64,000 nt of DNA, taken from assembly GCA_963708075.1 (NCBI GenBank), contig OY970194.1, positions 3,680,001-3,744,000 on the forward strand. Reading direction: 5' to 3'. This DNA comes from Sedimentisphaerales bacterium (GTDB taxonomy: Bacteria; Planctomycetota; Phycisphaerae; Sedimentisphaerales; Anaerobacaceae). Position 1 is the stretch's first letter; each line of letters opens with the position of its first letter. Both the position numbers and the translations under genes were made by a program. Below the pieces are notes generated by a model, which worked only from the letters and a program-made list of their open reading frames with translations, was not told the DNA's origin and did no database searches. This document shows, piece after piece, positions 1-64,000 of this stretch.

Positions 1-1728
1 CGGAACCTGGCTTTCGGAGGCATAGAAGGTGTAGGGCAGCTTGCCGCCCGGATTCGCGTTGCCGAAGAGGACGTCGGCCATGGCGTTGCCGCCCTCCTCG
101 CCGGCCCACCAGGCTTCGAGAATCGCCGGCACGTGCTCCTTGATCCAGGGAATCGCCAGCGGACCGGCGTTGAGCAAAACGACCGCCGCACGGGGATTTG
201 CCGCGAGCACCGTCTTTACCAACTCCTCCTGATTGCCGGGCAGGCTCAGGCTGTCACGGTCGCGCCCCTCCGCCTCCACATTGAGCGTAGTGCCGACGTA
301 GACGATAGCCACATCGGCCTTCTTCGCGATTTCTGCGGCCTTGCGCAATTCCTCCTCTTTGTTGAAGGGTGTTTGCGGCGTCCTTCTCGGCGGCGAAATC
401 TGCGCGCCCTTGGCAAAGAAAACTTCCGTTCCTGGAGCGGCCCGATTCTTGATGCCCTGGAGCGGCGTCACGGGGTCTTTGACCTTGCCGCTGTAGCCGC
501 CGGCGGTGAAGATGTCCGCGTGCGGGCCAATCACGGCGATGCTCCTGAGTTTGCTCCTATCGAGGGGCAGGAAGTGATCTTTGTTGCTCAGTAGCACGAT
601 GGACTTGTGCGCGGTCCTGAGCGCCAGCCGCCTGTGCTCGGGACTGCAAATCACGCTGGGCGAAATCCTGCTATAGGGCACCATCGCCGGCGGGTCGAAC
701 TCGCCCAGGCGAAACCGGGCCCGCAGGACTCGCAAGAGCGCGTCATCCAACCTCGATTCCGGCAGCAGGCCCTTGCGGACGGCGACAGGAATGTACTCCA
801 TGAATTCCTTGTCGGAGAAGTCGCAGCCCGCGATCAGCGATTGCGCGACGGCGTCTTCGAAGGTCATCTTGCCGCCGGCGTGCCCTTTGACCATCGTGTC
901 CACGCCGCCGAGGTCGGAGACGACGAATCCGCCGAAGCCCCACTGCTCCTTGAGGATGTCGGTCAGCAGCGGCTTGTTGATATTGTTCGGGACGCCGTTG
1001 ATGGCGTTGTAGGAAGCCATGATCGACTGGGCCTGGCCCTCGACGATGCAGTCGCGAAAGTGCGGCAACCAGTACTCGTGCAGCATCCGCTCGCTCACTG
1101 TGGCCGAGAGCTTCTGGCGATCTTCCTCGACGTTGTTGACGGCGTAGTGCTTGAGCGTGGAGACCAGCTTGAGGTACCTGGGATCGTCGCCCTGCAGGCC
1201 CTTGACGAAGGCGACGCCGATACGGCCGGTGAGGAACGGGTCCTCACCGTAACACTCGTTGATCCGGCCCCAGTATGGATTTCGGCTGATGTTGATCACC
1301 GGGGCGCGGTAGATCAGGCCCTTCTTCTCCCCCTGGAAATTCGGGTCCTGGTGCCAGCCGTTGTAGATCGCCCGGGCCTCGTCGGAGATCGTCGTGGCGA
1401 CTTCGTGAATCAGCTCCGAGTCCCACGTGGCGGCCATGGCGATGGAGATCGGGAACATCGTCGTCGGCCGATCCCACCATACGCCGTGCAGGCACTGGTT
1501 CCACTTGTCGGACTTGATCCCAAGCCGCTCGATGTCCGGCCCGCGGTGGTTCAGTAGAATCGCCTTCTCCTCCAGCGTCAGCCGCGAGATCAAATCCGTC
1601 ACGCGTTTCTCAACCGGCTGGTTCGGATCGAGGTAGATAGCCTTCTCGGAAGCTGCCCGGGCCGGCGAGAGGAGAATACCGACGATCAACAGCAACGCAA
1701 TCTGCAAGACTCGAATTCGCGACTTCAT
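1..1728 (-). CDS. Secreted GH3 beta-glucosidase/beta-xylosidase, 3' end outside window
   Basis: Manual translation from ATG 1728: signal peptide MKSRIRVLQIALLLIVGILLSPARA, then GH3 motifs PVINISRNPYWGRINECYGEDP, KHYAVNN, IMASYN, GFVVSD. Absent from the ORF track because it runs off the edge. Confidence 0.9.
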   Translation of the reverse strand, partial: MKSRIRVLQIALLLIVGILLSPARAASEKAIYLDPNQPVEKRVTDLISRLTLEEKAILLNHRGPDIERLGIKSDKWNQCLHGVWWDRPTTMFPISIAMAATWDSELIHEVATTISDEARAIYNGWHQDPNFQGEKKGLIYRAPVINISRNPYWGRINECYGEDPFLTGRIGVAFVKGLQGDDPRYLKLVSTLKHYAVNNVEEDRQKLSATVSERMLHEYWLPHFRDCIVEGQAQSIMASYNAINGVPNNINKPLLTDILKEQWGFGGFVVSDLGGVDTMVKGHAGGKMTFEDAVAQSLIAGCDFSDKEFMEYIPVAVRKGLLPESRLDDALLRVLRARFRLGEFDPPAMVPYSRISPSVICSPEHRRLALRTAHKSIVLLSNKDHFLPLDRSKLRSIAVIGPHADIFTAGGYSGKVKDPVTPLQGIKNRAAPGTEVFFAKGAQISPPRRTPQTPFNKEEELRKAAEIAKKADVAIVYVGTTLNVEAEGRDRDSLSLPGNQEELVKTVLAANPRAAVVLLNAGPLAIPWIKEHVPAILEAWWAGEEGGNAMADVLFGNANPGGKLPYTFYASESQVP

Positions 1729-1755
1729 ACCGATTCTCTCCGGAAATCTCATATC

Positions 1756-1840
1756 TCCGGGTGGCAGCGTCAAGCGCAGCTTGGCGATGGTTCACCATTC
1801 GCCATCGCCAAGGCCTTCGGCCTTGACGCTGCCACCCGGA
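1756..1840. repeat. REP doublet (REPIN-like), GTGG family, copy 1
   Basis: GGGTGGCAGCGTCAAGCGCAGCTTGGCGATGG followed by inverted CCATCGCCAAGGCCTTCGGCCTTGACGCTGCCACCC; same units flank the RAYT gene. Confidence 0.92.
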
Positions 1841-1922
1841 TTGACGCCTTGCGTTGTGAAGGACTCAGGCGCGTGACCTCACAAGTCCTTCTTATAGCCT
1901 TCATGGCCAAGCTTCCCCTCAT

Positions 1923-1994
1923 GTCATTCCCGCGAAGGCGGGAATCCAGTCACGCATCGAATGCTCCTGGCCCCCCCGCCTGCGCGGGGGTGAC
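1923..1994. repeat. Palindromic doublet of a different family (GTCATTCCCGCGAAGGCGGGAATCCAG type)
   Basis: GTCATTCCCGCGAAGGCGGGAATCCAG plus a degenerate inverted partner CTGGCCCCCCCGCCTGCGCGGGGGTGAC; ATTCCC-N8-GGGAAT core as in dRS3/RPE-like repeats. Confidence 0.75.
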
Positions 1995-2022
1995 ATGGGA
2001 CAGATCGTTCCATTGCAACCGT

Positions 2023-3117
2023 TCACAAGCCCAGGTGCTCCTTCGCATAGGCGAGGCATTTTTTCACGTTCGCATCCTCCAGCGCGAACTGCTCGGACAC
2101 GGGCAACTGGCTCACTTGCGGCAAGGGCTGGTTGCCGCCCCGCGCCCGAACCATCTTCAATGTGCGGGCCAAGTGCGAGCCGGGGATATCGTCCATCGCC
2201 GACCAGTATCCCTCGGTCAAGCACGGGACTTTCAGCGGATCGCGCGTCATCATCTCCAGGGTGAAGTGGACTTCGGGGTGGCGATCGCGCAGAATCCGGA
2301 CGACTTTCGGCAGATCGAGAATTCCCTCGCCCAGCGGCACGTCGGCCAGCAGGAAGCCGTCCTCATACTCCCGAACGGCTGCATCTTTCAGGTGCACCGA
2401 AAACGCCCACGGGGCGTAGGCCTCGATCACCTCCATCGGGTCCTCCAGGAACGCGATATCATTGCCCGTATCGACGCACATGCCGACGTACTCGCTGCTG
2501 ATGCGTTTGAGCGTTTCGAGCTTCTCAGGCACCCGTTCATCCTTGTGGTTCTCGACGGCCAGGCGGATGCGATGGCGAGCCATAATCGGCTCGGCCAGTT
2601 CCAGCATCTTGCGGCCGCGATCACGCGTCTGGCGAAATTCCTCAGCGGATTTGAACGCTTCATACCGCCGGCCCGAGCCCTTACTCGGCAAGACTACTCG
2701 AATCACAGTGGCCCCGGCGTTTTGGGCCGTCACAACCTCAGCCTCGAATCGCTCAAGATCGGCTTGATCTCTCGGCAGACCACCCGTCCCTTCCAGGAAC
2801 ATGCCCCATTCCTCGGCCTGCCGGCGAAGCTGCCTGGCGTAGGTCTCATCCCGTCTGCCCATCCCCACCTGCACGCCGCCGGCCCCCAGATTGTGACAGT
2901 ACGTGAGGAATCTCAGCGGCTCTGTGAAACGCTCTTCGCTCTCGCCCGCATTCCTGTCGGCGCGGCTGCGAAGAGCATACGAATCGGTGCAGACACCCAG
3001 CCGGGACCGGCCGGGCGATTGCGGATTACGGATTGCGGATTGCGGATTCGCGCCGACGGACTTGACTCCCAACCCAAGAGCCCCGGCCCACATTAGAATC
3101 TCTCTGCGATTGTACAT
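2023..3117 (-). CDS. Sugar phosphate isomerase/epimerase (AP endonuclease 2 TIM barrel), twin-arginine signal
   Basis: NRREIL Tat-like motif; metal motifs AVENHKD, VDTGN, VHLKD, LEM. Confidence 0.85.
   Translation of the reverse strand: MYNRREILMWAGALGLGVKSVGANPQSAIRNPQSPGRSRLGVCTDSYALRSRADRNAGESEERFTEPLRFLTYCHNLGAGGVQVGMGRRDETYARQLRRQAEEWGMFLEGTGGLPRDQADLERFEAEVVTAQNAGATVIRVVLPSKGSGRRYEAFKSAEEFRQTRDRGRKMLELAEPIMARHRIRLAVENHKDERVPEKLETLKRISSEYVGMCVDTGNDIAFLEDPMEVIEAYAPWAFSVHLKDAAVREYEDGFLLADVPLGEGILDLPKVVRILRDRHPEVHFTLEMMTRDPLKVPCLTEGYWSAMDDIPGSHLARTLKMVRARGGNQPLPQVSQLPVSEQFALEDANVKKCLAYAKEHLGL
3017..3048. repeat. Heptamer tandem array (GATTGCG)n inside CDS
   Basis: GATTGCG GATTACG GATTGCG GATTGCG GATT, translated as NPQSAIRNPQS. 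Confidence 0.9.
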
Positions 3118-3120
3118 GGC

Positions 3121-4521
3121 TCATACCACCTTGAGGCTGCGGAGTTCTTTGTCCCAGGGGCTGCGATACGGACGCGTCAGCATCTCGTTGGCCTGCGGAT
3201 CGCCGACAATCTGCTCCTTCTCCGCGTCCCAGGTGATCTTGCGCCCGACCCGCAGGGAGATATTGGCCAGGTGACACGTGGTCGCCACCTGGTGTGCGCT
3301 CTCGATATCGGCGAGCGGCTGCTTGCGGGAGCGGATACATTCCAGGAAATCGCGTGCGTGCGCGACGTAGTCCTGGGTGCCGTTGCCACTGGTGTCCTTG
3401 ACCTTCTCGGTCCAGGTCTGGTCCTTCGGCTCCGGCGTCGGCTGCGGCCCGCCCACGGGATGGCCGCCGAGAATATTGGCCATGGTATTGAACGGGTTGG
3501 CCTTGCGATCCGGGAACACCTCATAGCCGCTGCGGCCGACCGACATCATGCCGCGAGTGCCGTAGAACATGACGCCGCCCATCCCCAGGCCCTCGCGCCC
3601 CGCCGTCGCCTCGCGATAGACGCAGATGCCCGTGAAGCCGGGGTAGTCGATCAGCACGTCCTGGCTGTCGGGCGTCTCCATATTGTCCTTCAGGTAGGTC
3701 CGCCCGCCGGTGCTGTACACCGATTTCGGCGCATTGGCGCCGGTGAACCACTGCACGATGTCCAGCGAGTGCTGGCCGAGGTTGGTCATCTGCCCGCCGG
3801 CGTAGTCCCAGATCCAGCGGAAATGATAGATGCCGCGATTGGGGTTGTACGCCCGCGCGGGGGCCGGCCCGAGCCACATGTCCCAGTCTAATTCCTTGGG
3901 CGGCTCCTGGTCCGGCGGATTGCCGAAGCCGGGCATGAGGTTGCGGCAGTAGGTGTCCTGCACGGCCACGATCTCGCCCAGTTTGCCCTGCTGGATGAAC
4001 TCGCGGGCGCGCTGGAAGTTCGGTCCGGAACGGTTCTGCACACCCACCTGGACCACTCGCTTGTATCGCTTTGCCGCGTCGATCATCCACCGTCCTTCGC
4101 GCACAAACAGCGTGAGTGGTTTCTCGACGTACACGTCCTTGCCCGCCGCACAGGCGAGCATTGTGATCATGGCGTGCCAATGGTCCGGCGTAGAGACCAC
4201 CACGGCGTCGATGTCCTTGTTGTCGAGCAGCCTGCGAAAATCACGGCACTTCGTGACGTTGCCTCCGACGATCTCGGCCCCAACGTCCGCGCGCGGGTCA
4301 TACGGGTCGCAGATGCCGAGGACGGAGACATCCGGTTGCGCTGCGAAGTTACGGGTGTGAATGCGTCCCATCAGGCCGATGCCGATCATGCCGATGCCGA
4401 TCCGTTCGTTGGCGCCGTGGACGCGCGACCAGGAGGCCGCCGTCAGTGCCGTGGCCGCTCCGGCCTTCATCAATGTCCTGCGCGTCATTCCCCCGTCATG
4501 CTGCTTGGGTGCTTGATTCAT
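3121..4521 (-). CDS. Gfo/Idh/MocA family oxidoreductase, Tat signal
   Basis: TRRTLM; IGIGLMG Rossmann motif; TPDHWH; VYVEKP; DWDMWLGPAP. Confidence 0.92.
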   Translation of the reverse strand: MNQAPKQHDGGMTRRTLMKAGAATALTAASWSRVHGANERIGIGMIGIGLMGRIHTRNFAAQPDVSVLGICDPYDPRADVGAEIVGGNVTKCRDFRRLLDNKDIDAVVVSTPDHWHAMITMLACAAGKDVYVEKPLTLFVREGRWMIDAAKRYKRVVQVGVQNRSGPNFQRAREFIQQGKLGEIVAVQDTYCRNLMPGFGNPPDQEPPKELDWDMWLGPAPARAYNPNRGIYHFRWIWDYAGGQMTNLGQHSLDIVQWFTGANAPKSVYSTGGRTYLKDNMETPDSQDVLIDYPGFTGICVYREATAGREGLGMGGVMFYGTRGMMSVGRSGYEVFPDRKANPFNTMANILGGHPVGGPQPTPEPKDQTWTEKVKDTSGNGTQDYVAHARDFLECIRSRKQPLADIESAHQVATTCHLANISLRVGRKITWDAEKEQIVGDPQANEMLTRPYRSPWDKELRSLKVV

Positions 4522-5699
4522 CGGTAGGTCTCCTTTGTCTCAATATTGTCACGCACGAATCGCCTGGCGGCCCGGTCGAGGAGCTCCCGGCCGTGCGTGA
4601 TAGCATACTCCAAATCCATCCCGTCCTCCATACAGGAGACGGCAGCCTCAATGCCGGCCCGACGATATTCTCCCGGCGACAAGCGGACCTGTCCAGCGAG
4701 AACCGCGACTTTGGCCCCGGCGGCTTTAGCGACGCGGATGACCCCGGACACGACCTTGCCACGAAGGGACTGCTCGTCAAACGAGCCCTCGCCCGTAATC
4801 ACCCAGTCCGCGCCGGTGATTGTCTCCTGCAGCCGGGTCTGCGCCATGACCGTGTCGATGCCGCAGACCAACCGGGCATCCATGAAGGCAATCGCTCCCG
4901 CCGCCAAGCCCCCAGCCGCTCCCGCCCCCGGCACCTCGGCAACATCCCGGCCAAGCTGCTCCTTGACCACTCGGGCCAGATGCGCCAGAGCTGCGTCCAA
5001 CATCTCCACCATCTCCGGCGTCGCACCCTTTTGCGGGCCGTAGACGCACGCCGCCCCATGCTCGCCGCAGAGCGGATTGTCCACGTCACACAGCACCTCG
5101 ACAGCCGCGCTTGTAGTGACGCCGTAAGGCGTTTCTTCAGATGCCCTCACGGGCACACTACGAACAGGGGCCACGATCCTGGCAATTCGCGGGAGTTCGC
5201 CACCGCCCAAGCCAATTTCCTGCCCATCGGCTGCGAGGAATCTCCAGCCCAGTGCCATAGCGGCACCCACTCCGCCATCGACGGTTGCACTACCCCCGAT
5301 GGCAAGCAGAATCCGCCGCGCTCCGTAATCGACAGCGGCCTTGATGAGCTGTCCCACTCCGTAGGTCGTCGTTTTCAGGGGATTGCGTTGTTCAGGGCGC
5401 AGCAGTTGCAGACCCGCGGCCGTCGCCATTTCTACGACGGCAGTTCCGTCCTCGGCGAGCCAGACGAAACCGGCATCCACTTTCATGTCCGGCAGCGGGC
5501 CCATCACGATTCGACTGATCCACTGTCCGCCGGCGACCGCCATGAGGACCGAGCCGGTTCCTTCGCCGCCGTCGGCCATCGGCTTGGTGACAACCTGGAC
5601 GTGCGGCATCACGGAACGAATCGCCTGAGCCACCGTCTCACACGCCTGCACGGCCGTGAGCGAGCCCTTGAACGAATCGATAGCCACGACAATCTTCAT
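4518..5699 (-). CDS. glxK: Glycerate kinase (GlxK/GarK family)
   Basis: MKIVVAIDSFKGSL, PMADGGEGT, GGSATVDGG, CDVDNPLCG, YGPQKGA, TGEGSFDEQSLRGK; start overlaps the LarA stop. Confidence 0.93.
   Translation of the reverse strand: MKIVVAIDSFKGSLTAVQACETVAQAIRSVMPHVQVVTKPMADGGEGTGSVLMAVAGGQWISRIVMGPLPDMKVDAGFVWLAEDGTAVVEMATAAGLQLLRPEQRNPLKTTTYGVGQLIKAAVDYGARRILLAIGGSATVDGGVGAAMALGWRFLAADGQEIGLGGGELPRIARIVAPVRSVPVRASEETPYGVTTSAAVEVLCDVDNPLCGEHGAACVYGPQKGATPEMVEMLDAALAHLARVVKEQLGRDVAEVPGAGAAGGLAAGAIAFMDARLVCGIDTVMAQTRLQETITGADWVITGEGSFDEQSLRGKVVSGVIRVAKAAGAKVAVLAGQVRLSPGEYRRAGIEAAVSCMEDGMDLEYAITHGRELLDRAARRFVRDNIETKETYR
5113..5161. repeat. GTAG-type REP doublet in frame within glycerate kinase
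   Basis: GTAGTG-ACGCC-GTAA-GGCGT and, on the other strand, GTAGTG-TGCCC-GTGA-GGGCA. Confidence 0.75.
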
Positions 5700-6979
5700 A
5701 GGTTCCGCCCATTCACGACGTACGGAATCGTCTGCGTGCCGTCGGGCAGGATGCAGATGGATGCATCCCGACCGTACGTATGCAGCAGCCGGTCCACGGT
5801 TGCCGCAATATCCCGGCACGGCTTAAGCATGGCACGCTCGATCTCCTCGTCGGCCAGATGACGGCTGAACAGGTACACGTCGTTCTTCCCGCAGACGGCG
5901 GCGTGAATCTGCACCTGCCACGCGTCCTGGCAGCAACAATCGCCGGCCCGAATCATCGCAAGCAGCGAGGCAGGACTGTCCGCCTCGAACAGCAGCCGCT
6001 TGTACCAGCCGTGATCGGGGATACCGTCCTCACACTCCGCGGCCACGATGATCGTCCCGCCTTCCTTGACGATCTGCGAGGCAGCGCTCATCCCCTTCAC
6101 CGATTGGTAAAGGTTCAGATCGAGCGGATAGCCCGAGTTGCTCGCGATCACAATATCGTATCTCTTCTGTACCCCTGCCATGGCGTGTTGCTTCACAAAC
6201 GCGCAGCCCTGCTCGTGTGCACGGTCCAAATCCCCGGCGAAAACCGCGGTGATCTGCTTTTCGCGATTCAGCGCCACATTGAGGAGAAACGTCGATGGCG
6301 CCATCAGGGCGGCGTCTCGAATCCCCTCCCAGACAGGGTTGCCGCGCGTGACGCCCCATGCGGCCCCGGGATCGTCGATGTTCCTCGCGTTGTGGTTCCG
6401 CATGATGGTTTCCAGGCGTGCCATGCCCGGCATGCAGGCCTTGCCCCCGCCGGAAAAGCCGGCGAAGAAGTGCGGCTCGATGAAGCCTGTCAGGATTCGC
6501 ACGTCGCAGCGAAGATATTCTTTGTGAAGCCAGACCTCGTTGCCGCCAGCGGTCGTGCCCACCAGGGCGTGCGCGTCACGGTCTCGCGCATCGTTCTGCA
6601 CGATGCGGAACCGCTTCACCACCTGCTCGCCGAACATCGTTGCAAGTTCCTCCGGGGTGCAAGGCCTGTGCGTCCCCGTGGCAATCAGCAGCACGATGGC
6701 GCTGTCATTGACATGGCTCAGCTCGTCGAGCAGAACCGGCAGAATCGTGCGATACGGCGTCGGACGCGTGATATCGTTGCAGACGATGGCGACCGCGTCC
6801 GAGGGTTTCACCAACTCCCTCAGCGGCGGCAAGCTGATGGGAGCACGCAGGGCATCCCGCACCGCGCCGGCCTGATCGGCAAGAGCCTCCACGTGCTGCC
6901 GCTGGACGACATCCACGTTCAGACCGTCCGGCAGGCTCAGGTCCAGGCCCCTCTTGCCATATGCGAGCTTCATCTTCAC
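5696..6979 (-). CDS. larA: Nickel-pincer dependent LarA-family 2-hydroxyacid racemase
   Basis: DITRPTP, ATGTHR, EPHFFAGFSGGGK, GYPLDLNLYQSVKG motifs. Confidence 0.92.
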   Translation of the reverse strand: MKMKLAYGKRGLDLSLPDGLNVDVVQRQHVEALADQAGAVRDALRAPISLPPLRELVKPSDAVAIVCNDITRPTPYRTILPVLLDELSHVNDSAIVLLIATGTHRPCTPEELATMFGEQVVKRFRIVQNDARDRDAHALVGTTAGGNEVWLHKEYLRCDVRILTGFIEPHFFAGFSGGGKACMPGMARLETIMRNHNARNIDDPGAAWGVTRGNPVWEGIRDAALMAPSTFLLNVALNREKQITAVFAGDLDRAHEQGCAFVKQHAMAGVQKRYDIVIASNSGYPLDLNLYQSVKGMSAASQIVKEGGTIIVAAECEDGIPDHGWYKRLLFEADSPASLLAMIRAGDCCCQDAWQVQIHAAVCGKNDVYLFSRHLADEEIERAMLKPCRDIAATVDRLLHTYGRDASICILPDGTQTIPYVVNGRNL

Positions 6980-6995
6980 GAGGGCAACACCCTGA

Positions 6996-8282
6996 CTATA
7001 CGTTCCTGATCAGCGACAAATCACCGCTCGCAGCCGCTTCGAGGATCGGCCGCATGTATGTGTCCACCGTCTCCGGTGTCATTGGCACCGGCATGTTCTG
7101 CAGCTTTGATCGCAACTGCGGGTCCCTGGCCGCCGTTAGCGCCCGCTCGATGTGACCCGGTCCAAATCCAGCCACGTCACTCAGCCGTGTCGGAACGCCA
7201 ACCTGACGGGCAAATTCGAGCATCGTCCGAGCAACGGCCACGCCCAGCTCCCTGCTCTTCAGCTTCTCCGGATCCTCCTGCATCAGACCCGCCTCGCGAT
7301 AGATGCGGCTGACGAGCCGCAGCGGCTCTTCAATGGCGGGAGCAAAGAACACCGTATAATACGGATTCATGATGCCGCAGGCCCGTCCGTGCGACAGGAT
7401 GTCCACCAGCGAGAAGCTGGTCAGATGCCCTCCGCTCGTGCCGCCGACCATGATCGCATAGCCGCCCAGGTCCGTCGCCAGGCACAGCGCCTCCCGCGCC
7501 TCTGCATCCTGCGGATCGGCCATCACACGAGGCAGATGAGCCACAACCAGCGAGATACACGCCTCGGCGATGTCACGCGCCTTGTCGTAGTACGGCTTGC
7601 CCACGGCGCCATAGAGGACCTCCAGCGAGTGCGAGAGGCCATCGAGAGCCCCATCCGCCGCCAGTGCTTTCGGCGTGCTAAAGCTCACCTGATAGTCAAA
7701 GACGCAGCGTGCCGGGACGATCGCGTCATCGACGACCAGTTTCTTCTGTGCGGTCGCCACGTCGGTGATATTCGCGTACTTCGTCAGATGCGCCGCCGAG
7801 CTGGCTACTGTCTGAATCGCTACGTGGGGCAGGAGGGATTTCTCTGTTTTGGCCAGAGCCGCCGAGACCAGACCGACGCCGAAGTAGTCGTCGATCCGGC
7901 CGCCAAGCGCATAGAGCACATCGGCGGCTTTGGCCGCGTCGATCGTGCTGCCACCGCCGAAGCTGATGAGCACCTCCGGCTTTGCCTTCCTCACTTCTTC
8001 CGTGATACGCAGGAGGTCTTCACGCGGCGCGTTGGGCCGGGCGCCTTTGATCTCGGCATCAATGAACCCACCCGCCTCAACGACCGCCAATTGTATAATC
8101 CGGGCGAAGTCGTCGCTGTGAGGAAACGTGCCGCGGACCAACGCGGCCCGCGATCCGAGCGACGCGACCATTTCCCCCATCTCAGACAGGACCGTCTTGC
8201 CAAAGAGATAAGCGTCGCCCTTGAACTGACGCAGCAGTTCTCGGGCGTTGTCGAAGTCGGCCTTCGTTCGTCGTTTCATCAT
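6996..8282 (-). CDS. Iron-containing alcohol dehydrogenase family protein
   Basis: PNAP, GGGSTIDAAK, DGLSHSLE, GHL...SHGRAC metal ligands. Confidence 0.88.
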   Translation of the reverse strand: MMKRRTKADFDNARELLRQFKGDAYLFGKTVLSEMGEMVASLGSRAALVRGTFPHSDDFARIIQLAVVEAGGFIDAEIKGARPNAPREDLLRITEEVRKAKPEVLISFGGGSTIDAAKAADVLYALGGRIDDYFGVGLVSAALAKTEKSLLPHVAIQTVASSAAHLTKYANITDVATAQKKLVVDDAIVPARCVFDYQVSFSTPKALAADGALDGLSHSLEVLYGAVGKPYYDKARDIAEACISLVVAHLPRVMADPQDAEAREALCLATDLGGYAIMVGGTSGGHLTSFSLVDILSHGRACGIMNPYYTVFFAPAIEEPLRLVSRIYREAGLMQEDPEKLKSRELGVAVARTMLEFARQVGVPTRLSDVAGFGPGHIERALTAARDPQLRSKLQNMPVPMTPETVDTYMRPILEAAASGDLSLIRNV

Positions 8283-8288
8283 GCAGCC

Positions 8289-9110
8289 TCAATTCATTTC
8301 GAACCCACCATCGACGTTGAGCGTCTGGCCGGTAATGTAGTCGGCGTCGGCCGAGCAGAGGAAGGCCACCGCCCCGGCCACATCTTCGACGCTGCCCGCC
8401 CGCTGCAGCGGGATCTTCTCAATGAAGGCCTTCATCGCCTCGCCGGGCTGGGCTCCCATGATCCGGCTGCGGTCGCGGTCGATCTGCTCCCACATGGGCG
8501 TCGGGACCACGCCCGGGCAGACGGCGTTCACATTGATATTGTACGGGCTCAGGGCCAGAGCCGCCGATTGCGTGACGCTGATGATGGCTGCCTTGCTCGC
8601 CGCGTAGGCCATCTGCACGCTGCGTCCGCGCCGGCCGGAGATCGAGGAGAAGTTGACGATCTTGCCGTGGCTGCGTTCGGCCCGCCCCTGCGCGATCACC
8701 TCCTGCGGGACCTGCCCGATCATCTGCCGGGCCACCGCCTGCATGCAGAATACCGTCCCCTTGAGATTGACGTCGATCACGCGATCCCACTCCTCCTCTG
8801 TAAGCTCCAGGAAAGGCGTCGTCTGGGCGATCCCCGCCGCGTTGACCAGAATATCGATCCGGCCGAACTCGGCGATCGTGCGCCCAACCATCGACTCAAT
8901 CTCAGCCGGATGCGCCACGTTCAGAGCGTACGACCGAGCCCGCCGATCCAATGCGAGCGCATCACCTGCCGTTTGTTCAGCCGTCTCAGGGTTGATGTCC
9001 ACGACGACGATGTCCGCTCCCTCGCACGCGAGGCGCAGCGCGACGGCTCGGCCAATCCCCCGGCCGGCCCCCGTGACAACCGCCAGCTTGCCTGAAAACC
9101 GTGACTCCAT
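8289..9110 (-). CDS. SDR oxidoreductase, polyol/sugar-acid dehydrogenase-like
   Basis: TGAGRGIG, NAAG, YAASK catalytic motif, CPGVVPTPMW, ITGQTLNVDGG. Confidence 0.9.
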   Translation of the reverse strand: MESRFSGKLAVVTGAGRGIGRAVALRLACEGADIVVVDINPETAEQTAGDALALDRRARSYALNVAHPAEIESMVGRTIAEFGRIDILVNAAGIAQTTPFLELTEEEWDRVIDVNLKGTVFCMQAVARQMIGQVPQEVIAQGRAERSHGKIVNFSSISGRRGRSVQMAYAASKAAIISVTQSAALALSPYNINVNAVCPGVVPTPMWEQIDRDRSRIMGAQPGEAMKAFIEKIPLQRAGSVEDVAGAVAFLCSADADYITGQTLNVDGGFEMN

Positions 9111-9188
9111 ATTCTTGTGCCCACATGCGAACCAGGATCGCACCACGTAGTTTACCGCAGACGAGTGATTCTGCCAAACCCTCACTGG

Positions 9189-10825
9189 CTACCGATGACA
9201 AAAGACATCGGCGGCCACATCGCACAGGAATCGTCTGATCCTGTCGTGGTACTGCCGGTAGAACTCCGCCGGGAGGCTGTAGAACATGGGCCGGTTGACG
9301 AACTGGCCGTGCTGATCGCGCCTGCCGACGGAGGCAAAGTTGTAGTGGTGAAATACCGCGTGATGCGGCGAGGGAGCCGGATCGCCGCCGCTCTCGTACT
9401 CGCGGAGGCAGCGCACGGCGAACCCCGATCCGGCCGCCGCCTCGCGGCGCGCGTAGGTCAGGGTGTCGTCCCACCACAACTGGAACCGCTCCCGATCACA
9501 CTCCCACAGCACCTGGCCGAAAATGACCTGCAAGGAGGGCGACACTTTGAAGTGGTTTCGCCCCTCAGTGGCACGGCCTATGGCCTGCCGGGCGGCGGCG
9601 GACAAATCATCGCCGGAGTGGATGTCCAGCATGATGTCGGAGTCCACGGCGATGGCGTGGAGCCGCCGGAGCCGCTCCCCAAATTCGACCAGGCCGGCCG
9701 CATCGTAGTCCTGTCCCTTGACAATGCCAACGTTCGGAGCGATGTGCGTCATGGGAATCCCCCGTCGCCTTAATTCTTCAGCGAGGAAGGTCAGTTCCGC
9801 TTCCGTGGTCAGGCAGGCGGAGGCCGTCATGCCCGGCGGGCACTCATCGATGCTCAACTCGAGATCGAAGGGGGCATCGGCCTTGAGATTCTTGATATGC
9901 GCCGCGAGTTCTGCTACGACATCAAGGGCTGCTCCATACTTCCGATCTATGTAGCCCAGCCGCCCTCGGCTGGGATCACCCCCGGGGGCGGGGGTGCTAC
10001 ATTGTAAAGTCTGCGCTTTATAATCAATGATGTCGGAGACATCGAGCGTAAAGAACGTGTAGTCGCGGGCGGCGTCGATGATGCGCTTGGCTCGTGCCAG
10101 CCCGCCCGGGCCTCGCCGGATCGTGATATGGTCCGCATCCGCCCCATACACGGGGTGCGTGTCCGTCTTCAACGCCTCGATTACGCCGGCCACCCAGAGG
10201 CCCTCGAATGTGCTGCCGGTGTGTCCTTCGTCGAGCGTGCCGAAGCCGTACAGATAGTTGCTCCGTGGCGGCCGGCCCGCCAGCACATCCTCCAGGAGAT
10301 TCAGCTCGCGCACGGAATTCTGGATGGCATTTGACGTAAATTGGCCCTCGTCCATCGCCTGCCAGATGCCCGGCCAGACGGATGTGGACATCCGTGTGCC
10401 GATCCCCAATCTTGGTACGGCCCCCATTGCCCGGGGGCCCTTGTCCGGCCGCAGCGTTCCGATGTAGCGTCGAATCGTCGCCAGATCAGAGGCGTACACT
10501 GCCAGAAACAGCTCCTCAGTCAAAGGCATTTTATGTAGCGTGTCGCCGAGGCAGCCTGTGTTCCGTTCTGGTCCAATCTCGACAAAGACATGCTGGCCGT
10601 CCGACAGTCGAGCGAGGCAGTACACGTTCTGACCGTGCTGCCGCAGGACCCGCGATAAACCTCGCAGGATTTGTGGCCGGCGACGATCCGACCCTCCGTG
10701 ACAGCCTTCCAGTACGAGGGCTCCACAGAAGCAATGACGCGCCACGCCCGTTCCGGGTCCCACGTGACGGTGTCCAGGACAGCGGGGTTGACCGCCGGAT
10801 CGATCTCGAGTTGACCGAATCTCAT
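9189..10825 (-). CDS. uxaE: Divergent tagaturonate/fructuronate epimerase (UxaE family), apparent 1-bp frameshift near 10646
   Basis: QNSVREL, GADADH, FTLD, ELSIDE, APN..KGQDY, IHSG, HFK follow the UxaE motif order; N-terminus MRFGQLEI... lies in another frame and joins at EVYRGS/LRQHGQ. Confidence 0.72.
9951..10000. repeat. GTAG-type REP doublet in frame within the UxaE-like gene
   Basis: GTAG-CCCAGCCG-CCCT-CGGCTGGG and inverted GTAG-CACCCCCG-CCCC-CGGGGGTG. Confidence 0.85.
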
Positions 10826-10838
10826 AGTCTGGGCAGCG

Positions 10839-10908
10839 ATGGTAATGTGCCGAGCCCGCACCGTCAATCCAAGAAACCGTTGCCATGCCATCCGCCATCC
10901 CGTATAAC
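10839..10908. promoter_or_regulatory. Putative back-to-back sigma70-type promoters
   Basis: Minus strand TTGACG-N17-TACCAT (10867-10839) before ATG 10825; plus strand TTGCCA-N17-TATAAC (10880-10908) before ATG 10915. Confidence 0.5.
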
Positions 10909-10914
10909 TCGGCC

Positions 10915-12472
10915 ATGGCGCGTGACGAACACAACAGGCACAACCCACCGGAGCCCGCGCAGACCGCAGGGATCGAGTCCCCGCCCCGGACGGTTCTGGG
11001 CACGCTGAGCCGGCTCGGGCCGGGCATGATCATCGCCGGCTCCATCGTCGGCTCCGGTGAGCTGATCCTCACGACCAAAGCCGGGGCCGAGGCGGGCTTC
11101 TGGCTGTTGTGGCTGATCATCATTGGATGCGTGATCAAAGTCTCCACGCAAATCGAGTTCGCCCGGCACACGATCACCTGGGGCGAGACGCTCGCTATCG
11201 GCCCTCAACGGCGTGCCCGGCCCCCGGCTGAGGGTCAACTGGCTCCTGTGGTACTGGACCTTCATGACGATCCTCGTCGTCTTCCAACAGGGCGGCATCC
11301 TCGGCGGCGTCGGGCAGACCCTCGCGATCGGCTGCCCCCTGACCCACGACGGAGCCGAGTACAACCGCCTGCAGGATGAGCTGGTCAGGAGCCAGATCGA
11401 GCGCCAATCACTCCTGGCCCAAGGGCACAATGACCCGCAGACCGCGGCGCTGCAGCAGGATATCGACCGGCTCAAAGAGCAGATCGCGGGCCGAAGCGAG
11501 CCCAGCGACCCGTACTTGTGGGCGGCGATCCTGGCCGTCGTGACGTCAATCCTGCTGTACGTCGGCAGGTATCAGCTCATTCAGGTTATCGCAACGGCAC
11601 TCGTGGCGACCTTCACGCTCGTGACCGTCCTCACCGTCGTTGCGCTGCAGATGCGGACCGGATGGGCCATTCGAGTTGAGGAGCTGGCGCAAGGACTCAG
11701 TTTCCACTTGCCGCCCGCCGACCCTGCCAGCGGCGCCAACCCGATGCGCACGGCCTTCGGGGCTTTCGGCATCATCGGCATCGGGGCCGCGGAGCTGATC
11801 ATGTACCCCTACTGGTGCCTGGAGAAGGGGTACGCAAGGTTCACCGGCCCTCGTGACGGCACGGCCGGGTGGATCGTGCGCGCCCGCGGCTGGATTCGCG
11901 TGCTACACATCGATGCCTGGACCTCCATGGTCGTATACACGTTCGCGACGCTGGCCTTCTACCTGCTCGGCGCCGCCGTGCTCGGCCGGATCGGGCTGCA
12001 CCCTGGAGACCGTGACATGGTCCCCACGCTGGCGGCCATGTACATCCCCGTCTTCGGCCCGCTGGCGTATGTGATCTTTCTCTCCGGGGCGTTCGCCGTG
12101 CTGTACTCGACGCTCTTCGTCGCCGCCGCGGGCAATTCGCGGATGGTCGCCGATGCTCTGGGGCTCTATCGCCTCGCGGACGGTTCGGAGGCGGGCAGGA
12201 CCGTGTGGACGCGCCGAATCAGCGCGGTCTGGCCCTTTGCTGCATTGATCCTGTATGTATTCGTGCGAGCGCCGCAGACAATGATCGTGGTCTGCGGTCT
12301 CGCTCAATCCGTCATGCTGCCGTTGCTCGGGGCGGCGGCGCTATACTTCCGCTATCGCCGGAGCGACCCGGCCCTGCGCCCGGGCCGGCTCTGGGACACC
12401 ATGCTCTGGGTTGCTTTCGCGGCTTTCCTGGCCGTCGGCGGCTGGTCGGTCTTCACCGTCCTCGCAAGATAG
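10915..12472 (+). CDS. Nramp/APC-fold transporter, apparent 1-bp frameshift near 11191
   Basis: LGPGMIIAGSIVGSGEL, then GET/SLSALNGVPGP across the shift; YPYWCLEKGY; many TM helices. Confidence 0.82.
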
Positions 12473-12500
12473 GTCCCATAGGTCCTATCCGTCCTATCCT
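12469..12500. repeat. Degenerate 9-mer tandem array between convergent genes
   Basis: ATAGGTCCC ATAGGTCCT ATCCGTCCT ATCCT. Confidence 0.6.
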
Positions 12501-13387
12501 CTTACCTGCACCTTGGCAAGTTGCTCGTAGAACTCGATGATCCCCCCGTGATCGTTGCCGGCTTTGCCGCCCGCCTTCAGGGCCTGCAGGACCTCCATCA
12601 CCACGCTCGACAGCGGCACGGGCACGCCAAGCTCGTGAGCGGTATCCAACGCGTTGGCCATGTCTTTGATGTGCAGCTCGATCCGGAACCCCGGCTTGAA
12701 ATTGCCCTTGAGAGCCAGCGGCATCTTGGCTTCCAGCACGGCGCTGCCCGCCAGGCCGCCCCGGATCGCCTGGAAGACCTTCTCCGGCTCGACGCCAGCC
12801 TTCGTCGCCAGGACCATCGCCTCGGATACTGCCGCAATGTTCAGGGCTACGATGATCTGGTTGGCGAGCTTGGCGACGTTGCCGCTGCCAATGTCGCCCA
12901 CACGAGTGACGGAAGAGCCCATCGCGGCCAGGATATCCTTGACCTTCTCGAAGACATCCTGCGGCCCCCCCACCATGATCGCCAGCGTCCCGGCAATGGC
13001 CTTGGGCTCGCCGCCGCTGACAGGAGCATCGAGCATGGCGATGCCCTTTTCCTGGACCTTGGCCGCAATCTCGCGGCTGGCTAATGGTGAGATCGAGCTC
13101 ATATCAATCAGGATCGTTTCGCGTCTGGCGCCCTCGAGCACGCCGTTGGGCCCAAGCACGGCCTCGCGCACGTGCGGCGAGTTCGGCAACATCGTGATAA
13201 CGATGTCGCTCTTGGCAGCGACATCTTTGCTCGACGCCCCCTTCCGGGCGCCGACCTTGGCCAGCTCATCCGCCCTCTGAGCGACGATATCATACACGGT
13301 CAGCTCGTGTCCTGCCTTGACAAGATTTTGGGCCATGGGCTTGCCCATGATCCCCAACCCGATGAATCCAATTTTCGCCACGGCCAA
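12494..13387 (-). CDS. garR: 2-hydroxy-3-oxopropionate (tartronate semialdehyde) reductase
   Basis: IGFIGLGIMGKPM, DAPVSGGEPKAIAGTL, KLANQIIVALNIAA, NFKPGFRIELHIKD, FYEQLAKV closely follow GarR. Confidence 0.9.
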   Translation of the reverse strand: MAVAKIGFIGLGIMGKPMAQNLVKAGHELTVYDIVAQRADELAKVGARKGASSKDVAAKSDIVITMLPNSPHVREAVLGPNGVLEGARRETILIDMSSISPLASREIAAKVQEKGIAMLDAPVSGGEPKAIAGTLAIMVGGPQDVFEKVKDILAAMGSSVTRVGDIGSGNVAKLANQIIVALNIAAVSEAMVLATKAGVEPEKVFQAIRGGLAGSAVLEAKMPLALKGNFKPGFRIELHIKDMANALDTAHELGVPVPLSSVVMEVLQALKAGGKAGNDHGGIIEFYEQLAKVQVRG

Positions 13388-13399
13388 TTCCTTAAGAGG

Positions 13400-13419
13400 G
13401 AAGGTGTGCGGTGCACACC
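13400..13419. repeat. Short palindromic repeat, inverted copy at 15400-15419
   Basis: GAAGGTGTGCGGTGCACACC is the exact reverse complement of GGTGTGCACCGCACACCTTC. Confidence 0.75.
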
Positions 13420-13436
13420 AATAGCACTCGTGTTCT

Positions 13437-14470
13437 TTACAGCCGAAGATTCTCCATCAGCTTCCAGCCGCTCTCGATGAACTGCGAGAGCGTTCTCTGT
13501 GTGACGCCGTAGGTGATGAAGTCGGCCGGTTTCATACCGTCGGGCTCGTACGCACGCACGAAGTCCGGGATCTGCGACAGCCGCTCGATCACATCGGCGG
13601 GAATCTCTCTGTCGATTCGCTCTTCCTGCGGCAGCTCCGGCGCCAGCAGCATCTCCTGAATCGACGGGAAGATCGACATGATGACCTCGGCCCCGGCCAG
13701 TTCCGTCATGTGATGCGTGCCTCGCAAGGCCGCGACCAGCAGGACCGTCTCATAGCCGCGCTGCTTGTAGATGGAATAGGCCCGCTTCGTGACGGCCAAT
13801 CCCGCCTGGCGGATGTCCGACTCGCTGACCTCGGCCCGGCAGTCATGGGCGACCTCCCGCAGATAATCATCCAGCCGACCGATCATGATCACGGCGAAGC
13901 ACTTGCCCGGCGTGACGCCTTTGGCCCTCGCCCGCTGCAGGCCGCGCCGGTACCGCTCCGCAATCGCGATGGTCTGCGGAACCGTGTAGCTGATCGTCAG
14001 CGTGCACGTGATGCCTTCGGCGGCGCAGTCCTCCAGCACGTCGAGCCCCGCCGCCGTCGCGGGCAGCTTCACGGCGATATTCGGGGCCCACCGGGTGAAC
14101 CGCCGGGCCATGGCCAGCATGGTCTCGCGGTCCCCTGCCCGATTCGGATTCACCTGGGCACACACGTGCCCTGTCGCCCAGCGGGTCTTCTCATACTGCG
14201 GCAGCAACTGTTCGGCCACGTGCGCAACCACTATCCGCATCAGCCCTTCCGCGCGATTCTCCGGCTCAGCGCTTTGGGCAAGCACGTTCTTGATTTCGGC
14301 CGCCCATGCGGTCTTGTTGGCCGAAAGTGCAACGCTGGCCAGAAACGGGTTGGTCGTCGCCCCGATGGCCCCGCGCCTGATCCCAGCGCCAGTTCCGCCG
14401 GATCGGCGGAATCATGCCACCAAGTTGTCTTCGTTCTGTCAGTCAACCACTGCAGGTACTGTTGTTTCAT
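13437..14470 (-). CDS. Transaldolase/FSA-family Schiff-base enzyme, apparent 1-bp frameshift near 14383
   Basis: WWHDS, GATTNP, VCAQV, NIAVKLPATAAG, IMIGRLDD, AALR; adding one G to the GGG run at 14382-14384 fuses ORFs 14240..14524 and 13437..14285. Confidence 0.87.
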
Positions 14471-14495
14471 GCGGCACTCCTGTCTGATCCGCCAT

Positions 14496-14628
14496 AGAAT
14501 AAGACCCCCCGCCTCTCCGGGCAAGGGGAACCCTGAGAAATCTCAGTCTGACGGGTATCGGCCGAGAAATTGCCGTTGTCTCGTGCGGCAAGCTCCCATT
14601 TGCACTCCCACCGGGCCGTACCTACAAT
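14496..14628. promoter_or_regulatory. Putative divergent sigma70-type promoters
   Basis: Minus TTGCCC-N17-TATTCT (14524-14496); plus TTGCAC-N17-TACAAT (14600-14628). Confidence 0.45.
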
Positions 14629-14669
14629 GGCAGCGTGGTCCTAAGATCATTTGGGCATTGCGAGCAAGT

Positions 14670-15317
14670 ATGAAGAAAACGCGATATACAGGCGGGCGTC
14701 CGAATAAGCGTGACCGCAAGCCCCTTGTGGTTGTCGGAATTGATCTTGCCGGATCACCTCGCCGGCCGACGGGAGTATGCGTTCTGCGAGGGATGACGGC
14801 GCGGACACAGATTGCGTTCACGGATGATGAGATACTGAACTCGATAGTACAAGCACAACCCAAGATCGTTCCCATCGATGCACCGCTGAGTCTGCCCGGC
14901 GGACGCAAGACAATCCATGACTCGTCCGGTGAGCACTTTCGGGACTGCGATCTTGAACTGCGCAACCGCGGCATTCGGTTCTTTCCCGTCACACTGGGCC
15001 CGATGCGGATGCTCACGGAACGCGGCATTGCGCTCAAAGCGAAGATAGAAGAGATGGGCTATCGTGCGGTTGAGTGTTATCCCGGCGGCGCACAGGACGT
15101 GTGGGGCATCCCGCGCCAGCACCACGATCTTCAAGGACTCCGCAGGGGTTTGGAGGACCTGGGAGTGAGAGGACTGACAGGGGCGATGACGGGCGACGAG
15201 CTGGATGCAGTGACCGCGGCCCTGGTCGGCCGGCGGTTTCTTTTGGGTAAAGGTGAGACCCTCGGGGGCAAGGGAGGAATCATCATGCCCGTCGCGACCC
15301 GGAAATCCAAAAGGTGA
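14670..15317 (+). CDS. DUF429 family protein (predicted RNase H-like nuclease)
   Basis: VGIDLAG, IDAPLSLP, RDCD, ECYP, DELDA motifs. Confidence 0.82.
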   Translation: MKKTRYTGGRPNKRDRKPLVVVGIDLAGSPRRPTGVCVLRGMTARTQIAFTDDEILNSIVQAQPKIVPIDAPLSLPGGRKTIHDSSGEHFRDCDLELRNRGIRFFPVTLGPMRMLTERGIALKAKIEEMGYRAVECYPGGAQDVWGIPRQHHDLQGLRRGLEDLGVRGLTGAMTGDELDAVTAALVGRRFLLGKGETLGGKGGIIMPVATRKSKR

Positions 15318-15395
15318 TGAGTTCGTCCGAAGTTCTTGAGTTTTGGGTGGCATGCACAGGCCCGACCTCAAGAATATGGGACAAAGCCAATACTC

Positions 15396-15419
15396 GTAGG
15401 GTGTGCACCGCACACCTTC
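15396..15419 (+). repeat. GTAG-type REP, single
   Basis: GTAG-GGTGTGCACCGCACACC hairpin between convergent genes. Confidence 0.7.
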
Positions 15420-15443
15420 TCATCTCCACTGGTCACATACTTG

Positions 15444-18400
15444 CTACAATTCGCTGCGCACGTGCACCTGCGGGACGGCGACGATGCCGGCCTCCCAGAG
15501 CTGGTAATCGTTCGACCACTGTCTGCCGCCGGTGATCCAGTGGCCGGGGCCGTAGGCGTCGGAGCGCTTGGGGACCAGGTGCAGCGGGCCGAACGTGTTA
15601 CGCCGCGTCAGGACCACATCCACGGAGATCGTGTCGCTCTCGCGGGCATCCTCCGTGATTTCCGCCTCATACGGTTGCCAGGCGATCATGCGCGGGGCAT
15701 GGCCCTCAGAGGAAACCTTCGCACAGGCGGCCTCAAACTCGGGTAGCTCGATGAAGAAACGCTCGCCCCCGGTCGGTCGCGGTCCCAGCGGGACCTCATA
15801 GCGGATCGTGCCGGAGTAGAACGGCAGGCCCTGCCTGGTGACATCGCCCGCCGCCAGCTTTTCGGGCAGATCGATCAGGACGCTCGATGCGCCTTCGATT
15901 CGTACGCCGAACTTGCCGATGAGATAGACGGCCTCGATGTTCTTGTCCTCGGAGAAGGCCATCTGCAATTCGAGCGAATTATCGCCCTTGATCAAGGCGT
16001 CCCCGGGCAGCGGGATTCTCCTGATGGCTGGGTCGATCCACCAGCCGGCGGGCTCAGAGGCGATCTGCCGGCCATTGAGTCTGATCATGAAGTGCTCCGG
16101 GTGCTCGATGCACAGTGTGACCGGCCCGGCCGGCACCGCCTCCGCGCGGAACGCAAAGGCCATCGTGACCTGGCCTTTGACCGGCGGCTGCGGTGAGTAC
16201 TTCCTGCTGAACCACGGCTGGACCATCTCCCCGCCGCGATGGGCCAGGCCGAACTGGTCCCGCACCGCCTGGTCGATCTTCAGGACCTCTTTCGCCTCCC
16301 GCCAATTGCCTTCGTCAATCCAGTACTTTGCCATATCGAGCACGCACACGTTGTCCTCGTTGAGGCTGTACTCGAACGGCCCGTCGCAGGCCCGTGTCTG
16401 CTTCTGCACGTACCGGGGCTTGGGCGCGATCCCTGCTGGTTTGTTGGCCGAGATCACGTAAGCATGTTCGCCGGAGGGCGGGAAATCCGCCCTGAATTCA
16501 AGGGTCCCGTCCTTCTCCTGCGCATCGATGGCGTACCGCTCGGCAGTCAGGCAGTTCCACTCTGCAACGTATCCCGCACCCGGCACGCGGATCACCGCAT
16601 CCTTGTACCCCTTGTCCCGGTTGACGTTCATGGCTACGAGGATTCTGCGGCCGTCGTCCACGCGCATCTGGCAGAAGATGTCCGTCAGTGACTCGCCGGA
16701 CTTTGCGTCCACGATCTGCACCGGCGGCCGGATGTGCTTCTTGACCTCGGCAATCACGCTTTGTCGGTCGAAGTTGCACTGGCTCACGTGCTTCGCGATC
16801 GCTGACGCAAGCGGGACCTCTTTCGCATCGACATACGCCGGTGGATCGCCCGCGAAGATCACTTTGCCGCCGGCCTTGTAGAACTTGTACAGCGTCATGA
16901 GCGTGTCGACGCGTATCGTGGTCATCTTGCCGACGAGGACCGCACGATAGGGCGCTTGGCCCACCCAGAGCACAGGCTGACCATCGGCGCCCGTCTCGAT
17001 GCGGCACAGGCGGCTCATCATCTCCTCGTCGCCGTAGTCGAAGTCGATCTGGGCCCCGGCCAGCCAGTGGAACAGGTCGAAGTACGCCCGCTCGATCTCT
17101 TGCACGGCGGCGTCCTTCGGTGTGGCTATATTGTGCGTCCAGTCCGCGTGCACCTGGCACCACAGGCTCTCGACGGGATTGATCACGAGCAGGTCGCAGT
17201 AGGGCTTGCCCTGCTGCAGAAGCAGGCCGAGCCGGGCGAAATAGGTCTCCACCGCCGCATAGTCCCGCCACCAGCCGGACTGGTAGAAGATGCTCGCCGG
17301 GTAGTCTCGCTTCGCCTCGCCCTCCATCGTGTACCACGCCAGGTGGGGACATCGCACATTGATCCCGAACAGGGCCTGCCAGTCGCCGATGGCCTTGTGG
17401 CCCTCGAAGTCGAGCTGCCAGCCGGTCACGCCGTCCAGCTCCGACAACAGCCATTTCTGCCCGAGCTGCCGGGCGGCCGAGCTGAGCTGCTTGACGATCC
17501 AGTAGCTACGGTTGCCCTCGGTGAGCACGTCCACGCCGGGACTGTGCATGGACTCGTAGAACCGCATGAGCGAACCCTGCATCGTCGTCTGGGCGGTCAG
17601 CGTGTCCTCATGCAGGACGTGGCCGGTCAATAGCATGTGATTCCGCTCGCACCAGTCGTAGATCGGCTCGGCCCAGTTTTCGAGGAACAACTGCTGGCAG
17701 GTCTCGACATAATAGTACTTCGTCAGGGTGACCGGCTGGCCATCCGGGCGAAGGAACAGCTCCGGCAGAGAATCCACCAGGTCATACCCGATGCGATATT
17801 GGAACTCCTCCGGCAGCTTGTCCGTCCAGGGAGTCATCCAACTGCCATCCGCGTTCGATATGCCGAACCCGCACATGAGGGCCCCGCGGTGCGGCTCGTC
17901 GGTGAAGATCCCTCGGATCGACTTGCCCAGCCGGTCGCCGCAGCGGGCCTTGTACTGCTCGTGCGTGAGCTTCAGGAAGTAGTCCGTCGCCTCGCGGTTC
18001 ATCGTGTCCGCGTACGTGTAGCCGTTATAGAAACTGCTCGGCGCCATCTCCTCAATGGTGAACACGAGAATAGTCTTGCCCGCATAATCCGAGGCCGACG
18101 TGTCACTGGGGATCCGCACGCAGTTGGAGTAGTCGAGCCCTTTCAGGTCGCAGGCAAACGCAGCGTAGATACCGTCTTTCCAGGTGAATTGCTCCGCCGG
18201 CACAGTCCGGAGCTTCATGAACTTGAGCCGGTACTTCGGCTCCTTCGTGACCAGCCCGCCCGCCGTGCCCGAAGGCCAGCGGTCCTCGTCATACAGCCAC
18301 GCCTCCATGCTCAGCTTCTCCGCCTCATCCGCACAGGCGTTGACCAGCGAGAACCACTCGTCCCCCAGGTACTCCGTCGCCAGCCCGGTCCGCGAGTGCA

Positions 18401-18647
18401 TGAAGAACCCGCCAAACCCCATGTCCTTCATGACATGGATCTGTCGGATCAGCTCATCCTTCTTCAGTTCCCCATTCCAAGCCCAAAACGGCTTGCCCCG
18501 ATACTCCGCCGGCGGCTCCCGAAACTGTGCGTATAACTGCCCTGCCGGCTTCGCCCGCCCCGCCCCCCGCAACCCTGCGCAGCCAGCGCCCAATACAACC
18601 ATCAGGACGAACAGCGAGGCGAGAATGAAACGGCATGCATATCGCAT
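15444..18647 (-). CDS. GH106-like (alpha-L-rhamnosidase-type) glycoside hydrolase, lipoprotein
   Basis: LGAGC lipobox; PFWAWNG, GFGGFFMHSRTGL, WLYDEDRWPSG, IFTDEP, PGVDVL, KRDYPAS. Confidence 0.8.
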   Translation of the reverse strand: MRYACRFILASLFVLMVVLGAGCAGLRGAGRAKPAGQLYAQFREPPAEYRGKPFWAWNGELKKDELIRQIHVMKDMGFGGFFMHSRTGLATEYLGDEWFSLVNACADEAEKLSMEAWLYDEDRWPSGTAGGLVTKEPKYRLKFMKLRTVPAEQFTWKDGIYAAFACDLKGLDYSNCVRIPSDTSASDYAGKTILVFTIEEMAPSSFYNGYTYADTMNREATDYFLKLTHEQYKARCGDRLGKSIRGIFTDEPHRGALMCGFGISNADGSWMTPWTDKLPEEFQYRIGYDLVDSLPELFLRPDGQPVTLTKYYYVETCQQLFLENWAEPIYDWCERNHMLLTGHVLHEDTLTAQTTMQGSLMRFYESMHSPGVDVLTEGNRSYWIVKQLSSAARQLGQKWLLSELDGVTGWQLDFEGHKAIGDWQALFGINVRCPHLAWYTMEGEAKRDYPASIFYQSGWWRDYAAVETYFARLGLLLQQGKPYCDLLVINPVESLWCQVHADWTHNIATPKDAAVQEIERAYFDLFHWLAGAQIDFDYGDEEMMSRLCRIETGADGQPVLWVGQAPYRAVLVGKMTTIRVDTLMTLYKFYKAGGKVIFAGDPPAYVDAKEVPLASAIAKHVSQCNFDRQSVIAEVKKHIRPPVQIVDAKSGESLTDIFCQMRVDDGRRILVAMNVNRDKGYKDAVIRVPGAGYVAEWNCLTAERYAIDAQEKDGTLEFRADFPPSGEHAYVISANKPAGIAPKPRYVQKQTRACDGPFEYSLNEDNVCVLDMAKYWIDEGNWREAKEVLKIDQAVRDQFGLAHRGGEMVQPWFSRKYSPQPPVKGQVTMAFAFRAEAVPAGPVTLCIEHPEHFMIRLNGRQIASEPAGWWIDPAIRRIPLPGDALIKGDNSLELQMAFSEDKNIEAVYLIGKFGVRIEGASSVLIDLPEKLAAGDVTRQGLPFYSGTIRYEVPLGPRPTGGERFFIELPEFEAACAKVSSEGHAPRMIAWQPYEAEITEDARESDTISVDVVLTRRNTFGPLHLVPKRSDAYGPGHWITGGRQWSNDYQLWEAGIVAVPQVHVRSEL

Positions 18648-18684
18648 TTCGGTTCTCCAAAGCAGGGATGTGCAACAATGAATC

Positions 18685-18726
18685 AAAACGCAAAGGACGG
18701 AGGAGAGCGATGTCTCCCCTCCGTCC
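18685..18726 (-). terminator. Possible intrinsic terminator
   Basis: GGACGGAGG...CCTCCGTCC stem followed by TTTGCGTTTT on the minus strand, just after stop at 18742. Confidence 0.5.
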
Positions 18727-18741
18727 ACTATTTCACAGCTT

Positions 18742-20265
18742 CTACACCTTGTCTGCGGTGGGGCAGACGAAGGGGGGGCGATATTCGCGGTGGAGGAGCT
18801 TGTTGGCGGGTTCGCTGTTGGTGAAGACCTCCTTTTGCGGGTCGAACGTCAGCAGCGGGCCCATGGACATCGGGTACTTGTCGAGATCGACACCGTTGTC
18901 TTTCAAATGCCGCACGGTGCGGTTCAGAGTATCGATGTTGTCGTCGTGGCTTTTGGTCTTTTCAAGGATGGCCTTGGCCTGGTCCACGGAGACCTTGTTC
19001 TTTTCGCCGAGGTAGTAACTGATATTGGCCAAGTGAGCCACGGCGGCGGAGAGGTGGCCCTGGAAGGCGTCGGCGTTGAGGGTCTCGGCCTTGCGGCTGC
19101 GGACAGCGTCGAGGAAGTTGCCGTAGTGATTGCCGCCGCCTTTGAATTCCTTGACCTGGTTGCCCTTGAGGTCGAAGACGACGCAATACGTGTATTCCCT
19201 CTGGACGAGGATGCCTTCGGAGCCGTAGAAGATGACGCCGATCTGGTTGCCCTTGGTGCTGCCAAAGAGCTTGTTGATTTCGTCATCGGCGGAGTTATTG
19301 ACGGACAGGCCGCGGGTCTCGAAGACCATCGTCTTGTCGCCGTAATCGTAGATGCCGACCTCGGTATTGGCCGTGTCGCCGGCGTCGATGTACTTATCGT
19401 CCTTGCGTTCCGCCTGGTATCCCAGCCGGCCGCCGTACGTGATCACACTGTTGGGCTGGCGGTTGATGCCCAGCCCCCAGCGGGCGATGTCGCTCTGGTG
19501 CGGGCCCTGGTTGCCCGAGTCGCCGTTGCCGTACAGACGCTGCCAGTGCCAGTCGTAGTGGAACCGTTGGCGGGTGAGCTTGGGCGTGGTGTACGGGGCC
19601 GGGCCACTCCACAGGTCGAAATCGGCCTCCGCAGGGATTGGATAGTCGCCCAGTGGACCGATCGACGCTCGGCGTTTGTAGCACAGCCCGCGGGCGAGTT
19701 TGACGGTGCCGATGCCGCCGTCGGCGATGAACTTCATGGCGTCCTGGATGGCCCGGTTGGAACGGCATTGCGTGCCCACCTGGCAGATCCGGCCGTACTT
19801 CTTCGCGGCGGCCACGAGCGCGGCCCCTTCGGGGATGTCGTGGCTGATCGGCTTTTCGATGTACGCGTCCTTGCCCGCCTGCATGGCCCACACGCCGCAC
19901 AGCGCATGCCAGTGGTTTGGCGTCGCCGTCGAGATGAAATGGACAGACTTGTCATCAAAGACCTGGCGCATGTCCCGGACCCACTTGGGCCGTCGCCCGG
20001 TCTTCTTCTCGACCGCGTCACAGCCCTTCTGGCCGACTTTCTCGTCAATATCGACGATATAGGCGATCTCGACATCTTTGCGGCCGGAGTAAGCGCCGAT
20101 GTGATCGCCGCCGCGACCGTTACAGCCGATCACGGCACATAGGAGCTTGTCATTTGGGCTCGCGGCCTGTCCCCTGGCCGGACCGCTGAACATCGGGGCC
20201 GCGGATAACACCGCTGCCGCGGACAGGGACTCCCGCAGGAATTGACGACGTGTGTGTTTCATCAT
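18742..20265 (-). CDS. Gfo/Idh/MocA family oxidoreductase, Tat signal
   Basis: TRRQFL; IGCNGRG; TPNHWH; YIEKP; HYDWHW. Confidence 0.92.
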   Translation of the reverse strand: MMKHTRRQFLRESLSAAAVLSAAPMFSGPARGQAASPNDKLLCAVIGCNGRGGDHIGAYSGRKDVEIAYIVDIDEKVGQKGCDAVEKKTGRRPKWVRDMRQVFDDKSVHFISTATPNHWHALCGVWAMQAGKDAYIEKPISHDIPEGAALVAAAKKYGRICQVGTQCRSNRAIQDAMKFIADGGIGTVKLARGLCYKRRASIGPLGDYPIPAEADFDLWSGPAPYTTPKLTRQRFHYDWHWQRLYGNGDSGNQGPHQSDIARWGLGINRQPNSVITYGGRLGYQAERKDDKYIDAGDTANTEVGIYDYGDKTMVFETRGLSVNNSADDEINKLFGSTKGNQIGVIFYGSEGILVQREYTYCVVFDLKGNQVKEFKGGGNHYGNFLDAVRSRKAETLNADAFQGHLSAAVAHLANISYYLGEKNKVSVDQAKAILEKTKSHDDNIDTLNRTVRHLKDNGVDLDKYPMSMGPLLTFDPQKEVFTNSEPANKLLHREYRPPFVCPTADKV

Positions 20266-20281
20266 GGGTGCCACTCCTTAG

Positions 20282-20366
20282 GATTTATGACTTACGATCT
20301 ACAACTTGGCGCTTCGCGACGAGCCGCAGGCCTCAATTGTAATTCGTAAATCGCAATTCGTAAATC
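20282..20366. repeat. Inverted pair of heptamer arrays
   Basis: GATTTAT GACTTAC GATCTAC ... AATTCGT AAATCGC AATTCGT AAATC around a short GC-rich spacer. Confidence 0.7.
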
Positions 20367-20846
20367 TCATTGGTGCCCGCCGCCGCGGAGCATCTCGATG
20401 GCGTGCGGCAGGAGGTCCAGGATCACCTCCAGGCACTCGCGAACGGCCGTGGGGCTGCCGGGGAGATTGATCACAAGCGTGCCGCCGCGAATGCCTGCGA
20501 CAGCCCGCGAGAGCACCGCGCGGGGAGTCTTCTCGAATCCCTTGAGCCTCATCAGCTCACCGAAGCCGGGGACCATGCGGCTGCAGACAGATGCCGTGGC
20601 CTCGGGAGTGACGTCTCTCGGTCCGAATCCCGTTCCGCCCGTCGTCAGCAGCAGCTCGACCTCCCCATCATCCGCGAGTCTCACAAGCTCGGCGGCAATC
20701 GCGTCCCGGTCATCGGGCACGACGGTCCTTTCCGCCACGACAAACTGGTCGCCGGACAGCATCTCCTCAACGGTCCGGCCGCTGACATCTTCGCGCTCGC
20801 CCCACGAGCAACTGTCACTGACGGTTACTATGCCCACTCGAATCAT
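20367..20846 (-). CDS. mogA: MogA/MoaB molybdopterin adenylyltransferase
   Basis: VTVSD, VPDD, TTGGTGFGPRDVTPEA, LSRAVAG, NLPGSP. Confidence 0.92.
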   Translation of the reverse strand: MIRVGIVTVSDSCSWGEREDVSGRTVEEMLSGDQFVVAERTVVPDDRDAIAAELVRLADDGEVELLLTTGGTGFGPRDVTPEATASVCSRMVPGFGELMRLKGFEKTPRAVLSRAVAGIRGGTLVINLPGSPTAVRECLEVILDLLPHAIEMLRGGGHQ

Positions 20847-20854
20847 AGGCAACC

Positions 20855-21394
20855 TCAATCGTGTCCCCCACTTTGCTCCGGCCTTTTATAGTCGCCACTA
20901 TGCCCACCCGTCTTTTCCAAAAGCCGGATGCCGTGGATAGTCATGCCCTTGCCTGTGTACTTGAGCATATCATAAATGGTCAGGCACGCCGCCGCAACAC
21001 CGTGCAGGGCCTCCATCTCGACGCCGGTCTTGCCCGACGATTTCACCGACACTGTCACAATCACCGATTCATTCGCCTCGTCGAGTGCAAAGTCCACGTC
21101 GATGCCCTCGATAAGGATCGGGTGACACATGGGAATGATGGCAGGCGTGGATTTCACCGCCTGGATCGCCGCCACCTTCGCGGTCGCGAGCACATCGCCC
21201 TTCGGGCACGTCCCGCGACGGAGAGCATCGAACGCCGCCTCGCCCAAGAGAATGGAGCCCCCGGCTTTTGCCGTCCTCACGGTGATTTCCTTGCCACTGA
21301 CATCGACCATGCCCTTCGATTGCGGATTGCGGATTGCAGATTGCGGATTATCGCCGCGACTGGAATCCGAAATTGGCCTGCCTTTTCTTTTCAC
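20855..21394 (-). CDS. moaC: Cyclic pyranopterin monophosphate synthase
   Basis: MVDVSGK, KGDVL, IPMCHP, TGVEMEAL, TIYDMLK, EKTGG. Confidence 0.95.
   Translation of the reverse strand: MKRKGRPISDSSRGDNPQSAIRNPQSKGMVDVSGKEITVRTAKAGGSILLGEAAFDALRRGTCPKGDVLATAKVAAIQAVKSTPAIIPMCHPILIEGIDVDFALDEANESVIVTVSVKSSGKTGVEMEALHGVAAACLTIYDMLKYTGKGMTIHGIRLLEKTGGHSGDYKRPEQSGGHD
21318..21349. repeat. Heptamer tandem array (GATTGCG)n at the 5' end of moaC
   Basis: GATTGCG GATTGCG GATTGCA GATTGCG GATT, again NPQSAIRNPQS. Confidence 0.9.
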
Positions 21395-21399
21395 CAGCC

Positions 21400-22362
21400 C
21401 TACCCTCCGATCTGCTGCATGAGGAAATCGCCCGCGGCGGCGTTCAGTTTTGTGTGCTGATTCTTCTCTCGCAGCGCTTTTCGCAGCAGGCTCAGGATCG
21501 CGTCATCGCCGGCGCCGCCTCGCAGGAGCTTCTTCACGTCATAAGAGTACCCGTCATACAGACAGGGCTTGATTCTGCCGTCGCTGCTCAGCCGCAGACG
21601 CGTGCACTGCCTGCAGAATACCGAGGACCGTCCACTGATGAACCCGATGGCCCCGGCGGCGTTCTCAATGTTGAAATACACGGCGGGTCCGCCGCTGTCG
21701 GGCACCACGAGGGCCGCGAGCGGTCCGAATCTGGATTCAATGGTGGCGCGGACCTCGCTATTCGGAACGTAGCAGCTTGCCGGCCCGGTGAGTCTGGTCG
21801 TCGGGCAATACTCGATGAATCGGACTGCCACCGGCAGACGAAGGCTCATCTCGGCCAAGGCCTCCACCTGCGACAGGTTCACGTCCCGCATGACAACGCA
21901 GTTGATTCGCACAGGCGCCAGGCCGACATCCAAGGCCCTGTGCATGCCGTCGATCACCCGCGACAGCACATCCGCCCCGGCAATCCGCCGGTAACACTCG
22001 CGATCCAGCGCGTCGAGGCTGATGTTGACCCGCCGTAAGCCTGCCTCTTTGAGCTCGGCAGCCATCGAGGCAAGAAGCACGCCGTTGGTCGTCATGGACA
22101 GGTCATCGACGCTTGGAATCCCCGCGAGCCTCTGCACGAGATCGACGATATCCTCCCGCAGCAATGGCTCGCCCCCCGTCAGGCGGACCCGCCGGATCCC
22201 GCACTGCGAGCAAAGCCCGACCACACGGACGATCTCATCCGTGCCCAGAGTCCCCTGACCCTCTGCGAGATGCGCGTGGCCGAGCGGATTGCAGTAGATG
22301 CACCGCAGGTTGCACCGGTCCGTGACCGAGACTCGCAGATAGTCTATGTTCATTGCCGGCAT
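21400..22362 (-). CDS. moaA: GTP 3',8-cyclase (radical SAM)
   Basis: YLRVSVTDRCNLRCIYC, TGGEPL, FCRQCTRLRL..PCL, C-terminal IGG; exact start uncertain. Confidence 0.95.
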   Translation of the reverse strand: MPAMNIDYLRVSVTDRCNLRCIYCNPLGHAHLAEGQGTLGTDEIVRVVGLCSQCGIRRVRLTGGEPLLREDIVDLVQRLAGIPSVDDLSMTTNGVLLASMAAELKEAGLRRVNISLDALDRECYRRIAGADVLSRVIDGMHRALDVGLAPVRINCVVMRDVNLSQVEALAEMSLRLPVAVRFIEYCPTTRLTGPASCYVPNSEVRATIESRFGPLAALVVPDSGGPAVYFNIENAAGAIGFISGRSSVFCRQCTRLRLSSDGRIKPCLYDGYSYDVKKLLRGGAGDDAILSLLRKALREKNQHTKLNAAAGDFLMQQIGG

Positions 22363-22366
22363 CAAT

Positions 22367-23557
22367 TCACAATCCTGATCTCGGGAGCAGCCTGACATTC
22401 ACAAACGCTGCCTTCTCGATTCGCTCGACGCCGATTCCCATGCTGATCAGCCCGTCCGCCTGGCACAGAGCAAGGACATGGCCCGAGCCATGATACTCTA
22501 CGGGCCGGACGGTCGTCGCACCCATCAATCTCACCGGGACGAAGCCCTGTCTCTCGGTGTCTTCCCTTGTGATGGCCTCGTCGAGACTCATCTGAACGGT
22601 CGCGGGCAAGTAATCATGCCCCATCAGACGATAAAGGAAGGGCCTCACCAGCAGCTCAAACATGACGAACGTCGCCACGGGATTGCCCGGCAGCCCGAAG
22701 CAGTATGCCCGCTCCGAGCGGCCGAACACTGTGGGCTTTCCAGGCTTGACGGCGATCTTCTCAAAGAGCAATCGGACGTTGTTGCGCTGAAGTATTGCCG
22801 GCACAAAATCGAAGTCGCCGGCCGACACGCCGCCCGAGACAATCACGACGTCGTCTTCGGCCAATGCAGTTCTCAAGGCCGTGTCGATATCGGCCTCGGT
22901 ATCTTTGACGATGCCGTAATCGCGAGCGACTACGCCCATGCTTTCGAGTTGAGCGGCAAGCTGGAGACTGTTTGAATTCCTGATTTGCGACGGCCCCGGC
23001 TTTTTCGCCGGCGCGACAAGCTCGTCGCCGCTGGCGATAACGGCTACCTTCGGCCTGTGTGCCACGAGCGGCCGCACGTGGCCGAAGGAAGCGAGCATCG
23101 CAATCTCCTGCGGACCGATCCGGCTGCCCTTTTGCAGGACAACTTGGCCGCGGCGAACATCCGCCGCCCTTCGGGAGATGTTGTCGCGCGTCTGTCCGCC
23201 CGTAAGACGGATGCTGCCGAGCCCAAGCGTCTGCGTCTGTTCGATCATGACTACGCAGTCGGCCCCCGGCGGAACGACAGCGCCGGTCATGATCTTGGCG
23301 CACTGGTTCGGCCCGATCCTTTTGACCGGGACAGCGCCGGCCGGGATCGTCTCCACCACCGCCAGCGCGTTGGCCAGGTCTTCCCGACGGCATGCATAGC
23401 CATCCATCGTCGCTTTGTCGAACGGCGGCATGTCCGCATCCGCCGCTACATCCTCCGCCAGGATGCGATCCAGCGAATTGCCCAGATCGACGCGCTCGGT
23501 TCCGAGCGGCCGGGCGGCGTCCAGGACAGTCTGCAATGCTTCTTTCAGCTCGATCAT
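22367..23557 (-). CDS. moeA: Molybdopterin molybdotransferase
   Basis: PPFDKATMDGYA, IMTGA, SGDEL, SGGVSAGDFD, KPGKP, GLPGNP. Confidence 0.95.
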   Translation of the reverse strand: MIELKEALQTVLDAARPLGTERVDLGNSLDRILAEDVAADADMPPFDKATMDGYACRREDLANALAVVETIPAGAVPVKRIGPNQCAKIMTGAVVPPGADCVVMIEQTQTLGLGSIRLTGGQTRDNISRRAADVRRGQVVLQKGSRIGPQEIAMLASFGHVRPLVAHRPKVAVIASGDELVAPAKKPGPSQIRNSNSLQLAAQLESMGVVARDYGIVKDTEADIDTALRTALAEDDVVIVSGGVSAGDFDFVPAILQRNNVRLLFEKIAVKPGKPTVFGRSERAYCFGLPGNPVATFVMFELLVRPFLYRLMGHDYLPATVQMSLDEAITREDTERQGFVPVRLMGATTVRPVEYHGSGHVLALCQADGLISMGIGVERIEKAAFVNVRLLPRSGL

Positions 23558-24231
23558 GGCTCTTTGGAGATTATCTGCGGCTCGGCTCCGAAGCACGAGC
23601 GGTAATCCTGCGGCGTGTCGATGCTCATCAGCACGGCACGGTCAGGGACATTCACCTCAAGGACCTGACCCTCATTGGAGGACACGACATGCCGGGCCCC
23701 CTTCTCTACAGGGGCGCTGGTAAGCTCGTCGAAGAGCGATCCTGCAAACAACGCCGGATGACCTCGTCGCTCGTTGAAGACCGGCAGCACGATCGGCCGG
23801 CGTGTCTCTCTGAACGCACCCACAAGCCGGTTGACGATGTCCGTCGTGAGGAACGGATGATCGACCAGGCAAAGGAGCATCGCATCTGTATCACCCGGCA
23901 GGCTCTTCAATCCCTTGATCAAGGATGACAACTGCCCCGCCGGGTAGTCCTCGTTCACCACTACATCCACCCCCGACAAATCGGCCGATGCCCGAACCAT
24001 GTCCGCCCGTGCCCCAAGCACCACCGTGGTCCTACTCACACTGGACTGACGCAGGACTGCGATGATCTGCTCCAGAAACGTCGCGCCGGCGCTCCCCGTA
24101 GGGCGAGCGTCCTCGCTCGCCCAAGGTCGTGCGGGGACGCACGACCTACGAAGAGGGCCAAAGCGCAGGAGAGGCTTGGGCATTCCCATGCGTCTGGATT
24201 CGCCGGCGGCCAGTACAAGGGCGTGGATCAT
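23554..24231 (-). CDS. mocA: MocA-like molybdenum cofactor nucleotidyltransferase
   Basis: LAAGESRRMGMPKPLL, GQLSSL, LVDHP, RGHP, IDTPQDY; adjacent to xdhC. Confidence 0.8.
   Translation of the reverse strand: MIHALVLAAGESRRMGMPKPLLRFGPLRRSCVPARPWASEDARPTGSAGATFLEQIIAVLRQSSVSRTTVVLGARADMVRASADLSGVDVVVNEDYPAGQLSSLIKGLKSLPGDTDAMLLCLVDHPFLTTDIVNRLVGAFRETRRPIVLPVFNERRGHPALFAGSLFDELTSAPVEKGARHVVSSNEGQVLEVNVPDRAVLMSIDTPQDYRSCFGAEPQIISKEP
24098..24149. repeat. GTAG-type REP doublet in frame within the mocA-like gene
   Basis: GTAG-GGCGAGCG-TCCT-CGCTCGCC and inverted GTAG-GTCGTGCG-TCCC-CGCACGAC. Confidence 0.9.
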
Positions 24232-25115
24232 GGGCAGTCCTCGCGCCGGGACAGCGTCATATGGCCGACGGCCGGCTCGTCGCCCAGCCGTCTGATTTTG
24301 ACCAGCTCGCACACGATGCTCAGGGCGATCTCCTCCGGCGTGACAGCCCCAATGGAAACCCCGATAGGCGAGTACACCCGGTCAAGCTGGCTCTGCGCGA
24401 CGCCCTGTTCTTTGAGCTTCTCCAGGATTGTCAGCGTCTTTCGCCTGCTGCCGATCATCCCGATGTATCGCGCAGGGGTCTTGACTGCTTGTTCGAGGAC
24501 GGTCGTGTCAGACCTGTGGCCTCGCGTGACGATCACGATGTACGAGCTGTCATCGACCCGTACTCTGTCAAACGTGCGCTCGACGTCCTCGACAACGATC
24601 TCATCCACATCGGGAAACCGCTGCGGGTTGGCGTACTCGGATCGGTCATCACAGACTGTCACGCGAAAATGCACGCCCCGGGCATATCGGGCGATGTAAT
24701 AGGACACGTGCCCCGCCCCACATAGAATCAGCATCGGCGCCTGGGTCAAGTCCCCCTCGGCGGCCCGGGCACGCTCTGCAAGCAACGGCAGAGCGGTCGC
24801 GTCGAACGTCTCAACGGCAAGATCGACCGATCCGCCGCAGATTCCCTTCTCGTCCTCGGCCGTCCCGGCCAGCTCGAAGCGAAACGTGCGGCTGGCCGGC
24901 CGGTCGAGCATCCGGGCGGCTTCTTCGATCATCCTCGCTTCGACCAGCCCACCTCCCACGGTCCCGGCGATGCTCCTGCCCCCGTCAAAGACAAGCATCC
25001 TGAAGCCTGTCTTGCCGGGGGTTGAGCCGGTGGTCGCCGTCACCGTGACCAGCGCCACATGTTGCCCGCCGTCGAGCAGCGAAATCGCCTTGCGAAACAG
25101 TTCAAGATCATTCAT
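24228..25115 (-). CDS. xdhC: XdhC/CoxI molybdoenzyme maturation chaperone
   Basis: GSTPG, GTVGGGLVE, ICGG, GAGHV, VTRGH, YIGMIGSRRK, PEEIALSI. Confidence 0.92.
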   Translation of the reverse strand: MNDLELFRKAISLLDGGQHVALVTVTATTGSTPGKTGFRMLVFDGGRSIAGTVGGGLVEARMIEEAARMLDRPASRTFRFELAGTAEDEKGICGGSVDLAVETFDATALPLLAERARAAEGDLTQAPMLILCGAGHVSYYIARYARGVHFRVTVCDDRSEYANPQRFPDVDEIVVEDVERTFDRVRVDDSSYIVIVTRGHRSDTTVLEQAVKTPARYIGMIGSRRKTLTILEKLKEQGVAQSQLDRVYSPIGVSIGAVTPEEIALSIVCELVKIRRLGDEPAVGHMTLSRREDCP

Positions 25116-25234
25116 ATTTTCTCTACACAATCGTGCCGGACAGATTGTATACTCAAAGCCCGTGACAGGAAATCACCTTTTTCGCGATGTCTGCACTGCA
25201 CAGCTTTTGGCACTTGCGTCAGAAGGGGGTTGAA

Positions 25235-25714
25235 ATGGCAGAAACGATATCGTTCACGCTCAATGGGCAACCGGTGACCCTCACCACGGACGGCCAGCGC
25301 CCGCTCCTGTGGGTCCTGCGGACCGATCTCGGTCTGACCGGCACAAAGTTCGGCTGCGGACAGGCCATTTGCGGCGCATGCACCGTCCTCGTGGACAACA
25401 AGGCGGTGCGATCCTGCGTCCACCCGGTGCGCAACGTCGCCGGCAGGAACGTTCGCACTATCGAAGGGTTATCCACAAACGGCGAGCTGCATCCCTTGCA
25501 GAAGGCCTTCGTCGAGCACGACGCCCTTCAGTGCGGATTCTGCACATCGGGCATGATCCTCACCGCCTACAGCCTGCTCCAGGAGAATCCGGAGCCAACA
25601 CGGGAGGAGATCATCGAGGGCATGGACCAGAACTTATGCCGCTGCGGAGCCCACACCCGCATCATCGACGCCATCCAGGATGCCGCGGCCCAAATGAAGG
25701 GAGGGAAGGCCTGA
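25235..25714 (+). CDS. (2Fe-2S)-binding small subunit, IorA/CoxS-like, copy 1
   Basis: GTKFGCGQAICGACTV, QCGFCTSG, NLCRCG. Confidence 0.95.
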   Translation: MAETISFTLNGQPVTLTTDGQRPLLWVLRTDLGLTGTKFGCGQAICGACTVLVDNKAVRSCVHPVRNVAGRNVRTIEGLSTNGELHPLQKAFVEHDALQCGFCTSGMILTAYSLLQENPEPTREEIIEGMDQNLCRCGAHTRIIDAIQDAAAQMKGGKA

Positions 25715-27870
25715 TGAACGAGAACCGCCACATGGAGATTGATTTCCACGATATCGTCACCGATCCCAACCTGTCGCGCCGCGAGTTCCTCAAAACCCTG
25801 GGCGGCGGGATCATCATCTTCTTCTGCATCGGCGACACTTCCGTGCTTGAAGCCCAGCGTCGGGGCGGCCGGGGCTATCCGGAGGACTTCAACGCCTATC
25901 TGCGGATCGGACCCGACGGTCGCGTCACTTGTTTCACGGGCAAAATCGAGCAGGGCCAGGGGGCGATCACGTCGCTGCCCCAGATGCTCGCCGACGAGAT
26001 GGACATCAGTCCGGACATGGTGGATATGGTGATGGGCGATACATCGCAATGCCCCTGGGATATGGGGACATTCGGCTCCATGACGATCCGCTTCTTCGGC
26101 CCGCCGTTGAGGGCGGCCGGAGCGGAGGCAAGGAAAGTCCTGATTGAGCTGGCGACCGAGCAACTCCAGGTGCCCCAGGAACGCCTGGCCGTCGAGAGCG
26201 GCGTCGTGTTCGACAGGGAGAACAAGGACAAGAAGGTCACGTACGCCGACCTGGCCAAAGGCAAAACAATTGAAAGACATGCTAAAGAGAAGCCGCCGGT
26301 GAAGGACCCGTCAGCGTTCAAGGTGATAAACAAGCCATTCCTGCATCGGGACGCGAAGGACAAAGTCACCGGCAAGGCCAAGTACGCGGGCGATATGTGC
26401 CTGCCCGACATGCTCTATGCGAAGATCCTCAGGCCTCCTGCTCACGGCGCCAAGCTCAAACGCGTGGACACCGCCGCCGCAGAGAAGATGGAAGGCGTCT
26501 CCGTTGTCCGCGATGGGGATTTTGTGGCGGTCCTGCACAAGAGCCCTGATGGGGCGGCAGCGGCCTTGGCCAAGATCGATTCCGAATTCGAGGTCCCGCA
26601 GGCGACCGTGGACGACAAGACGATCTTCGAGCATCTCCTGAAAAATGTGGGACGGGAGAACATCGCCGCCCAGGGCGGGCAGCTTGAGGAAGGCGAGAAG
26701 CAGGCCGAAACCGTTGTAGAGCAGACGTACCTTGACGGCTATAAGGCCCACGCGGCCATAGAGACACACACCGCTCTGGCCCAGGTCGAAGGCAGTAAGG
26801 CGACGGTCTGGGCGTCCACCCAAACGCCTTTCCCGCTGAGGGATCAGGTTGCCAATGCGCTTGGCTTCAAACCTGACGATGTCCGCGTCATCACGCCTTT
26901 CGTCGGCGGAGGCTTCGGCGGCAAGAGTGCCGGCCAGCAGGCCGTCGAGGCGGCACGATTGGCGAAAGCCACAGGCAAGCCCGTCCAGGTCATGTGGAGC
27001 CGGGAGGAGGAGTTCTTCTACGACACCTTCCGCCCGGCGGCCGTGGTGAAAATCAAATCCGGGATTACCAAAGAAGGCAAGCTGGCCTTGTGGGACTACC
27101 ACGTGTATTTCGCCGGCGATCGCGGAGCGGCGCAGTTCTATGACATTCCGCACCACCGCACCTCCAGCGTGGGCAGCGCCTTCGGTGGCGGACCCAGCCC
27201 GCATCCTTTTGCCACCGGCGCCTGGCGGGCTCCCGCCAATAACACGAACTCGTTCGCCCGCGAGTCGCAGATCGACATCATGGCCGCCAAAGCGAAGATG
27301 GACCCGATCGAATTTCGCCTCAAGAATCTGCGCGACGAGCGGCCAATCCGCACCCTCAAGGCGGCCGCCGAGAAATTCGGCTGGAAACCCGCCCCTTCGC
27401 CGAGCGGTCGTGGATTGGGCGTGGCAGTCGGCATCGACTCCGATACCTTCGTGGCGGAGATTGCCGAGGTCGAGGTCGATAAGCGCACCGGAAAGGTCCG
27501 GGTCAAGCGAATCGTCTGCGCCCAGGACATGGGTCTGGCGATCAACCCGCAAGGATCCACCATCCAGATGGAAGGCTGCATCACGATGGGTCTGGGCTAC
27601 GCGCTGACTGAGGACATCCGCTTCAAAGGCGGCATGATCCTCGACCGCAACTTCGACACCTATGAGTTGCCGCGATTCTCCTCACTGCCAAAGATCGAGA
27701 CGGTGATTCTGGACTTGCCAAACGAGCCCGCGCACGGCGGCGGCGAGCCGGCCATCATCGTCGTCGGCGCCGTGATCGCCAACGCCATCCACGACGCCAC
27801 CGGCGCCCGACTGCTCCAGTTGCCCATGACCCCCGACCGAGTCCGAAAGGCCATTGCCGCGATTGCATAG
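25714..27870 (+). CDS. Molybdopterin-binding large subunit, IorB-like, copy 1
   Basis: SRREFLK; KIEQGQG, GGGFGGK, WRAP, FARES, GGGEP; TGATG-coupled to the small subunit. Confidence 0.92.
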   Translation: MNENRHMEIDFHDIVTDPNLSRREFLKTLGGGIIIFFCIGDTSVLEAQRRGGRGYPEDFNAYLRIGPDGRVTCFTGKIEQGQGAITSLPQMLADEMDISPDMVDMVMGDTSQCPWDMGTFGSMTIRFFGPPLRAAGAEARKVLIELATEQLQVPQERLAVESGVVFDRENKDKKVTYADLAKGKTIERHAKEKPPVKDPSAFKVINKPFLHRDAKDKVTGKAKYAGDMCLPDMLYAKILRPPAHGAKLKRVDTAAAEKMEGVSVVRDGDFVAVLHKSPDGAAAALAKIDSEFEVPQATVDDKTIFEHLLKNVGRENIAAQGGQLEEGEKQAETVVEQTYLDGYKAHAAIETHTALAQVEGSKATVWASTQTPFPLRDQVANALGFKPDDVRVITPFVGGGFGGKSAGQQAVEAARLAKATGKPVQVMWSREEEFFYDTFRPAAVVKIKSGITKEGKLALWDYHVYFAGDRGAAQFYDIPHHRTSSVGSAFGGGPSPHPFATGAWRAPANNTNSFARESQIDIMAAKAKMDPIEFRLKNLRDERPIRTLKAAAEKFGWKPAPSPSGRGLGVAVGIDSDTFVAEIAEVEVDKRTGKVRVKRIVCAQDMGLAINPQGSTIQMEGCITMGLGYALTEDIRFKGGMILDRNFDTYELPRFSSLPKIETVILDLPNEPAHGGGEPAIIVVGAVIANAIHDATGARLLQLPMTPDRVRKAIAAIA

Positions 27871-27897
27871 TGACTCTGAGATTGGGTGCGACGATCT

Positions 27898-28006
27898 GGG
27901 TGGCAGCGTCAAGCGCAGCTTGGCAATGGCTTGCCTTGAACTGAGGGTGGCTTATACAGAAAAGGGTGAACCATCGCCAAGGCCTTCGGCCTTGACGCTG
28001 CCACCC
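27898..28006. repeat. REP doublet, GTGG family, upstream of RAYT
   Basis: A unit 27898-27929 and inverted B unit 27971-28006. Confidence 0.93.
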
Positions 28007-28053
28007 GAGTAGCTGTGCTACACTGTCGGACGTTAGAGAAGTTGAGCACTGCC

Positions 28054-28620
28054 ATGTTGAGCGGGGAGAGATACACAAAACGATGCGAGCGATGGAATAG
28101 AGCGGGTCATGCGCATGAGTTGACATTCAGTTGCCATCAAGGCCATCCGTTTCTCGCCAAAGAGCGGACGTGCCTCTGGTTGGTCGATTCGATCAATAAC
28201 GCCCGGCGCAGGCACGACTTTGATCTCTGGGCGTACGTCTCCATGCCAAACCATGTGCATCTGATTGTCTGTCCAAGAAGAGAACACTATTCCATATCGA
28301 GTATCCTACAATCCATCAAGCAGCCGGCGGCACGCAGGGCGATACAGTACTTGAAGACCGGCAATCCTGAGGGTCTGCGCCTTCTGGCTATGGGCCAGCA
28401 GATTCGCCCCTATGAGTTCTGGCAGAAAGGCGGTGGGTACGACCGGAACATCGTGAACGTCGAGACCCTCATTGAAGTGGTGCGCTACATCCACAATAAC
28501 CCGGTGCGAAAAGGCCTTGTCGAGACGCCTGACCAGTGGCACTACTCCATCGCATCTGAGTGGGACAACAACCGGGCCGGCCCGATCCTCATTGATCGCG
28601 ACACCTTTCCGGCGCACTGA
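28054..28620 (+). mobile_element. rayT: REP-associated tyrosine transposase (RAYT/TnpA-REP, HUH Y1)
   Basis: HELTFSC, AYVSMPNHVHL (HUH), FWQ, YDRNI, YIHNNPVRKGL, WHYS; REPs on both sides. Confidence 0.92.
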
Positions 28621-28621
28621 A

Positions 28622-28717
28622 CCATCGCCAAGACCTTCGGTCTTGACGCTGCCACCCATCAAGTCACTCCCATGGCGCAGGTATTGGGTGGCAGCGTCAA
28701 GCGCAGCTTGGCGATGG
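28622..28717. repeat. REP pair, GTGG family, downstream of RAYT (outward-facing)
   Basis: Inverted B unit 28622-28657 then A unit 28686-28717. Confidence 0.93.
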
Positions 28718-29654
28718 CTCGATTTGCGATAGCCTTTGTGCGCGAGAGTTCCAAACTTGACGCTTTACGATAGCCGGTGATGGTCACATTGTGATCCGGC
28801 TGCGCTTCTACGATGGCGTAGGAATTGCTATCCGGGCCGTGACCTTCCACCATAGCCTTGAGGGTGTAGTAGTGAATGTCATGGATATGATTATAGCTGC
28901 CTTCGTGGTGGTGGCCTTGGAAGACGGCGAATACCCTGCCTGATGACTGCAGGACCTTGCGGACCTCGGATGCGTTCTTTACATAGACGGACCCTATGCC
29001 ATCAAGCAACTGGTGGATGAAGATAACAACAGGGCTGCGGGACATGGCAAGGTCCCGCCGGAGCCAGTCGAGCTCATGAGCCGGGATGTTGGCATCGGTC
29101 CAATCGAAATTGCCGTGATCGTAATCACTGCCCTCGGCCTTGTAGTTGGCATCGAGGACGATGCAGTGCAGGTCTTTCGCGTCGAATGAGTAGTAGCTGC
29201 GGGCGATATCAATGCCGGTGTTCTCAATGTGTGAGAGAAACTGCTGTTTCGAGATGCTGTCCATGTCATGGTTGCCGAGGACGTGGTACGTCGGCCCATG
29301 GAATGCCTGAAGCACGGCCTCCACATCTTGGAGGTATCGCAGAGTCCTGCTTTCAATGGGTCGCCTGTCCTGGTCCTTGAGATCGCCGAGTTCGATGAGA
29401 AAGTCCACTCCCTCCGCATCCATTCGGGCCACACACTCGGCCAGCTTGTCCAGCGATTCGCGATAGAACCGCGTGCCCACGGCATCCGCGTCGGCGTAAT
29501 GGCAATCGGTGACGATTCCAAAGCGAATCGACCCTTGGCTGCGGATCGACAGGTTGCCGGGCGAGCAGGAAAGCGACGCAAGGGTTGCTCCTGCCGCAGA
29601 GCGTAGGAATGCCCGGCGGCTGATCATCCAACGCTGTTCATGGGCGCATTGCAT
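28659..29654 (-). CDS. Calcineurin-like metallophosphoesterase, Tat signal
   Basis: SRRAFL; TDCH, LGD, LGNHD, IHQ, QGHHH. Confidence 0.9.
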   Translation of the reverse strand: MQCAHEQRWMISRRAFLRSAAGATLASLSCSPGNLSIRSQGSIRFGIVTDCHYADADAVGTRFYRESLDKLAECVARMDAEGVDFLIELGDLKDQDRRPIESRTLRYLQDVEAVLQAFHGPTYHVLGNHDMDSISKQQFLSHIENTGIDIARSYYSFDAKDLHCIVLDANYKAEGSDYDHGNFDWTDANIPAHELDWLRRDLAMSRSPVVIFIHQLLDGIGSVYVKNASEVRKVLQSSGRVFAVFQGHHHEGSYNHIHDIHYYTLKAMVEGHGPDSNSYAIVEAQPDHNVTITGYRKASSLELSRTKAIANRAIAKLRLTLPPNTCAMGVT

Positions 29655-29658
29655 GGCA

Positions 29659-31803
29659 TCAAGCCTGTTTCAGGATCTCGCCGCGCATCGGCATAGAGCG
29701 GATGCGCACGCCTGTGGCGGCGAAGACCGCGTTGCCGATGGCCGGGGCAAGAGCGATGATCGGCGTCTCACCGCCACCGGCGGAGGGGATGTCCGTCTTG
29801 TTGATCAGGTGGACATCGATCTTGGGGACGTCGCGGAATCTTGGCACACGGTATCCGGCGAAGTTGGCGTTCAAAATCTTGCCGTCTTCGAACTGGATTT
29901 CCTCGAACAACGCGCCGCCCAGACCCATGACAATGCAGCCCTGGACCTGAGAAGTCAGGTTGGCGGGGTTGATGATCGGGCCGCACTCGAAGGCCTCGCA
30001 GACCTCGCGCACTTTGATCTCGCCCCGTTTGCGGTCGATGGCTACTTCCACACACGCCGCGACGACGGAATTCTTCTCGGTCCCGCAGGCCAGTCCCACA
30101 CTCAATTCCGGTGTGACCTTCTTCTTACGCTCGGCCCAGTTGAAGTGTTTCGCGGCCGCTTCGAGGACAGTGCGGATACGAGTATTCTCGAGGTGAGCGA
30201 GCCGGAACTCCAGCGGATCGGCGCCTGCCGCCGCGGCCAGTTCGTCCATGAACGATTCTCTGGCGAAGTTGTTGCCCGTCGCTGCCAGGCAGCGGTACGC
30301 ACCCTGAGCCAGGGGAGAGTCGGAGCCCACAGACTGCGCTCGCTTGTTCGGAATATTGTAGGGTGTGTCAACCGCCGAACCGCCGGCATTGATATTGACG
30401 AAATCCCAGGCGATGAGCGAGCCTTTCGCATCAAGCCCGCCTCTGCATTCAATGACCGCCGCCGGCCGGAAATAGGCCCAGGTAAATTCCTCGGCCCGCG
30501 TCCAGTGCACCATGACCGGCCGCCCGGCCGCTTTAGCCAGACGCGCCGCTTCCTGCGCCGCCGGAGCGGCATGTTTTCCGCCGAATCCGCCGCCCATGTC
30601 AGGCACAATGACCCGCACCCGCTCGACGGGCAGGCCGAACATCCGAGCCAGATCGCGCTGCGCCGCCGGAGGGTTGTCGACGCCCGCCCACACGGTCAGC
30701 TTATCGTCCTTCCATTCGGCAACGCCCGCCCGCGGTTCCATCGGCGTGTGCTGGATATAGGCCAGGGTGTACGTCGCGCTGAGCGTCTTGGCCGCCTCGG
30801 CAAGACCCTTTTCAGCGGACGATCCTCCCGCATCCCCCATCCGGGCGTGTTCCTTGAGATACGCATGGACGGTTTTGTTCGATGGCTGCGGGACGGTCTT
30901 CCAGGAGGCCGTTTTGGCCGCGGCTTCGAGAGCCCGGGTCGCGAGAAACACCGACGGGGCCGTGAAACCCACGAATTCGCCGTCCTGCACCACGACGACA
31001 TCCTTCATGGCCTTGGCTTCGGCCAGATCGATGGATTGCAGGGTGGCCTTGTATGAGGGCGGACGCAAGACCCGGCCGTAGAGCATGTTTGGGCGAGTGA
31101 CGTCTGATGGGAACTGATGCGCCCCGGTCACCAGATCGCGGTTGTTGGCCCGGGCAACCGAGGCGCCCATCACTTTCCAGTCACTCACCGCTGTCAGGGC
31201 AATGTTGGACTCAATCGGCTGTTTGAACGCCTCGGCAATTTCCCTGGACTTGGCGAGGTCCGCGTAGGTCAGTTTCTGGCTCGTCGCCTTATTCGTGATG
31301 GCACCGCCGCGCACCTCCAAACCGCTCACATCCACCTGCCATTGCTTAGCCGCGAAACGCGTCAACAGCTCGCGGGCGGTCGCAGCGGCCTGTCGCATCG
31401 GAGGCACGTTCTGCGGCGTCGTCCGGCTGCCGGAGGTCCCGCCGTCATCCGGCACGAAATCCGTGTCTGCCATGACAATGCGAATTCTGTCGAAGGGCAC
31501 CCGCAACTCTTCGGCCGCCGCCTGCGAGAGCTCGGTGCGTGCGCCCTGGCCCTCCTCCACCTTGCCACTCATCACAGCGATGGTGCCGTCTTCGTTGAGA
31601 TGCAGCCTTGCCACCACAGGCATGCTGCCCCCGCCGCCCCCTCCTCCGCGTCGCTGCGCCAGGGAGAGCCCTTCTGTTACGGTAATGAGAAGCCCCGCTC
31701 CCAGCGACTGTATGAACATTCGCCGGTTGAGAGTTGGATTGAGTTCGCCACTCTTGCGCCCAGACTCGGATTTCAAATTTCGAATTTTGAGATTTCGGTT
31801 CAT
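29659..31803 (-). CDS. Molybdopterin-binding large subunit, IorB-like, copy 2
   Basis: NRRMFI; KVEEGQG, HTPMEP, GGGFGGK, AYR, FARES, GGGET. Confidence 0.92.
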   Translation of the reverse strand: MNRNLKIRNLKSESGRKSGELNPTLNRRMFIQSLGAGLLITVTEGLSLAQRRGGGGGGGSMPVVARLHLNEDGTIAVMSGKVEEGQGARTELSQAAAEELRVPFDRIRIVMADTDFVPDDGGTSGSRTTPQNVPPMRQAAATARELLTRFAAKQWQVDVSGLEVRGGAITNKATSQKLTYADLAKSREIAEAFKQPIESNIALTAVSDWKVMGASVARANNRDLVTGAHQFPSDVTRPNMLYGRVLRPPSYKATLQSIDLAEAKAMKDVVVVQDGEFVGFTAPSVFLATRALEAAAKTASWKTVPQPSNKTVHAYLKEHARMGDAGGSSAEKGLAEAAKTLSATYTLAYIQHTPMEPRAGVAEWKDDKLTVWAGVDNPPAAQRDLARMFGLPVERVRVIVPDMGGGFGGKHAAPAAQEAARLAKAAGRPVMVHWTRAEEFTWAYFRPAAVIECRGGLDAKGSLIAWDFVNINAGGSAVDTPYNIPNKRAQSVGSDSPLAQGAYRCLAATGNNFARESFMDELAAAAGADPLEFRLAHLENTRIRTVLEAAAKHFNWAERKKKVTPELSVGLACGTEKNSVVAACVEVAIDRKRGEIKVREVCEAFECGPIINPANLTSQVQGCIVMGLGGALFEEIQFEDGKILNANFAGYRVPRFRDVPKIDVHLINKTDIPSAGGGETPIIALAPAIGNAVFAATGVRIRSMPMRGEILKQA
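31769..31797. repeat. Degenerate AT-rich heptamer array at CDS N-terminus
   Basis: GATTTCA AATTTCG AATTTTG AGATTTC, read as NLKIRNLKS. Confidence 0.65.
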
Positions 31804-31809
31804 GGGCTC

Positions 31810-32280
31810 TTACCTCCGCATCTTTTCCGCCGCGCGGCGGACGGCGTTCGTGATCTTTACATACCCGTTGCACCGGCATATGTTCCCATTCATCCCCGCG
31901 ACGATCTGCTCGTCCGTCGGGTTCGGATTCTCCTTGAGCAGCGCCACCGCCGACAGGATCATCCCGCCGGTACAGTACCCGCACTGCATCGCCCCTTCTT
32001 CGAGAAACGCCTCCTGAACCGGGTGCAGAGTGTCGCCCTGAACCAGTCCTTCAATCGTCGTGATGGCCTTCTTGTCGGCCTGGGATACAGGAGTGACGCA
32101 GGCCAGGGTGCGCTTGCCGTCCATCAGGATAGTGCACGCACCGCATCGGCCCTCGCCGCAGCCGTACTTGGGCCCCGTCACGTGCAGGTCCTCGCGGAGA
32201 ACTTCGAGCAGCGGGCGCTGGGGATCCGTCGTGACGGTCCTTTCCTGCCCGTTGACGACCATCGTAATCGTCACATCCAT
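31810..32280 (-). CDS. (2Fe-2S)-binding small subunit, IorA/CoxS-like, copy 2
   Basis: KYGCGEGRCGACT, QCGYCTGG, NICRC. Confidence 0.95.
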   Translation of the reverse strand: MDVTITMVVNGQERTVTTDPQRPLLEVLREDLHVTGPKYGCGEGRCGACTILMDGKRTLACVTPVSQADKKAITTIEGLVQGDTLHPVQEAFLEEGAMQCGYCTGGMILSAVALLKENPNPTDEQIVAGMNGNICRCNGYVKITNAVRRAAEKMRR

Positions 32281-32521
32281 AAGCAACCTCCGTCAAGTCA
32301 CAGGTTACCCCGAGCCGACTCAGCACGGCTTCTTGTTATCACATTGTACCGGTTCCGCCCGGCGCAGGGTAGGCCCTTGTTGGGGAATTGCCAGATCTCG
32401 CAGGTGACGAACGCGTCTGGTAGTATCCGGGAGGTTGCATCCGCCGGCGGATATGGTTCTACTATGTGACTGACTGTGGAATAGAACTTCATCCGAAGTG
32501 CAAGGATTCTGTATGAGAGAT

Positions 32522-34834
32522 ATGGCAGCACGACGGGCACGTACAACGCGCGATATCGTTTGTATTATGATCGTAGTGGTAGGCGGGACCAGCAAGGGAT
32601 CGAACGCTGTAGACCGGCCGATCATCGGCTATGACCGGACCGTCCCTCAGGCGGCTTTTGCCGCAGGTGAGATACGGAGGGCCATATTGAGCGTGGGGCG
32701 CACGGCCGTTGAGAGAGATCTTGACACCGCGATCGAGGCAGACAGTTCTCTGCGAATCCTGCTGGTCAGTGGTTCGAGTGACAAGGCCGGACGGATCGCC
32801 CGTGAGTTTGGCGCGACGACCAAATCCACAGGCTGGCAGGCATATTCCCTCCGATGCAGGAAGGACGGTGACCAGACAACATATGCGGTGCTGGCCACCG
32901 ATGCGGATGGGGTAATGTATGGAGGTCTGGACCTGGCCGAGGCGATTCGGCTTGGCATGCTGGCGGGTCTGGGCGACTCGGACCACACGCCCCACATCGA
33001 GCGCCGCGGCATCAAGTTCAACATCCCGCTGGACCTGCGTACGCCCAGCTATTCCGACAGTAGCGACGCCTTTCAACAGAATATCCCCGAGATGTGGAGC
33101 ATGGACTTCTGGCGGGAGTTCCTCGACGAGATGGCCCGGCACCGCTACAACGTCCTGACGCTCTGGAGCCTGCACCCGTTCCCGTCGCTGGTCAAGGTGC
33201 CGGAGTACCCGGACGTGGCGCTCGACGACGTGTGGCGGACCACGATGAAGCTGGACAACAACTTCAGCCACAGCGGCTCGGATATGGTCAAGCCCGAGAT
33301 GCTCGAGCACGTCGAGATCGTCCGGACGATGAGCATCGACGAGAAGATCCAGTTCTGGCGCGACGTAATGCAGCACGCCCGCGACCGGGGCATCGAAGTG
33401 TACCTGTTCACCTGGAACACATTCGTGTGGGGGGCTCAGGGGACCAGGTACGGCATCACAACGGACCTGCACAACCAGACCACGATCGACTACTTCCGTG
33501 CGAGCGTGCGCGAGACGGTCCTGACCTACCCGCTGCTGGCCGGGATGGGCATCACCGCCGGCGAGAACATGCCGAAGCCCTCGGGCGAGTTCTCCAAGGA
33601 GAAATGGCTGTGGCAGACCTACGGCGAGGGCATCCGCGACGCGCTGAAGTTGCAACCCGGCCGCCAGTTCCGCCTGATCCACCGCTTCCACATGACGGGC
33701 CTGGAGGAGGTGCTCAGTGAGTGGAAGGAGTATCCAGGACCCTTCGACTTCTCCTTCAAGTACGCCATCGCGCACATGTACTCCGTGCCGAACCCGCCAT
33801 TTATCAAAGAGGCATTGCCTCACCTGTCGCCGAAATTGCGCACGTGGCTGACCGTCCGCAACGATGACATCTACAGCTTCCGCTGGGGCGACCCCGAGTT
33901 CGCTCGCGCGTTCATTCGGTCTATGCCGGGGCGCGACAAGATGGCGGGTTTCTACGTGGGTCCCGACGGCTACTGCTGGGGCCGCGAGTTCCTCAGCACC
34001 GAGCCTGAGACGCCGCGCCAACTGGTCATGAAAAAGCAGTGGTACAGCTTCATGCTCTGGGGCAGGCTGAGCTACGACCCGAACCTGCCCGATGACCTGT
34101 TCAAACGCACCCTGGCGAAGCGTTTTCCGGAGGTCCCTGCCGATCAACTCTACACGGCCTGGGCCACCGCCTCGAAGATCTTTCCCCAGATCACCCGATT
34201 TCACTGGGGCGACATCGATATCCGCTGGTTCCCCGAGGCCTGCAAGCAGGACCCTGACGATCGCGGCTTCTACACGGTCCGCCACTTTATCGAAGGCCAG
34301 ACCATGCCGGAGAGCGGAATCCTCAACATCCGCCAGTACCGTGAGCAGGTCCTCAATGTAGGGGCGGGTTTCAAACCCGCCCTTGCAACGCCGATCCAGG
34401 TTGCCGAGGCTCTCAAAGGATATGCGGCGAGCACTCTAAAAGCCGTGGTGGAGCTTCGCCCGCACCAAGGTGACAATAAGGAGCTGCGCCTGACCTTAGG
34501 TGACCTGGAGGCCATGTCCCATCTGGGCAACTACTACGGCGAGAAGATTCTCGGCGCCGTGGACCTGGCCCTGTTCGACAGCACCGGGAACCCTGAGCAG
34601 AAGGCGGCCGCCATCCAGCACCTGCAAGCCGCTATGGAACACTGGCGCTTATACAGCGTCGCCTACACCCGCCAGAACAGACAGCCTGTCCTCTACAATC
34701 GCGTGGGCTGGGTGGACATCCCGGGCGCGCTGCTCAAAAAGGTTGAGCAGGACATCCAAATCGCGGAGAGCTGGCAGCCCGGCACGATCAAAGAACCTGT
34801 CGAACGCGGTGCCGACACACCTTTCCATAAATGA
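32522..34834 (+). CDS. Secreted glycoside hydrolase-like protein of uncertain family
   Basis: N-terminal region resembling GH20/GH67/GH115 N-domains (AYSL..GVMYGGLDLAE..RRGIK) followed by an aromatic-rich barrel-like region; start uncertain. Confidence 0.55.
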   Translation: MAARRARTTRDIVCIMIVVVGGTSKGSNAVDRPIIGYDRTVPQAAFAAGEIRRAILSVGRTAVERDLDTAIEADSSLRILLVSGSSDKAGRIAREFGATTKSTGWQAYSLRCRKDGDQTTYAVLATDADGVMYGGLDLAEAIRLGMLAGLGDSDHTPHIERRGIKFNIPLDLRTPSYSDSSDAFQQNIPEMWSMDFWREFLDEMARHRYNVLTLWSLHPFPSLVKVPEYPDVALDDVWRTTMKLDNNFSHSGSDMVKPEMLEHVEIVRTMSIDEKIQFWRDVMQHARDRGIEVYLFTWNTFVWGAQGTRYGITTDLHNQTTIDYFRASVRETVLTYPLLAGMGITAGENMPKPSGEFSKEKWLWQTYGEGIRDALKLQPGRQFRLIHRFHMTGLEEVLSEWKEYPGPFDFSFKYAIAHMYSVPNPPFIKEALPHLSPKLRTWLTVRNDDIYSFRWGDPEFARAFIRSMPGRDKMAGFYVGPDGYCWGREFLSTEPETPRQLVMKKQWYSFMLWGRLSYDPNLPDDLFKRTLAKRFPEVPADQLYTAWATASKIFPQITRFHWGDIDIRWFPEACKQDPDDRGFYTVRHFIEGQTMPESGILNIRQYREQVLNVGAGFKPALATPIQVAEALKGYAASTLKAVVELRPHQGDNKELRLTLGDLEAMSHLGNYYGEKILGAVDLALFDSTGNPEQKAAAIQHLQAAMEHWRLYSVAYTRQNRQPVLYNRVGWVDIPGALLKKVEQDIQIAESWQPGTIKEPVERGADTPFHK
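34358..34384 (+). repeat. GTAG-type REP in frame within CDS
   Basis: GTAGGGGCGGGTTTCAAACCCGCCCTT, read as VGAGFKPAL; 25/27 match at 41428-41454. Confidence 0.85.
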
Positions 34835-34898
34835 CGATATACATGCAGGTCGGTACGCTTGCATGATAGGGCTGTGGCAGAGCAAACATGGAATTCGT

Positions 34899-34987
34899 GG
34901 GTGGCAGCGTCAAGCGCAGCTTGGCGATGGTCTTCTCAAGACACTGTACAGCCATCGCCAAGGCCTGCGGCCTTGACGCTGCCACCC
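34899..34987. repeat. REP doublet, GTGG family
   Basis: A unit 34899-34930 and inverted B unit 34952-34987 between convergent genes. Confidence 0.92.
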
Positions 34988-35025
34988 GCTTCAATCGGCA
35001 CGTTCCTGTCGCACACCGGTCGATG

Positions 35026-36483
35026 TCAGCTCTCAAAATAGACACCTGTTTTGTCGAGAGCATCGCGCAAAGTCGGGTACGGCAGGTCGCGGGTGCCGCA
35101 GTTTCTGGCGGCGCACAGAGCGGCCGCAGTGCCGGCGCCCTGGCCCTGGCCCATGCAGCAGACGGTGTTCCGCGTGGACATGTGGGCCTCGTGGTCCGAC
35201 GTGATCATCATGCCCGCCGCCAGCAGGTTCTCGATCCCTGCGACACGAAGCGCCTTGTAGGGGATGCCGTACGTGCCGCCGTTCTTCACTTGGAGGCGAG
35301 GCGCGGAGTCGTGGAAGCCGTAGATCATGACCTCATCGTCAAAGTGCCTGGCATCGAGCACGTCGGCGAGTGTAATGTCATAATCGCATGCGATGAGCCG
35401 GCCTCGACGGATGCACAGTCTCGGGCTCGTGCGGGCCATGAACGCCTTCTCGCATCCCGGGACATACCGGCGGAACAACTCCACGGCCTTGGCCAAACGC
35501 CGGCGAATCTCCAGCTCGGCCTTGGCCACCTCGTCGCGATTGGTCGGGCTGACGGACATCTTCAGGTTGCACTTGATAAACATGAGATAATTGTCATGCA
35601 CGGTCGTGGTGATCATGCCCATGCCGATGGCACGAGCCCCCTCGGCCAGGCCCGGCACATTGACCCATTCGGCGCCGGCACGGACGATTTGATCGGGCTG
35701 GCCGCTGCGCATGCCCCTGGCCAGTTGTCCAACACCTTTGTTGGCCTTGATGAACTCGTAATACTTATCGATGGACACGTTGCCGATTCCCACGCTGTTG
35801 CACACGGCGTAGTCATTGGGCTCGGTGTATTTGGCCCCGGCGTATGCGGCCAGATCGCCGTAGGCGGTGCAGTCTACGAACGATTTTGCGTAGAACGCTT
35901 CGCGCCCGGAGCGGCTCTCCACGATCACGCCCCGGAGGCGCGGACCATCCATGATCGTGCCGGTCAGCAGTGTGTTGACGCAGACGAACACGCCTGCCTC
36001 CACGAGCATCTCGAACGTCACGAGCTTGTGCAGCTCCGTATCGATGCACGTGCAGACCGAATCGTAGTTGTAGCCCTCGGTCATCTCCGCGTGGCCGGAG
36101 CAGCCGCCCACCTTCATGAGGCGGTCGATGATCTCCTGCGGAACGCCACGCACCACCTGACGCTTCTGAACGCCGGGGAACGCCTTCCAGAGGTTGTAGA
36201 AGCTGTGCAGCGCGGTGCCGCCCTCGGTGACGGTGCCGCCGGGATAACCTTTGGCCTCAATCAGGGCCGTCTTGGCCCCCTGCCGTGCCGCCGCAATCGC
36301 CGCGACAACCCCCGCCGTCCCCGCCCCGGCGACGACGACATCGAACTCCCTGATGGCCAGTCTCCTGGCAGGCTCCTCATAATACTCTCCACTCGGATTC
36401 ACCGCCCCGACCGAAGCACTCTGGAGCACACCAAGGCCTGTCCCAACAGCCAGCATCCCCTTCGAAAACTCACGTCGATTCAT
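35026..36483 (-). CDS. FAD-dependent oxidoreductase (FAD_oxidored family), Tat signal
   Basis: NRREF; DVVVAGAGTAGVVAAIAAAR, VDCTAYGD, YGIPYKAL, NLLAAG, GQGAGTAAA. Confidence 0.88.
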   Translation of the reverse strand: MNRREFSKGMLAVGTGLGVLQSASVGAVNPSGEYYEEPARRLAIREFDVVVAGAGTAGVVAAIAAARQGAKTALIEAKGYPGGTVTEGGTALHSFYNLWKAFPGVQKRQVVRGVPQEIIDRLMKVGGCSGHAEMTEGYNYDSVCTCIDTELHKLVTFEMLVEAGVFVCVNTLLTGTIMDGPRLRGVIVESRSGREAFYAKSFVDCTAYGDLAAYAGAKYTEPNDYAVCNSVGIGNVSIDKYYEFIKANKGVGQLARGMRSGQPDQIVRAGAEWVNVPGLAEGARAIGMGMITTTVHDNYLMFIKCNLKMSVSPTNRDEVAKAELEIRRRLAKAVELFRRYVPGCEKAFMARTSPRLCIRRGRLIACDYDITLADVLDARHFDDEVMIYGFHDSAPRLQVKNGGTYGIPYKALRVAGIENLLAAGMMITSDHEAHMSTRNTVCCMGQGQGAGTAAALCAARNCGTRDLPYPTLRDALDKTGVYFES

Positions 36484-36585
36484 GGTCATTTCCTTTCATA
36501 GGTCCCCCCAAGCATACAGCCTGCCGTCGCCGGATTCAAGAGAGCTATGGACAAGGTGGGACAGATCGGCATATGATTTACCATA

Positions 36586-36611
36586 TTCGAATTTGAGATT
36601 TCGAGATTTCA
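36586..36611. repeat. Degenerate GAGATTT array in divergent intergenic region
   Basis: TTCGAATTTGAGATTTCGAGATTTCA; related run at 37349-37367. Confidence 0.5.
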
Positions 36612-36634
36612 CAGACTATGGAAAGGGCAGATGT

Positions 36635-37342
36635 ATGTGTATGACGAGAGTACGAGGGCACATGATGTGGGTTGCAGCTTTTGTAATTGTTGGGGCGACG
36701 ATCTGCACCGCGGGACAGAAGATTCAGCTCTTCGACGGCAAGACCCTGACCGGCTGGTCGGTCCACAGCGGGTTTGCCAAGTACCGCGTCGAGGATGGGT
36801 GCATCGTCGGGACCACCGTCCCCAAGAGTCCCAACAGCTTTCTGTGCACGGATAAGGAATTCGGCGACTTTATCCTCGAATTCGAAGTGAAGCTCGACAA
36901 CCCGGAGCTGAATTCCGGCGTGCAGTTCCGCAGCCAGATCGCACCGACGGAGCTGGCGTTCTGGTTCCGCGATCAGAACGGCAAGCCCTGGCAAAACGTG
37001 ATCCCCAAGGACCGCGTCTACGGCTACCAGGCGGAGATCGCGACAGAGAAAGCGGGCACCTCCGGCGGCATCTACGATGAGGCTCGCCGGGCCTGGATGA
37101 TGGCCGACGTGAAGAGCGACCCCAAGGCCGGCAAGGCGTTCAAGGACGGGCAGTGGAACAAGTACCGCATCGAATGCAAGGGCAGCTCGATCAAGACGTT
37201 CATCAATGACGTGCCCTGCGTCGATTTCAGAGACTCGCTGACGCCCCGCGGCATCATCGGCCTGCAGGTCCACGGCGTAGGCAACACGGCGACGCCCTAC
37301 AGCGTCCGCTGGCGGAATATCCAAATTGACGTGCTGAACTAG
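36635..37342 (+). CDS. DUF1080 (3-keto-disaccharide hydrolase family) secreted protein
   Basis: LFDGKTLTGW, DFILEFE, NSGVQFRS, GYQAEI, WNKYRIEC, IGLQVH, WRNI. Confidence 0.9.
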   Translation: MCMTRVRGHMMWVAAFVIVGATICTAGQKIQLFDGKTLTGWSVHSGFAKYRVEDGCIVGTTVPKSPNSFLCTDKEFGDFILEFEVKLDNPELNSGVQFRSQIAPTELAFWFRDQNGKPWQNVIPKDRVYGYQAEIATEKAGTSGGIYDEARRAWMMADVKSDPKAGKAFKDGQWNKYRIECKGSSIKTFINDVPCVDFRDSLTPRGIIGLQVHGVGNTATPYSVRWRNIQIDVLN

Positions 37343-37387
37343 CAGAGAGAATCTGAGATTTGAAGTTGGTGAAAGGGAACCACCCAG

Positions 37388-39652
37388 ATGAAGTCCTTCC
37401 TTTTCGTTCTCGCCGGCGCCGTCTTTGGCGCCCTGCTGTTTTTCCAAAGGACCGACGCACAGACACAGGGATCGGATGCTTTCGAGCAGAACAAGCATCT
37501 GGGGCGTGGCGTGAACGTCCTCGGCTACGATCCGATCTGGAAAGATCGCAGCCGGGGACGGTTTGGGGCCGAGCACTTCCGCCTGATCCACGAGGCCGGC
37601 TTCAGCCACGTCCGGGTCAACCTCCATCCCTTCCGCGATTGCGGCAGCACAATCACCGAGCCTTACTTCCAGACACTGGATTGGGCCATCGAGCAGGCCC
37701 TGGCCAACAAGCTCATGGTCATCCTCGATTTCCATGAGTTCAACGCGATGGCCCGCGACCCCAACGGACTCAAGGACCGATTCCTGGCGACGTGGACGCA
37801 GCTCTCGCAGCGTTATAAGGATCAGCCCGGAGAGGTCCTGTTCGAGATCCTCAACGAGCCCAACAGCAAGCTGACACCGGAACTGTGGAACGTGTATCTG
37901 CGCAAGGCCCTGGCGATCATCCGCCGGACGAATCCTGTTCGGACGGTTGTTATCGGTCCGGGCCAGTGGAACCAGGTCAGCCAGCTCGATAAACTGGAGC
38001 TGCCCGAAGGCGACCGCAATATCATCGTGACGATCCACTCCTACAGTCCCATGGAGTTCACGCATCAGGGCGCGCCGTGGACGGGTCAGAGAGACAAGAT
38101 CGGCGTCTCGTGGGATGGCACACCCCGGCAGAAGGAGGCCATCACGACCCTGTTCGACCAGGCGCAGGCGTGGTCGCAGAAGCACAAGCGGCCGATTCAC
38201 CTGGGGGAGTTCGGCGTCTATGACAAAGCCGAGATGTCCTCACGTGTCCGCTACCTTGACTTCGTGACACGGCAGGCGGAGGAACGCGGCTGGAGCTGGG
38301 CCTACTGGCAGTTCGACAGCGATTTTATCCTCTACGACATCCCCGGCAAGCGATGGGTCGAGCCGGTCCGCGATGCCTTGATCCCACCCGAATCGGGTCA
38401 GGGCGACGCAAGCCAAGACGGACAATCCGTGATGTCAACTAACCGGCCGATGCGACAGCGGCAGAATCTGGTTCTGACTGTCGGCCAGACGCAGGGCGAC
38501 CTGCAGGGCAAAGACGATAAGGTCATTCAAGCCGGTATCGAGTACCTGGACCGGTTGGGCGGCGGCACGCTTCGCATCCTGCCCGGCACGTACACCCTGC
38601 GAAATGCCATCTACCTGCGCCCCAACATCATCCTGCAAGGCTCGGGCGAGAGCACCGTGCTGAGAAAGGCTGACGGCGTTGTGACGGCGCTCTCGCGGGA
38701 TTCCGACTGGTTCGAGTACGGCGTTGCAGTGCAGGACGCCAATGGGTTCAGGCCGGGCGACGGAATCATGCTCCGGTCCAAATCAGGGCCGGGGGACTGG
38801 CAATTCGACGTGCTGCGCGCCACAGTCACGGCCATGCGCGGCAACGTCATTTTCCTGGACCAGTTGACCCGGGAGAACTTCTGGCTGGAGAAGCAGGCCA
38901 CCGCGGGAACCATCTTTCCGCTGCTCACCGCCGAGAACACGAACGACGTGGAGGTAAAAGACATCGTTCTTGACGGCAATCGGGGCGAGAACGAGCACAT
39001 CAACGGAAACTTCGCCGGAACGGTCTTCATTCAACATTGCAGCCGCTGGCGATTCACGAACGTCACGGCCCGCCACTACAATGGCGACGGCTTCAGCTTC
39101 CAGGTGTGCGACGACATTCAGTTCGAGAACTGCCAGGCTCTGAACAACGCTGATCTTGGATTTCACCCAGGCAGCGGCGCCCAGCGGCCGGTCTTCCGCA
39201 ACTGCACGGCAAAGGGCAACAACCTAGGCCTGTTCTTCTGCTGGAGCGTGTCCGACGGGCTCGCGGAGAATTGCGTGCTTTCTGAGAACAGGCAGTTCGG
39301 GATCAGCATCGGGCACCGGGACACGGATAACATAATCAAGAACTGCACGATCGAGCGTAACGGCGAGGTCGGCATCCTCTTTCGCGAGGAGGGCACCGAC
39401 TTTCGTGGCGGCCACCGCAACGAGATCGAGAACTGTGTGATCCGCGACAACGGCTCGATGGGTATCGATATTCGAGGCCGAACCCAGGACATCACCGTCC
39501 GCAACACAAGACTGGGGGCCCAGAAGACGGGCATCCGCGTCGGCAAGGAAGCCCGGAGAATCACCCTGCAGGAGAACACCTTCGATGATTGCTCTGTGCA
39601 AGTCGAAGACCTGCGATCCGGGACAGAGCCTGTCAATCCTCCTGTAAACTAG
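37388..39652 (+). CDS. GH5 domain fused to right-handed parallel beta-helix domain
   Basis: GRGVN, ILDFH, FEILNEP, IHSY, LGEFG, WAYW; then IQAGI..GGTLRILPGTY and Asn-ladder repeats. Confidence 0.85.
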   Translation: MKSFLFVLAGAVFGALLFFQRTDAQTQGSDAFEQNKHLGRGVNVLGYDPIWKDRSRGRFGAEHFRLIHEAGFSHVRVNLHPFRDCGSTITEPYFQTLDWAIEQALANKLMVILDFHEFNAMARDPNGLKDRFLATWTQLSQRYKDQPGEVLFEILNEPNSKLTPELWNVYLRKALAIIRRTNPVRTVVIGPGQWNQVSQLDKLELPEGDRNIIVTIHSYSPMEFTHQGAPWTGQRDKIGVSWDGTPRQKEAITTLFDQAQAWSQKHKRPIHLGEFGVYDKAEMSSRVRYLDFVTRQAEERGWSWAYWQFDSDFILYDIPGKRWVEPVRDALIPPESGQGDASQDGQSVMSTNRPMRQRQNLVLTVGQTQGDLQGKDDKVIQAGIEYLDRLGGGTLRILPGTYTLRNAIYLRPNIILQGSGESTVLRKADGVVTALSRDSDWFEYGVAVQDANGFRPGDGIMLRSKSGPGDWQFDVLRATVTAMRGNVIFLDQLTRENFWLEKQATAGTIFPLLTAENTNDVEVKDIVLDGNRGENEHINGNFAGTVFIQHCSRWRFTNVTARHYNGDGFSFQVCDDIQFENCQALNNADLGFHPGSGAQRPVFRNCTAKGNNLGLFFCWSVSDGLAENCVLSENRQFGISIGHRDTDNIIKNCTIERNGEVGILFREEGTDFRGGHRNEIENCVIRDNGSMGIDIRGRTQDITVRNTRLGAQKTGIRVGKEARRITLQENTFDDCSVQVEDLRSGTEPVNPPVN

Positions 39653-39682
39653 TGCTCCGGCTACGCTGATCTGGTGGATATC

Positions 39683-39776
39683 GGGCGGCAGCGGCAAGCG
39701 GAGTCTTCGGAGCTTGCCGATGGTGCCTCGGCGCAGACACGAGCCATCGGCAAGCTGGCGCTTGCCGCTGCCACCC
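39683..39776. repeat. REP doublet, variant of the GTGG family
   Basis: GGGCGGCAGCGGCAAGC..GCTTGCCGATGG and inverted CCATCGGCAAGC..GCTTGCCGCTGCCACCC. Confidence 0.85.
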
Positions 39777-39805
39777 ATCATAATTGATATTCTCTAAGCA
39801 CCATT

Positions 39806-41341
39806 CTATGGTGGGCGGAGACTAGCGGCTTCCGGATCGAACGTGGTCTCCGGCTCGAACGGGAAGATGGGCTTGCGCCGGCGCGTGTACGTCAGTCGCT
39901 CGATACGCATGTCTCCCGCTCCCGGTGTCAGAAGCATGATGTAACGAGGGGCGATGCGGGTCAAGCCGGGGAAGAGATAACCCTCCTTGACGACCACGAT
40001 CTTGTAGGTCAACGGATCGATTCTGCAAGCCTTGAATTGGTCGGGATTGGTGAAGGCCATTGGGCCGTCGGACAGAATCACGTCCACATCACCAACGCGA
40101 ACGACGGCCGTGCCGGAGTCTTTGACTAATCGCACAACCCGTGTTTCCGCCTGCAGCGGCGGCCCGAACTGCTTCTCTACGGTGGCGCCGATAGAAAGAG
40201 GCAAGATCTTGCCCTCGCCCGCTTCGAAGCATTGCCTTGTTGCTCCTGTGTCATTTATGCCCGCGACGAGGGAGTTTTTGATTCTTCGCAGGACAAGATG
40301 ACGCAGAACAATGGGCAGGTCTCCGGGCGTACTGGCCGTGACATTGTCGCCACTGTCAGTCAGGAACACTGTCGATTCCTTCGCCGCCACCGCGCGGGCG
40401 ACGCCCTCCTCCAACTCTGCGGTCTCGCAGCCGAAAGCGAATTCCCGCCGGGCATCCCACACGTTACGGGCCAGATAGACTGCGGCTTCGCGAGCAGCAT
40501 CTTGCGACCCATCGGCCGTAACCATCACCGACATTCCCGTATCCGGTGAATCCGTCCACGCGCAGCCGACGAAAATCGTAGCGGCCAGGATCTTCTCCTC
40601 ATGGCCGGCAATGCCTTCCCGCTCCAGCTTTCTCGCCTCCTCCACGAGGGACCGGAAGGGCTCGGAAGTCGTCATCGCCTTCTCGCCCTGCAGGATCATC
40701 GGAATCGGCAGAACACAGGAGACCGGGAATATCCTGCCCCTGAGGGTATCCAGCAGGATGCTGCCCGCCAATTCAGCGGTTTGCGCACCATCAGTATGCG
40801 GGGCGGTCTTCAGGCCGACGAGGATGTCACCGTACTGCGCCAGCCGGGCAGGGATATTGCCATGCAGGTCGAACGTGCAGGCGATCGGGATGTCAGGCCC
40901 GACAATAGAGCGGACTTCGCCCACAAGGATCGTTTCCGCCGGGCCGATGCCCTCAGCATACATCGCCCCATGGAGCCGTAGGAACACGGCATCGACCGGC
41001 ATCGCCGCCCGCAGCGAATCCACGACCCGATCCATTGCCTCGCGGCAGGCTTTCTCCTCGATGGTCCCGCCGCCCAAGGGATAGGCCGACACACCGGGGA
41101 TAATCTCCAGGTCCGCCCCTTCCCAAGCGGCAAGAGACGGAATGCCCGGCTTCGGAAACGAGAATGCTGTCGTTCTCACCGGGTGGAATGTATTGGTCTC
41201 ATGAGCGAACCCGGCGACGAACACCCGCTTCGTTCGTTTCCCGGCGGGCTCGGCGGCAGACACATGCTTCGACAGAATGGCACCCGTTCCAGCGGCCCCG
41301 ATTGCCATCGCATCACGTAGAAACTCCCTGCGATTTTTCAT
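39806..41341 (-). CDS. M81 family metallopeptidase (MlrC-like), Tat signal
   Basis: NRREFL; HETNTF, LHGAM, DLHGN, PHTD, DSGDN. Confidence 0.9.
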   Translation of the reverse strand: MKNRREFLRDAMAIGAAGTGAILSKHVSAAEPAGKRTKRVFVAGFAHETNTFHPVRTTAFSFPKPGIPSLAAWEGADLEIIPGVSAYPLGGGTIEEKACREAMDRVVDSLRAAMPVDAVFLRLHGAMYAEGIGPAETILVGEVRSIVGPDIPIACTFDLHGNIPARLAQYGDILVGLKTAPHTDGAQTAELAGSILLDTLRGRIFPVSCVLPIPMILQGEKAMTTSEPFRSLVEEARKLEREGIAGHEEKILAATIFVGCAWTDSPDTGMSVMVTADGSQDAAREAAVYLARNVWDARREFAFGCETAELEEGVARAVAAKESTVFLTDSGDNVTASTPGDLPIVLRHLVLRRIKNSLVAGINDTGATRQCFEAGEGKILPLSIGATVEKQFGPPLQAETRVVRLVKDSGTAVVRVGDVDVILSDGPMAFTNPDQFKACRIDPLTYKIVVVKEGYLFPGLTRIAPRYIMLLTPGAGDMRIERLTYTRRRKPIFPFEPETTFDPEAASLRPP

Positions 41342-43878
41342 TATTGCCTCCGATATACAACCGTCGCCACTCCCGGTCTCTCTGCAATAGTTATCAGCAG
41401 TCCGTCGTTCAGAAGTTCGCGGCCGCTGCAGGGGTGGGTTTCAAACCCGCCCTTATCGAAGCTGGTCAGATGGTAGTCAGTGTTCTCGTCTACACCTTTG
41501 AGCCTGAGCCTTGCGGATTCGTAGAAGCTGTTGTGCCGGCGGAAGACCTGGACCATGCCCTCTCCGACCTCCGGGCGGTCGAACTGCCAGGCCATCCATA
41601 CGGTGTCATCTCGCGTCCACGGCGTCAACGGGTAGAAATCGCCATAGTAATTCGTGTTGATCCGTCGCCACTGCTCGATGAACCGACGCAGTGCCGGGTA
41701 ATCGATGTCGCGCACGCGGATGTCGATGCCGAATCCCAGGCTCTGCCCGGCGTTGCTCCAGAGTGCGTATGGCTCGACGGCGGTCTTGCCGCTGCCGTAG
41801 TAGGGCGCGTTTCGCATGCCCACCGTGCCGGTGCCGTGGAACGGCAGCCACAGCGATAGGCCATACATCATGCACTGGTGGCCGATCGCCTCGTAGGCGT
41901 AGTCGCTTCGCCACAGGGGCACAGCGCGGCGCATCGTCTCGATGTCGTTGCGCCGGCCGCCGCTGGCGCACGAGTCGATGAGCATATTCGGATGCCGGCG
42001 GCGAAGCTCATCCCAGTAGGCAAGATAGCCCGTGACGTGCCTGATCTCCGCGATGCCCTGGCGGTCGGGGGCATCGGCCTTGCGCCAGTAGTCCAGCGGG
42101 TCCATGTTGAAATCCTGGCGGTAGAGGTCGATGCCCTGCTCGGTGAGCAGCCGGTCCACGTGCTCGGTTAGCCATTGGCGGGCAGCATCATCGCCGAGGT
42201 TGAGCAGGCCGCCCTTGGCCCCGCCGAGAATCCATTCCGGATGATTGTCCGAGAGCCACGTGCCGGCGGCCACCCGCTCCGGCTCGAACCAAAACAGTGT
42301 CTTGAGGCCCTTGCCGTGCGCGTAATCCGAGACAGCCCGCAGCCCTCGCGGGAACCGGGCCTTGTCCACCTCCCACGTCCCCACGCGGGGCCAGCCGCCG
42401 CCGTGATGCACGTACCAGCCCGCGTCCATCCACCAGTAATCGAGCTTGATCCCCTCCTCCAGGTAGCGATCGATGAACAGGATCTGGCGAGCTTCGTTGG
42501 CGTCGATCATCTCGTTGTACTGGCGGGAGCTGGAGGCCAGCAGTTGCGGCTTGGGCAGTTCGCCGCCGGGCCTGGGCATGGAATGCGCCATCATCCAGCG
42601 GCGCCAGACGTTCTGGGCGGTGATCCAGTCGCCTTTCCAGAACTGCAACACGATCAGCGGGCTGCGGACCTGCTCGCCCGGCAGCAGCTTGAATCGCGTC
42701 AGCTCCTGGCCCGCCTGTACGTGCAGCCCTCGCGCATTGTCGCGCACGAACTGCGCCGCCCATTGCCCGGGCCAGCCAACCGCGACGATCAGCCCCTCGC
42801 CGGACCATTCGAGGTTGAAGTAGGACCAGTCGACATTGGTCGGCCTGCCGCCTGATCCGCCAAGACGCTTGGTGACGTTGCGCCCCAGAGGCGTTTCCAC
42901 TAAGCCGTAGTCATTGCCGTTGGCGGGAGACCCAACATTGTGATGCAGCAGGAACTCGCCCTCAGTGCCACCGGTGAACCCCATATCGAGTGCTTGAATC
43001 TTCTCCAGAACCGGCGAGTCAGCAGAGCCCGTATTCTTGAAGTAGAGTGTCCACTCGACCGTGGGGAAATCCTGGTACTCGACAGCCACGCAGCGAACTT
43101 CAAGACTGCCCGCCGGGTCGATGTACACGAGTGTGTGCTCGGTACGCTGCGAGTCGAGCTTCTGACTCGTGTAATTGGCCTTCCAGGATTTGAGCAACTC
43201 CGTTGACGGCTTACCGTCGTAAACGAACGAAAATGGCGGCTGTGTGAGCGATGGTTTCGCTGCTCCGATCCAGCCAAGCGGCAGGTCCTGGAGCAAGATG
43301 CTCGAGCCGTCCTGGAGTCTCACCGCAGCCTCGGCCCAGAGCGCCTGATCCCAGCCGCGGCCGTCGCCGCCATCCTTCACGCGAATCTCGAATTGCCGGG
43401 CGCCATTCAGTGGAATGTCGATCACACGCGCTGCATCTTTGAGCCGCAGTACGGGCGATGTGAAAACCTCCTTGCCGTCCACAAGTACATGGAACGTCAC
43501 GGAACCATTTCCCATGGCCATCCCGGCCCGGGTGCTGTCGTTATTCTCCAGGCCAACCTCAGCTACGAAGCGTTCCGCAGGCCGGCCGAGGACTACCAGA
43601 AGGTGCTTCGTGGAATTGAACGCCAGGCCGTTCGTGTAGGTCTTGTCACCAATCTGAAACGGCGTCCCGCGCCACGACCGCCCGCGAGATATGCCTTCGG
43701 AGGCGTCCTCATAGAGCAGTTCCAAATGGGGCCGTACCGTCTCCTGTGCCCTGCCGAGCAGCGGGTCAAACCATTCGTTGCGAAGACGAACATCGTCATC
43801 TCTTGGCGTCACCGCTCCAGCCATTGTGGCGATAAACAGACCCACCAACACGCCGGCAAGAACAAATCGATCCTTCAT
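41341..43878 (-). CDS. GH36-like alpha-galactosidase with N-terminal NPCBM/NEW2 domain
   Basis: NPCBM-like GSVTFHV..DQALWAEA; WWMDAGWY, WFEPE, YRQDFN, IDSCASGGRRND. Confidence 0.88.
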   Translation of the reverse strand: MKDRFVLAGVLVGLFIATMAGAVTPRDDDVRLRNEWFDPLLGRAQETVRPHLELLYEDASEGISRGRSWRGTPFQIGDKTYTNGLAFNSTKHLLVVLGRPAERFVAEVGLENNDSTRAGMAMGNGSVTFHVLVDGKEVFTSPVLRLKDAARVIDIPLNGARQFEIRVKDGGDGRGWDQALWAEAAVRLQDGSSILLQDLPLGWIGAAKPSLTQPPFSFVYDGKPSTELLKSWKANYTSQKLDSQRTEHTLVYIDPAGSLEVRCVAVEYQDFPTVEWTLYFKNTGSADSPVLEKIQALDMGFTGGTEGEFLLHHNVGSPANGNDYGLVETPLGRNVTKRLGGSGGRPTNVDWSYFNLEWSGEGLIVAVGWPGQWAAQFVRDNARGLHVQAGQELTRFKLLPGEQVRSPLIVLQFWKGDWITAQNVWRRWMMAHSMPRPGGELPKPQLLASSSRQYNEMIDANEARQILFIDRYLEEGIKLDYWWMDAGWYVHHGGGWPRVGTWEVDKARFPRGLRAVSDYAHGKGLKTLFWFEPERVAAGTWLSDNHPEWILGGAKGGLLNLGDDAARQWLTEHVDRLLTEQGIDLYRQDFNMDPLDYWRKADAPDRQGIAEIRHVTGYLAYWDELRRRHPNMLIDSCASGGRRNDIETMRRAVPLWRSDYAYEAIGHQCMMYGLSLWLPFHGTGTVGMRNAPYYGSGKTAVEPYALWSNAGQSLGFGIDIRVRDIDYPALRRFIEQWRRINTNYYGDFYPLTPWTRDDTVWMAWQFDRPEVGEGMVQVFRRHNSFYESARLRLKGVDENTDYHLTSFDKGGFETHPCSGRELLNDGLLITIAERPGVATVVYRRQ
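41428..41454 (+). repeat. Degenerate GTAG-type REP within alpha-galactosidase CDS
   Basis: GCAGGGGTGGGTTTCAAACCCGCCCTT, read antisense as KGGFETHPC. Confidence 0.8.
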
Positions 43879-43921
43879 CGTTCACATCTCCTTCGCTGTG
43901 TCGGCAGGTTCCATCCTGCCG

Positions 43922-45367
43922 CTATGCCTGACTCGCCTCTGGCGGATTGTGTCCGTGATGCACGTAGTGCTCGACCAACTTCCTGACCTGTCCGTTCTGC
44001 GGCGTTTCCTCCTCATTGAGTGTTTCCGTGGCCTGATCGAAGTGCTTGCGCTGCGTCTGGCAGGACTTTCGCAGCAGGGCCAGAGCTTCGCGTCTCATCT
44101 CCGGGATATTCATCTCCATCATCAACGCCGCCTTCTCACCCCGTCCGTAAATACGTGCGAGGGACTCGCGCCTGGCGAAGGTCTGCAGGAACGCCTTTTC
44201 CAGAACGACGATCTCCTGGATCGAGAGCAGCCTCTCATCGATCCTCTTGTGCAGTTGAGCCCCGCTCTCCACGCCCAGCATGTGCAGAACGTGCTCCCAT
44301 GCCCTGCAGGGCAGCATGCGAATCTTCGTGATCTCCAACAGCGACTTTCTCTCGTTGCTCAAAAAGACGCTGAGCATCCGCTGGGCCTCCTCGCGCGAAT
44401 GCATCTGCTGCTGCCTCCGCACGAACTCGAACTGCCAGGCCTGCGAGGAATCTCGAATTTCGAATCCCGAATCTCGAATTTGTCTGAGAAGATGGCGGGC
44501 TTCCTCTGCCGCCGCCCGTTGAATGACCGGCAACGTCTCTTCGTTGAGGGCATCAGGAATCTCGGATGGTCCCTTGGACAAGGTGGCGGCTGCGTTTTCT
44601 GCCGTGCCGGGTGTCTGCGCGGAGGCCGCCAACGGTTTCCCCTCTTTCAGAGCCTTCATGAACGGGAGGAATGTATGGGCCAATTCCTGATGCTTGCCCT
44701 TCCTGGCAAAGCGGCCGAGCACCTTGTGCCAATCGTGGTAGCGTTTCTCGTCCCTGAAATACTCGTGGATATCAACCGCCAGACCCGAATGGACGCCGGC
44801 CTCGACACTCTGCTCGGTGATGATCTTCATGCCCTTGAGCACGGAGAACATGTAGTCCGTGTATCTCTCTGCATCGCTTTCTTTGCGCTTTCGCAACCGT
44901 CTCAGCGCGACCCCTATATTGTCCAGCATCAAGTCGTTCACGGTGAGGACGTAGGAAGGGACCTGTTCCGCCTGCTCGAACTCGGCCACCTCCGCCATCC
45001 CCGCCAGAATGCTGTCGTCGGTCGTCTCTTTTGGGGAGTTGGAGTCCTCGGTCGCGGCCTCCATCTCCTTCTGAATCCTCGTGAGCAGCTCATCCACGTC
45101 CCTGACGGCCCTCCTGAGGAATCGCTCTCTGACGTTGTCGGCGATCCGAGCCGGACTGACCACCTTGATCACCACAAGGGCCGCCACAGCCACGCCCACC
45201 CAGGCGAAGATCCTTCCCACTTGGCGCAGCAATTCATTGAGTTGGTCGATCTGCTTCTGGCCCTGCGGATTGATCCGCTCAAACCCATCCTCGTCCGTAC
45301 CTTGGCCCCAAGCAGCGACGGCCAGTCCCAATATGATGACGCTCATCAGGAGCAGCATCCGTTTCAT
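43922..45367 (-). CDS. Hypothetical membrane-anchored, helix-rich protein
   Basis: Signal peptide, one further TM helix, long charged helical region; ATGA overlap with upstream gene; no family recognised. Confidence 0.75.
   Translation of the reverse strand: MKRMLLLMSVIILGLAVAAWGQGTDEDGFERINPQGQKQIDQLNELLRQVGRIFAWVGVAVAALVVIKVVSPARIADNVRERFLRRAVRDVDELLTRIQKEMEAATEDSNSPKETTDDSILAGMAEVAEFEQAEQVPSYVLTVNDLMLDNIGVALRRLRKRKESDAERYTDYMFSVLKGMKIITEQSVEAGVHSGLAVDIHEYFRDEKRYHDWHKVLGRFARKGKHQELAHTFLPFMKALKEGKPLAASAQTPGTAENAAATLSKGPSEIPDALNEETLPVIQRAAAEEARHLLRQIRDSGFEIRDSSQAWQFEFVRRQQQMHSREEAQRMLSVFLSNERKSLLEITKIRMLPCRAWEHVLHMLGVESGAQLHKRIDERLLSIQEIVVLEKAFLQTFARRESLARIYGRGEKAALMMEMNIPEMRREALALLRKSCQTQRKHFDQATETLNEEETPQNGQVRKLVEHYVHHGHNPPEASQA
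44448..44481. repeat. Heptamer array (GAATYYC)n inside CDS
   Basis: GAATCTC GAATTTC GAATCCC GAATCTC GAATTT, read as IRDSGFEIRDS. Confidence 0.85.
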
Positions 45368-47067
45368 GGCTGGCTCGCCTTCATGATTTCGCTGGCCAGG
45401 CGCTCGCGCAGCGGGAGCAGTTGGCGCGGGTCCTGGTCCCATGTGCCCCAGGTCGGCACTGCCGAGCGCACGACCTCATCGACAATGGCTCTTCCGCCGC
45501 GTTTTTCGAGCAGAGCGAAATACTCGTAGTCCTCCATGCCGTCACGCAGGTTCTTGAGCCGAATGGAAGCGACCGGACCCTCGATCCCGGCATCCTCGCC
45601 CGGATAGAACAACATTCCTTCCCCATTGAACTGCACCCGGAAGCCGGGATCGTCCCAGGGATTGCGCTGCGGGCTGGTCCAGCAGACGGTGGTCCAGTAT
45701 AGAAGCCCTGTCACGCCATAACGCCGGTTCAGCCACGGGGCGATTCGATAGCCCAGGACAGGGAAATCAATCTGCCAGTACGGCGGGTTATCGTTCCTGA
45801 CCTTCTCATATTCCGGGTGATAGGACGGCGCCCTCTGGCAAAGTGCCGTGTAGCTCCACACGTCATCGCCGTGTCCCTGGACACGCTTTATGCTCGACTC
45901 ATCGAGGAAGGCGAAGAGGGGGCACCATATGTCGATGGCCTCATCGATCGGCCCCCATTCCGGGTTCTGTGAGTATGGCTGCTCCACGACCAGGCACCGA
46001 AGGCCAGGCTCGGCCTCGTGGACCAGCGCCCCCAACTGCCGTACCCGCTCATACGCCTCTTTATCATTCGGCTCGTCGAGCATATACAGGTATGCCCGCT
46101 CGGCCCAGCCTTTCTTCTTCAGATAAGCATACCACGACCGATAGTAGCGAATGGCCTTGTCACGATTCGCCGCCAGGACATCGGAAAACGGCGCACGCAG
46201 GACCTCGATGTTCGTGACGTGGTACTGTTCGACGAATGCGGTGATCCGCCGGTCCGTCTCCTCGTCGAATTGAGCCGCGCCGTCCTCGGCGATCTGTGGA
46301 TAAAGATATCGCGGCAGCGGTGGATTGATGCGGTGCGCGGCCATCATTGCGATATACCGGTCCTCCAGCAGGCGGTACTTCTCCGAGTTCTCCTCCAGCT
46401 TGTGGTACCTGGCCATGTAGGAGAAATGGCCGAAGTGATTCTCGTGGGTGGGGCCGTCCGGCAGGACGAAATCCCAGACGGTGACTCGCACGGGAATCGC
46501 GACTGGCTGTACATTTCGCGCCCGCACGGAGAACGTGCCGGCATAGACCCCCGGTGCGGCATCCGCGGGGACCTCCACGTCCACCCACAGCGGCTGGTGC
46601 CTGTCTTGCCACAGATCGAAGCCTACCGCGCCGAAGCGTCCCCCATCCCGTTGCTCTCCGCGCCAGCGCGGCTCCCGAACTTCCTCGTTCGTGTACGGAT
46701 TCACAAAGGGCACCAGCGGGTCGGCAATCAGGCCGGGCGCCACCGTCGCCCCCGGGGCGGAATACCGAACGGGGATAAATACCTCGCGATAGACGCTGAC
46801 GTTCTTGACCGGCAGCGTCTCACCTGTGTCCTTCTTCAAGGGCGACATCTGGGCGGAGATGCCCTGCAGATTCCCACCCACCGCCGTGACCACGACCTGG
46901 AAGGACTCAACCTCGCCGCGAGCGCTGGATATCTCTGCGGCATCCATTCCTTCGATGGCGTCCTCCTGTCCCACACGCACCGTTGGAGACAAAGCTGCCA
47001 GCCGTATTGCCCCCGTCGCCATCTGTGCTGAAAGGAATGCGAAAAAGACTGTTGTCCACAATCTCAT
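45364..47067 (-). CDS. DUF4091/GH123-like secreted glycoside hydrolase
   Basis: ARGEVESFQ, DPLVP, QPLWVDV, LDEP, GLLYW, GEGMLFYPG, SIRLKNLRDGMEDYEY. Confidence 0.82.
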   Translation of the reverse strand: MRLWTTVFFAFLSAQMATGAIRLAALSPTVRVGQEDAIEGMDAAEISSARGEVESFQVVVTAVGGNLQGISAQMSPLKKDTGETLPVKNVSVYREVFIPVRYSAPGATVAPGLIADPLVPFVNPYTNEEVREPRWRGEQRDGGRFGAVGFDLWQDRHQPLWVDVEVPADAAPGVYAGTFSVRARNVQPVAIPVRVTVWDFVLPDGPTHENHFGHFSYMARYHKLEENSEKYRLLEDRYIAMMAAHRINPPLPRYLYPQIAEDGAAQFDEETDRRITAFVEQYHVTNIEVLRAPFSDVLAANRDKAIRYYRSWYAYLKKKGWAERAYLYMLDEPNDKEAYERVRQLGALVHEAEPGLRCLVVEQPYSQNPEWGPIDEAIDIWCPLFAFLDESSIKRVQGHGDDVWSYTALCQRAPSYHPEYEKVRNDNPPYWQIDFPVLGYRIAPWLNRRYGVTGLLYWTTVCWTSPQRNPWDDPGFRVQFNGEGMLFYPGEDAGIEGPVASIRLKNLRDGMEDYEYFALLEKRGGRAIVDEVVRSAVPTWGTWDQDPRQLLPLRERLASEIMKASQP

Positions 47068-47105
47068 ATCGATGTACCTCCCATTGCCATCAATGATGCC
47101 CCGGG

Positions 47106-47133
47106 GTACGGGCGAATCATTATTCGCCCCTAC
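47106..47133 (-). repeat. GTAG-type REP, single, intergenic
   Basis: Reverse complement reads GTAG-GGGCGAAT-AATG-ATTCGCCC-GTAC. Confidence 0.75.
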
Positions 47134-47248
47134 TGAGCGACCGCGGAAATCCAAGCACATTTATGGTACTATGTGGGTCTGCCGTCTGCAAAGATATATT
47201 CGAGCCGGCATTTTGGGAGTGTCTGCGTGGATTTCAGGACACTGTGCT

Positions 47249-47337
47249 GGGTGGCAGCGTCAAAACCGAAGGCCTTGGCGATGGCTCCCTCGCATCAGAG
47301 GAAAACCATCGCCAAGCTGCGCTTGACGCTGCCACCC
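47249..47337. repeat. REP doublet, GTGG family
   Basis: B unit 47249-47284 and inverted A unit 47306-47337. Confidence 0.92.
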
Positions 47338-47386
47338 GACTCTCAGATTACTTTCACAGACACTTGTGGAAAAGGGCTTTCGCAAG

Positions 47387-49084
47387 ATGAGAAAGATGAG
47401 CGTCTCCAGACGTGGATTTCTCAAACAGACAATGGCGTGGGGTTCGGCCTTGACGTTGGGGACATGGGCGTCTGCGGAGGGCGCCCGGAGCCGGGAATCG
47501 ACCGGCAGCCGACGAACACAGAAGCCCAACGTGCTGGTGATCGTGGCCGATGATATGGGGTACTCGGACGCGGGCTGTTACGGTGGCGAGATCCAGACGC
47601 CCAACCTCGACCGGCTGGCGGCCAGTGGCATCCGATTCACGCAGTGCTATTCCACTGGTCGGTGCTGGCCTTCGCGGACGTCACTACTGACCGGGTATTA
47701 TCCCCAGCAGGTCCGCATGGACCCGCCGCAGGGACGGCTACCCGCCTGGACCCGTGTTGTGCCGCATTATCTCAAGCCACTCGGATACCGGTGCTACCAT
47801 TCCGGCAAATGGCACCTGATGGGCGCCCCCAAGCCTGTCGCAGACGGCGGCTTCGACCACTCCTACGTTCTGCACGACCACAACCGGTATTTTGCGCCAA
47901 AGAACCATGAACTGGACGACCGGCCACTGCCTCCTGTGGAGGAAGGGTCGGACTTCTACGTCACGACGGCTATCGCGAACTATGCCGTCGACTTCCTGAA
48001 AGGCCACGCGGCCGACCATCGGGATGAGCCATTCTATTGCTACCTGGCCTTCACCTCGCCGCACTTCCCACTCCATGCCCTGCAGGAGGACATCGCGAGG
48101 TATAAGCAGCGGTACAGTGAGGGTTGGGACGTCATTCGTGAGCGGCGATGGAAGCGGATGCGCGAGATGGGCTTAGTCAACTGTGGCTTGTCGCCGCTGG
48201 AGTCCGACGTGATTCCGGGTTGGAACCTTCCCAAGGAGAAGCTGCGCGAAATGGTCGGGCCGGGCGAGGTGGACCGGGCCGTCGCATGGAAGGACCTGAC
48301 GGACGAGCAGCGGAGCTTTCAGGCGACCAAGATGGCGATCCATGCGGCCATGATCGACCGGATGGACCGCGAGATCGGACGAGTGCTCGAACAGGTCACG
48401 GCCATGGGCGCCGATGAGAACACCGTGATCCTGTTCGTGTCGGACAACGGCGCCAGCGCGGAGCAGATCATCCGCGGCGACAATCACGATCCGGCTGCCG
48501 CGCCGGGTTCAGGACGCTCCTACCTGTGTCTCGGGCCGGGTTGGTCCAGCGCCGCCAACTCGCCCTTCCGCCTGCACAAGTCCTGGGTGCATGAGGGCGG
48601 CATCTCATCACCGCTGATCGTTCACTGGCCCGCGGGGATCGCCGCACGCGGGGAGCTGCGGCACAATCCATGCCATTTCACCGACATCCTGCCGACTGTC
48701 CTGAGCCTGACGGGAGGCTCTGATTTCTCGCCCAAATGGAATGGTGAGGCCGCCCCGCCCCTCCCGGGCACGAGCCTCGTGCCCGCGTTTGTAAAGGATG
48801 GGACCGTTGCACACGAATTTCTCTACTTCCACCACATGACCAATCGCGCGATCCGCGTGGGCGACTGGAAGTTGGTGGCCAAGGGAGACAAAGGCCCGTG
48901 GGAACTCTATGACTTGATGGCGGACCGATGCGAATCAAAGAATCTGGCGGAGCAACATCCGGACAAGGTCGCTGAGATGTCCGCGTTATGGCAAAAATGC
49001 GAGGATCAGTTCAGACAGCAGGCAGGACCGCCGCCCCAGGAGAAAGGGCAAGGCCAGAAGCAGCGAGCTAAAACCGGTCAATGA
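47387..49084 (+). CDS. Arylsulfatase (S1, Cys-type formylglycine), Tat signal
   Basis: SRRGFL; ADDMG, CWPSR, GKWH, PHFPLHA, SDNG. Confidence 0.93.
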
Positions 49085-50111
49085 CGGTGATTCCCACGGA
49101 GCCGAACTGACCCATCTTCGACAGCTCGCTTGGCGCATCCTCCAGTGGCACAGTCTTGCCGATCATAGCCTGGGGATCCAACTTGCCGGAGACGATCATC
49201 GCGAGCATCTCGCCGTACTTGCTCGCCTGCATCCCGTGGCTTCCGCAGATTTCAAGCTCCCAGCCAATCACCCTATGCATCGGGATTCGAGGCAGATAAT
49301 CGTCGCCCGCCAGCAGTCCGACCTGCACGTGGCGGCCTCGCTTGCGCAGGCAGAGAATGGAATTGGCGCAGGTCGCCACACTGCCGAGCGCATCTACCGA
49401 CACGTCCGCGCCGCGTCCCGTCACATCGCGGATCGCGCCAGGGACATCGGCATTCTCCTTCGCGTTGATCGCCACGGCCGCGCCGAGCGTCTTGGCGAGA
49501 GTAAGAACCCTGGCATCGATATCGACGCCGATCACCTGAGCCCCCAAAGCACGGGCAATCATAATAACCGACAGGCCGACGCCGCCGCAGCCGTGGACAG
49601 CTACCCACTGGCCGGGCGCGACCCGGCCCTGCGCCACGACGGCGCGATAGGACGTGGCAAACCGGCATCCGAGACTCGCGGCCGTGACGAAATCCAGCTC
49701 CTCCGGCAGGCGGACAAGGTTCACATCGGCGTATCGAATCGCAACGTATTGCGCGAACGAGCCCCAGCCGGTGAAGCCCGGCTGGAACTGATGGTCGCAC
49801 ACTTGGTGATTCCCTGAAGCACATTCAGGGCACGTCCCGCACGCACAGACGAACGGCACCGTGACCCGATCCCCGCGTTTCCAACGAGTGACGCTCTTTC
49901 CAGTTTCCTCGACGACTCCCGCCAGCTCGTGCCCCGGCACGTGCGGGAGCCTCGTAATATCCGGGTCGTGCCCCAGCCAGCCGTGCCAATCGCTGCGACA
50001 AATCCCGCTCGCCTCGACTTTGATGACAACGCCGTCGTCCGCCACGACAGGATCAGCTACCCGCGCGACCGTCAGCGGACCACCAAACTTCTGGAAAACC
50101 ACTGCCTTCAT
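49068..50111 (-). CDS. Zinc-dependent alcohol dehydrogenase family protein
   Basis: GICRSD, GHE, CGTCPEC..C, GCGGVG. Confidence 0.92.
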
Positions 50112-50241
50112 GCCTGATCTCCATGCAACCGGGATGCCCGACGGTATGCGAGACAATGCACGTTTGTCAAGGCCCCCCTCGTTCAACTGTTCTACCCCCT
50201 GTATACTACCGTCGGTCAGAGAAGATGAAAGGGAACCGATC

Positions 50242-53200
50242 ATGAGAACAGGTTGGTGGCTTGTCCTGCTATTTGCGACGCTGGCTGTCGGCGCGGAAAT
50301 GGAACCCTTGCTGGTCATCGAGCCGGGCCCGGGAAATCCGCGTAATTCCGAAGGGGACATCGTCGAGCTCAAGGATGGGCGGCTATGCCTGATCTACAGC
50401 CGCTTCACTGGCGGGGGCGGCGATGACGCCGCGGCGGATCTGGCCATGCGAATCTCCCAGGATCAGGGCAAGACCTGGAGCGATGACAGAATCATCGTCC
50501 CTCGCGCCGACGGGCTGAACGTCATGTCCGTGTCGCTTCTTCGTCTGACCGGCGGCGAAATTGCCCTGTTCTACCTGCGCAAGACCTCGAAAGAGGATTG
50601 CCGGCCGATGATTTGCCTTTCGACCGACGAGACCCAGACTTGGAGCGAGCCGGCCGTCTGCATCACGGATGAAGTGGGTTACTATGTTCTGAACAACGAT
50701 CGCGCCGTCCAGTTGCGCAGCGGCCGGCTGATCCTGCCCGTGGCCTGGCATCAAGGCCCGGGCCGCGAGCGGGACACAGCCGGCGTGATCATGTGCTACC
50801 TCTCCGATGACAACGGCAAGACCTGGCGGCGCAGCAAGGACTCGTTCAAAGGCTACTCCCCCGATGGAAAGCGTATTATCGTGCAGGAGCCGGGTGTGGT
50901 CGAGCTCAAGGACGGACGATTGATGATGTACATGCGGACCAACGCGGGCAGTCAGTACGTCTGTCACTCGGCCGATGGCGCCGAGACCTGGTCCAAACCG
51001 GGGCCGTCGAGTCTGGCCTCGCCTTTGAGTCCCGCGTCCATCGAGCGCATTCCGTGGACAGGCGACCTGCTCTGCGTGTGGAACGATCATTCCGGCGTGC
51101 ACCCATTTCCCGCCGGCCGTAGGACGCCGCTGTGCATGGCGATCAGCAAAGACGAAGGCAAGACCTGGAGCCAATCGAAGATCCTTGAGGATAATCCTGA
51201 TGGCTGGTACTGCTACACAGCGATCACGTTCGTAAAGGACCACGTACTCCTGGCCTACTGTGCCGGCGACAAGACGATCGGCGGCCTGAATCGACTCAAG
51301 GTCGCCGCTATGTCCAAAGACTCGCTCACTTCAGTACACGCACCTGACATCCTGTGCGGTTGGGAGTTCGATTCCGAGCAGGATGTGCAGGTCTGGCGGC
51401 CGAACGCACATTTGGCAAATGTGACGACGACCAACGGCGTCGTGCAAGCGCGGGCGGTGGACTCGGACCCGTTTCTCCTCTGTCGTGACGTCACCGTCAA
51501 CGCCACGCCGCACCAGTACGTCGTCATCAGGATGAAAGCAAGCCAGCCAGGCATCGCGGAACTGTTCTGGTCGGGCCGGCTTGAAGGCCAGTATGGCGGG
51601 TTGACTGAGGCAAAGAAGCTGCGATTCTCCGTGCAAGGCGAATCTCGCTGGCAGGAGATCGTGCTGTTTCCCTTCTGGCATATGGAGGGAACAATCCGTC
51701 AGTTTCGCCTGGACCTGTATGAGGGCGCGGACTTCGAGATCGACTGGATTCACATCAGTCAATGGGGCGAGGGCAAGATCGAGAGCAGCACTGGCTCATG
51801 GAGCTTCGACGGGGACGCGAGCAAGTGGCAAATCCACCCGGCGGCATCCGAGCTCTTCGCCCCGCCGATGGAGCTGGATGTGAGCGACAAGAAATGGGTC
51901 AGTCTTGAACTCGCCGGCGACCGAGACGCCGTGGCCAGTATTCTGTGGGCCGGCGCAGACCTGCCGGGCTTACAGAGCGAGGAGTTCACTATCCGCGGCG
52001 ATGGTAAGGTACACATGTACAATCTTCGGATGGACAATCCCCGCACCTGGCAGCACAAGCTTTGCGCCTTTGGCATTCGATTGCCCGAGGACGCGAAGAT
52101 CCGGCTCCAGCGTATCCAAATCGGCAGTGACCCGGCAGGACCGGGTGAACTGGAAGTCAAGTACTTCGGTTTTGAGAACGGCGTGAATCGCGCGGGCAGG
52201 CCATGCAGGGTGCTCGCCCAGCTCGCCGGCAGCGGCGGTACAACCAATGGGATTCGCCAAGTCCAACTGCACGCTCCCGAGGGACTGAAAATCATTTCCG
52301 AGCCGGAGAAAATGGGACACCCGGGCATCAAGCATGGTGAGGTCGCACGTTTTGTCTGGGAGGTCATGGCCGAGAAGCCGGGCGTCTATCCGGTCCGTCT
52401 TTCGTTCAGCGGCAAAGGGGAGTTCCCACAGGATCAGAGTGCTTCCCTGGAATTCACGGCAGCCCCGGCGGTTCCCCGGGCAAGGTACGTTCCTGAACCC
52501 CGGCCTGTGAAGACGGATATCGAGGTATGTGCCTTCTACTTTCCCGGCTGGGAATCCGACGCCAAGTGGGACTGCATTCGTGGGATCGCGCCGAACCGCA
52601 AGCCCCTGCTCGGCTATTACGATGAGTCGAATCCCGAATGTGTCGATTGGCAGATCAAGTGGGCCGTCGAGAATGGCATCTCGTGCTTCCTCGTGGATTG
52701 GTACTGGGTCCAAGGGCGCCAGCAGCTCACCCACTGGTTCGAAGCGTATCGCAAGGCGAAGTACCGGGATATGCTGAGAGTGGCTATCATGTGGGCCAAC
52801 CATAACCCGCCCGGGACGCACTCTGTCGACGACTGGCTTCAGATCACAGGCCATTGGATCACCGCGTACTTTCCCCTGCCTGGCTACTATCGCATCGATG
52901 GTAAGCCCGCCGTCTTCCTCTGGGACCCCAAAGGCCTCCGCACCGACCTCGGCGGCTCTAAGGCGGTGCGCGAGGCTTTTGAGAAGTCGCAGAAGATGGC
53001 TCGCGATGCGGGTTTCGGGGGAATCACCCCGGTCGCCCTTGGCTATGACTTCTCCCGAAGCCACATCCGTACGTTGAAGGACGAAGGTTACTCCGGCGTC
53101 ACGACTTACCACGAGTGGGGATCGCAAATTGACGGACAGGTGAGCCGGAAGCTCTTTCGCTATGAAGACGTCGTGCGGGACAGCCCTGATGCCTGGAAGC

Positions 53201-53574
53201 AGAAGAACGAGGCAGCCGATGGTCTCATGTACTATCCCCTAGTCGATACCGGCTGGGATAGTCGGCCCTGGCATGGGCACAAGGCCATGGTGGTTCAAGG
53301 ACGGACACCGAAGCTGTTCGAGGAGCTTCTTCAACAGGCCAGATCGTTCTGCGGGCAGCATAACAAAACGATGGTCATCCTCGGCCCCCTCAATGAATGG
53401 GGAGAGGGCAGCTACATCGAGCCGTGTACAGAATTCGGCTTCGAGATGATGGAGGCTGTACGAAGCGCCTTCGCGGCAGAGCCTGCCGGTAACTGGCCGG
53501 TCAATATCGCTCCGGCGGACGTGGGCCTCGGTCCCTATGACTTCCCGCCGTCACCTGTACCAGTCGATCCATGA
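50242..53574 (+). CDS. Secreted multidomain protein: BNR/sialidase-like propeller, beta-sandwich modules, GH99-like domain
   Basis: Asp-boxes [33 protein letters not shown]-terminal [27 protein letters not shown]. Confidence 0.82.
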
Positions 53575-54786
53575 GATGGTGCATTCGGCCCGCAGCAGTT
53601 CGATGGCCTTCGGCAGAAACGTGACGCGCACTTCGTCGCCGATGATTTCAAATCTCAGATACGCATCGGTCTTGATCGTCGGCACGGCCACCCATTCCTC
53701 GGAGCAGCCGATCTTTCTGAAGTACGTCATACTGACATCGGGATTGAATGGCTCGCCGCTCAGCTTCGCATAAGGACCGATCAGCGTGAGATTCTCCAGC
53801 ATCGGCGGCATCTCGGGCGAAGTCTGAATCGCCAGGATAAGTTCGCACAGCGGCCTGTCCGCCTTCACACGTAGTTTCACGGAGGCGATGTCCCCAGCGA
53901 TGTGATAGCCAGGCAGGTTCGGATCGTATCCTTCATGCCCCTGCGACCACGATGCTTTTTTGCCAAGAGTCAATTCGAAGGGTTCCCCATTGACATCTTC
54001 GATACATGAACAGGGCTCCCAGCCGGCGATGCGGGCCATGAGATACCAGAATGCCGATGCCACGCGGACCCGTCCGGTCGGATTCAGATGCCCGGCATGA
54101 ATCTCCTTCGTGTAATTGGCACTGATGATTTCGTTGCCGCTCGCGTTCATCAATTTCGTGCCATCGGCCTCGTGGCATTCGATGTCCGCGACATCGAAGA
54201 GGACCTTGCCATGTGCAGCGCAGTAGGAGCGCATCTGCGCGTTGAACGAGTCCGTCCCGGCTTGGCCGTCTCGCGTGAGCGGGATGGTCCACCAGACGAA
54301 TACCTTGCCGGGATAGTCCACCTCCAGCTTCTCCATCCGGCTGCGAAAGTACTCCCAATCCGGATGGCTATCGCCGAGGGCATCGATGTAGCAGAACTTC
54401 ATCATGAAGACGTCGAAGTCATCCAGCCGGGTGGCTGTCTGCGTCACCAGGTCGTCTATCTTATCCCGCCAGTTGCCCATGCGGGCCTCGAAGACCCAGT
54501 TGTTTGGATCATACTTGCCCGCGGGAAGACAGGAACAGGCCGAATTCGTTGGATGTTCGCCCGCGAGGCAGTCCAGGCCCCAGATAATACCCTGCCCCAC
54601 CGACGCATGCCTCACCAGGACCCGCAGCGATGCCGCAGGCGGTAAGTTACTGTCGGGGATAGCGAACACATCCACGCAATTGTGATCGATGATGATGGCG
54701 CCGGTCCCGGAACCAGCCACAGAGGCCACGAATAGGAACACCAGGGCCATGGCTTCGAGCCAGATATTGTTCGTCGCTCTTCGCAT
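53551..54786 (-). CDS. Hypothetical secreted protein, possible SGNH-like N-terminal domain
   Basis: Signal peptide; HASVG, MMKFCYID, WTIPL, LFDVADIE, GHLN. Confidence 0.6.
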   Translation of the reverse strand: MRRATNNIWLEAMALVFLFVASVAGSGTGAIIIDHNCVDVFAIPDSNLPPAASLRVLVRHASVGQGIIWGLDCLAGEHPTNSACSCLPAGKYDPNNWVFEARMGNWRDKIDDLVTQTATRLDDFDVFMMKFCYIDALGDSHPDWEYFRSRMEKLEVDYPGKVFVWWTIPLTRDGQAGTDSFNAQMRSYCAAHGKVLFDVADIECHEADGTKLMNASGNEIISANYTKEIHAGHLNPTGRVRVASAFWYLMARIAGWEPCSCIEDVNGEPFELTLGKKASWSQGHEGYDPNLPGYHIAGDIASVKLRVKADRPLCELILAIQTSPEMPPMLENLTLIGPYAKLSGEPFNPDVSMTYFRKIGCSEEWVAVPTIKTDAYLRFEIIGDEVRVTFLPKAIELLRAECTISWIDWYR

Positions 54787-54951
54787 GCCATCCTCCATCA
54801 TTCAGGGATATCGATCAATCCATCATAGCATAAATGCCCTACGAATGCTACAGAGCAAGACACAACACGTCGCGGATGGGCCATTGTGACCTGCGGCGTC
54901 GAAGGCTATATTAGCCGGAGCCCGAAATCGGTTGTTCCGGAGATTGACGCC

Positions 54952-56799
54952 ATGAAGAGGAATGTCTGCCGCAGCATCTTGTGCCACATCCTTCCGATAG
55001 CGATTCTGAACGCGATCTGTATTGCCGCCCAGCCGGCCACGTCGCCGGAAGGCATCCCAGCCCACCAGGAAAAACAAATCCGTGCCGCAGTGCCGGACAA
55101 GGCCCGTGTCGTGCCTGCGAAGCCGCGGCGGGTCCTGATCTGGAGCACACCATCACACCTCGCGGACAAGGACCCTCATAAGGGCTACTGCGTACCTTAC
55201 GGGGCTTGTGCGATGCGGATACTCGGCGAGAAGACCGGTGCCTTCGAGCCGGTGCTCAGTGGGGACATCGCTCAATTCCTTCCGGAGAACATCCGCCAAT
55301 TCGACGCCATCGTGATGAATAATAGCTGCGGCTCGTGGATCACGCCAAGTGACGCAGCGATGGAGAAACTGAAGAGCCACGGCGAGACGAAGGAAGCCGT
55401 GGAAAGAGTGCTCCGCCAGAGCCTGCTCGATTATGTCTCCGATGGCGGCGGGATCGTCGCGTATCACTATGCCATCGGCGCCAATGCCCATTGGCCCGAG
55501 TTCCGCCGGCTTCTCGGGGCCACGTTCATCGGCCACCCGTGGAACGAGGACGTGGCCGTGCTGGTCGAGGAGCCGGACCATCCGCTCCTTGCCACGTTCG
55601 GCGGCAAGGACTTCCGAATCGCCGACGAGATCTTCCACTTCGGGCCACCCTACGACCGCAGGGACCTGCGTGTCCTCCTTTCGCTCGATACCGAGCGCAC
55701 GAACATGGGCGTCAAGTGGATTGAGCGCGAGGACAACGACTTCGCTCAGGCGTGGGTGAAGTCCGTCGGCAAAGGCCGCGTCTTCTACACAGGCTTCGGC
55801 CACAGGACCGAGATCTGGTGGAACCCGACGATTCTCCAGTTCTACCTCGACGCGATTCAGTTCGCTGTGGGAGACCTGAAAGCACCCATGGAGCCACGCA
55901 ACTCTCAGCCGGTCCATCGCGCGCCAGGCCCTACTCCGCCGGAGGCGCGAGCGGCCAGGATGCAGGCTCGCCAGGTCGCCACGCCGAGCGAAGAACAGAT
56001 TCGAGACATCGAAGCGGCAGCGCCGCAAACCGCCCCGGCCAAGCCCACCAAGCCCCGCAAGGTGCTCGTCTGGGGACACCCCTGGACTCACACGCCGAAC
56101 CCGTTTGCAGAGAAGACCTTACAGGCCCTCGGCAAAAAGACTGGAGCATTCCAAGCCACTATTAGCGACGATCCAAGGCTCCTGCTGGGCGACCGCCTGC
56201 CGAAGTTCGATGCGCTCGCGCTCAACAACATTCATGAGCCGCAGCCCTTCCTGCCGGAGGGGTTCAACAAGCTCGATCCCGAGCAGCAGAAGGCGGCGAA
56301 GCAATTCGACCGGGCCGTCAAGGAGAGCATTATCGAGTACGTCCGCAGCGGCAAGGGCCTTGTCGGCATCCACGCCGCCACGGCAGCATTCCAAGACTGG
56401 CCCGAGTACGGCCCATTGATGGGCGGCCTCTACGAGAGCCACATCCTGCAGGAAGTGACGATCAAGCTCGACGACCCGGCCCACCCCGTCAATGCCTGCT
56501 TCGAGAACAAGCCCTTCACGATCCGCGACGAGGTGTACATCTTTCGCGCGTACGCCCGTAGCAACTTGCGCGTCCTTGCCAGTCTCGATCTGAGCCGAAT
56601 GGCAGACCCGGGCAAGCGTCCCGACAAGGACTACGCCGTCTCCTGGGTCCGGGCGGAAGGTCAGGGCCGGGTCTTCTACACCACTCTCGGCCACGAGCCG
56701 GAGGTCTACTGGAACCCCGTCTTCCTGCAACACCTGCTCGCCGGTATCCAATTCGCCCTCGGCGACCTCGCTGGAGAAACGGCCCCGATTGACAAGTGA
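54952..56799 (+). CDS. Secreted protein with two tandem ThuA-like domains
   Basis: Two repeats of P..A...PAKPR.VL.W, G.G.V..H.A, HP, DE, GRVFYT..GH, IQFA.GDL. Confidence 0.87.
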   Translation: MKRNVCRSILCHILPIAILNAICIAAQPATSPEGIPAHQEKQIRAAVPDKARVVPAKPRRVLIWSTPSHLADKDPHKGYCVPYGACAMRILGEKTGAFEPVLSGDIAQFLPENIRQFDAIVMNNSCGSWITPSDAAMEKLKSHGETKEAVERVLRQSLLDYVSDGGGIVAYHYAIGANAHWPEFRRLLGATFIGHPWNEDVAVLVEEPDHPLLATFGGKDFRIADEIFHFGPPYDRRDLRVLLSLDTERTNMGVKWIEREDNDFAQAWVKSVGKGRVFYTGFGHRTEIWWNPTILQFYLDAIQFAVGDLKAPMEPRNSQPVHRAPGPTPPEARAARMQARQVATPSEEQIRDIEAAAPQTAPAKPTKPRKVLVWGHPWTHTPNPFAEKTLQALGKKTGAFQATISDDPRLLLGDRLPKFDALALNNIHEPQPFLPEGFNKLDPEQQKAAKQFDRAVKESIIEYVRSGKGLVGIHAATAAFQDWPEYGPLMGGLYESHILQEVTIKLDDPAHPVNACFENKPFTIRDEVYIFRAYARSNLRVLASLDLSRMADPGKRPDKDYAVSWVRAEGQGRVFYTTLGHEPEVYWNPVFLQHLLAGIQFALGDLAGETAPIDK

Positions 56800-56995
56800 A
56801 TCCCGGCCGTACAATCGTGAAATGCAGCCTTTTCGCTGTTGCGCAAGACGGTATTCGTAGCCTGCCCGTACATCTTCAGGAAAATCCCCGGCGTTTTTTC
56901 GTGGTGTATGCCGGACTATAGCCTCGCCTGCTGCGTACCGTACGCGTGAGCTACGGCGATGTAGCTGGTACTTCTGCACGATCAAGGATATACGA

Positions 56996-57535
56996 ATGCG
57001 GCGACACTGGTTTCGGGGACGGTGGTCTGACAGGGTCAGGCAGCTCACACACGGCGAACTGGCTCACAAAGCGTTCTGGATCGGCATCATTTTCAAGACG
57101 GTCAATGCCGTCCTGGAAGTAGCGGGCGGTATCGTTCTGCTCAGTATCAGCAGGCAATCAATTGTGAATCTTGTGTACACGATTTTCCAGCACGAGCTGA
57201 TCCAGGACCCAAACGATATGCTTGCGAATTTCCTGCTCCGCGAGGCGGAGGACCTTTCCGCCGGCATGAAGCTGTTCGCGATCATCTACCTCTTGACTCA
57301 CGGACTGATCAAGCTGGTCCTGGTGGGGGCGATCTGGCAAAGCAGGCTCTGGGCCTATCCGCTGGCGGGCGTCGTCTTCTCCCTTTTTGTCATCTACCAG
57401 ATGTATCGTTTTGTGAATACCTACTCGATTGTCATGCTGCTGTTGACGATCATCGATTTGATCATCATCGCCCTGCTGTTTCCTGAATACGACCGCGTGA
57501 AAGAGGAAATCGCGCACCGTAACGGGCACACTTGA
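56996..57535 (+). CDS. DUF2127-like membrane protein
   Basis: FK...AVLEVAGG, EL..DP.D, YLLTHGLIKL, WAYP, YQMY; several TM helices. Confidence 0.78.
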   Translation: MRRHWFRGRWSDRVRQLTHGELAHKAFWIGIIFKTVNAVLEVAGGIVLLSISRQSIVNLVYTIFQHELIQDPNDMLANFLLREAEDLSAGMKLFAIIYLLTHGLIKLVLVGAIWQSRLWAYPLAGVVFSLFVIYQMYRFVNTYSIVMLLLTIIDLIIIALLFPEYDRVKEEIAHRNGHT

Positions 57536-57559
57536 TGGCACACCCGGGCCTGCAACCGC

Positions 57560-59017
57560 TTAGTTCGCCAGGCCGAAGAGGTTTAGGCTGAGGCTGTTGA
57601 GGAATCCCCAGCCGATGAAGAGAACCAGCAGGCCTGCGGCACAGACGGTCAGCACAACGGCAGTGAAGCCGGGGACACACACCGGGACCAAGTCACTTTC
57701 ATTGAAGTACATCGCTCGCGCAATGCGCATGTAGTAGAAGAGGCTGAATAGAGTATTCGCCAGGACGGCAGCCACCAGGAAAGTGAGATGATGCTGCCAG
57801 AGGGCGGACAGCAGAATCCACTTGACGGCGAAACCGGCCAGCGGCGGCAGACCCACCAGGGAGAACAGGAAGAACGCCATGACGGCGGCGAGCCGAGGAT
57901 TGCGGCTGCCCAAGCCCGTGAAATTCTCGATGCGATCCGTGCCGCTTTGTGTTTCCACGAGGCCCGTCACGCTGAACGCTCCAAGGTTCATCAGCAGGTA
58001 CACCAAGACGTAAGCCACGATGGCGGCCATGCCGGCGGCAGTGGAGAAGACCAGGACGCCGCAGACGATGTAGCCCGCGTGGGCGATGGAGGAGTAGGCC
58101 AGCAGTCGCTTGACGCTGGTCTGCCAATATGCGGAGAGATTCGCCAAGGTCATCGTGACCACCGCGACGGCGGACACAGCGAGGACCATGCGGTTCTGCA
58201 TATCCGTCGTGAGGGAAGGCAGCAGAAGATGGACGAACCGGGCGAGCGCGAGCAGAGCGGCCGATTTCGACGCGACGCTCAGCCACGCCGCTACGTCGGC
58301 CCCGGCGGCCTCGAAGGCATCCGGGCACCAGAAGTGCATCGGAACCAGCGAAATCTTGAAGGCCAGGCCGATGAACATGCAGACCAGGGCGGCTACCGCC
58401 AGCGCGGAGACGCCGTTTGCCGCCAGTTGTTTGGCGATCTGGTCCCACTGGAAGCTGCCCGTCACGCCGTAAAGCAGCGAGATACCGTAGATCATGAGGG
58501 CGGAGCAGACCGCGCCGAAGATGACATACTTGGCGGCGCCCTCTGCGGATTTCTTATTGAAGCGACGAAAGCCCACAAGGACATAAGACGGCAGCGAGGC
58601 CATTTCAAAAGCGATTGCAAAGAAGAGCAGGTGCCGCGAGGAGGCCAGCAGAATCATCCCGATCAGGCTGCCTACGAGCATGCACAGGAACACCGGCCAC
58701 TCCCAGACGGGCTTACGCCACAGAGAAGCGGCCAGAAGCAGAACGCCGAAGAGAAAGGCGCTCAAGAAGATGATCACGAACCGATACAGCGGATCAAAGA
58801 ACAAGTAGCTGGACAACCAACCGCCCGCTTGCGGATTCAGCCGCGAGGCGGACACTATCGCGACGCCCAAGCCAGCCAGCGCCACTACCAGCAGGCCGCG
58901 ACGCCCGGACGTCTTTCGGCCAAGCATGGCGCCAATGAGGATCGCGCCCAGAGTGCCGATCAGGGCCAGCACGGGCCAGATATTGCGAAGACTCTCAATC
59001 GTCAATCCATCCGTCAA
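57560..59017 (-). CDS. nuoN: NADH-quinone oxidoreductase subunit N
   Basis: EMASLPSY, EGAAKY, FKISLVPMHFWCPD, KRLLAYSSIAH, GLPPLAGF. Confidence 0.95.
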   Translation of the reverse strand: MTDGLTIESLRNIWPVLALIGTLGAILIGAMLGRKTSGRRGLLVVALAGLGVAIVSASRLNPQAGGWLSSYLFFDPLYRFVIIFLSAFLFGVLLLAASLWRKPVWEWPVFLCMLVGSLIGMILLASSRHLLFFAIAFEMASLPSYVLVGFRRFNKKSAEGAAKYVIFGAVCSALMIYGISLLYGVTGSFQWDQIAKQLAANGVSALAVAALVCMFIGLAFKISLVPMHFWCPDAFEAAGADVAAWLSVASKSAALLALARFVHLLLPSLTTDMQNRMVLAVSAVAVVTMTLANLSAYWQTSVKRLLAYSSIAHAGYIVCGVLVFSTAAGMAAIVAYVLVYLLMNLGAFSVTGLVETQSGTDRIENFTGLGSRNPRLAAVMAFFLFSLVGLPPLAGFAVKWILLSALWQHHLTFLVAAVLANTLFSLFYYMRIARAMYFNESDLVPVCVPGFTAVVLTVCAAGLLVLFIGWGFLNSLSLNLFGLAN

Positions 59018-59032
59018 ACGAACAACCTCCGG

Positions 59033-60580
59033 TCAGGCGACGACCAGCTTGAGGATATTATCCAGCGTACCGTGGATAAAGGTGAACACGGTTTGCCAAG
59101 GCAGGATTCCCATGGCCAGAGCCAGCACCGCCAGCGGGGCCATGACGAGCATTTCCCGCCCGGACATGTCCGGCACGTTCTCATACTCCGGCTTCGCGGC
59201 GCCGAGGAAGACCCTTTGGACGGACCAGAGGATGTAGCTGGCGGTGAGAACGATGCTTACAGCCGCGATGATCGTCAGGACCCTGGCGCCCATGGGACCG
59301 AGCACCTGGGCCTGCCAGCTGCCGAGCAGGACATAGATCTCGCCGATGAATCCGCACAAGCCGGGCAGGCCCATCGCCGCGAAGAAGCCGAGAATCGACA
59401 GGCCGGTATAGATTGGCATGCGTGTCGCCAGTCCGCCCAGCCGGGGAATATCCCGGTGATGAACACGGTCGTAAATCACGCCGACGAGAAAGAACATCGC
59501 CGCGCTGGTAATTCCATGAGAGATCATCTGGAACATTGCGCCCTGGAAGCCGGCCGGGGTCAGCAGCGCGATACCCAGCAGCACAAAGCCCATGTGCGAG
59601 ACGGAGGAGTACGCGACCAATTTCTTGAAGTCGGTCTGGGCCAGGGCACACAGTGCGCCGTACACGATATTGATCACGGCCAGGACGCCCAGGACCCAGG
59701 CCACTACTTTGACCGCACCGGCGTGCGGCAGGATCGGGTAGCTGATTCGCAGCAGCCCGTAGCCGCCCATCTTCAGCAGCAGCCCCGCCAGGATCATGCT
59801 GATCGGCGTTGGCGCCTCGACGTGGGCGTCCGGAAGCCACGTGTGGAACGGGAAGATCGGCATCTTGACCGCGAACCCGATGTACAGCATGGCAAAACAC
59901 GCGATCCACATTGCCTTATGAGTCGCGAACGCCGGCAGCACGCCGGGCGTGCTCAGGGCGATCAGGTTGAAGGTGTGAGCGCCCTGATCGTTGCTGGCGA
60001 AGAAGAACCAGAGCATGACGATCAGCATCAGGACGCTGCCGAGCAGGGTGTAGAGGAAGAACTTGATCGCGGCGTACTCCCTGCGAGGCCCGCCCCAGAT
60101 GCCGATGAGAAAGTACATCGGCAGCAGCGTCAGCTCCCAGAAGACGTAGAACAGGAAGAAGTCGAGAGCCGTGAAGACGCCGAGCATGCCGGTCTCCAGC
60201 AGCAGGAACAGGGCGAAATAGCCCCGCTGACTCTTCTGGATATTCCAACTGGCGATGCAGGCGAGCAGGCAGATCACGGTCGTCAGCACAACGAGTGGAA
60301 AGCCGATGCCGTCCACGCCGACCATGTAGTCGATGGAGAAGCCGGCGGAGTGAATCCAGGGCACGCGATGGATGAGCTTGAAACCGCTTTGATAGTCAGC
60401 GCCGAAGACCTCTGCAGACGCTCCGAGGAAATGCGGAATGACGTGGAACGACAGCAGGCATGTCACCAGTGCGGCCACTAGTGCGGTGTGCCGAATCCAT
60501 TGCCGCGGGACCAACAGGACCGCGCCCATACCGATCAGGGGCAGGAAGATGATTGCCGTGAGTAGCCAGGAATTATTCAT
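59033..60580 (-). CDS. nuoM: NADH-quinone oxidoreductase subunit M
   Basis: FYVFWE, KFFLYT, FPFHTWLPDAHVEAP, LLKMGGYG, AYSSVSHMG. Confidence 0.96.
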   Translation of the reverse strand: MNNSWLLTAIIFLPLIGMGAVLLVPRQWIRHTALVAALVTCLLSFHVIPHFLGASAEVFGADYQSGFKLIHRVPWIHSAGFSIDYMVGVDGIGFPLVVLTTVICLLACIASWNIQKSQRGYFALFLLLETGMLGVFTALDFFLFYVFWELTLLPMYFLIGIWGGPRREYAAIKFFLYTLLGSVLMLIVMLWFFFASNDQGAHTFNLIALSTPGVLPAFATHKAMWIACFAMLYIGFAVKMPIFPFHTWLPDAHVEAPTPISMILAGLLLKMGGYGLLRISYPILPHAGAVKVVAWVLGVLAVINIVYGALCALAQTDFKKLVAYSSVSHMGFVLLGIALLTPAGFQGAMFQMISHGITSAAMFFLVGVIYDRVHHRDIPRLGGLATRMPIYTGLSILGFFAAMGLPGLCGFIGEIYVLLGSWQAQVLGPMGARVLTIIAAVSIVLTASYILWSVQRVFLGAAKPEYENVPDMSGREMLVMAPLAVLALAMGILPWQTVFTFIHGTLDNILKLVVA

Positions 60581-60596
60581 CGAAGCCTGTTCTCCA

Positions 60597-60672
60597 AAGT
60601 TCTCAGTTGTCAGTTCCCGGTTCTCAGTTCATGCTTCACTGTCAACTGGCAACTGCTCGCCGTGAACTGACC
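60597..60672. repeat. Inverted pair of heptamer arrays between nuoL and nuoM
   Basis: AGTTCTC AGTTGTC AGTTCCC GGTTCTC AGTT facing ACTGTCA ACTGGCA ACTGCTC GCCGTGA ACTG. Confidence 0.75.
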
Positions 60673-60674
60673 AA

Positions 60675-62774
60675 TTACCAAATCCAAATGAAAACCACAA
60701 CAACGCATGCCCCGGCGGTGGTCAGGCCCAGGATATAATTGCGGACCCGCCCTGTCTGGCCCTTGCGGGCTATATTTCCGCCGACGAGGGCTGCCCCGGC
60801 GACGCCGTTGACTAAGCCATCGACGCCGCGATTGTCCAGGGTCAGACCGCTGAAGAACGCCGTCCGTGCCACCCAGCGGGCCGAGCCATCGGCCAGACCA
60901 TCCAGAACCACGCGGTCGAACCATTTCCCGAATGCCGCCAGTTGCAGGACGCCGGCGACAAATGTCGCGCGATACAACTCATCAAAATAGAACTTGTTCA
61001 AGAGCAGCTTGTGCACAGGAGCCAAGGTCTGTGCTGCTTTCGCCGGAGAGATCAGCCCCTTGCTATAGGTGAGCCAAGCCAGAATCACGCCGAGGAGCAT
61101 AGCGGCGGTGGCGATGATTGTCGCGGCCGTGTGAAAACCATGTTCCGCATGCGCCGACTCTTCTGCCGAATGAGCGGCCCCGCTCGCCTCAACAGGGTCG
61201 TGCGAGGACGCACGACCTGCTTCCTGCATCTGCCAACTCACCGCCCACGTGGGCTGAGCTTCTGCGATAAGACCAATCAGGCCTCGGCCGCCTTCGTATT
61301 CGTACCGGCCTTCACCAAGCGCATGGCGTTCCGGGGCGCGTCCGAACCAACCGACGCAGATCGACAAGACCGCCAGCACTGCCAAGGGCACCCACATCAC
61401 CCGCGGCGACTCGTGAGCATGCTCGTGAATGTGCTCGTCGCGAGCTGTCGTGCGGAACGTCAGCAGGTACAGCCGCAACATGTAGAATGCTGTGATTGCC
61501 GCCGCCACCGTAGGCAGGGCAAACAGCACCCAGTGGATCCTATGGCTCCAGGCAAAACCAAGAGCGGAGGCCAGGATGGCATCCTTGGAATAAAAGCCGC
61601 TCAGCAGCGGGACGCCGGCGATGGCCAGCGTGCCGACGAGAAACGTGATGCTGGTGTACGGCATCTTCCCGTGCAACTGACCCATCTTGCGGATGTCCTG
61701 CTCCCCGTGGCAGCCGTGAATGACGCTGCCGGACCCGAGAAACAGCAGAGCCTTGAAGCAGGCGTGAGTGATCAGGTGGAACAGCCCCGCCACCCAGCCG
61801 CCGACGCCGAGTGCGAGGATCATGTAGCCCAACTGGCTGATCGTCGAATAGGCCAGGACCCGCTTGATATCGGTCATGACAATGGCGATGAGCGCGCTGC
61901 CGATCAAGGTGATCCCACCGATGTACGCCACGAACAGCAGCGCGGATGGCGTCAGGATGGGAAAGATACGTCCGACCAGGTACACGCCGGCGGCCACCAT
62001 TGTTGCCGCGTGGATCAAGGCGCTGACCGGCGTCGGTCCTTCCATCGCGTCGGGCAGCCAGACGTGCAGGGGGAACTGTGCGCTTTTGCCGATAGCGCCG
62101 AAGAACAGGCAAATCCCCGCGAACGTCAGGAGCGTGCCGTGTCCAGCAAACGCCCCCTGCCGCACCTGATTGAAGACGCCTTCCAGGGTGACCTGGCCCG
62201 TCATGCTCAGCATCGTGGCGATGCCGATGAGGAACAGGAAGTCGCCCACGCGGTTGACGATGAACGCCTTCTTCGCCGCGTTGGAGGCCGAGGTCTTTTC
62301 AAACCAGAACCCGATGAGGAAGTAGCTGCACAGGCCCACCAGTTCCCAGAAAACGAACAGGCCGATCAGGGAGTCGGCCAGGACCAGTCCCAACATGGAG
62401 AAGGCAAAGAGGCACAGGTACGTGAAGAACCGCGGGAAGCGCGGGTCGCCGTGCATGTAGCCGATGCTGTAGATGAAGATGCAACTGGCCACGACGGTGA
62501 CCATCGTGAACATGACGATGGTCAGGCTGTCGATGTGCACGCCGAAGTTGACCACCTGGGTACCGATGGTGAGCCAGCGAACCGAGGCGTTCAGGCTGTC
62601 GGGATGTCCCACGATCCAGCGGATGGAGCAGACCAGCGAGATGGCGGCCGCGGTGAGCATCAGTCCCGCCGCCAAGTAGCCGCTGCGAGGCTCGCCGATG
62701 CGACGGCCCCGAAAGACCAGCGTCACGAAACCCGCCAGGGGCAGCAACCAGGCAATGATGAATGCATACTGCAT
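60675..62774 (-). CDS. nuoL: NADH-quinone oxidoreductase subunit L
   Basis: YSIGYM, NRVGD, GKSAQFPLHVWLPDAMEGPTPVSALIHAATMV, HACFKALLFL. Confidence 0.96.
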   Translation of the reverse strand: MQYAFIIAWLLPLAGFVTLVFRGRRIGEPRSGYLAAGLMLTAAAISLVCSIRWIVGHPDSLNASVRWLTIGTQVVNFGVHIDSLTIVMFTMVTVVASCIFIYSIGYMHGDPRFPRFFTYLCLFAFSMLGLVLADSLIGLFVFWELVGLCSYFLIGFWFEKTSASNAAKKAFIVNRVGDFLFLIGIATMLSMTGQVTLEGVFNQVRQGAFAGHGTLLTFAGICLFFGAIGKSAQFPLHVWLPDAMEGPTPVSALIHAATMVAAGVYLVGRIFPILTPSALLFVAYIGGITLIGSALIAIVMTDIKRVLAYSTISQLGYMILALGVGGWVAGLFHLITHACFKALLFLGSGSVIHGCHGEQDIRKMGQLHGKMPYTSITFLVGTLAIAGVPLLSGFYSKDAILASALGFAWSHRIHWVLFALPTVAAAITAFYMLRLYLLTFRTTARDEHIHEHAHESPRVMWVPLAVLAVLSICVGWFGRAPERHALGEGRYEYEGGRGLIGLIAEAQPTWAVSWQMQEAGRASSHDPVEASGAAHSAEESAHAEHGFHTAATIIATAAMLLGVILAWLTYSKGLISPAKAAQTLAPVHKLLLNKFYFDELYRATFVAGVLQLAAFGKWFDRVVLDGLADGSARWVARTAFFSGLTLDNRGVDGLVNGVAGAALVGGNIARKGQTGRVRNYILGLTTAGACVVVVFIWIW
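61196..61220 (-). repeat. Degenerate GTAG-type REP within nuoL
   Basis: GGTCGTGCGAGGACGCACGACCTGC, 23/25 identical to 24125-24149. Confidence 0.78.
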
Positions 62775-62789
62775 AGAGGTCCCCGGGTC

Positions 62790-63095
62790 TTATCCTTTCA
62801 ACTGGTCGCCCTGGTCGATATCGACTGTGGCGATCGTATGATAGAAGTTCAGGAAAATGGCCAGTGCCACGACGGCTTCAGCCGCCGCCAGAACGATGAC
62901 GAACAGGGCCGCCGTCTGGCCCGACAGGGCGCCGACTCCGTGACGGCTGAACGCCACGAGGTTCAGCGCGGCCGCGTTCAGAATGAACTCCACGCCGATC
63001 AGCATGGCGATGGCGTTACGCTTGCTGATGATGATCGCGATGCCCAGCACCAGCAGAATCGCCGAAAGAATCAGGTACGGTGTTAGCCCTATCAT
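62790..63095 (-). CDS. nuoK: NADH-quinone oxidoreductase subunit K
   Basis: KRNAI, VEFILNA, LAAAEA, LKG end. Confidence 0.95.
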   Translation of the reverse strand: MIGLTPYLILSAILLVLGIAIIISKRNAIAMLIGVEFILNAAALNLVAFSRHGVGALSGQTAALFVIVLAAAEAVVALAIFLNFYHTIATVDIDQGDQLKG

Positions 63096-63622
63096 GATGG
63101 CGTTGTCCCCTTCTTCTGCTGAGCTCCCAGCACCGGTATCTTCGGCCGCGCGAGATAAGCCGCTCCCAGTAGCGCCACAAGCAGCAAGACCGAGACCAGT
63201 TCAAATGGGCCGAGAAACTCACCCAATAAGCTGTGGCCGATATCCGCTATAGAGTTCCCAGCCACAAGCTCGCTCTGTGCCAGCCGGACACGCAGGATGC
63301 TCAGGATCAATCCGACGAGAAGCACCGCTACGACGATGGTCAACCAGAGGGCCTCGAATCGCCCCGGCCGCAGTCTTGGGGCCTGTTGCCGGCTGGTCAG
63401 CATGACGCCGAAGACCATCAGCACCGCCACGCCCCCGACATACACAAGAATCTGAATCACGCCGAGGAAATACGCGCCCATGAGGAAATACAGGCCCGCC
63501 ACCGAAATCAGCATGGCGATGAGCCAGTACGCCATCCGCACGATGTTCGTGCTCAGCAGAATCGCCAAGCCGGCGGCCACGGCCACTGTTGCAAAGAGGA
63601 AGAATATTACAGTCTCGAGCAT
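63092..63622 (-). CDS. nuoJ: NADH-quinone oxidoreductase subunit J
   Basis: QILVYVGGVAVLMVFGVML, PFELVSVLLLVALLGA. Confidence 0.95.
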   Translation of the reverse strand: MLETVIFFLFATVAVAAGLAILLSTNIVRMAYWLIAMLISVAGLYFLMGAYFLGVIQILVYVGGVAVLMVFGVMLTSRQQAPRLRPGRFEALWLTIVVAVLLVGLILSILRVRLAQSELVAGNSIADIGHSLLGEFLGPFELVSVLLLVALLGAAYLARPKIPVLGAQQKKGTTPS

Positions 63623-63628
63623 TACCCG

Positions 63629-64000
63629 TTACGCTCCCGGTAGATGTTTGCGGGCCATCTGCCCAACTAATCGATCACGGTTGTAGTAGCCGTAGCCCAT
63701 TCCGGCGAAGTACAGACCCAACAAGACCAAACCAAGAATGCCAAGAATGCCATGGACTGCGCCGGCAAACGCATTGAAAGCCGGATGGGCCGAATTGTCG
63801 TACAACTGCCACAGGCTGCTGCCGAGGAACAGGAGCAACGTAAACGGCAGCAGGTACTTCACACAGGCGTGCATGACCTGGTCGATGCGAATACGCGGCA
63901 GGGTCCATCGGATCCACATCTGCACCCAGACCAGGAAGGTGCTCTTGAGCACAAACCACAGGGGGCTGCCCGGCCCGCCGACGGGCGAGTTCCAGCCGCC
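63629..64000 (-). CDS. nuoH: NADH-quinone oxidoreductase subunit H, C-terminal part
   Basis: GGW, WFVLK, WIRWTLPRIRIDQ, KYLLP. Confidence 0.9.
   Translation of the reverse strand, partial: GGWNSPVGGPGSPLWFVLKSTFLVWVQMWIRWTLPRIRIDQVMHACVKYLLPFTLLLFLGSSLWQLYDNSAHPAFNAFAGAVHGILGILGLVLLGLYFAGMGYGYYNRDRLVGQMARKHLPGA

Follow-up and report, generated by a model that had tools for sequence, protein, structure and literature searches.

What does a LarA homolog do directly before a glycerate kinase gene, within a cluster of sugar-acid genes? This is the question raised by one locus in the window, by which we mean the whole 64,000-nucleotide stretch of Sedimentisphaerales bacterium DNA that was analyzed. 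LarA-family nickel-pincer enzymes racemize or epimerize assorted 2-hydroxyacids, and we consider it reasonably probable that the larA product is a glycerate racemase that would turn L-glycerate into D-glycerate for the adjacent GlxK. That reading, already proposed in the earlier note, is supported by the predicted F,F,W,Q pocket, by published in vitro activities of the LAR clade, and by a repeated linkage to glycerate kinase genes. The features at its center are as follows.

4518..5699, reverse strand: glxK, class I glycerate kinase (PF02595 at 7e-130, TIGR00045; 41 to 43% to E. coli GarK/GlxK).
5696..5699, reverse strand: ATGA overlap of the larA stop and the glxK start (from sequence).
5696..6979, reverse strand: larA, LAR-clade nickel-pincer racemase, putative glycerate racemase (427-amino-acid open reading frame; NF033504, predicted fold, residues).
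5915..5920, reverse strand: codons W354-Q355 (LarA1 W358 and T359; Q as in the glycerate-preferring LarAH43; from sequence, alignment, and PMC11770544).
6464..6472, reverse strand: codons H170-F171-F172, the catalytic His and two pocket residues (LarA1 H174, F175, and F176; from sequence and alignment).

Judged by its sequence, the window's larA is an intact LAR-clade LarA. The reading frame running from 6979 to 5696 starts with GTG and encodes 427 amino acids; given that the database protein (P0002) has 425, the true start may be the ATG at 6973. In a profile search, the protein scored 504.7 against the NCBIfam LarA model NF033504 (cut-off, 460) and did not reach the thresholds for the malate, LarAH10, LarAH14-16, or hexonate families. 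Lar_N and LarA_C domains and a predicted LarA fold (pLDDT, 91.8; TM score of 0.96 to the I. pallida LarA structure 9EID) place it in the LarA superfamily. It keeps D69, R72, H104, H170, K180, H196, Y291, Q292, and K295, the full NPN-binding and catalytic set, of which R72, H104, H170, K180, H196, and K295 align one-to-one with L. plantarum R75, H108, H174, K184, H200, and K298; the positions matched thus include the catalytic His108 and His174, the nickel ligand His200, and the tethering Lys184, along with Arg75 and Lys298. These conserved residues predict a nickel-pincer hydride-transfer mechanism.

By alignment mapping, the pocket residues are F,F,W,Q, in line with the F,F,W,E/Q pocket of LARs, whereas gluconate epimerases carry E,V,A,H (PMC11770544). 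Neither this GntE pocket nor the MAR pocket (H/Q,K) is present in larA, which also misses the HMM cut-offs of these two families. All four LAR-clade enzymes of Table 2 in that study, LarA1, LarAH51, and LarAH42 besides LarAH43, racemize glycerate in vitro, and LarAH43 has a kcat/Km of 114e3 for glycerate and 83e3 for lactate, a preference tied to Q359 (PMC11770544). Its authors left the physiological meaning of this activity to be determined (PMC11770544), and we found no physiological role for it in print; glycerate racemization by LarA is already published chemistry, known from in vitro work only. The window's LarA probably also racemizes lactate and would be a glycerate/lactate racemase recruited to glycerate.

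The overlap of larA and glxK claimed in the earlier note is exact: 5696-5699 reads TCAT on the forward strand and ATGA on the reverse strand, with the larA stop at 5696-5698 and the glxK ATG at 5699-5697. We nevertheless discarded it as functional evidence, because the stop of glxK shares an identical ATGA (4518-4521) with the start codon of the gene after it, an unrelated one of the Gfo/Idh/MocA type, and the larA-glxK spacing in relatives varies from 0 to about 280 bases.

The wider gene neighborhoods say more. Among 130 larA loci examined, many of them close kin, 24 that are Phycisphaerae-type or metagenomic, the window included, carry glxK after larA in the same orientation. The LarAs of Bacilli form a clade of their own (support of 1.0, FastTree; the only references in the tree were five named plasmid LarAs, one of them from L. 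plantarum). Of the 20 Bacilli loci fetched, 13 have glxK no more than two genes from larA; a CdaR-like regulator accompanies the pair in 11 and a KdgT-like permease in 9. A Neobacillus locus (L012) also has glxK by larA. In these Bacilli the order is reversed, glxK coming first in 13 of 14 loci. One further locus (L181) reads aldehyde oxidoreductase-larA-enolase-MOFRL kinase, the fold of the MOFRL kinase being unrelated to that of GlxK. Gene context thus supports a glycerate role in three tree lineages, namely, Phycisphaerae/metagenome, Bacilli, and the MOFRL-enolase locus, and this recurrence in separate lineages is what a dedicated glycerate racemase calls for. A glycerate kinase gene occurs within 3 kb at 38 of 104 W-Q loci versus 0 of 23 W-E loci and, where at least 1.5 kb is available on both sides, at 31 of 66 versus 0 of 14, counts in which kin are not independent. 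Against the glycerate reading, 66 of the 104 W-Q loci have no glycerate kinase gene nearby.

An alternative that we consider improbable is that larA encodes an ordinary lactate (short-chain 2-hydroxyacid) racemase whose proximity to glxK stems from common regulation or from the history of the operon and not from a glycerate flux. The NCBIfam name is indeed lactate racemase, and three orthologs with 61 to 64% identity and the same F,F,W,Q pocket (L044, L046, and L050) lie behind a lactate permease and an FAD/Fe-S dehydrogenase, of which the window's genome has a distant homolog (31%); in another family genome (G139), the UxaE-SDR-FeADH cluster is retained and larA sits in a lactate-permease operon. 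The 13-residue signature of the window's larA is identical in these three orthologs, so that this comparison yielded no signature that separates the two contexts. We likewise rejected Q355 as a sufficient marker of glycerate: it is common to the lactate-context orthologs and to I. pallida LarA, which has W-Q yet takes L-glycerate as only its third-ranked substrate, and in G023, a distant F,M,W,E LarA lies immediately before glxK, so kinase linkage is not exclusive to Q. However, the lactate-permease loci, L047 included, form a single small clade (support of 0.994) nested among Fe-ADH- and GlxK-linked loci, the lactate permease has no match in the window's genome, and incidental linkage leaves both the cdaR-glxK-permease-larA operons of Bacilli and the MOFRL/enolase locus unexplained.

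The remaining genes of the cluster are as follows.

6996..8282, reverse strand: iron-containing alcohol dehydrogenase (Fe-ADH) of an unnamed subfamily, candidate L-glycerate-forming reductase (PF00465; under every NCBIfam cut-off).
8289..9110, reverse strand: short-chain dehydrogenase (best match, L-iditol 2-dehydrogenase family, under cut-off).
9189..10825, reverse strand: distant UxaE-like epimerase (PF16257 at 4e-13; frameshift at 10641).
10885..12472, forward strand: Nramp-like transporter, divergently transcribed (frameshift near 11190).
12494..13387, reverse strand: garR, tartronate semialdehyde reductase (NF008592 score of 476.7, cut-off of 397; 60% identity to E. coli GarR).
13437..14470, reverse strand: transaldolase-fold class I aldolase-like gene (frameshift near 14384; Schiff-base Lys retained).

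The assignments of the UxaE-like and aldolase-like genes, made from distant homology, are weak. Even an intact UxaE-like ortholog (L011) matches PDB UxaE only at 1e-5 to 4e-3. The frameshift in the UxaE-like gene, for which a contig of run X1 has the extra base, is likely an assembly error, as is that in the Nramp-like gene. The frameshift in the aldolase-like gene is missing from a relative with 91% identity (L126); no X1 indel is listed for it, the X1 depth in that bin being none. Compared with TalB, the aldolase-like protein has Q for E96, M for F178, and A for S226. Reading it by the active-site roles of Gln and Tyr in FSA, we rejected a plain FSA: the FSA-like Gln is kept, but Met stands where FSA has Tyr, so that the protein may be either an aldolase or a transaldolase. 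In the window's genome, uxaC is present and tblastn gave zero matches for uxuA, uxaA, kdgK, garL, and garD, a gene content that favors the glycerate reading; two glycerol kinases but no DhaK were found. The cluster was dismissed as the genome's only hexuronate sink, as a D-mannonate oxidoreductase gene is found elsewhere, adjoined by a second, hexonate-epimerase-like LarA paralog.

From these genes we infer the enzyme activities and the chirality of each intermediate in the following route. UxaC and the UxaE-like enzyme would deliver D-fructuronate, which the aldolase-like enzyme would split into a C3 unit and L-tartronate semialdehyde. Part of the latter would racemize spontaneously and be drawn by GarR to D-glycerate; the remainder would be reduced straight to L-glycerate, most likely by Fe-ADH. 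LarA would then convert this L-glycerate into D-glycerate for phosphorylation by GlxK, the sole glycerate kinase found in the window's genome, where it is present in single copy. The stereochemical argument of the earlier note, that the configuration kept through cleavage and reduction leads to L-glycerate, agrees with Fischer projections, where L-glycerate results from C2 both of 5-keto-D-mannonate (D-fructuronate) and of 5-keto-D-altronate (D-tagaturonate). Fe-ADH may be the L-glycerate-forming reductase, an assignment compatible with the neighborhood data. On the other hand, a D-selective GarR together with spontaneous racemization of the aldehyde could make a racemase superfluous. A related fungal reductase strongly prefers D-glycerate (Km of 17.7 versus 123 mM; PMC3031564), and a class II glycerate kinase retains 30% of its activity on L-glycerate (PMC2063504).

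Co-occurrence was assessed in 24 genomes of the genus and in a family sample of 150 to 151 genomes, the window's genome being 92.8% complete. Of the 24 genus genomes, 11 carry both larA and the aldolase-like gene and 13 carry neither; in the family sample, 10 genomes have both, against an expectation of 1.7. Both counts favor the glycerate reading. Fe-ADH, the commonest neighbor of larA, is present in 15 of the 16 family genomes with this larA, yet it is missing next to larA at 7 genus loci, and in two genomes (G078 and G147) that have no larA there it immediately precedes glxK. The glycerate kinase gene is widespread in the family regardless (81 of 151 genomes). Six of 16 aldolase-bearing family genomes are without this larA, among them G056, G057, G091, and G118, which are 92 to 97% complete; this speaks against the glycerate reading. 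The racemase step is probably helpful rather than indispensable.

A second alternative, to which we give a small chance, is that larA encodes a C2 epimerase of larger or upstream acids, acting either on threonate and erythronate or on D-fructuronate, which would yield 5-keto-D-gluconate for direct cleavage to the D-tartronate semialdehyde preferred by GarR. Such an enzyme would suit a D-selective GarR and make an L-forming reductase unnecessary. At three loci (L012, L241, and L165), larA has DtnK-like and PdxA2-like neighbors, and at five (L038, L051, L150, L165, and L184), transketolase genes are found near it. LAR-clade enzymes weakly epimerize 4-deoxytetronates, and 5-keto-hexonates and plain tetronates are absent from the substrates listed (PMC11770544). 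Yet the pocket is not that of the gluconate epimerases, Table 2 gives LAR-clade enzymes no hexonate activity, and LarAH43 works on glycerate about 670- to 1400-fold faster than on deoxytetronates (PMC11770544). Moreover, the second LarA paralog is nearer to the hexonate-epimerase family, albeit under its cut-off (175 versus 500).

Maturation of the nickel cofactor raises a separate issue, one of cofactor supply that does not touch the family membership of the protein. The earlier note had placed larB, larC, and larE outside the window, and genome-wide searches bear this out, with larB at C1:908472, larE at C1:6991897, and larC found nowhere by HMM or tblastn. LarC is reported as required for nickel insertion (PMC13510736). 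Against the glycerate reading, larC was found in none of the 24 genus genomes and none of the 16 family larA carriers, for which 4.1 were expected. That the larA product is inactive as a nickel enzyme in this lineage, its cofactor incomplete without LarC and the protein dormant or reliant on scavenged cofactor, is very improbable, as the full catalytic set is intact in 111 of the 120 closest homologs, larC-less carriers have larB (5 of 5 tested) and larE (4 of 5), Bacilli orthologs adjoin larC, and the contrast within the family between 110 of 151 genomes with Lar_N genes and only 38 with larC points to an unrecognized nickel-insertion route rather than decay. Fe-ADH (25 of 150 family genomes) and larC (38 of 150) never overlap; still, Fe-ADH was rejected as a LarC substitute, since many genomes have LarA homologs with neither gene (for example, G063, 97% complete) and since it adjoins glxK without larA in G078 and G147. 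No conserved replacement near larB or larE was recognized by eye from open reading frame starts in nine relative regions and the window's own genome.

Only tentatively, and as a proposal that we hold to be rather unlikely in full, do we extend the glycerate racemase reading to a dedicated nickel-pincer enzyme found from Phycisphaerae to Bacilli, closing a hexuronate route not yet described, which would run from a UxaE-like epimerase and a transaldolase-fold aldolase through L-tartronate semialdehyde and L-glycerate to D-glycerate, and matured in this clade without LarC via an unrecognized nickel-insertion route. If the glycerate racemase reading is right, a LarA activity seen only in vitro would acquire a concrete physiological job, many "lactate racemase" annotations would need changing, and L-glycerate would acquire a catabolic route. 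The small cdaR-glxK-permease-larA(-larEBC) operons of culturable Bacilli would be expected to confer growth on L-glycerate, which makes them an easy test system. Separately, a clade with larA, larB, and larE in which larC is not found makes a second nickel-insertion mechanism searchable.

Among characterized enzymes, LarAH43 of Enterocloster asparagiformis shares with the window's larA the LAR-type pocket and Q at the T359 position, a likeness read from pocket residues alone, and in vitro its racemization of glycerate surpasses that of lactate about 1.4-fold. LarA1 of L. plantarum and T. thermosaccharolyticum LarA (2YJG, the best PDB sequence match at 1e-79) resemble it in fold (TM scores of 0.90 to 0.94), catalytic and cofactor residues, and F,F,W pocket but differ in overall sequence (about 33 to 35% identity) and in having T or E, not Q, at 359; larA1 also belongs to a larABCE operon, whereas the window's larA is part of a sugar-acid cluster, and no larC was found. 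The best structural match, I. pallida LarA/Sar (LarAH2; 9EIA and 9EID; TM score of 0.96), has W-Q at 358/359 and racemizes L-glycerate; its identity to the window's protein is 34%, and its catalytic His is followed by L,M where the window's protein has F,F, which makes for a wider pocket and a broad specificity. The GntE D-gluconate/D-mannonate 2-epimerases (LarAH19, LarAH20, and LarAH15) also belong to the LarA superfamily and to uronic-acid gene clusters, but their pocket is E,V,A,H, and the window's larA reaches 25 bits against a cut-off of 500 bits on the hexonate-epimerase model NF052594.

At the level of the pathway, the E. coli GarL-GarR-GarK glucarate/galactarate route and the Shewanella sdaR-grtP-garK system share with this cluster an exit by tartronate semialdehyde reductase and class I glycerate kinase, sdaR-permease-garK being a validated D-glycerate operon in Shewanella (PMC2996990), and their CdaR/SdaR regulator has its counterpart in the larA loci of Bacilli. 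Both routes, however, yield or import D-glycerate and have no racemase, whereas the present cluster has a transaldolase-fold cleaving protein and an added LarA.

Our analysis supports, as the somewhat more probable reading, that the window larA serves its operon as a glycerate racemase. An earlier note had proposed this conversion of L-glycerate to D-glycerate for the adjoining glycerate kinase gene, glxK. The operon role stands at that strength, and since the chemistry itself had already been published in vitro (PMC11770544, in the part available), the question becomes whether glycerate racemisation is this gene's job. Two of the genes stand at these positions.

6979 to 5696, minus strand: larA, an open reading frame of 427 aa
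13437 to 14470, minus strand: a transaldolase-fold, aldolase-like gene, with relatives at L011:2261-3295 and L040:12049-13287

The larA product scores 504.7 with the LarA equivalog model, above its cut-off of 460, and falls short of the cut-offs for malate, LarAH10, LarAH14-16 and hexonate. Its AlphaFold model (pLDDT 91.8) matches solved LarAs with TM values of 0.90 to 0.96, and alignment to an L. plantarum LarA numbering finds R75, H108, H174, K184, H200 and K298 kept. F,F,W,Q occupy the four positions of its pocket, and its 13-residue signature is identical in 111 of the 120 closest database homologues. According to the available part of PMC11770544, the LAR pocket is F,F,W,E/Q, glycerate is racemised by LarA1, LarAH51, LarAH43 and LarAH42, and Q359 is suggested as the reason for the glycerate preference of LarAH43; its authors left the physiological role open. 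The window LarA would very likely act on glycerate in vitro. Across 130 loci, which are related by descent, 38/104 proteins with W-Q at L. plantarum positions 358/359 have a glycerate kinase gene within 3 kb, versus 0/23 with W-E.

The ATGA shared by the larA stop and the glxK start, pointed out in the earlier note, is present at 5696-5699. It is ordinary, because glxK overlaps the next gene (Gfo/Idh/MocA) in the same way and the larA-glxK gap in relatives ranges from 0 to about 280 bases.

On the minus strand, the cluster runs aldolase-like gene, garR (product 60% to E. coli GarR), a distant UxaE relative, SDR, Fe-ADH, larA and glxK; between garR and the UxaE-like gene, a Nramp-like transporter is transcribed divergently from the plus strand. 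Single-base frameshifts at 10641, 11190 and 14384 would give three cluster genes the look of pseudogenes. They are likely assembly errors: the first two are contradicted by contigs of sequencing run X1 (a single, low-depth contig each), and the third is missing from L126, a 91%-identical relative. Upstream lie a GH106-like rhamnosidase gene (15444-18728, minus), which is outside the conserved cluster, and moaA-moaC-mog molybdopterin genes (20367-22398, minus).

In the aldolase-like protein the Schiff-base lysine and the two anion-binding arginines are conserved, but Gln stands in place of TalB E96, Met in place of F178 and Ala in place of S226. We take E96 and F178 to be the sites of two acid-base residues, so that this family has neither. 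A second, 27%-identical transaldolase-fold subfamily with the same two changes precedes a UxaE-like gene in L040, L146 and L152. In the source genome, a Sedimentisphaerales-type Phycisphaerae to judge by the names of homologues, uxaC is present. Searches by tblastn with the E. coli proteins gave no match for uxuA, uxaA, kdgK, garL or garD, and the one match to the Pfam UxuA model covers 59 residues and contains two stops. In Fischer projection, cleavage of D-fructuronate or D-tagaturonate yields L-tartronate semialdehyde, in agreement with the stereochemistry first argued for D-fructuronate, and cleavage of 5-keto-D-gluconate yields the D form. E. coli GarR and class I GlxK are expected to be D-specific. 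The available parts of two sources describe a strong D-glycerate preference in a fungal tartronate semialdehyde reductase (PMC3031564) and 30% activity on L-glycerate in a class II kinase (PMC2063504); both weigh against a need for the racemase.

The cluster is found across the family, with rearrangements. In the genus, where a close larA means at least 67%, 11 of 24 genomes carry both larA and the aldolase-like gene and the other 13 carry neither, a pattern partly due to block inheritance. In a 150-genome family sample each is present in 16 and both in 10, against 1.7 expected; a 34%-identity hit in G081 was excluded from the carriers as a paralogue. Fe-ADH occurs in 25 genomes of this sample and in 15 of the 16 larA carriers, and glxK in 81/151 family genomes and 14 of the carriers. 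Counting against a necessity of larA, six carriers of the aldolase-like gene, four of them 92-97% complete, lack a close larA, and in two genomes (G078, G147) Fe-ADH directly precedes glxK with no larA.

The Fe-ADH (6996-8282, minus), of an unnamed subfamily, accompanies larA genes in L038, L051, L110, L150, L165, L174, L184, L188 and L266; contexts of the subfamily include UxaE, transketolase, lactate permease, aldehyde oxidoreductase and distant LarA paralogues, and also glxK alone. An Asp/Glu-racemase-family gene, possibly a metal-free alternative racemase, recurs near Fe-ADH, larA and glxK (L043:8302-8979, L051:8353-9030, L105:12170-12934, L134, L150), and adjoins glxK and Fe-ADH in G151, a genome without a close larA.

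Several observations count against a glycerate-only specificity. Family orthologues with an identical signature (L044, L046, L050) follow genes for a lactate permease and an FAD/Fe-S dehydrogenase, and form with L047 one nested clade in a FastTree phylogeny (built from 127 loci with 5 named references, after removal of 3 short sequences). The I. pallida LarA is W-Q, and L-glycerate ranks after lactate and 2-hydroxybutyrate (PMC11851776, available part); in G023, a distant W-E LarA precedes glxK. At other loci Fe-ADH and larA stand beside DtnK/PdxA2-like genes or transketolases, where a tetronate role is possible. In L038, L150, L156, L165, L184 and L272 the transketolase genes found with Fe-ADH and larA are split or fused and often come with a TIM-barrel epimerase, possibly a transketolase version of the same sugar-acid route.

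Among the nickel cofactor genes, sought genome-wide, larB and larE are present in the source genome (92.8% complete), but larC was not found by HMM or by tblastn with two LarC queries. Nor was larC found in 23 genus relatives or the 16 family carriers of a close larA, and 38/150 family genomes have it; larB was present in 5/5 and larE in 4/5 carriers tested. LarA homologues (Lar_N genes) occur in 110/151 family genomes, so the larC gap is clade-wide and not peculiar to the window larA. Retention of larA, larB and larE where larC was not found suggests an unrecognised nickel-insertion route; the available parts of PMC13510736, PMC13524815 and PMC11796402 discuss larA-less genomes, not larC-less ones. 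A distant LarA paralogue (L278, G000:C1:6977254-6982018; also L113 and L114) fits the hexonate-epimerase model best, though below its cut-off, and accompanies a D-mannonate oxidoreductase; in the source genome, larE is about 13 kb away. Paralogues of this kind are widespread across the family and possibly represent a second hexuronate route. A third paralogue (G000:C1:5215329-5216833; L279:7329-8833), split over two frames, is closest to malate racemase models.

The LarA family and its glycerate chemistry are known; the physiological context is apparently unreported. A full-text search, with most subscription journals and bioRxiv supplements outside its reach, returned neither the name "glycerate racemase", nor an operon of lactate racemase and glycerate kinase, nor work joining fructuronate, transaldolase and tartronate semialdehyde. 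Glycerate kinase is missing from the LarA gene-context table of PMC7583248, as far as that source was available.

Metagenome locus L181 holds larA with aldehyde oxidoreductase, enolase and a MOFRL-class glycerate kinase. The gene adjoins aldehyde:ferredoxin oxidoreductase in L171, L174, L181, L190 and L196, with enolase in two, which suggests glyceraldehyde oxidation followed by racemisation. A close larA homologue is also present in 27/301 Bacilli genomes. Among 20 loci fetched (of 26 besides G184, favouring strong full-length matches), glxK lies at most two genes from larA in 13, an adjoining CdaR-like regulator in 11 and a KdgT-like permease in 9, both labels falling below NCBIfam cut-offs in L012. 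This Neobacillus locus has the same glxK-larA arrangement plus larE, larB and larC. The compact cdaR-glxK-(KdgT-like permease)-larA-(larE larB larC) operon (L012:6331-17067; L233-L239, L246, L249, L251, L252) is a candidate operon for the use of L- and D-glycerate, in which the KdgT-family protein would be the glycerate permease. The larA/glxK order is reversed relative to Phycisphaerae, the Bacilli LarAs form a separate clade (FastTree support 1.0), and the Bacilli and Phycisphaerae GlxK groups resemble each other no more than they do the E. coli enzyme. In Shewanella, a regulator-permease-kinase operon was found by experiment to be a D-glycerate operon (PMC2996990, available part). By analogy, a racemase added to such an operon would most simply be read as giving access to L-glycerate.
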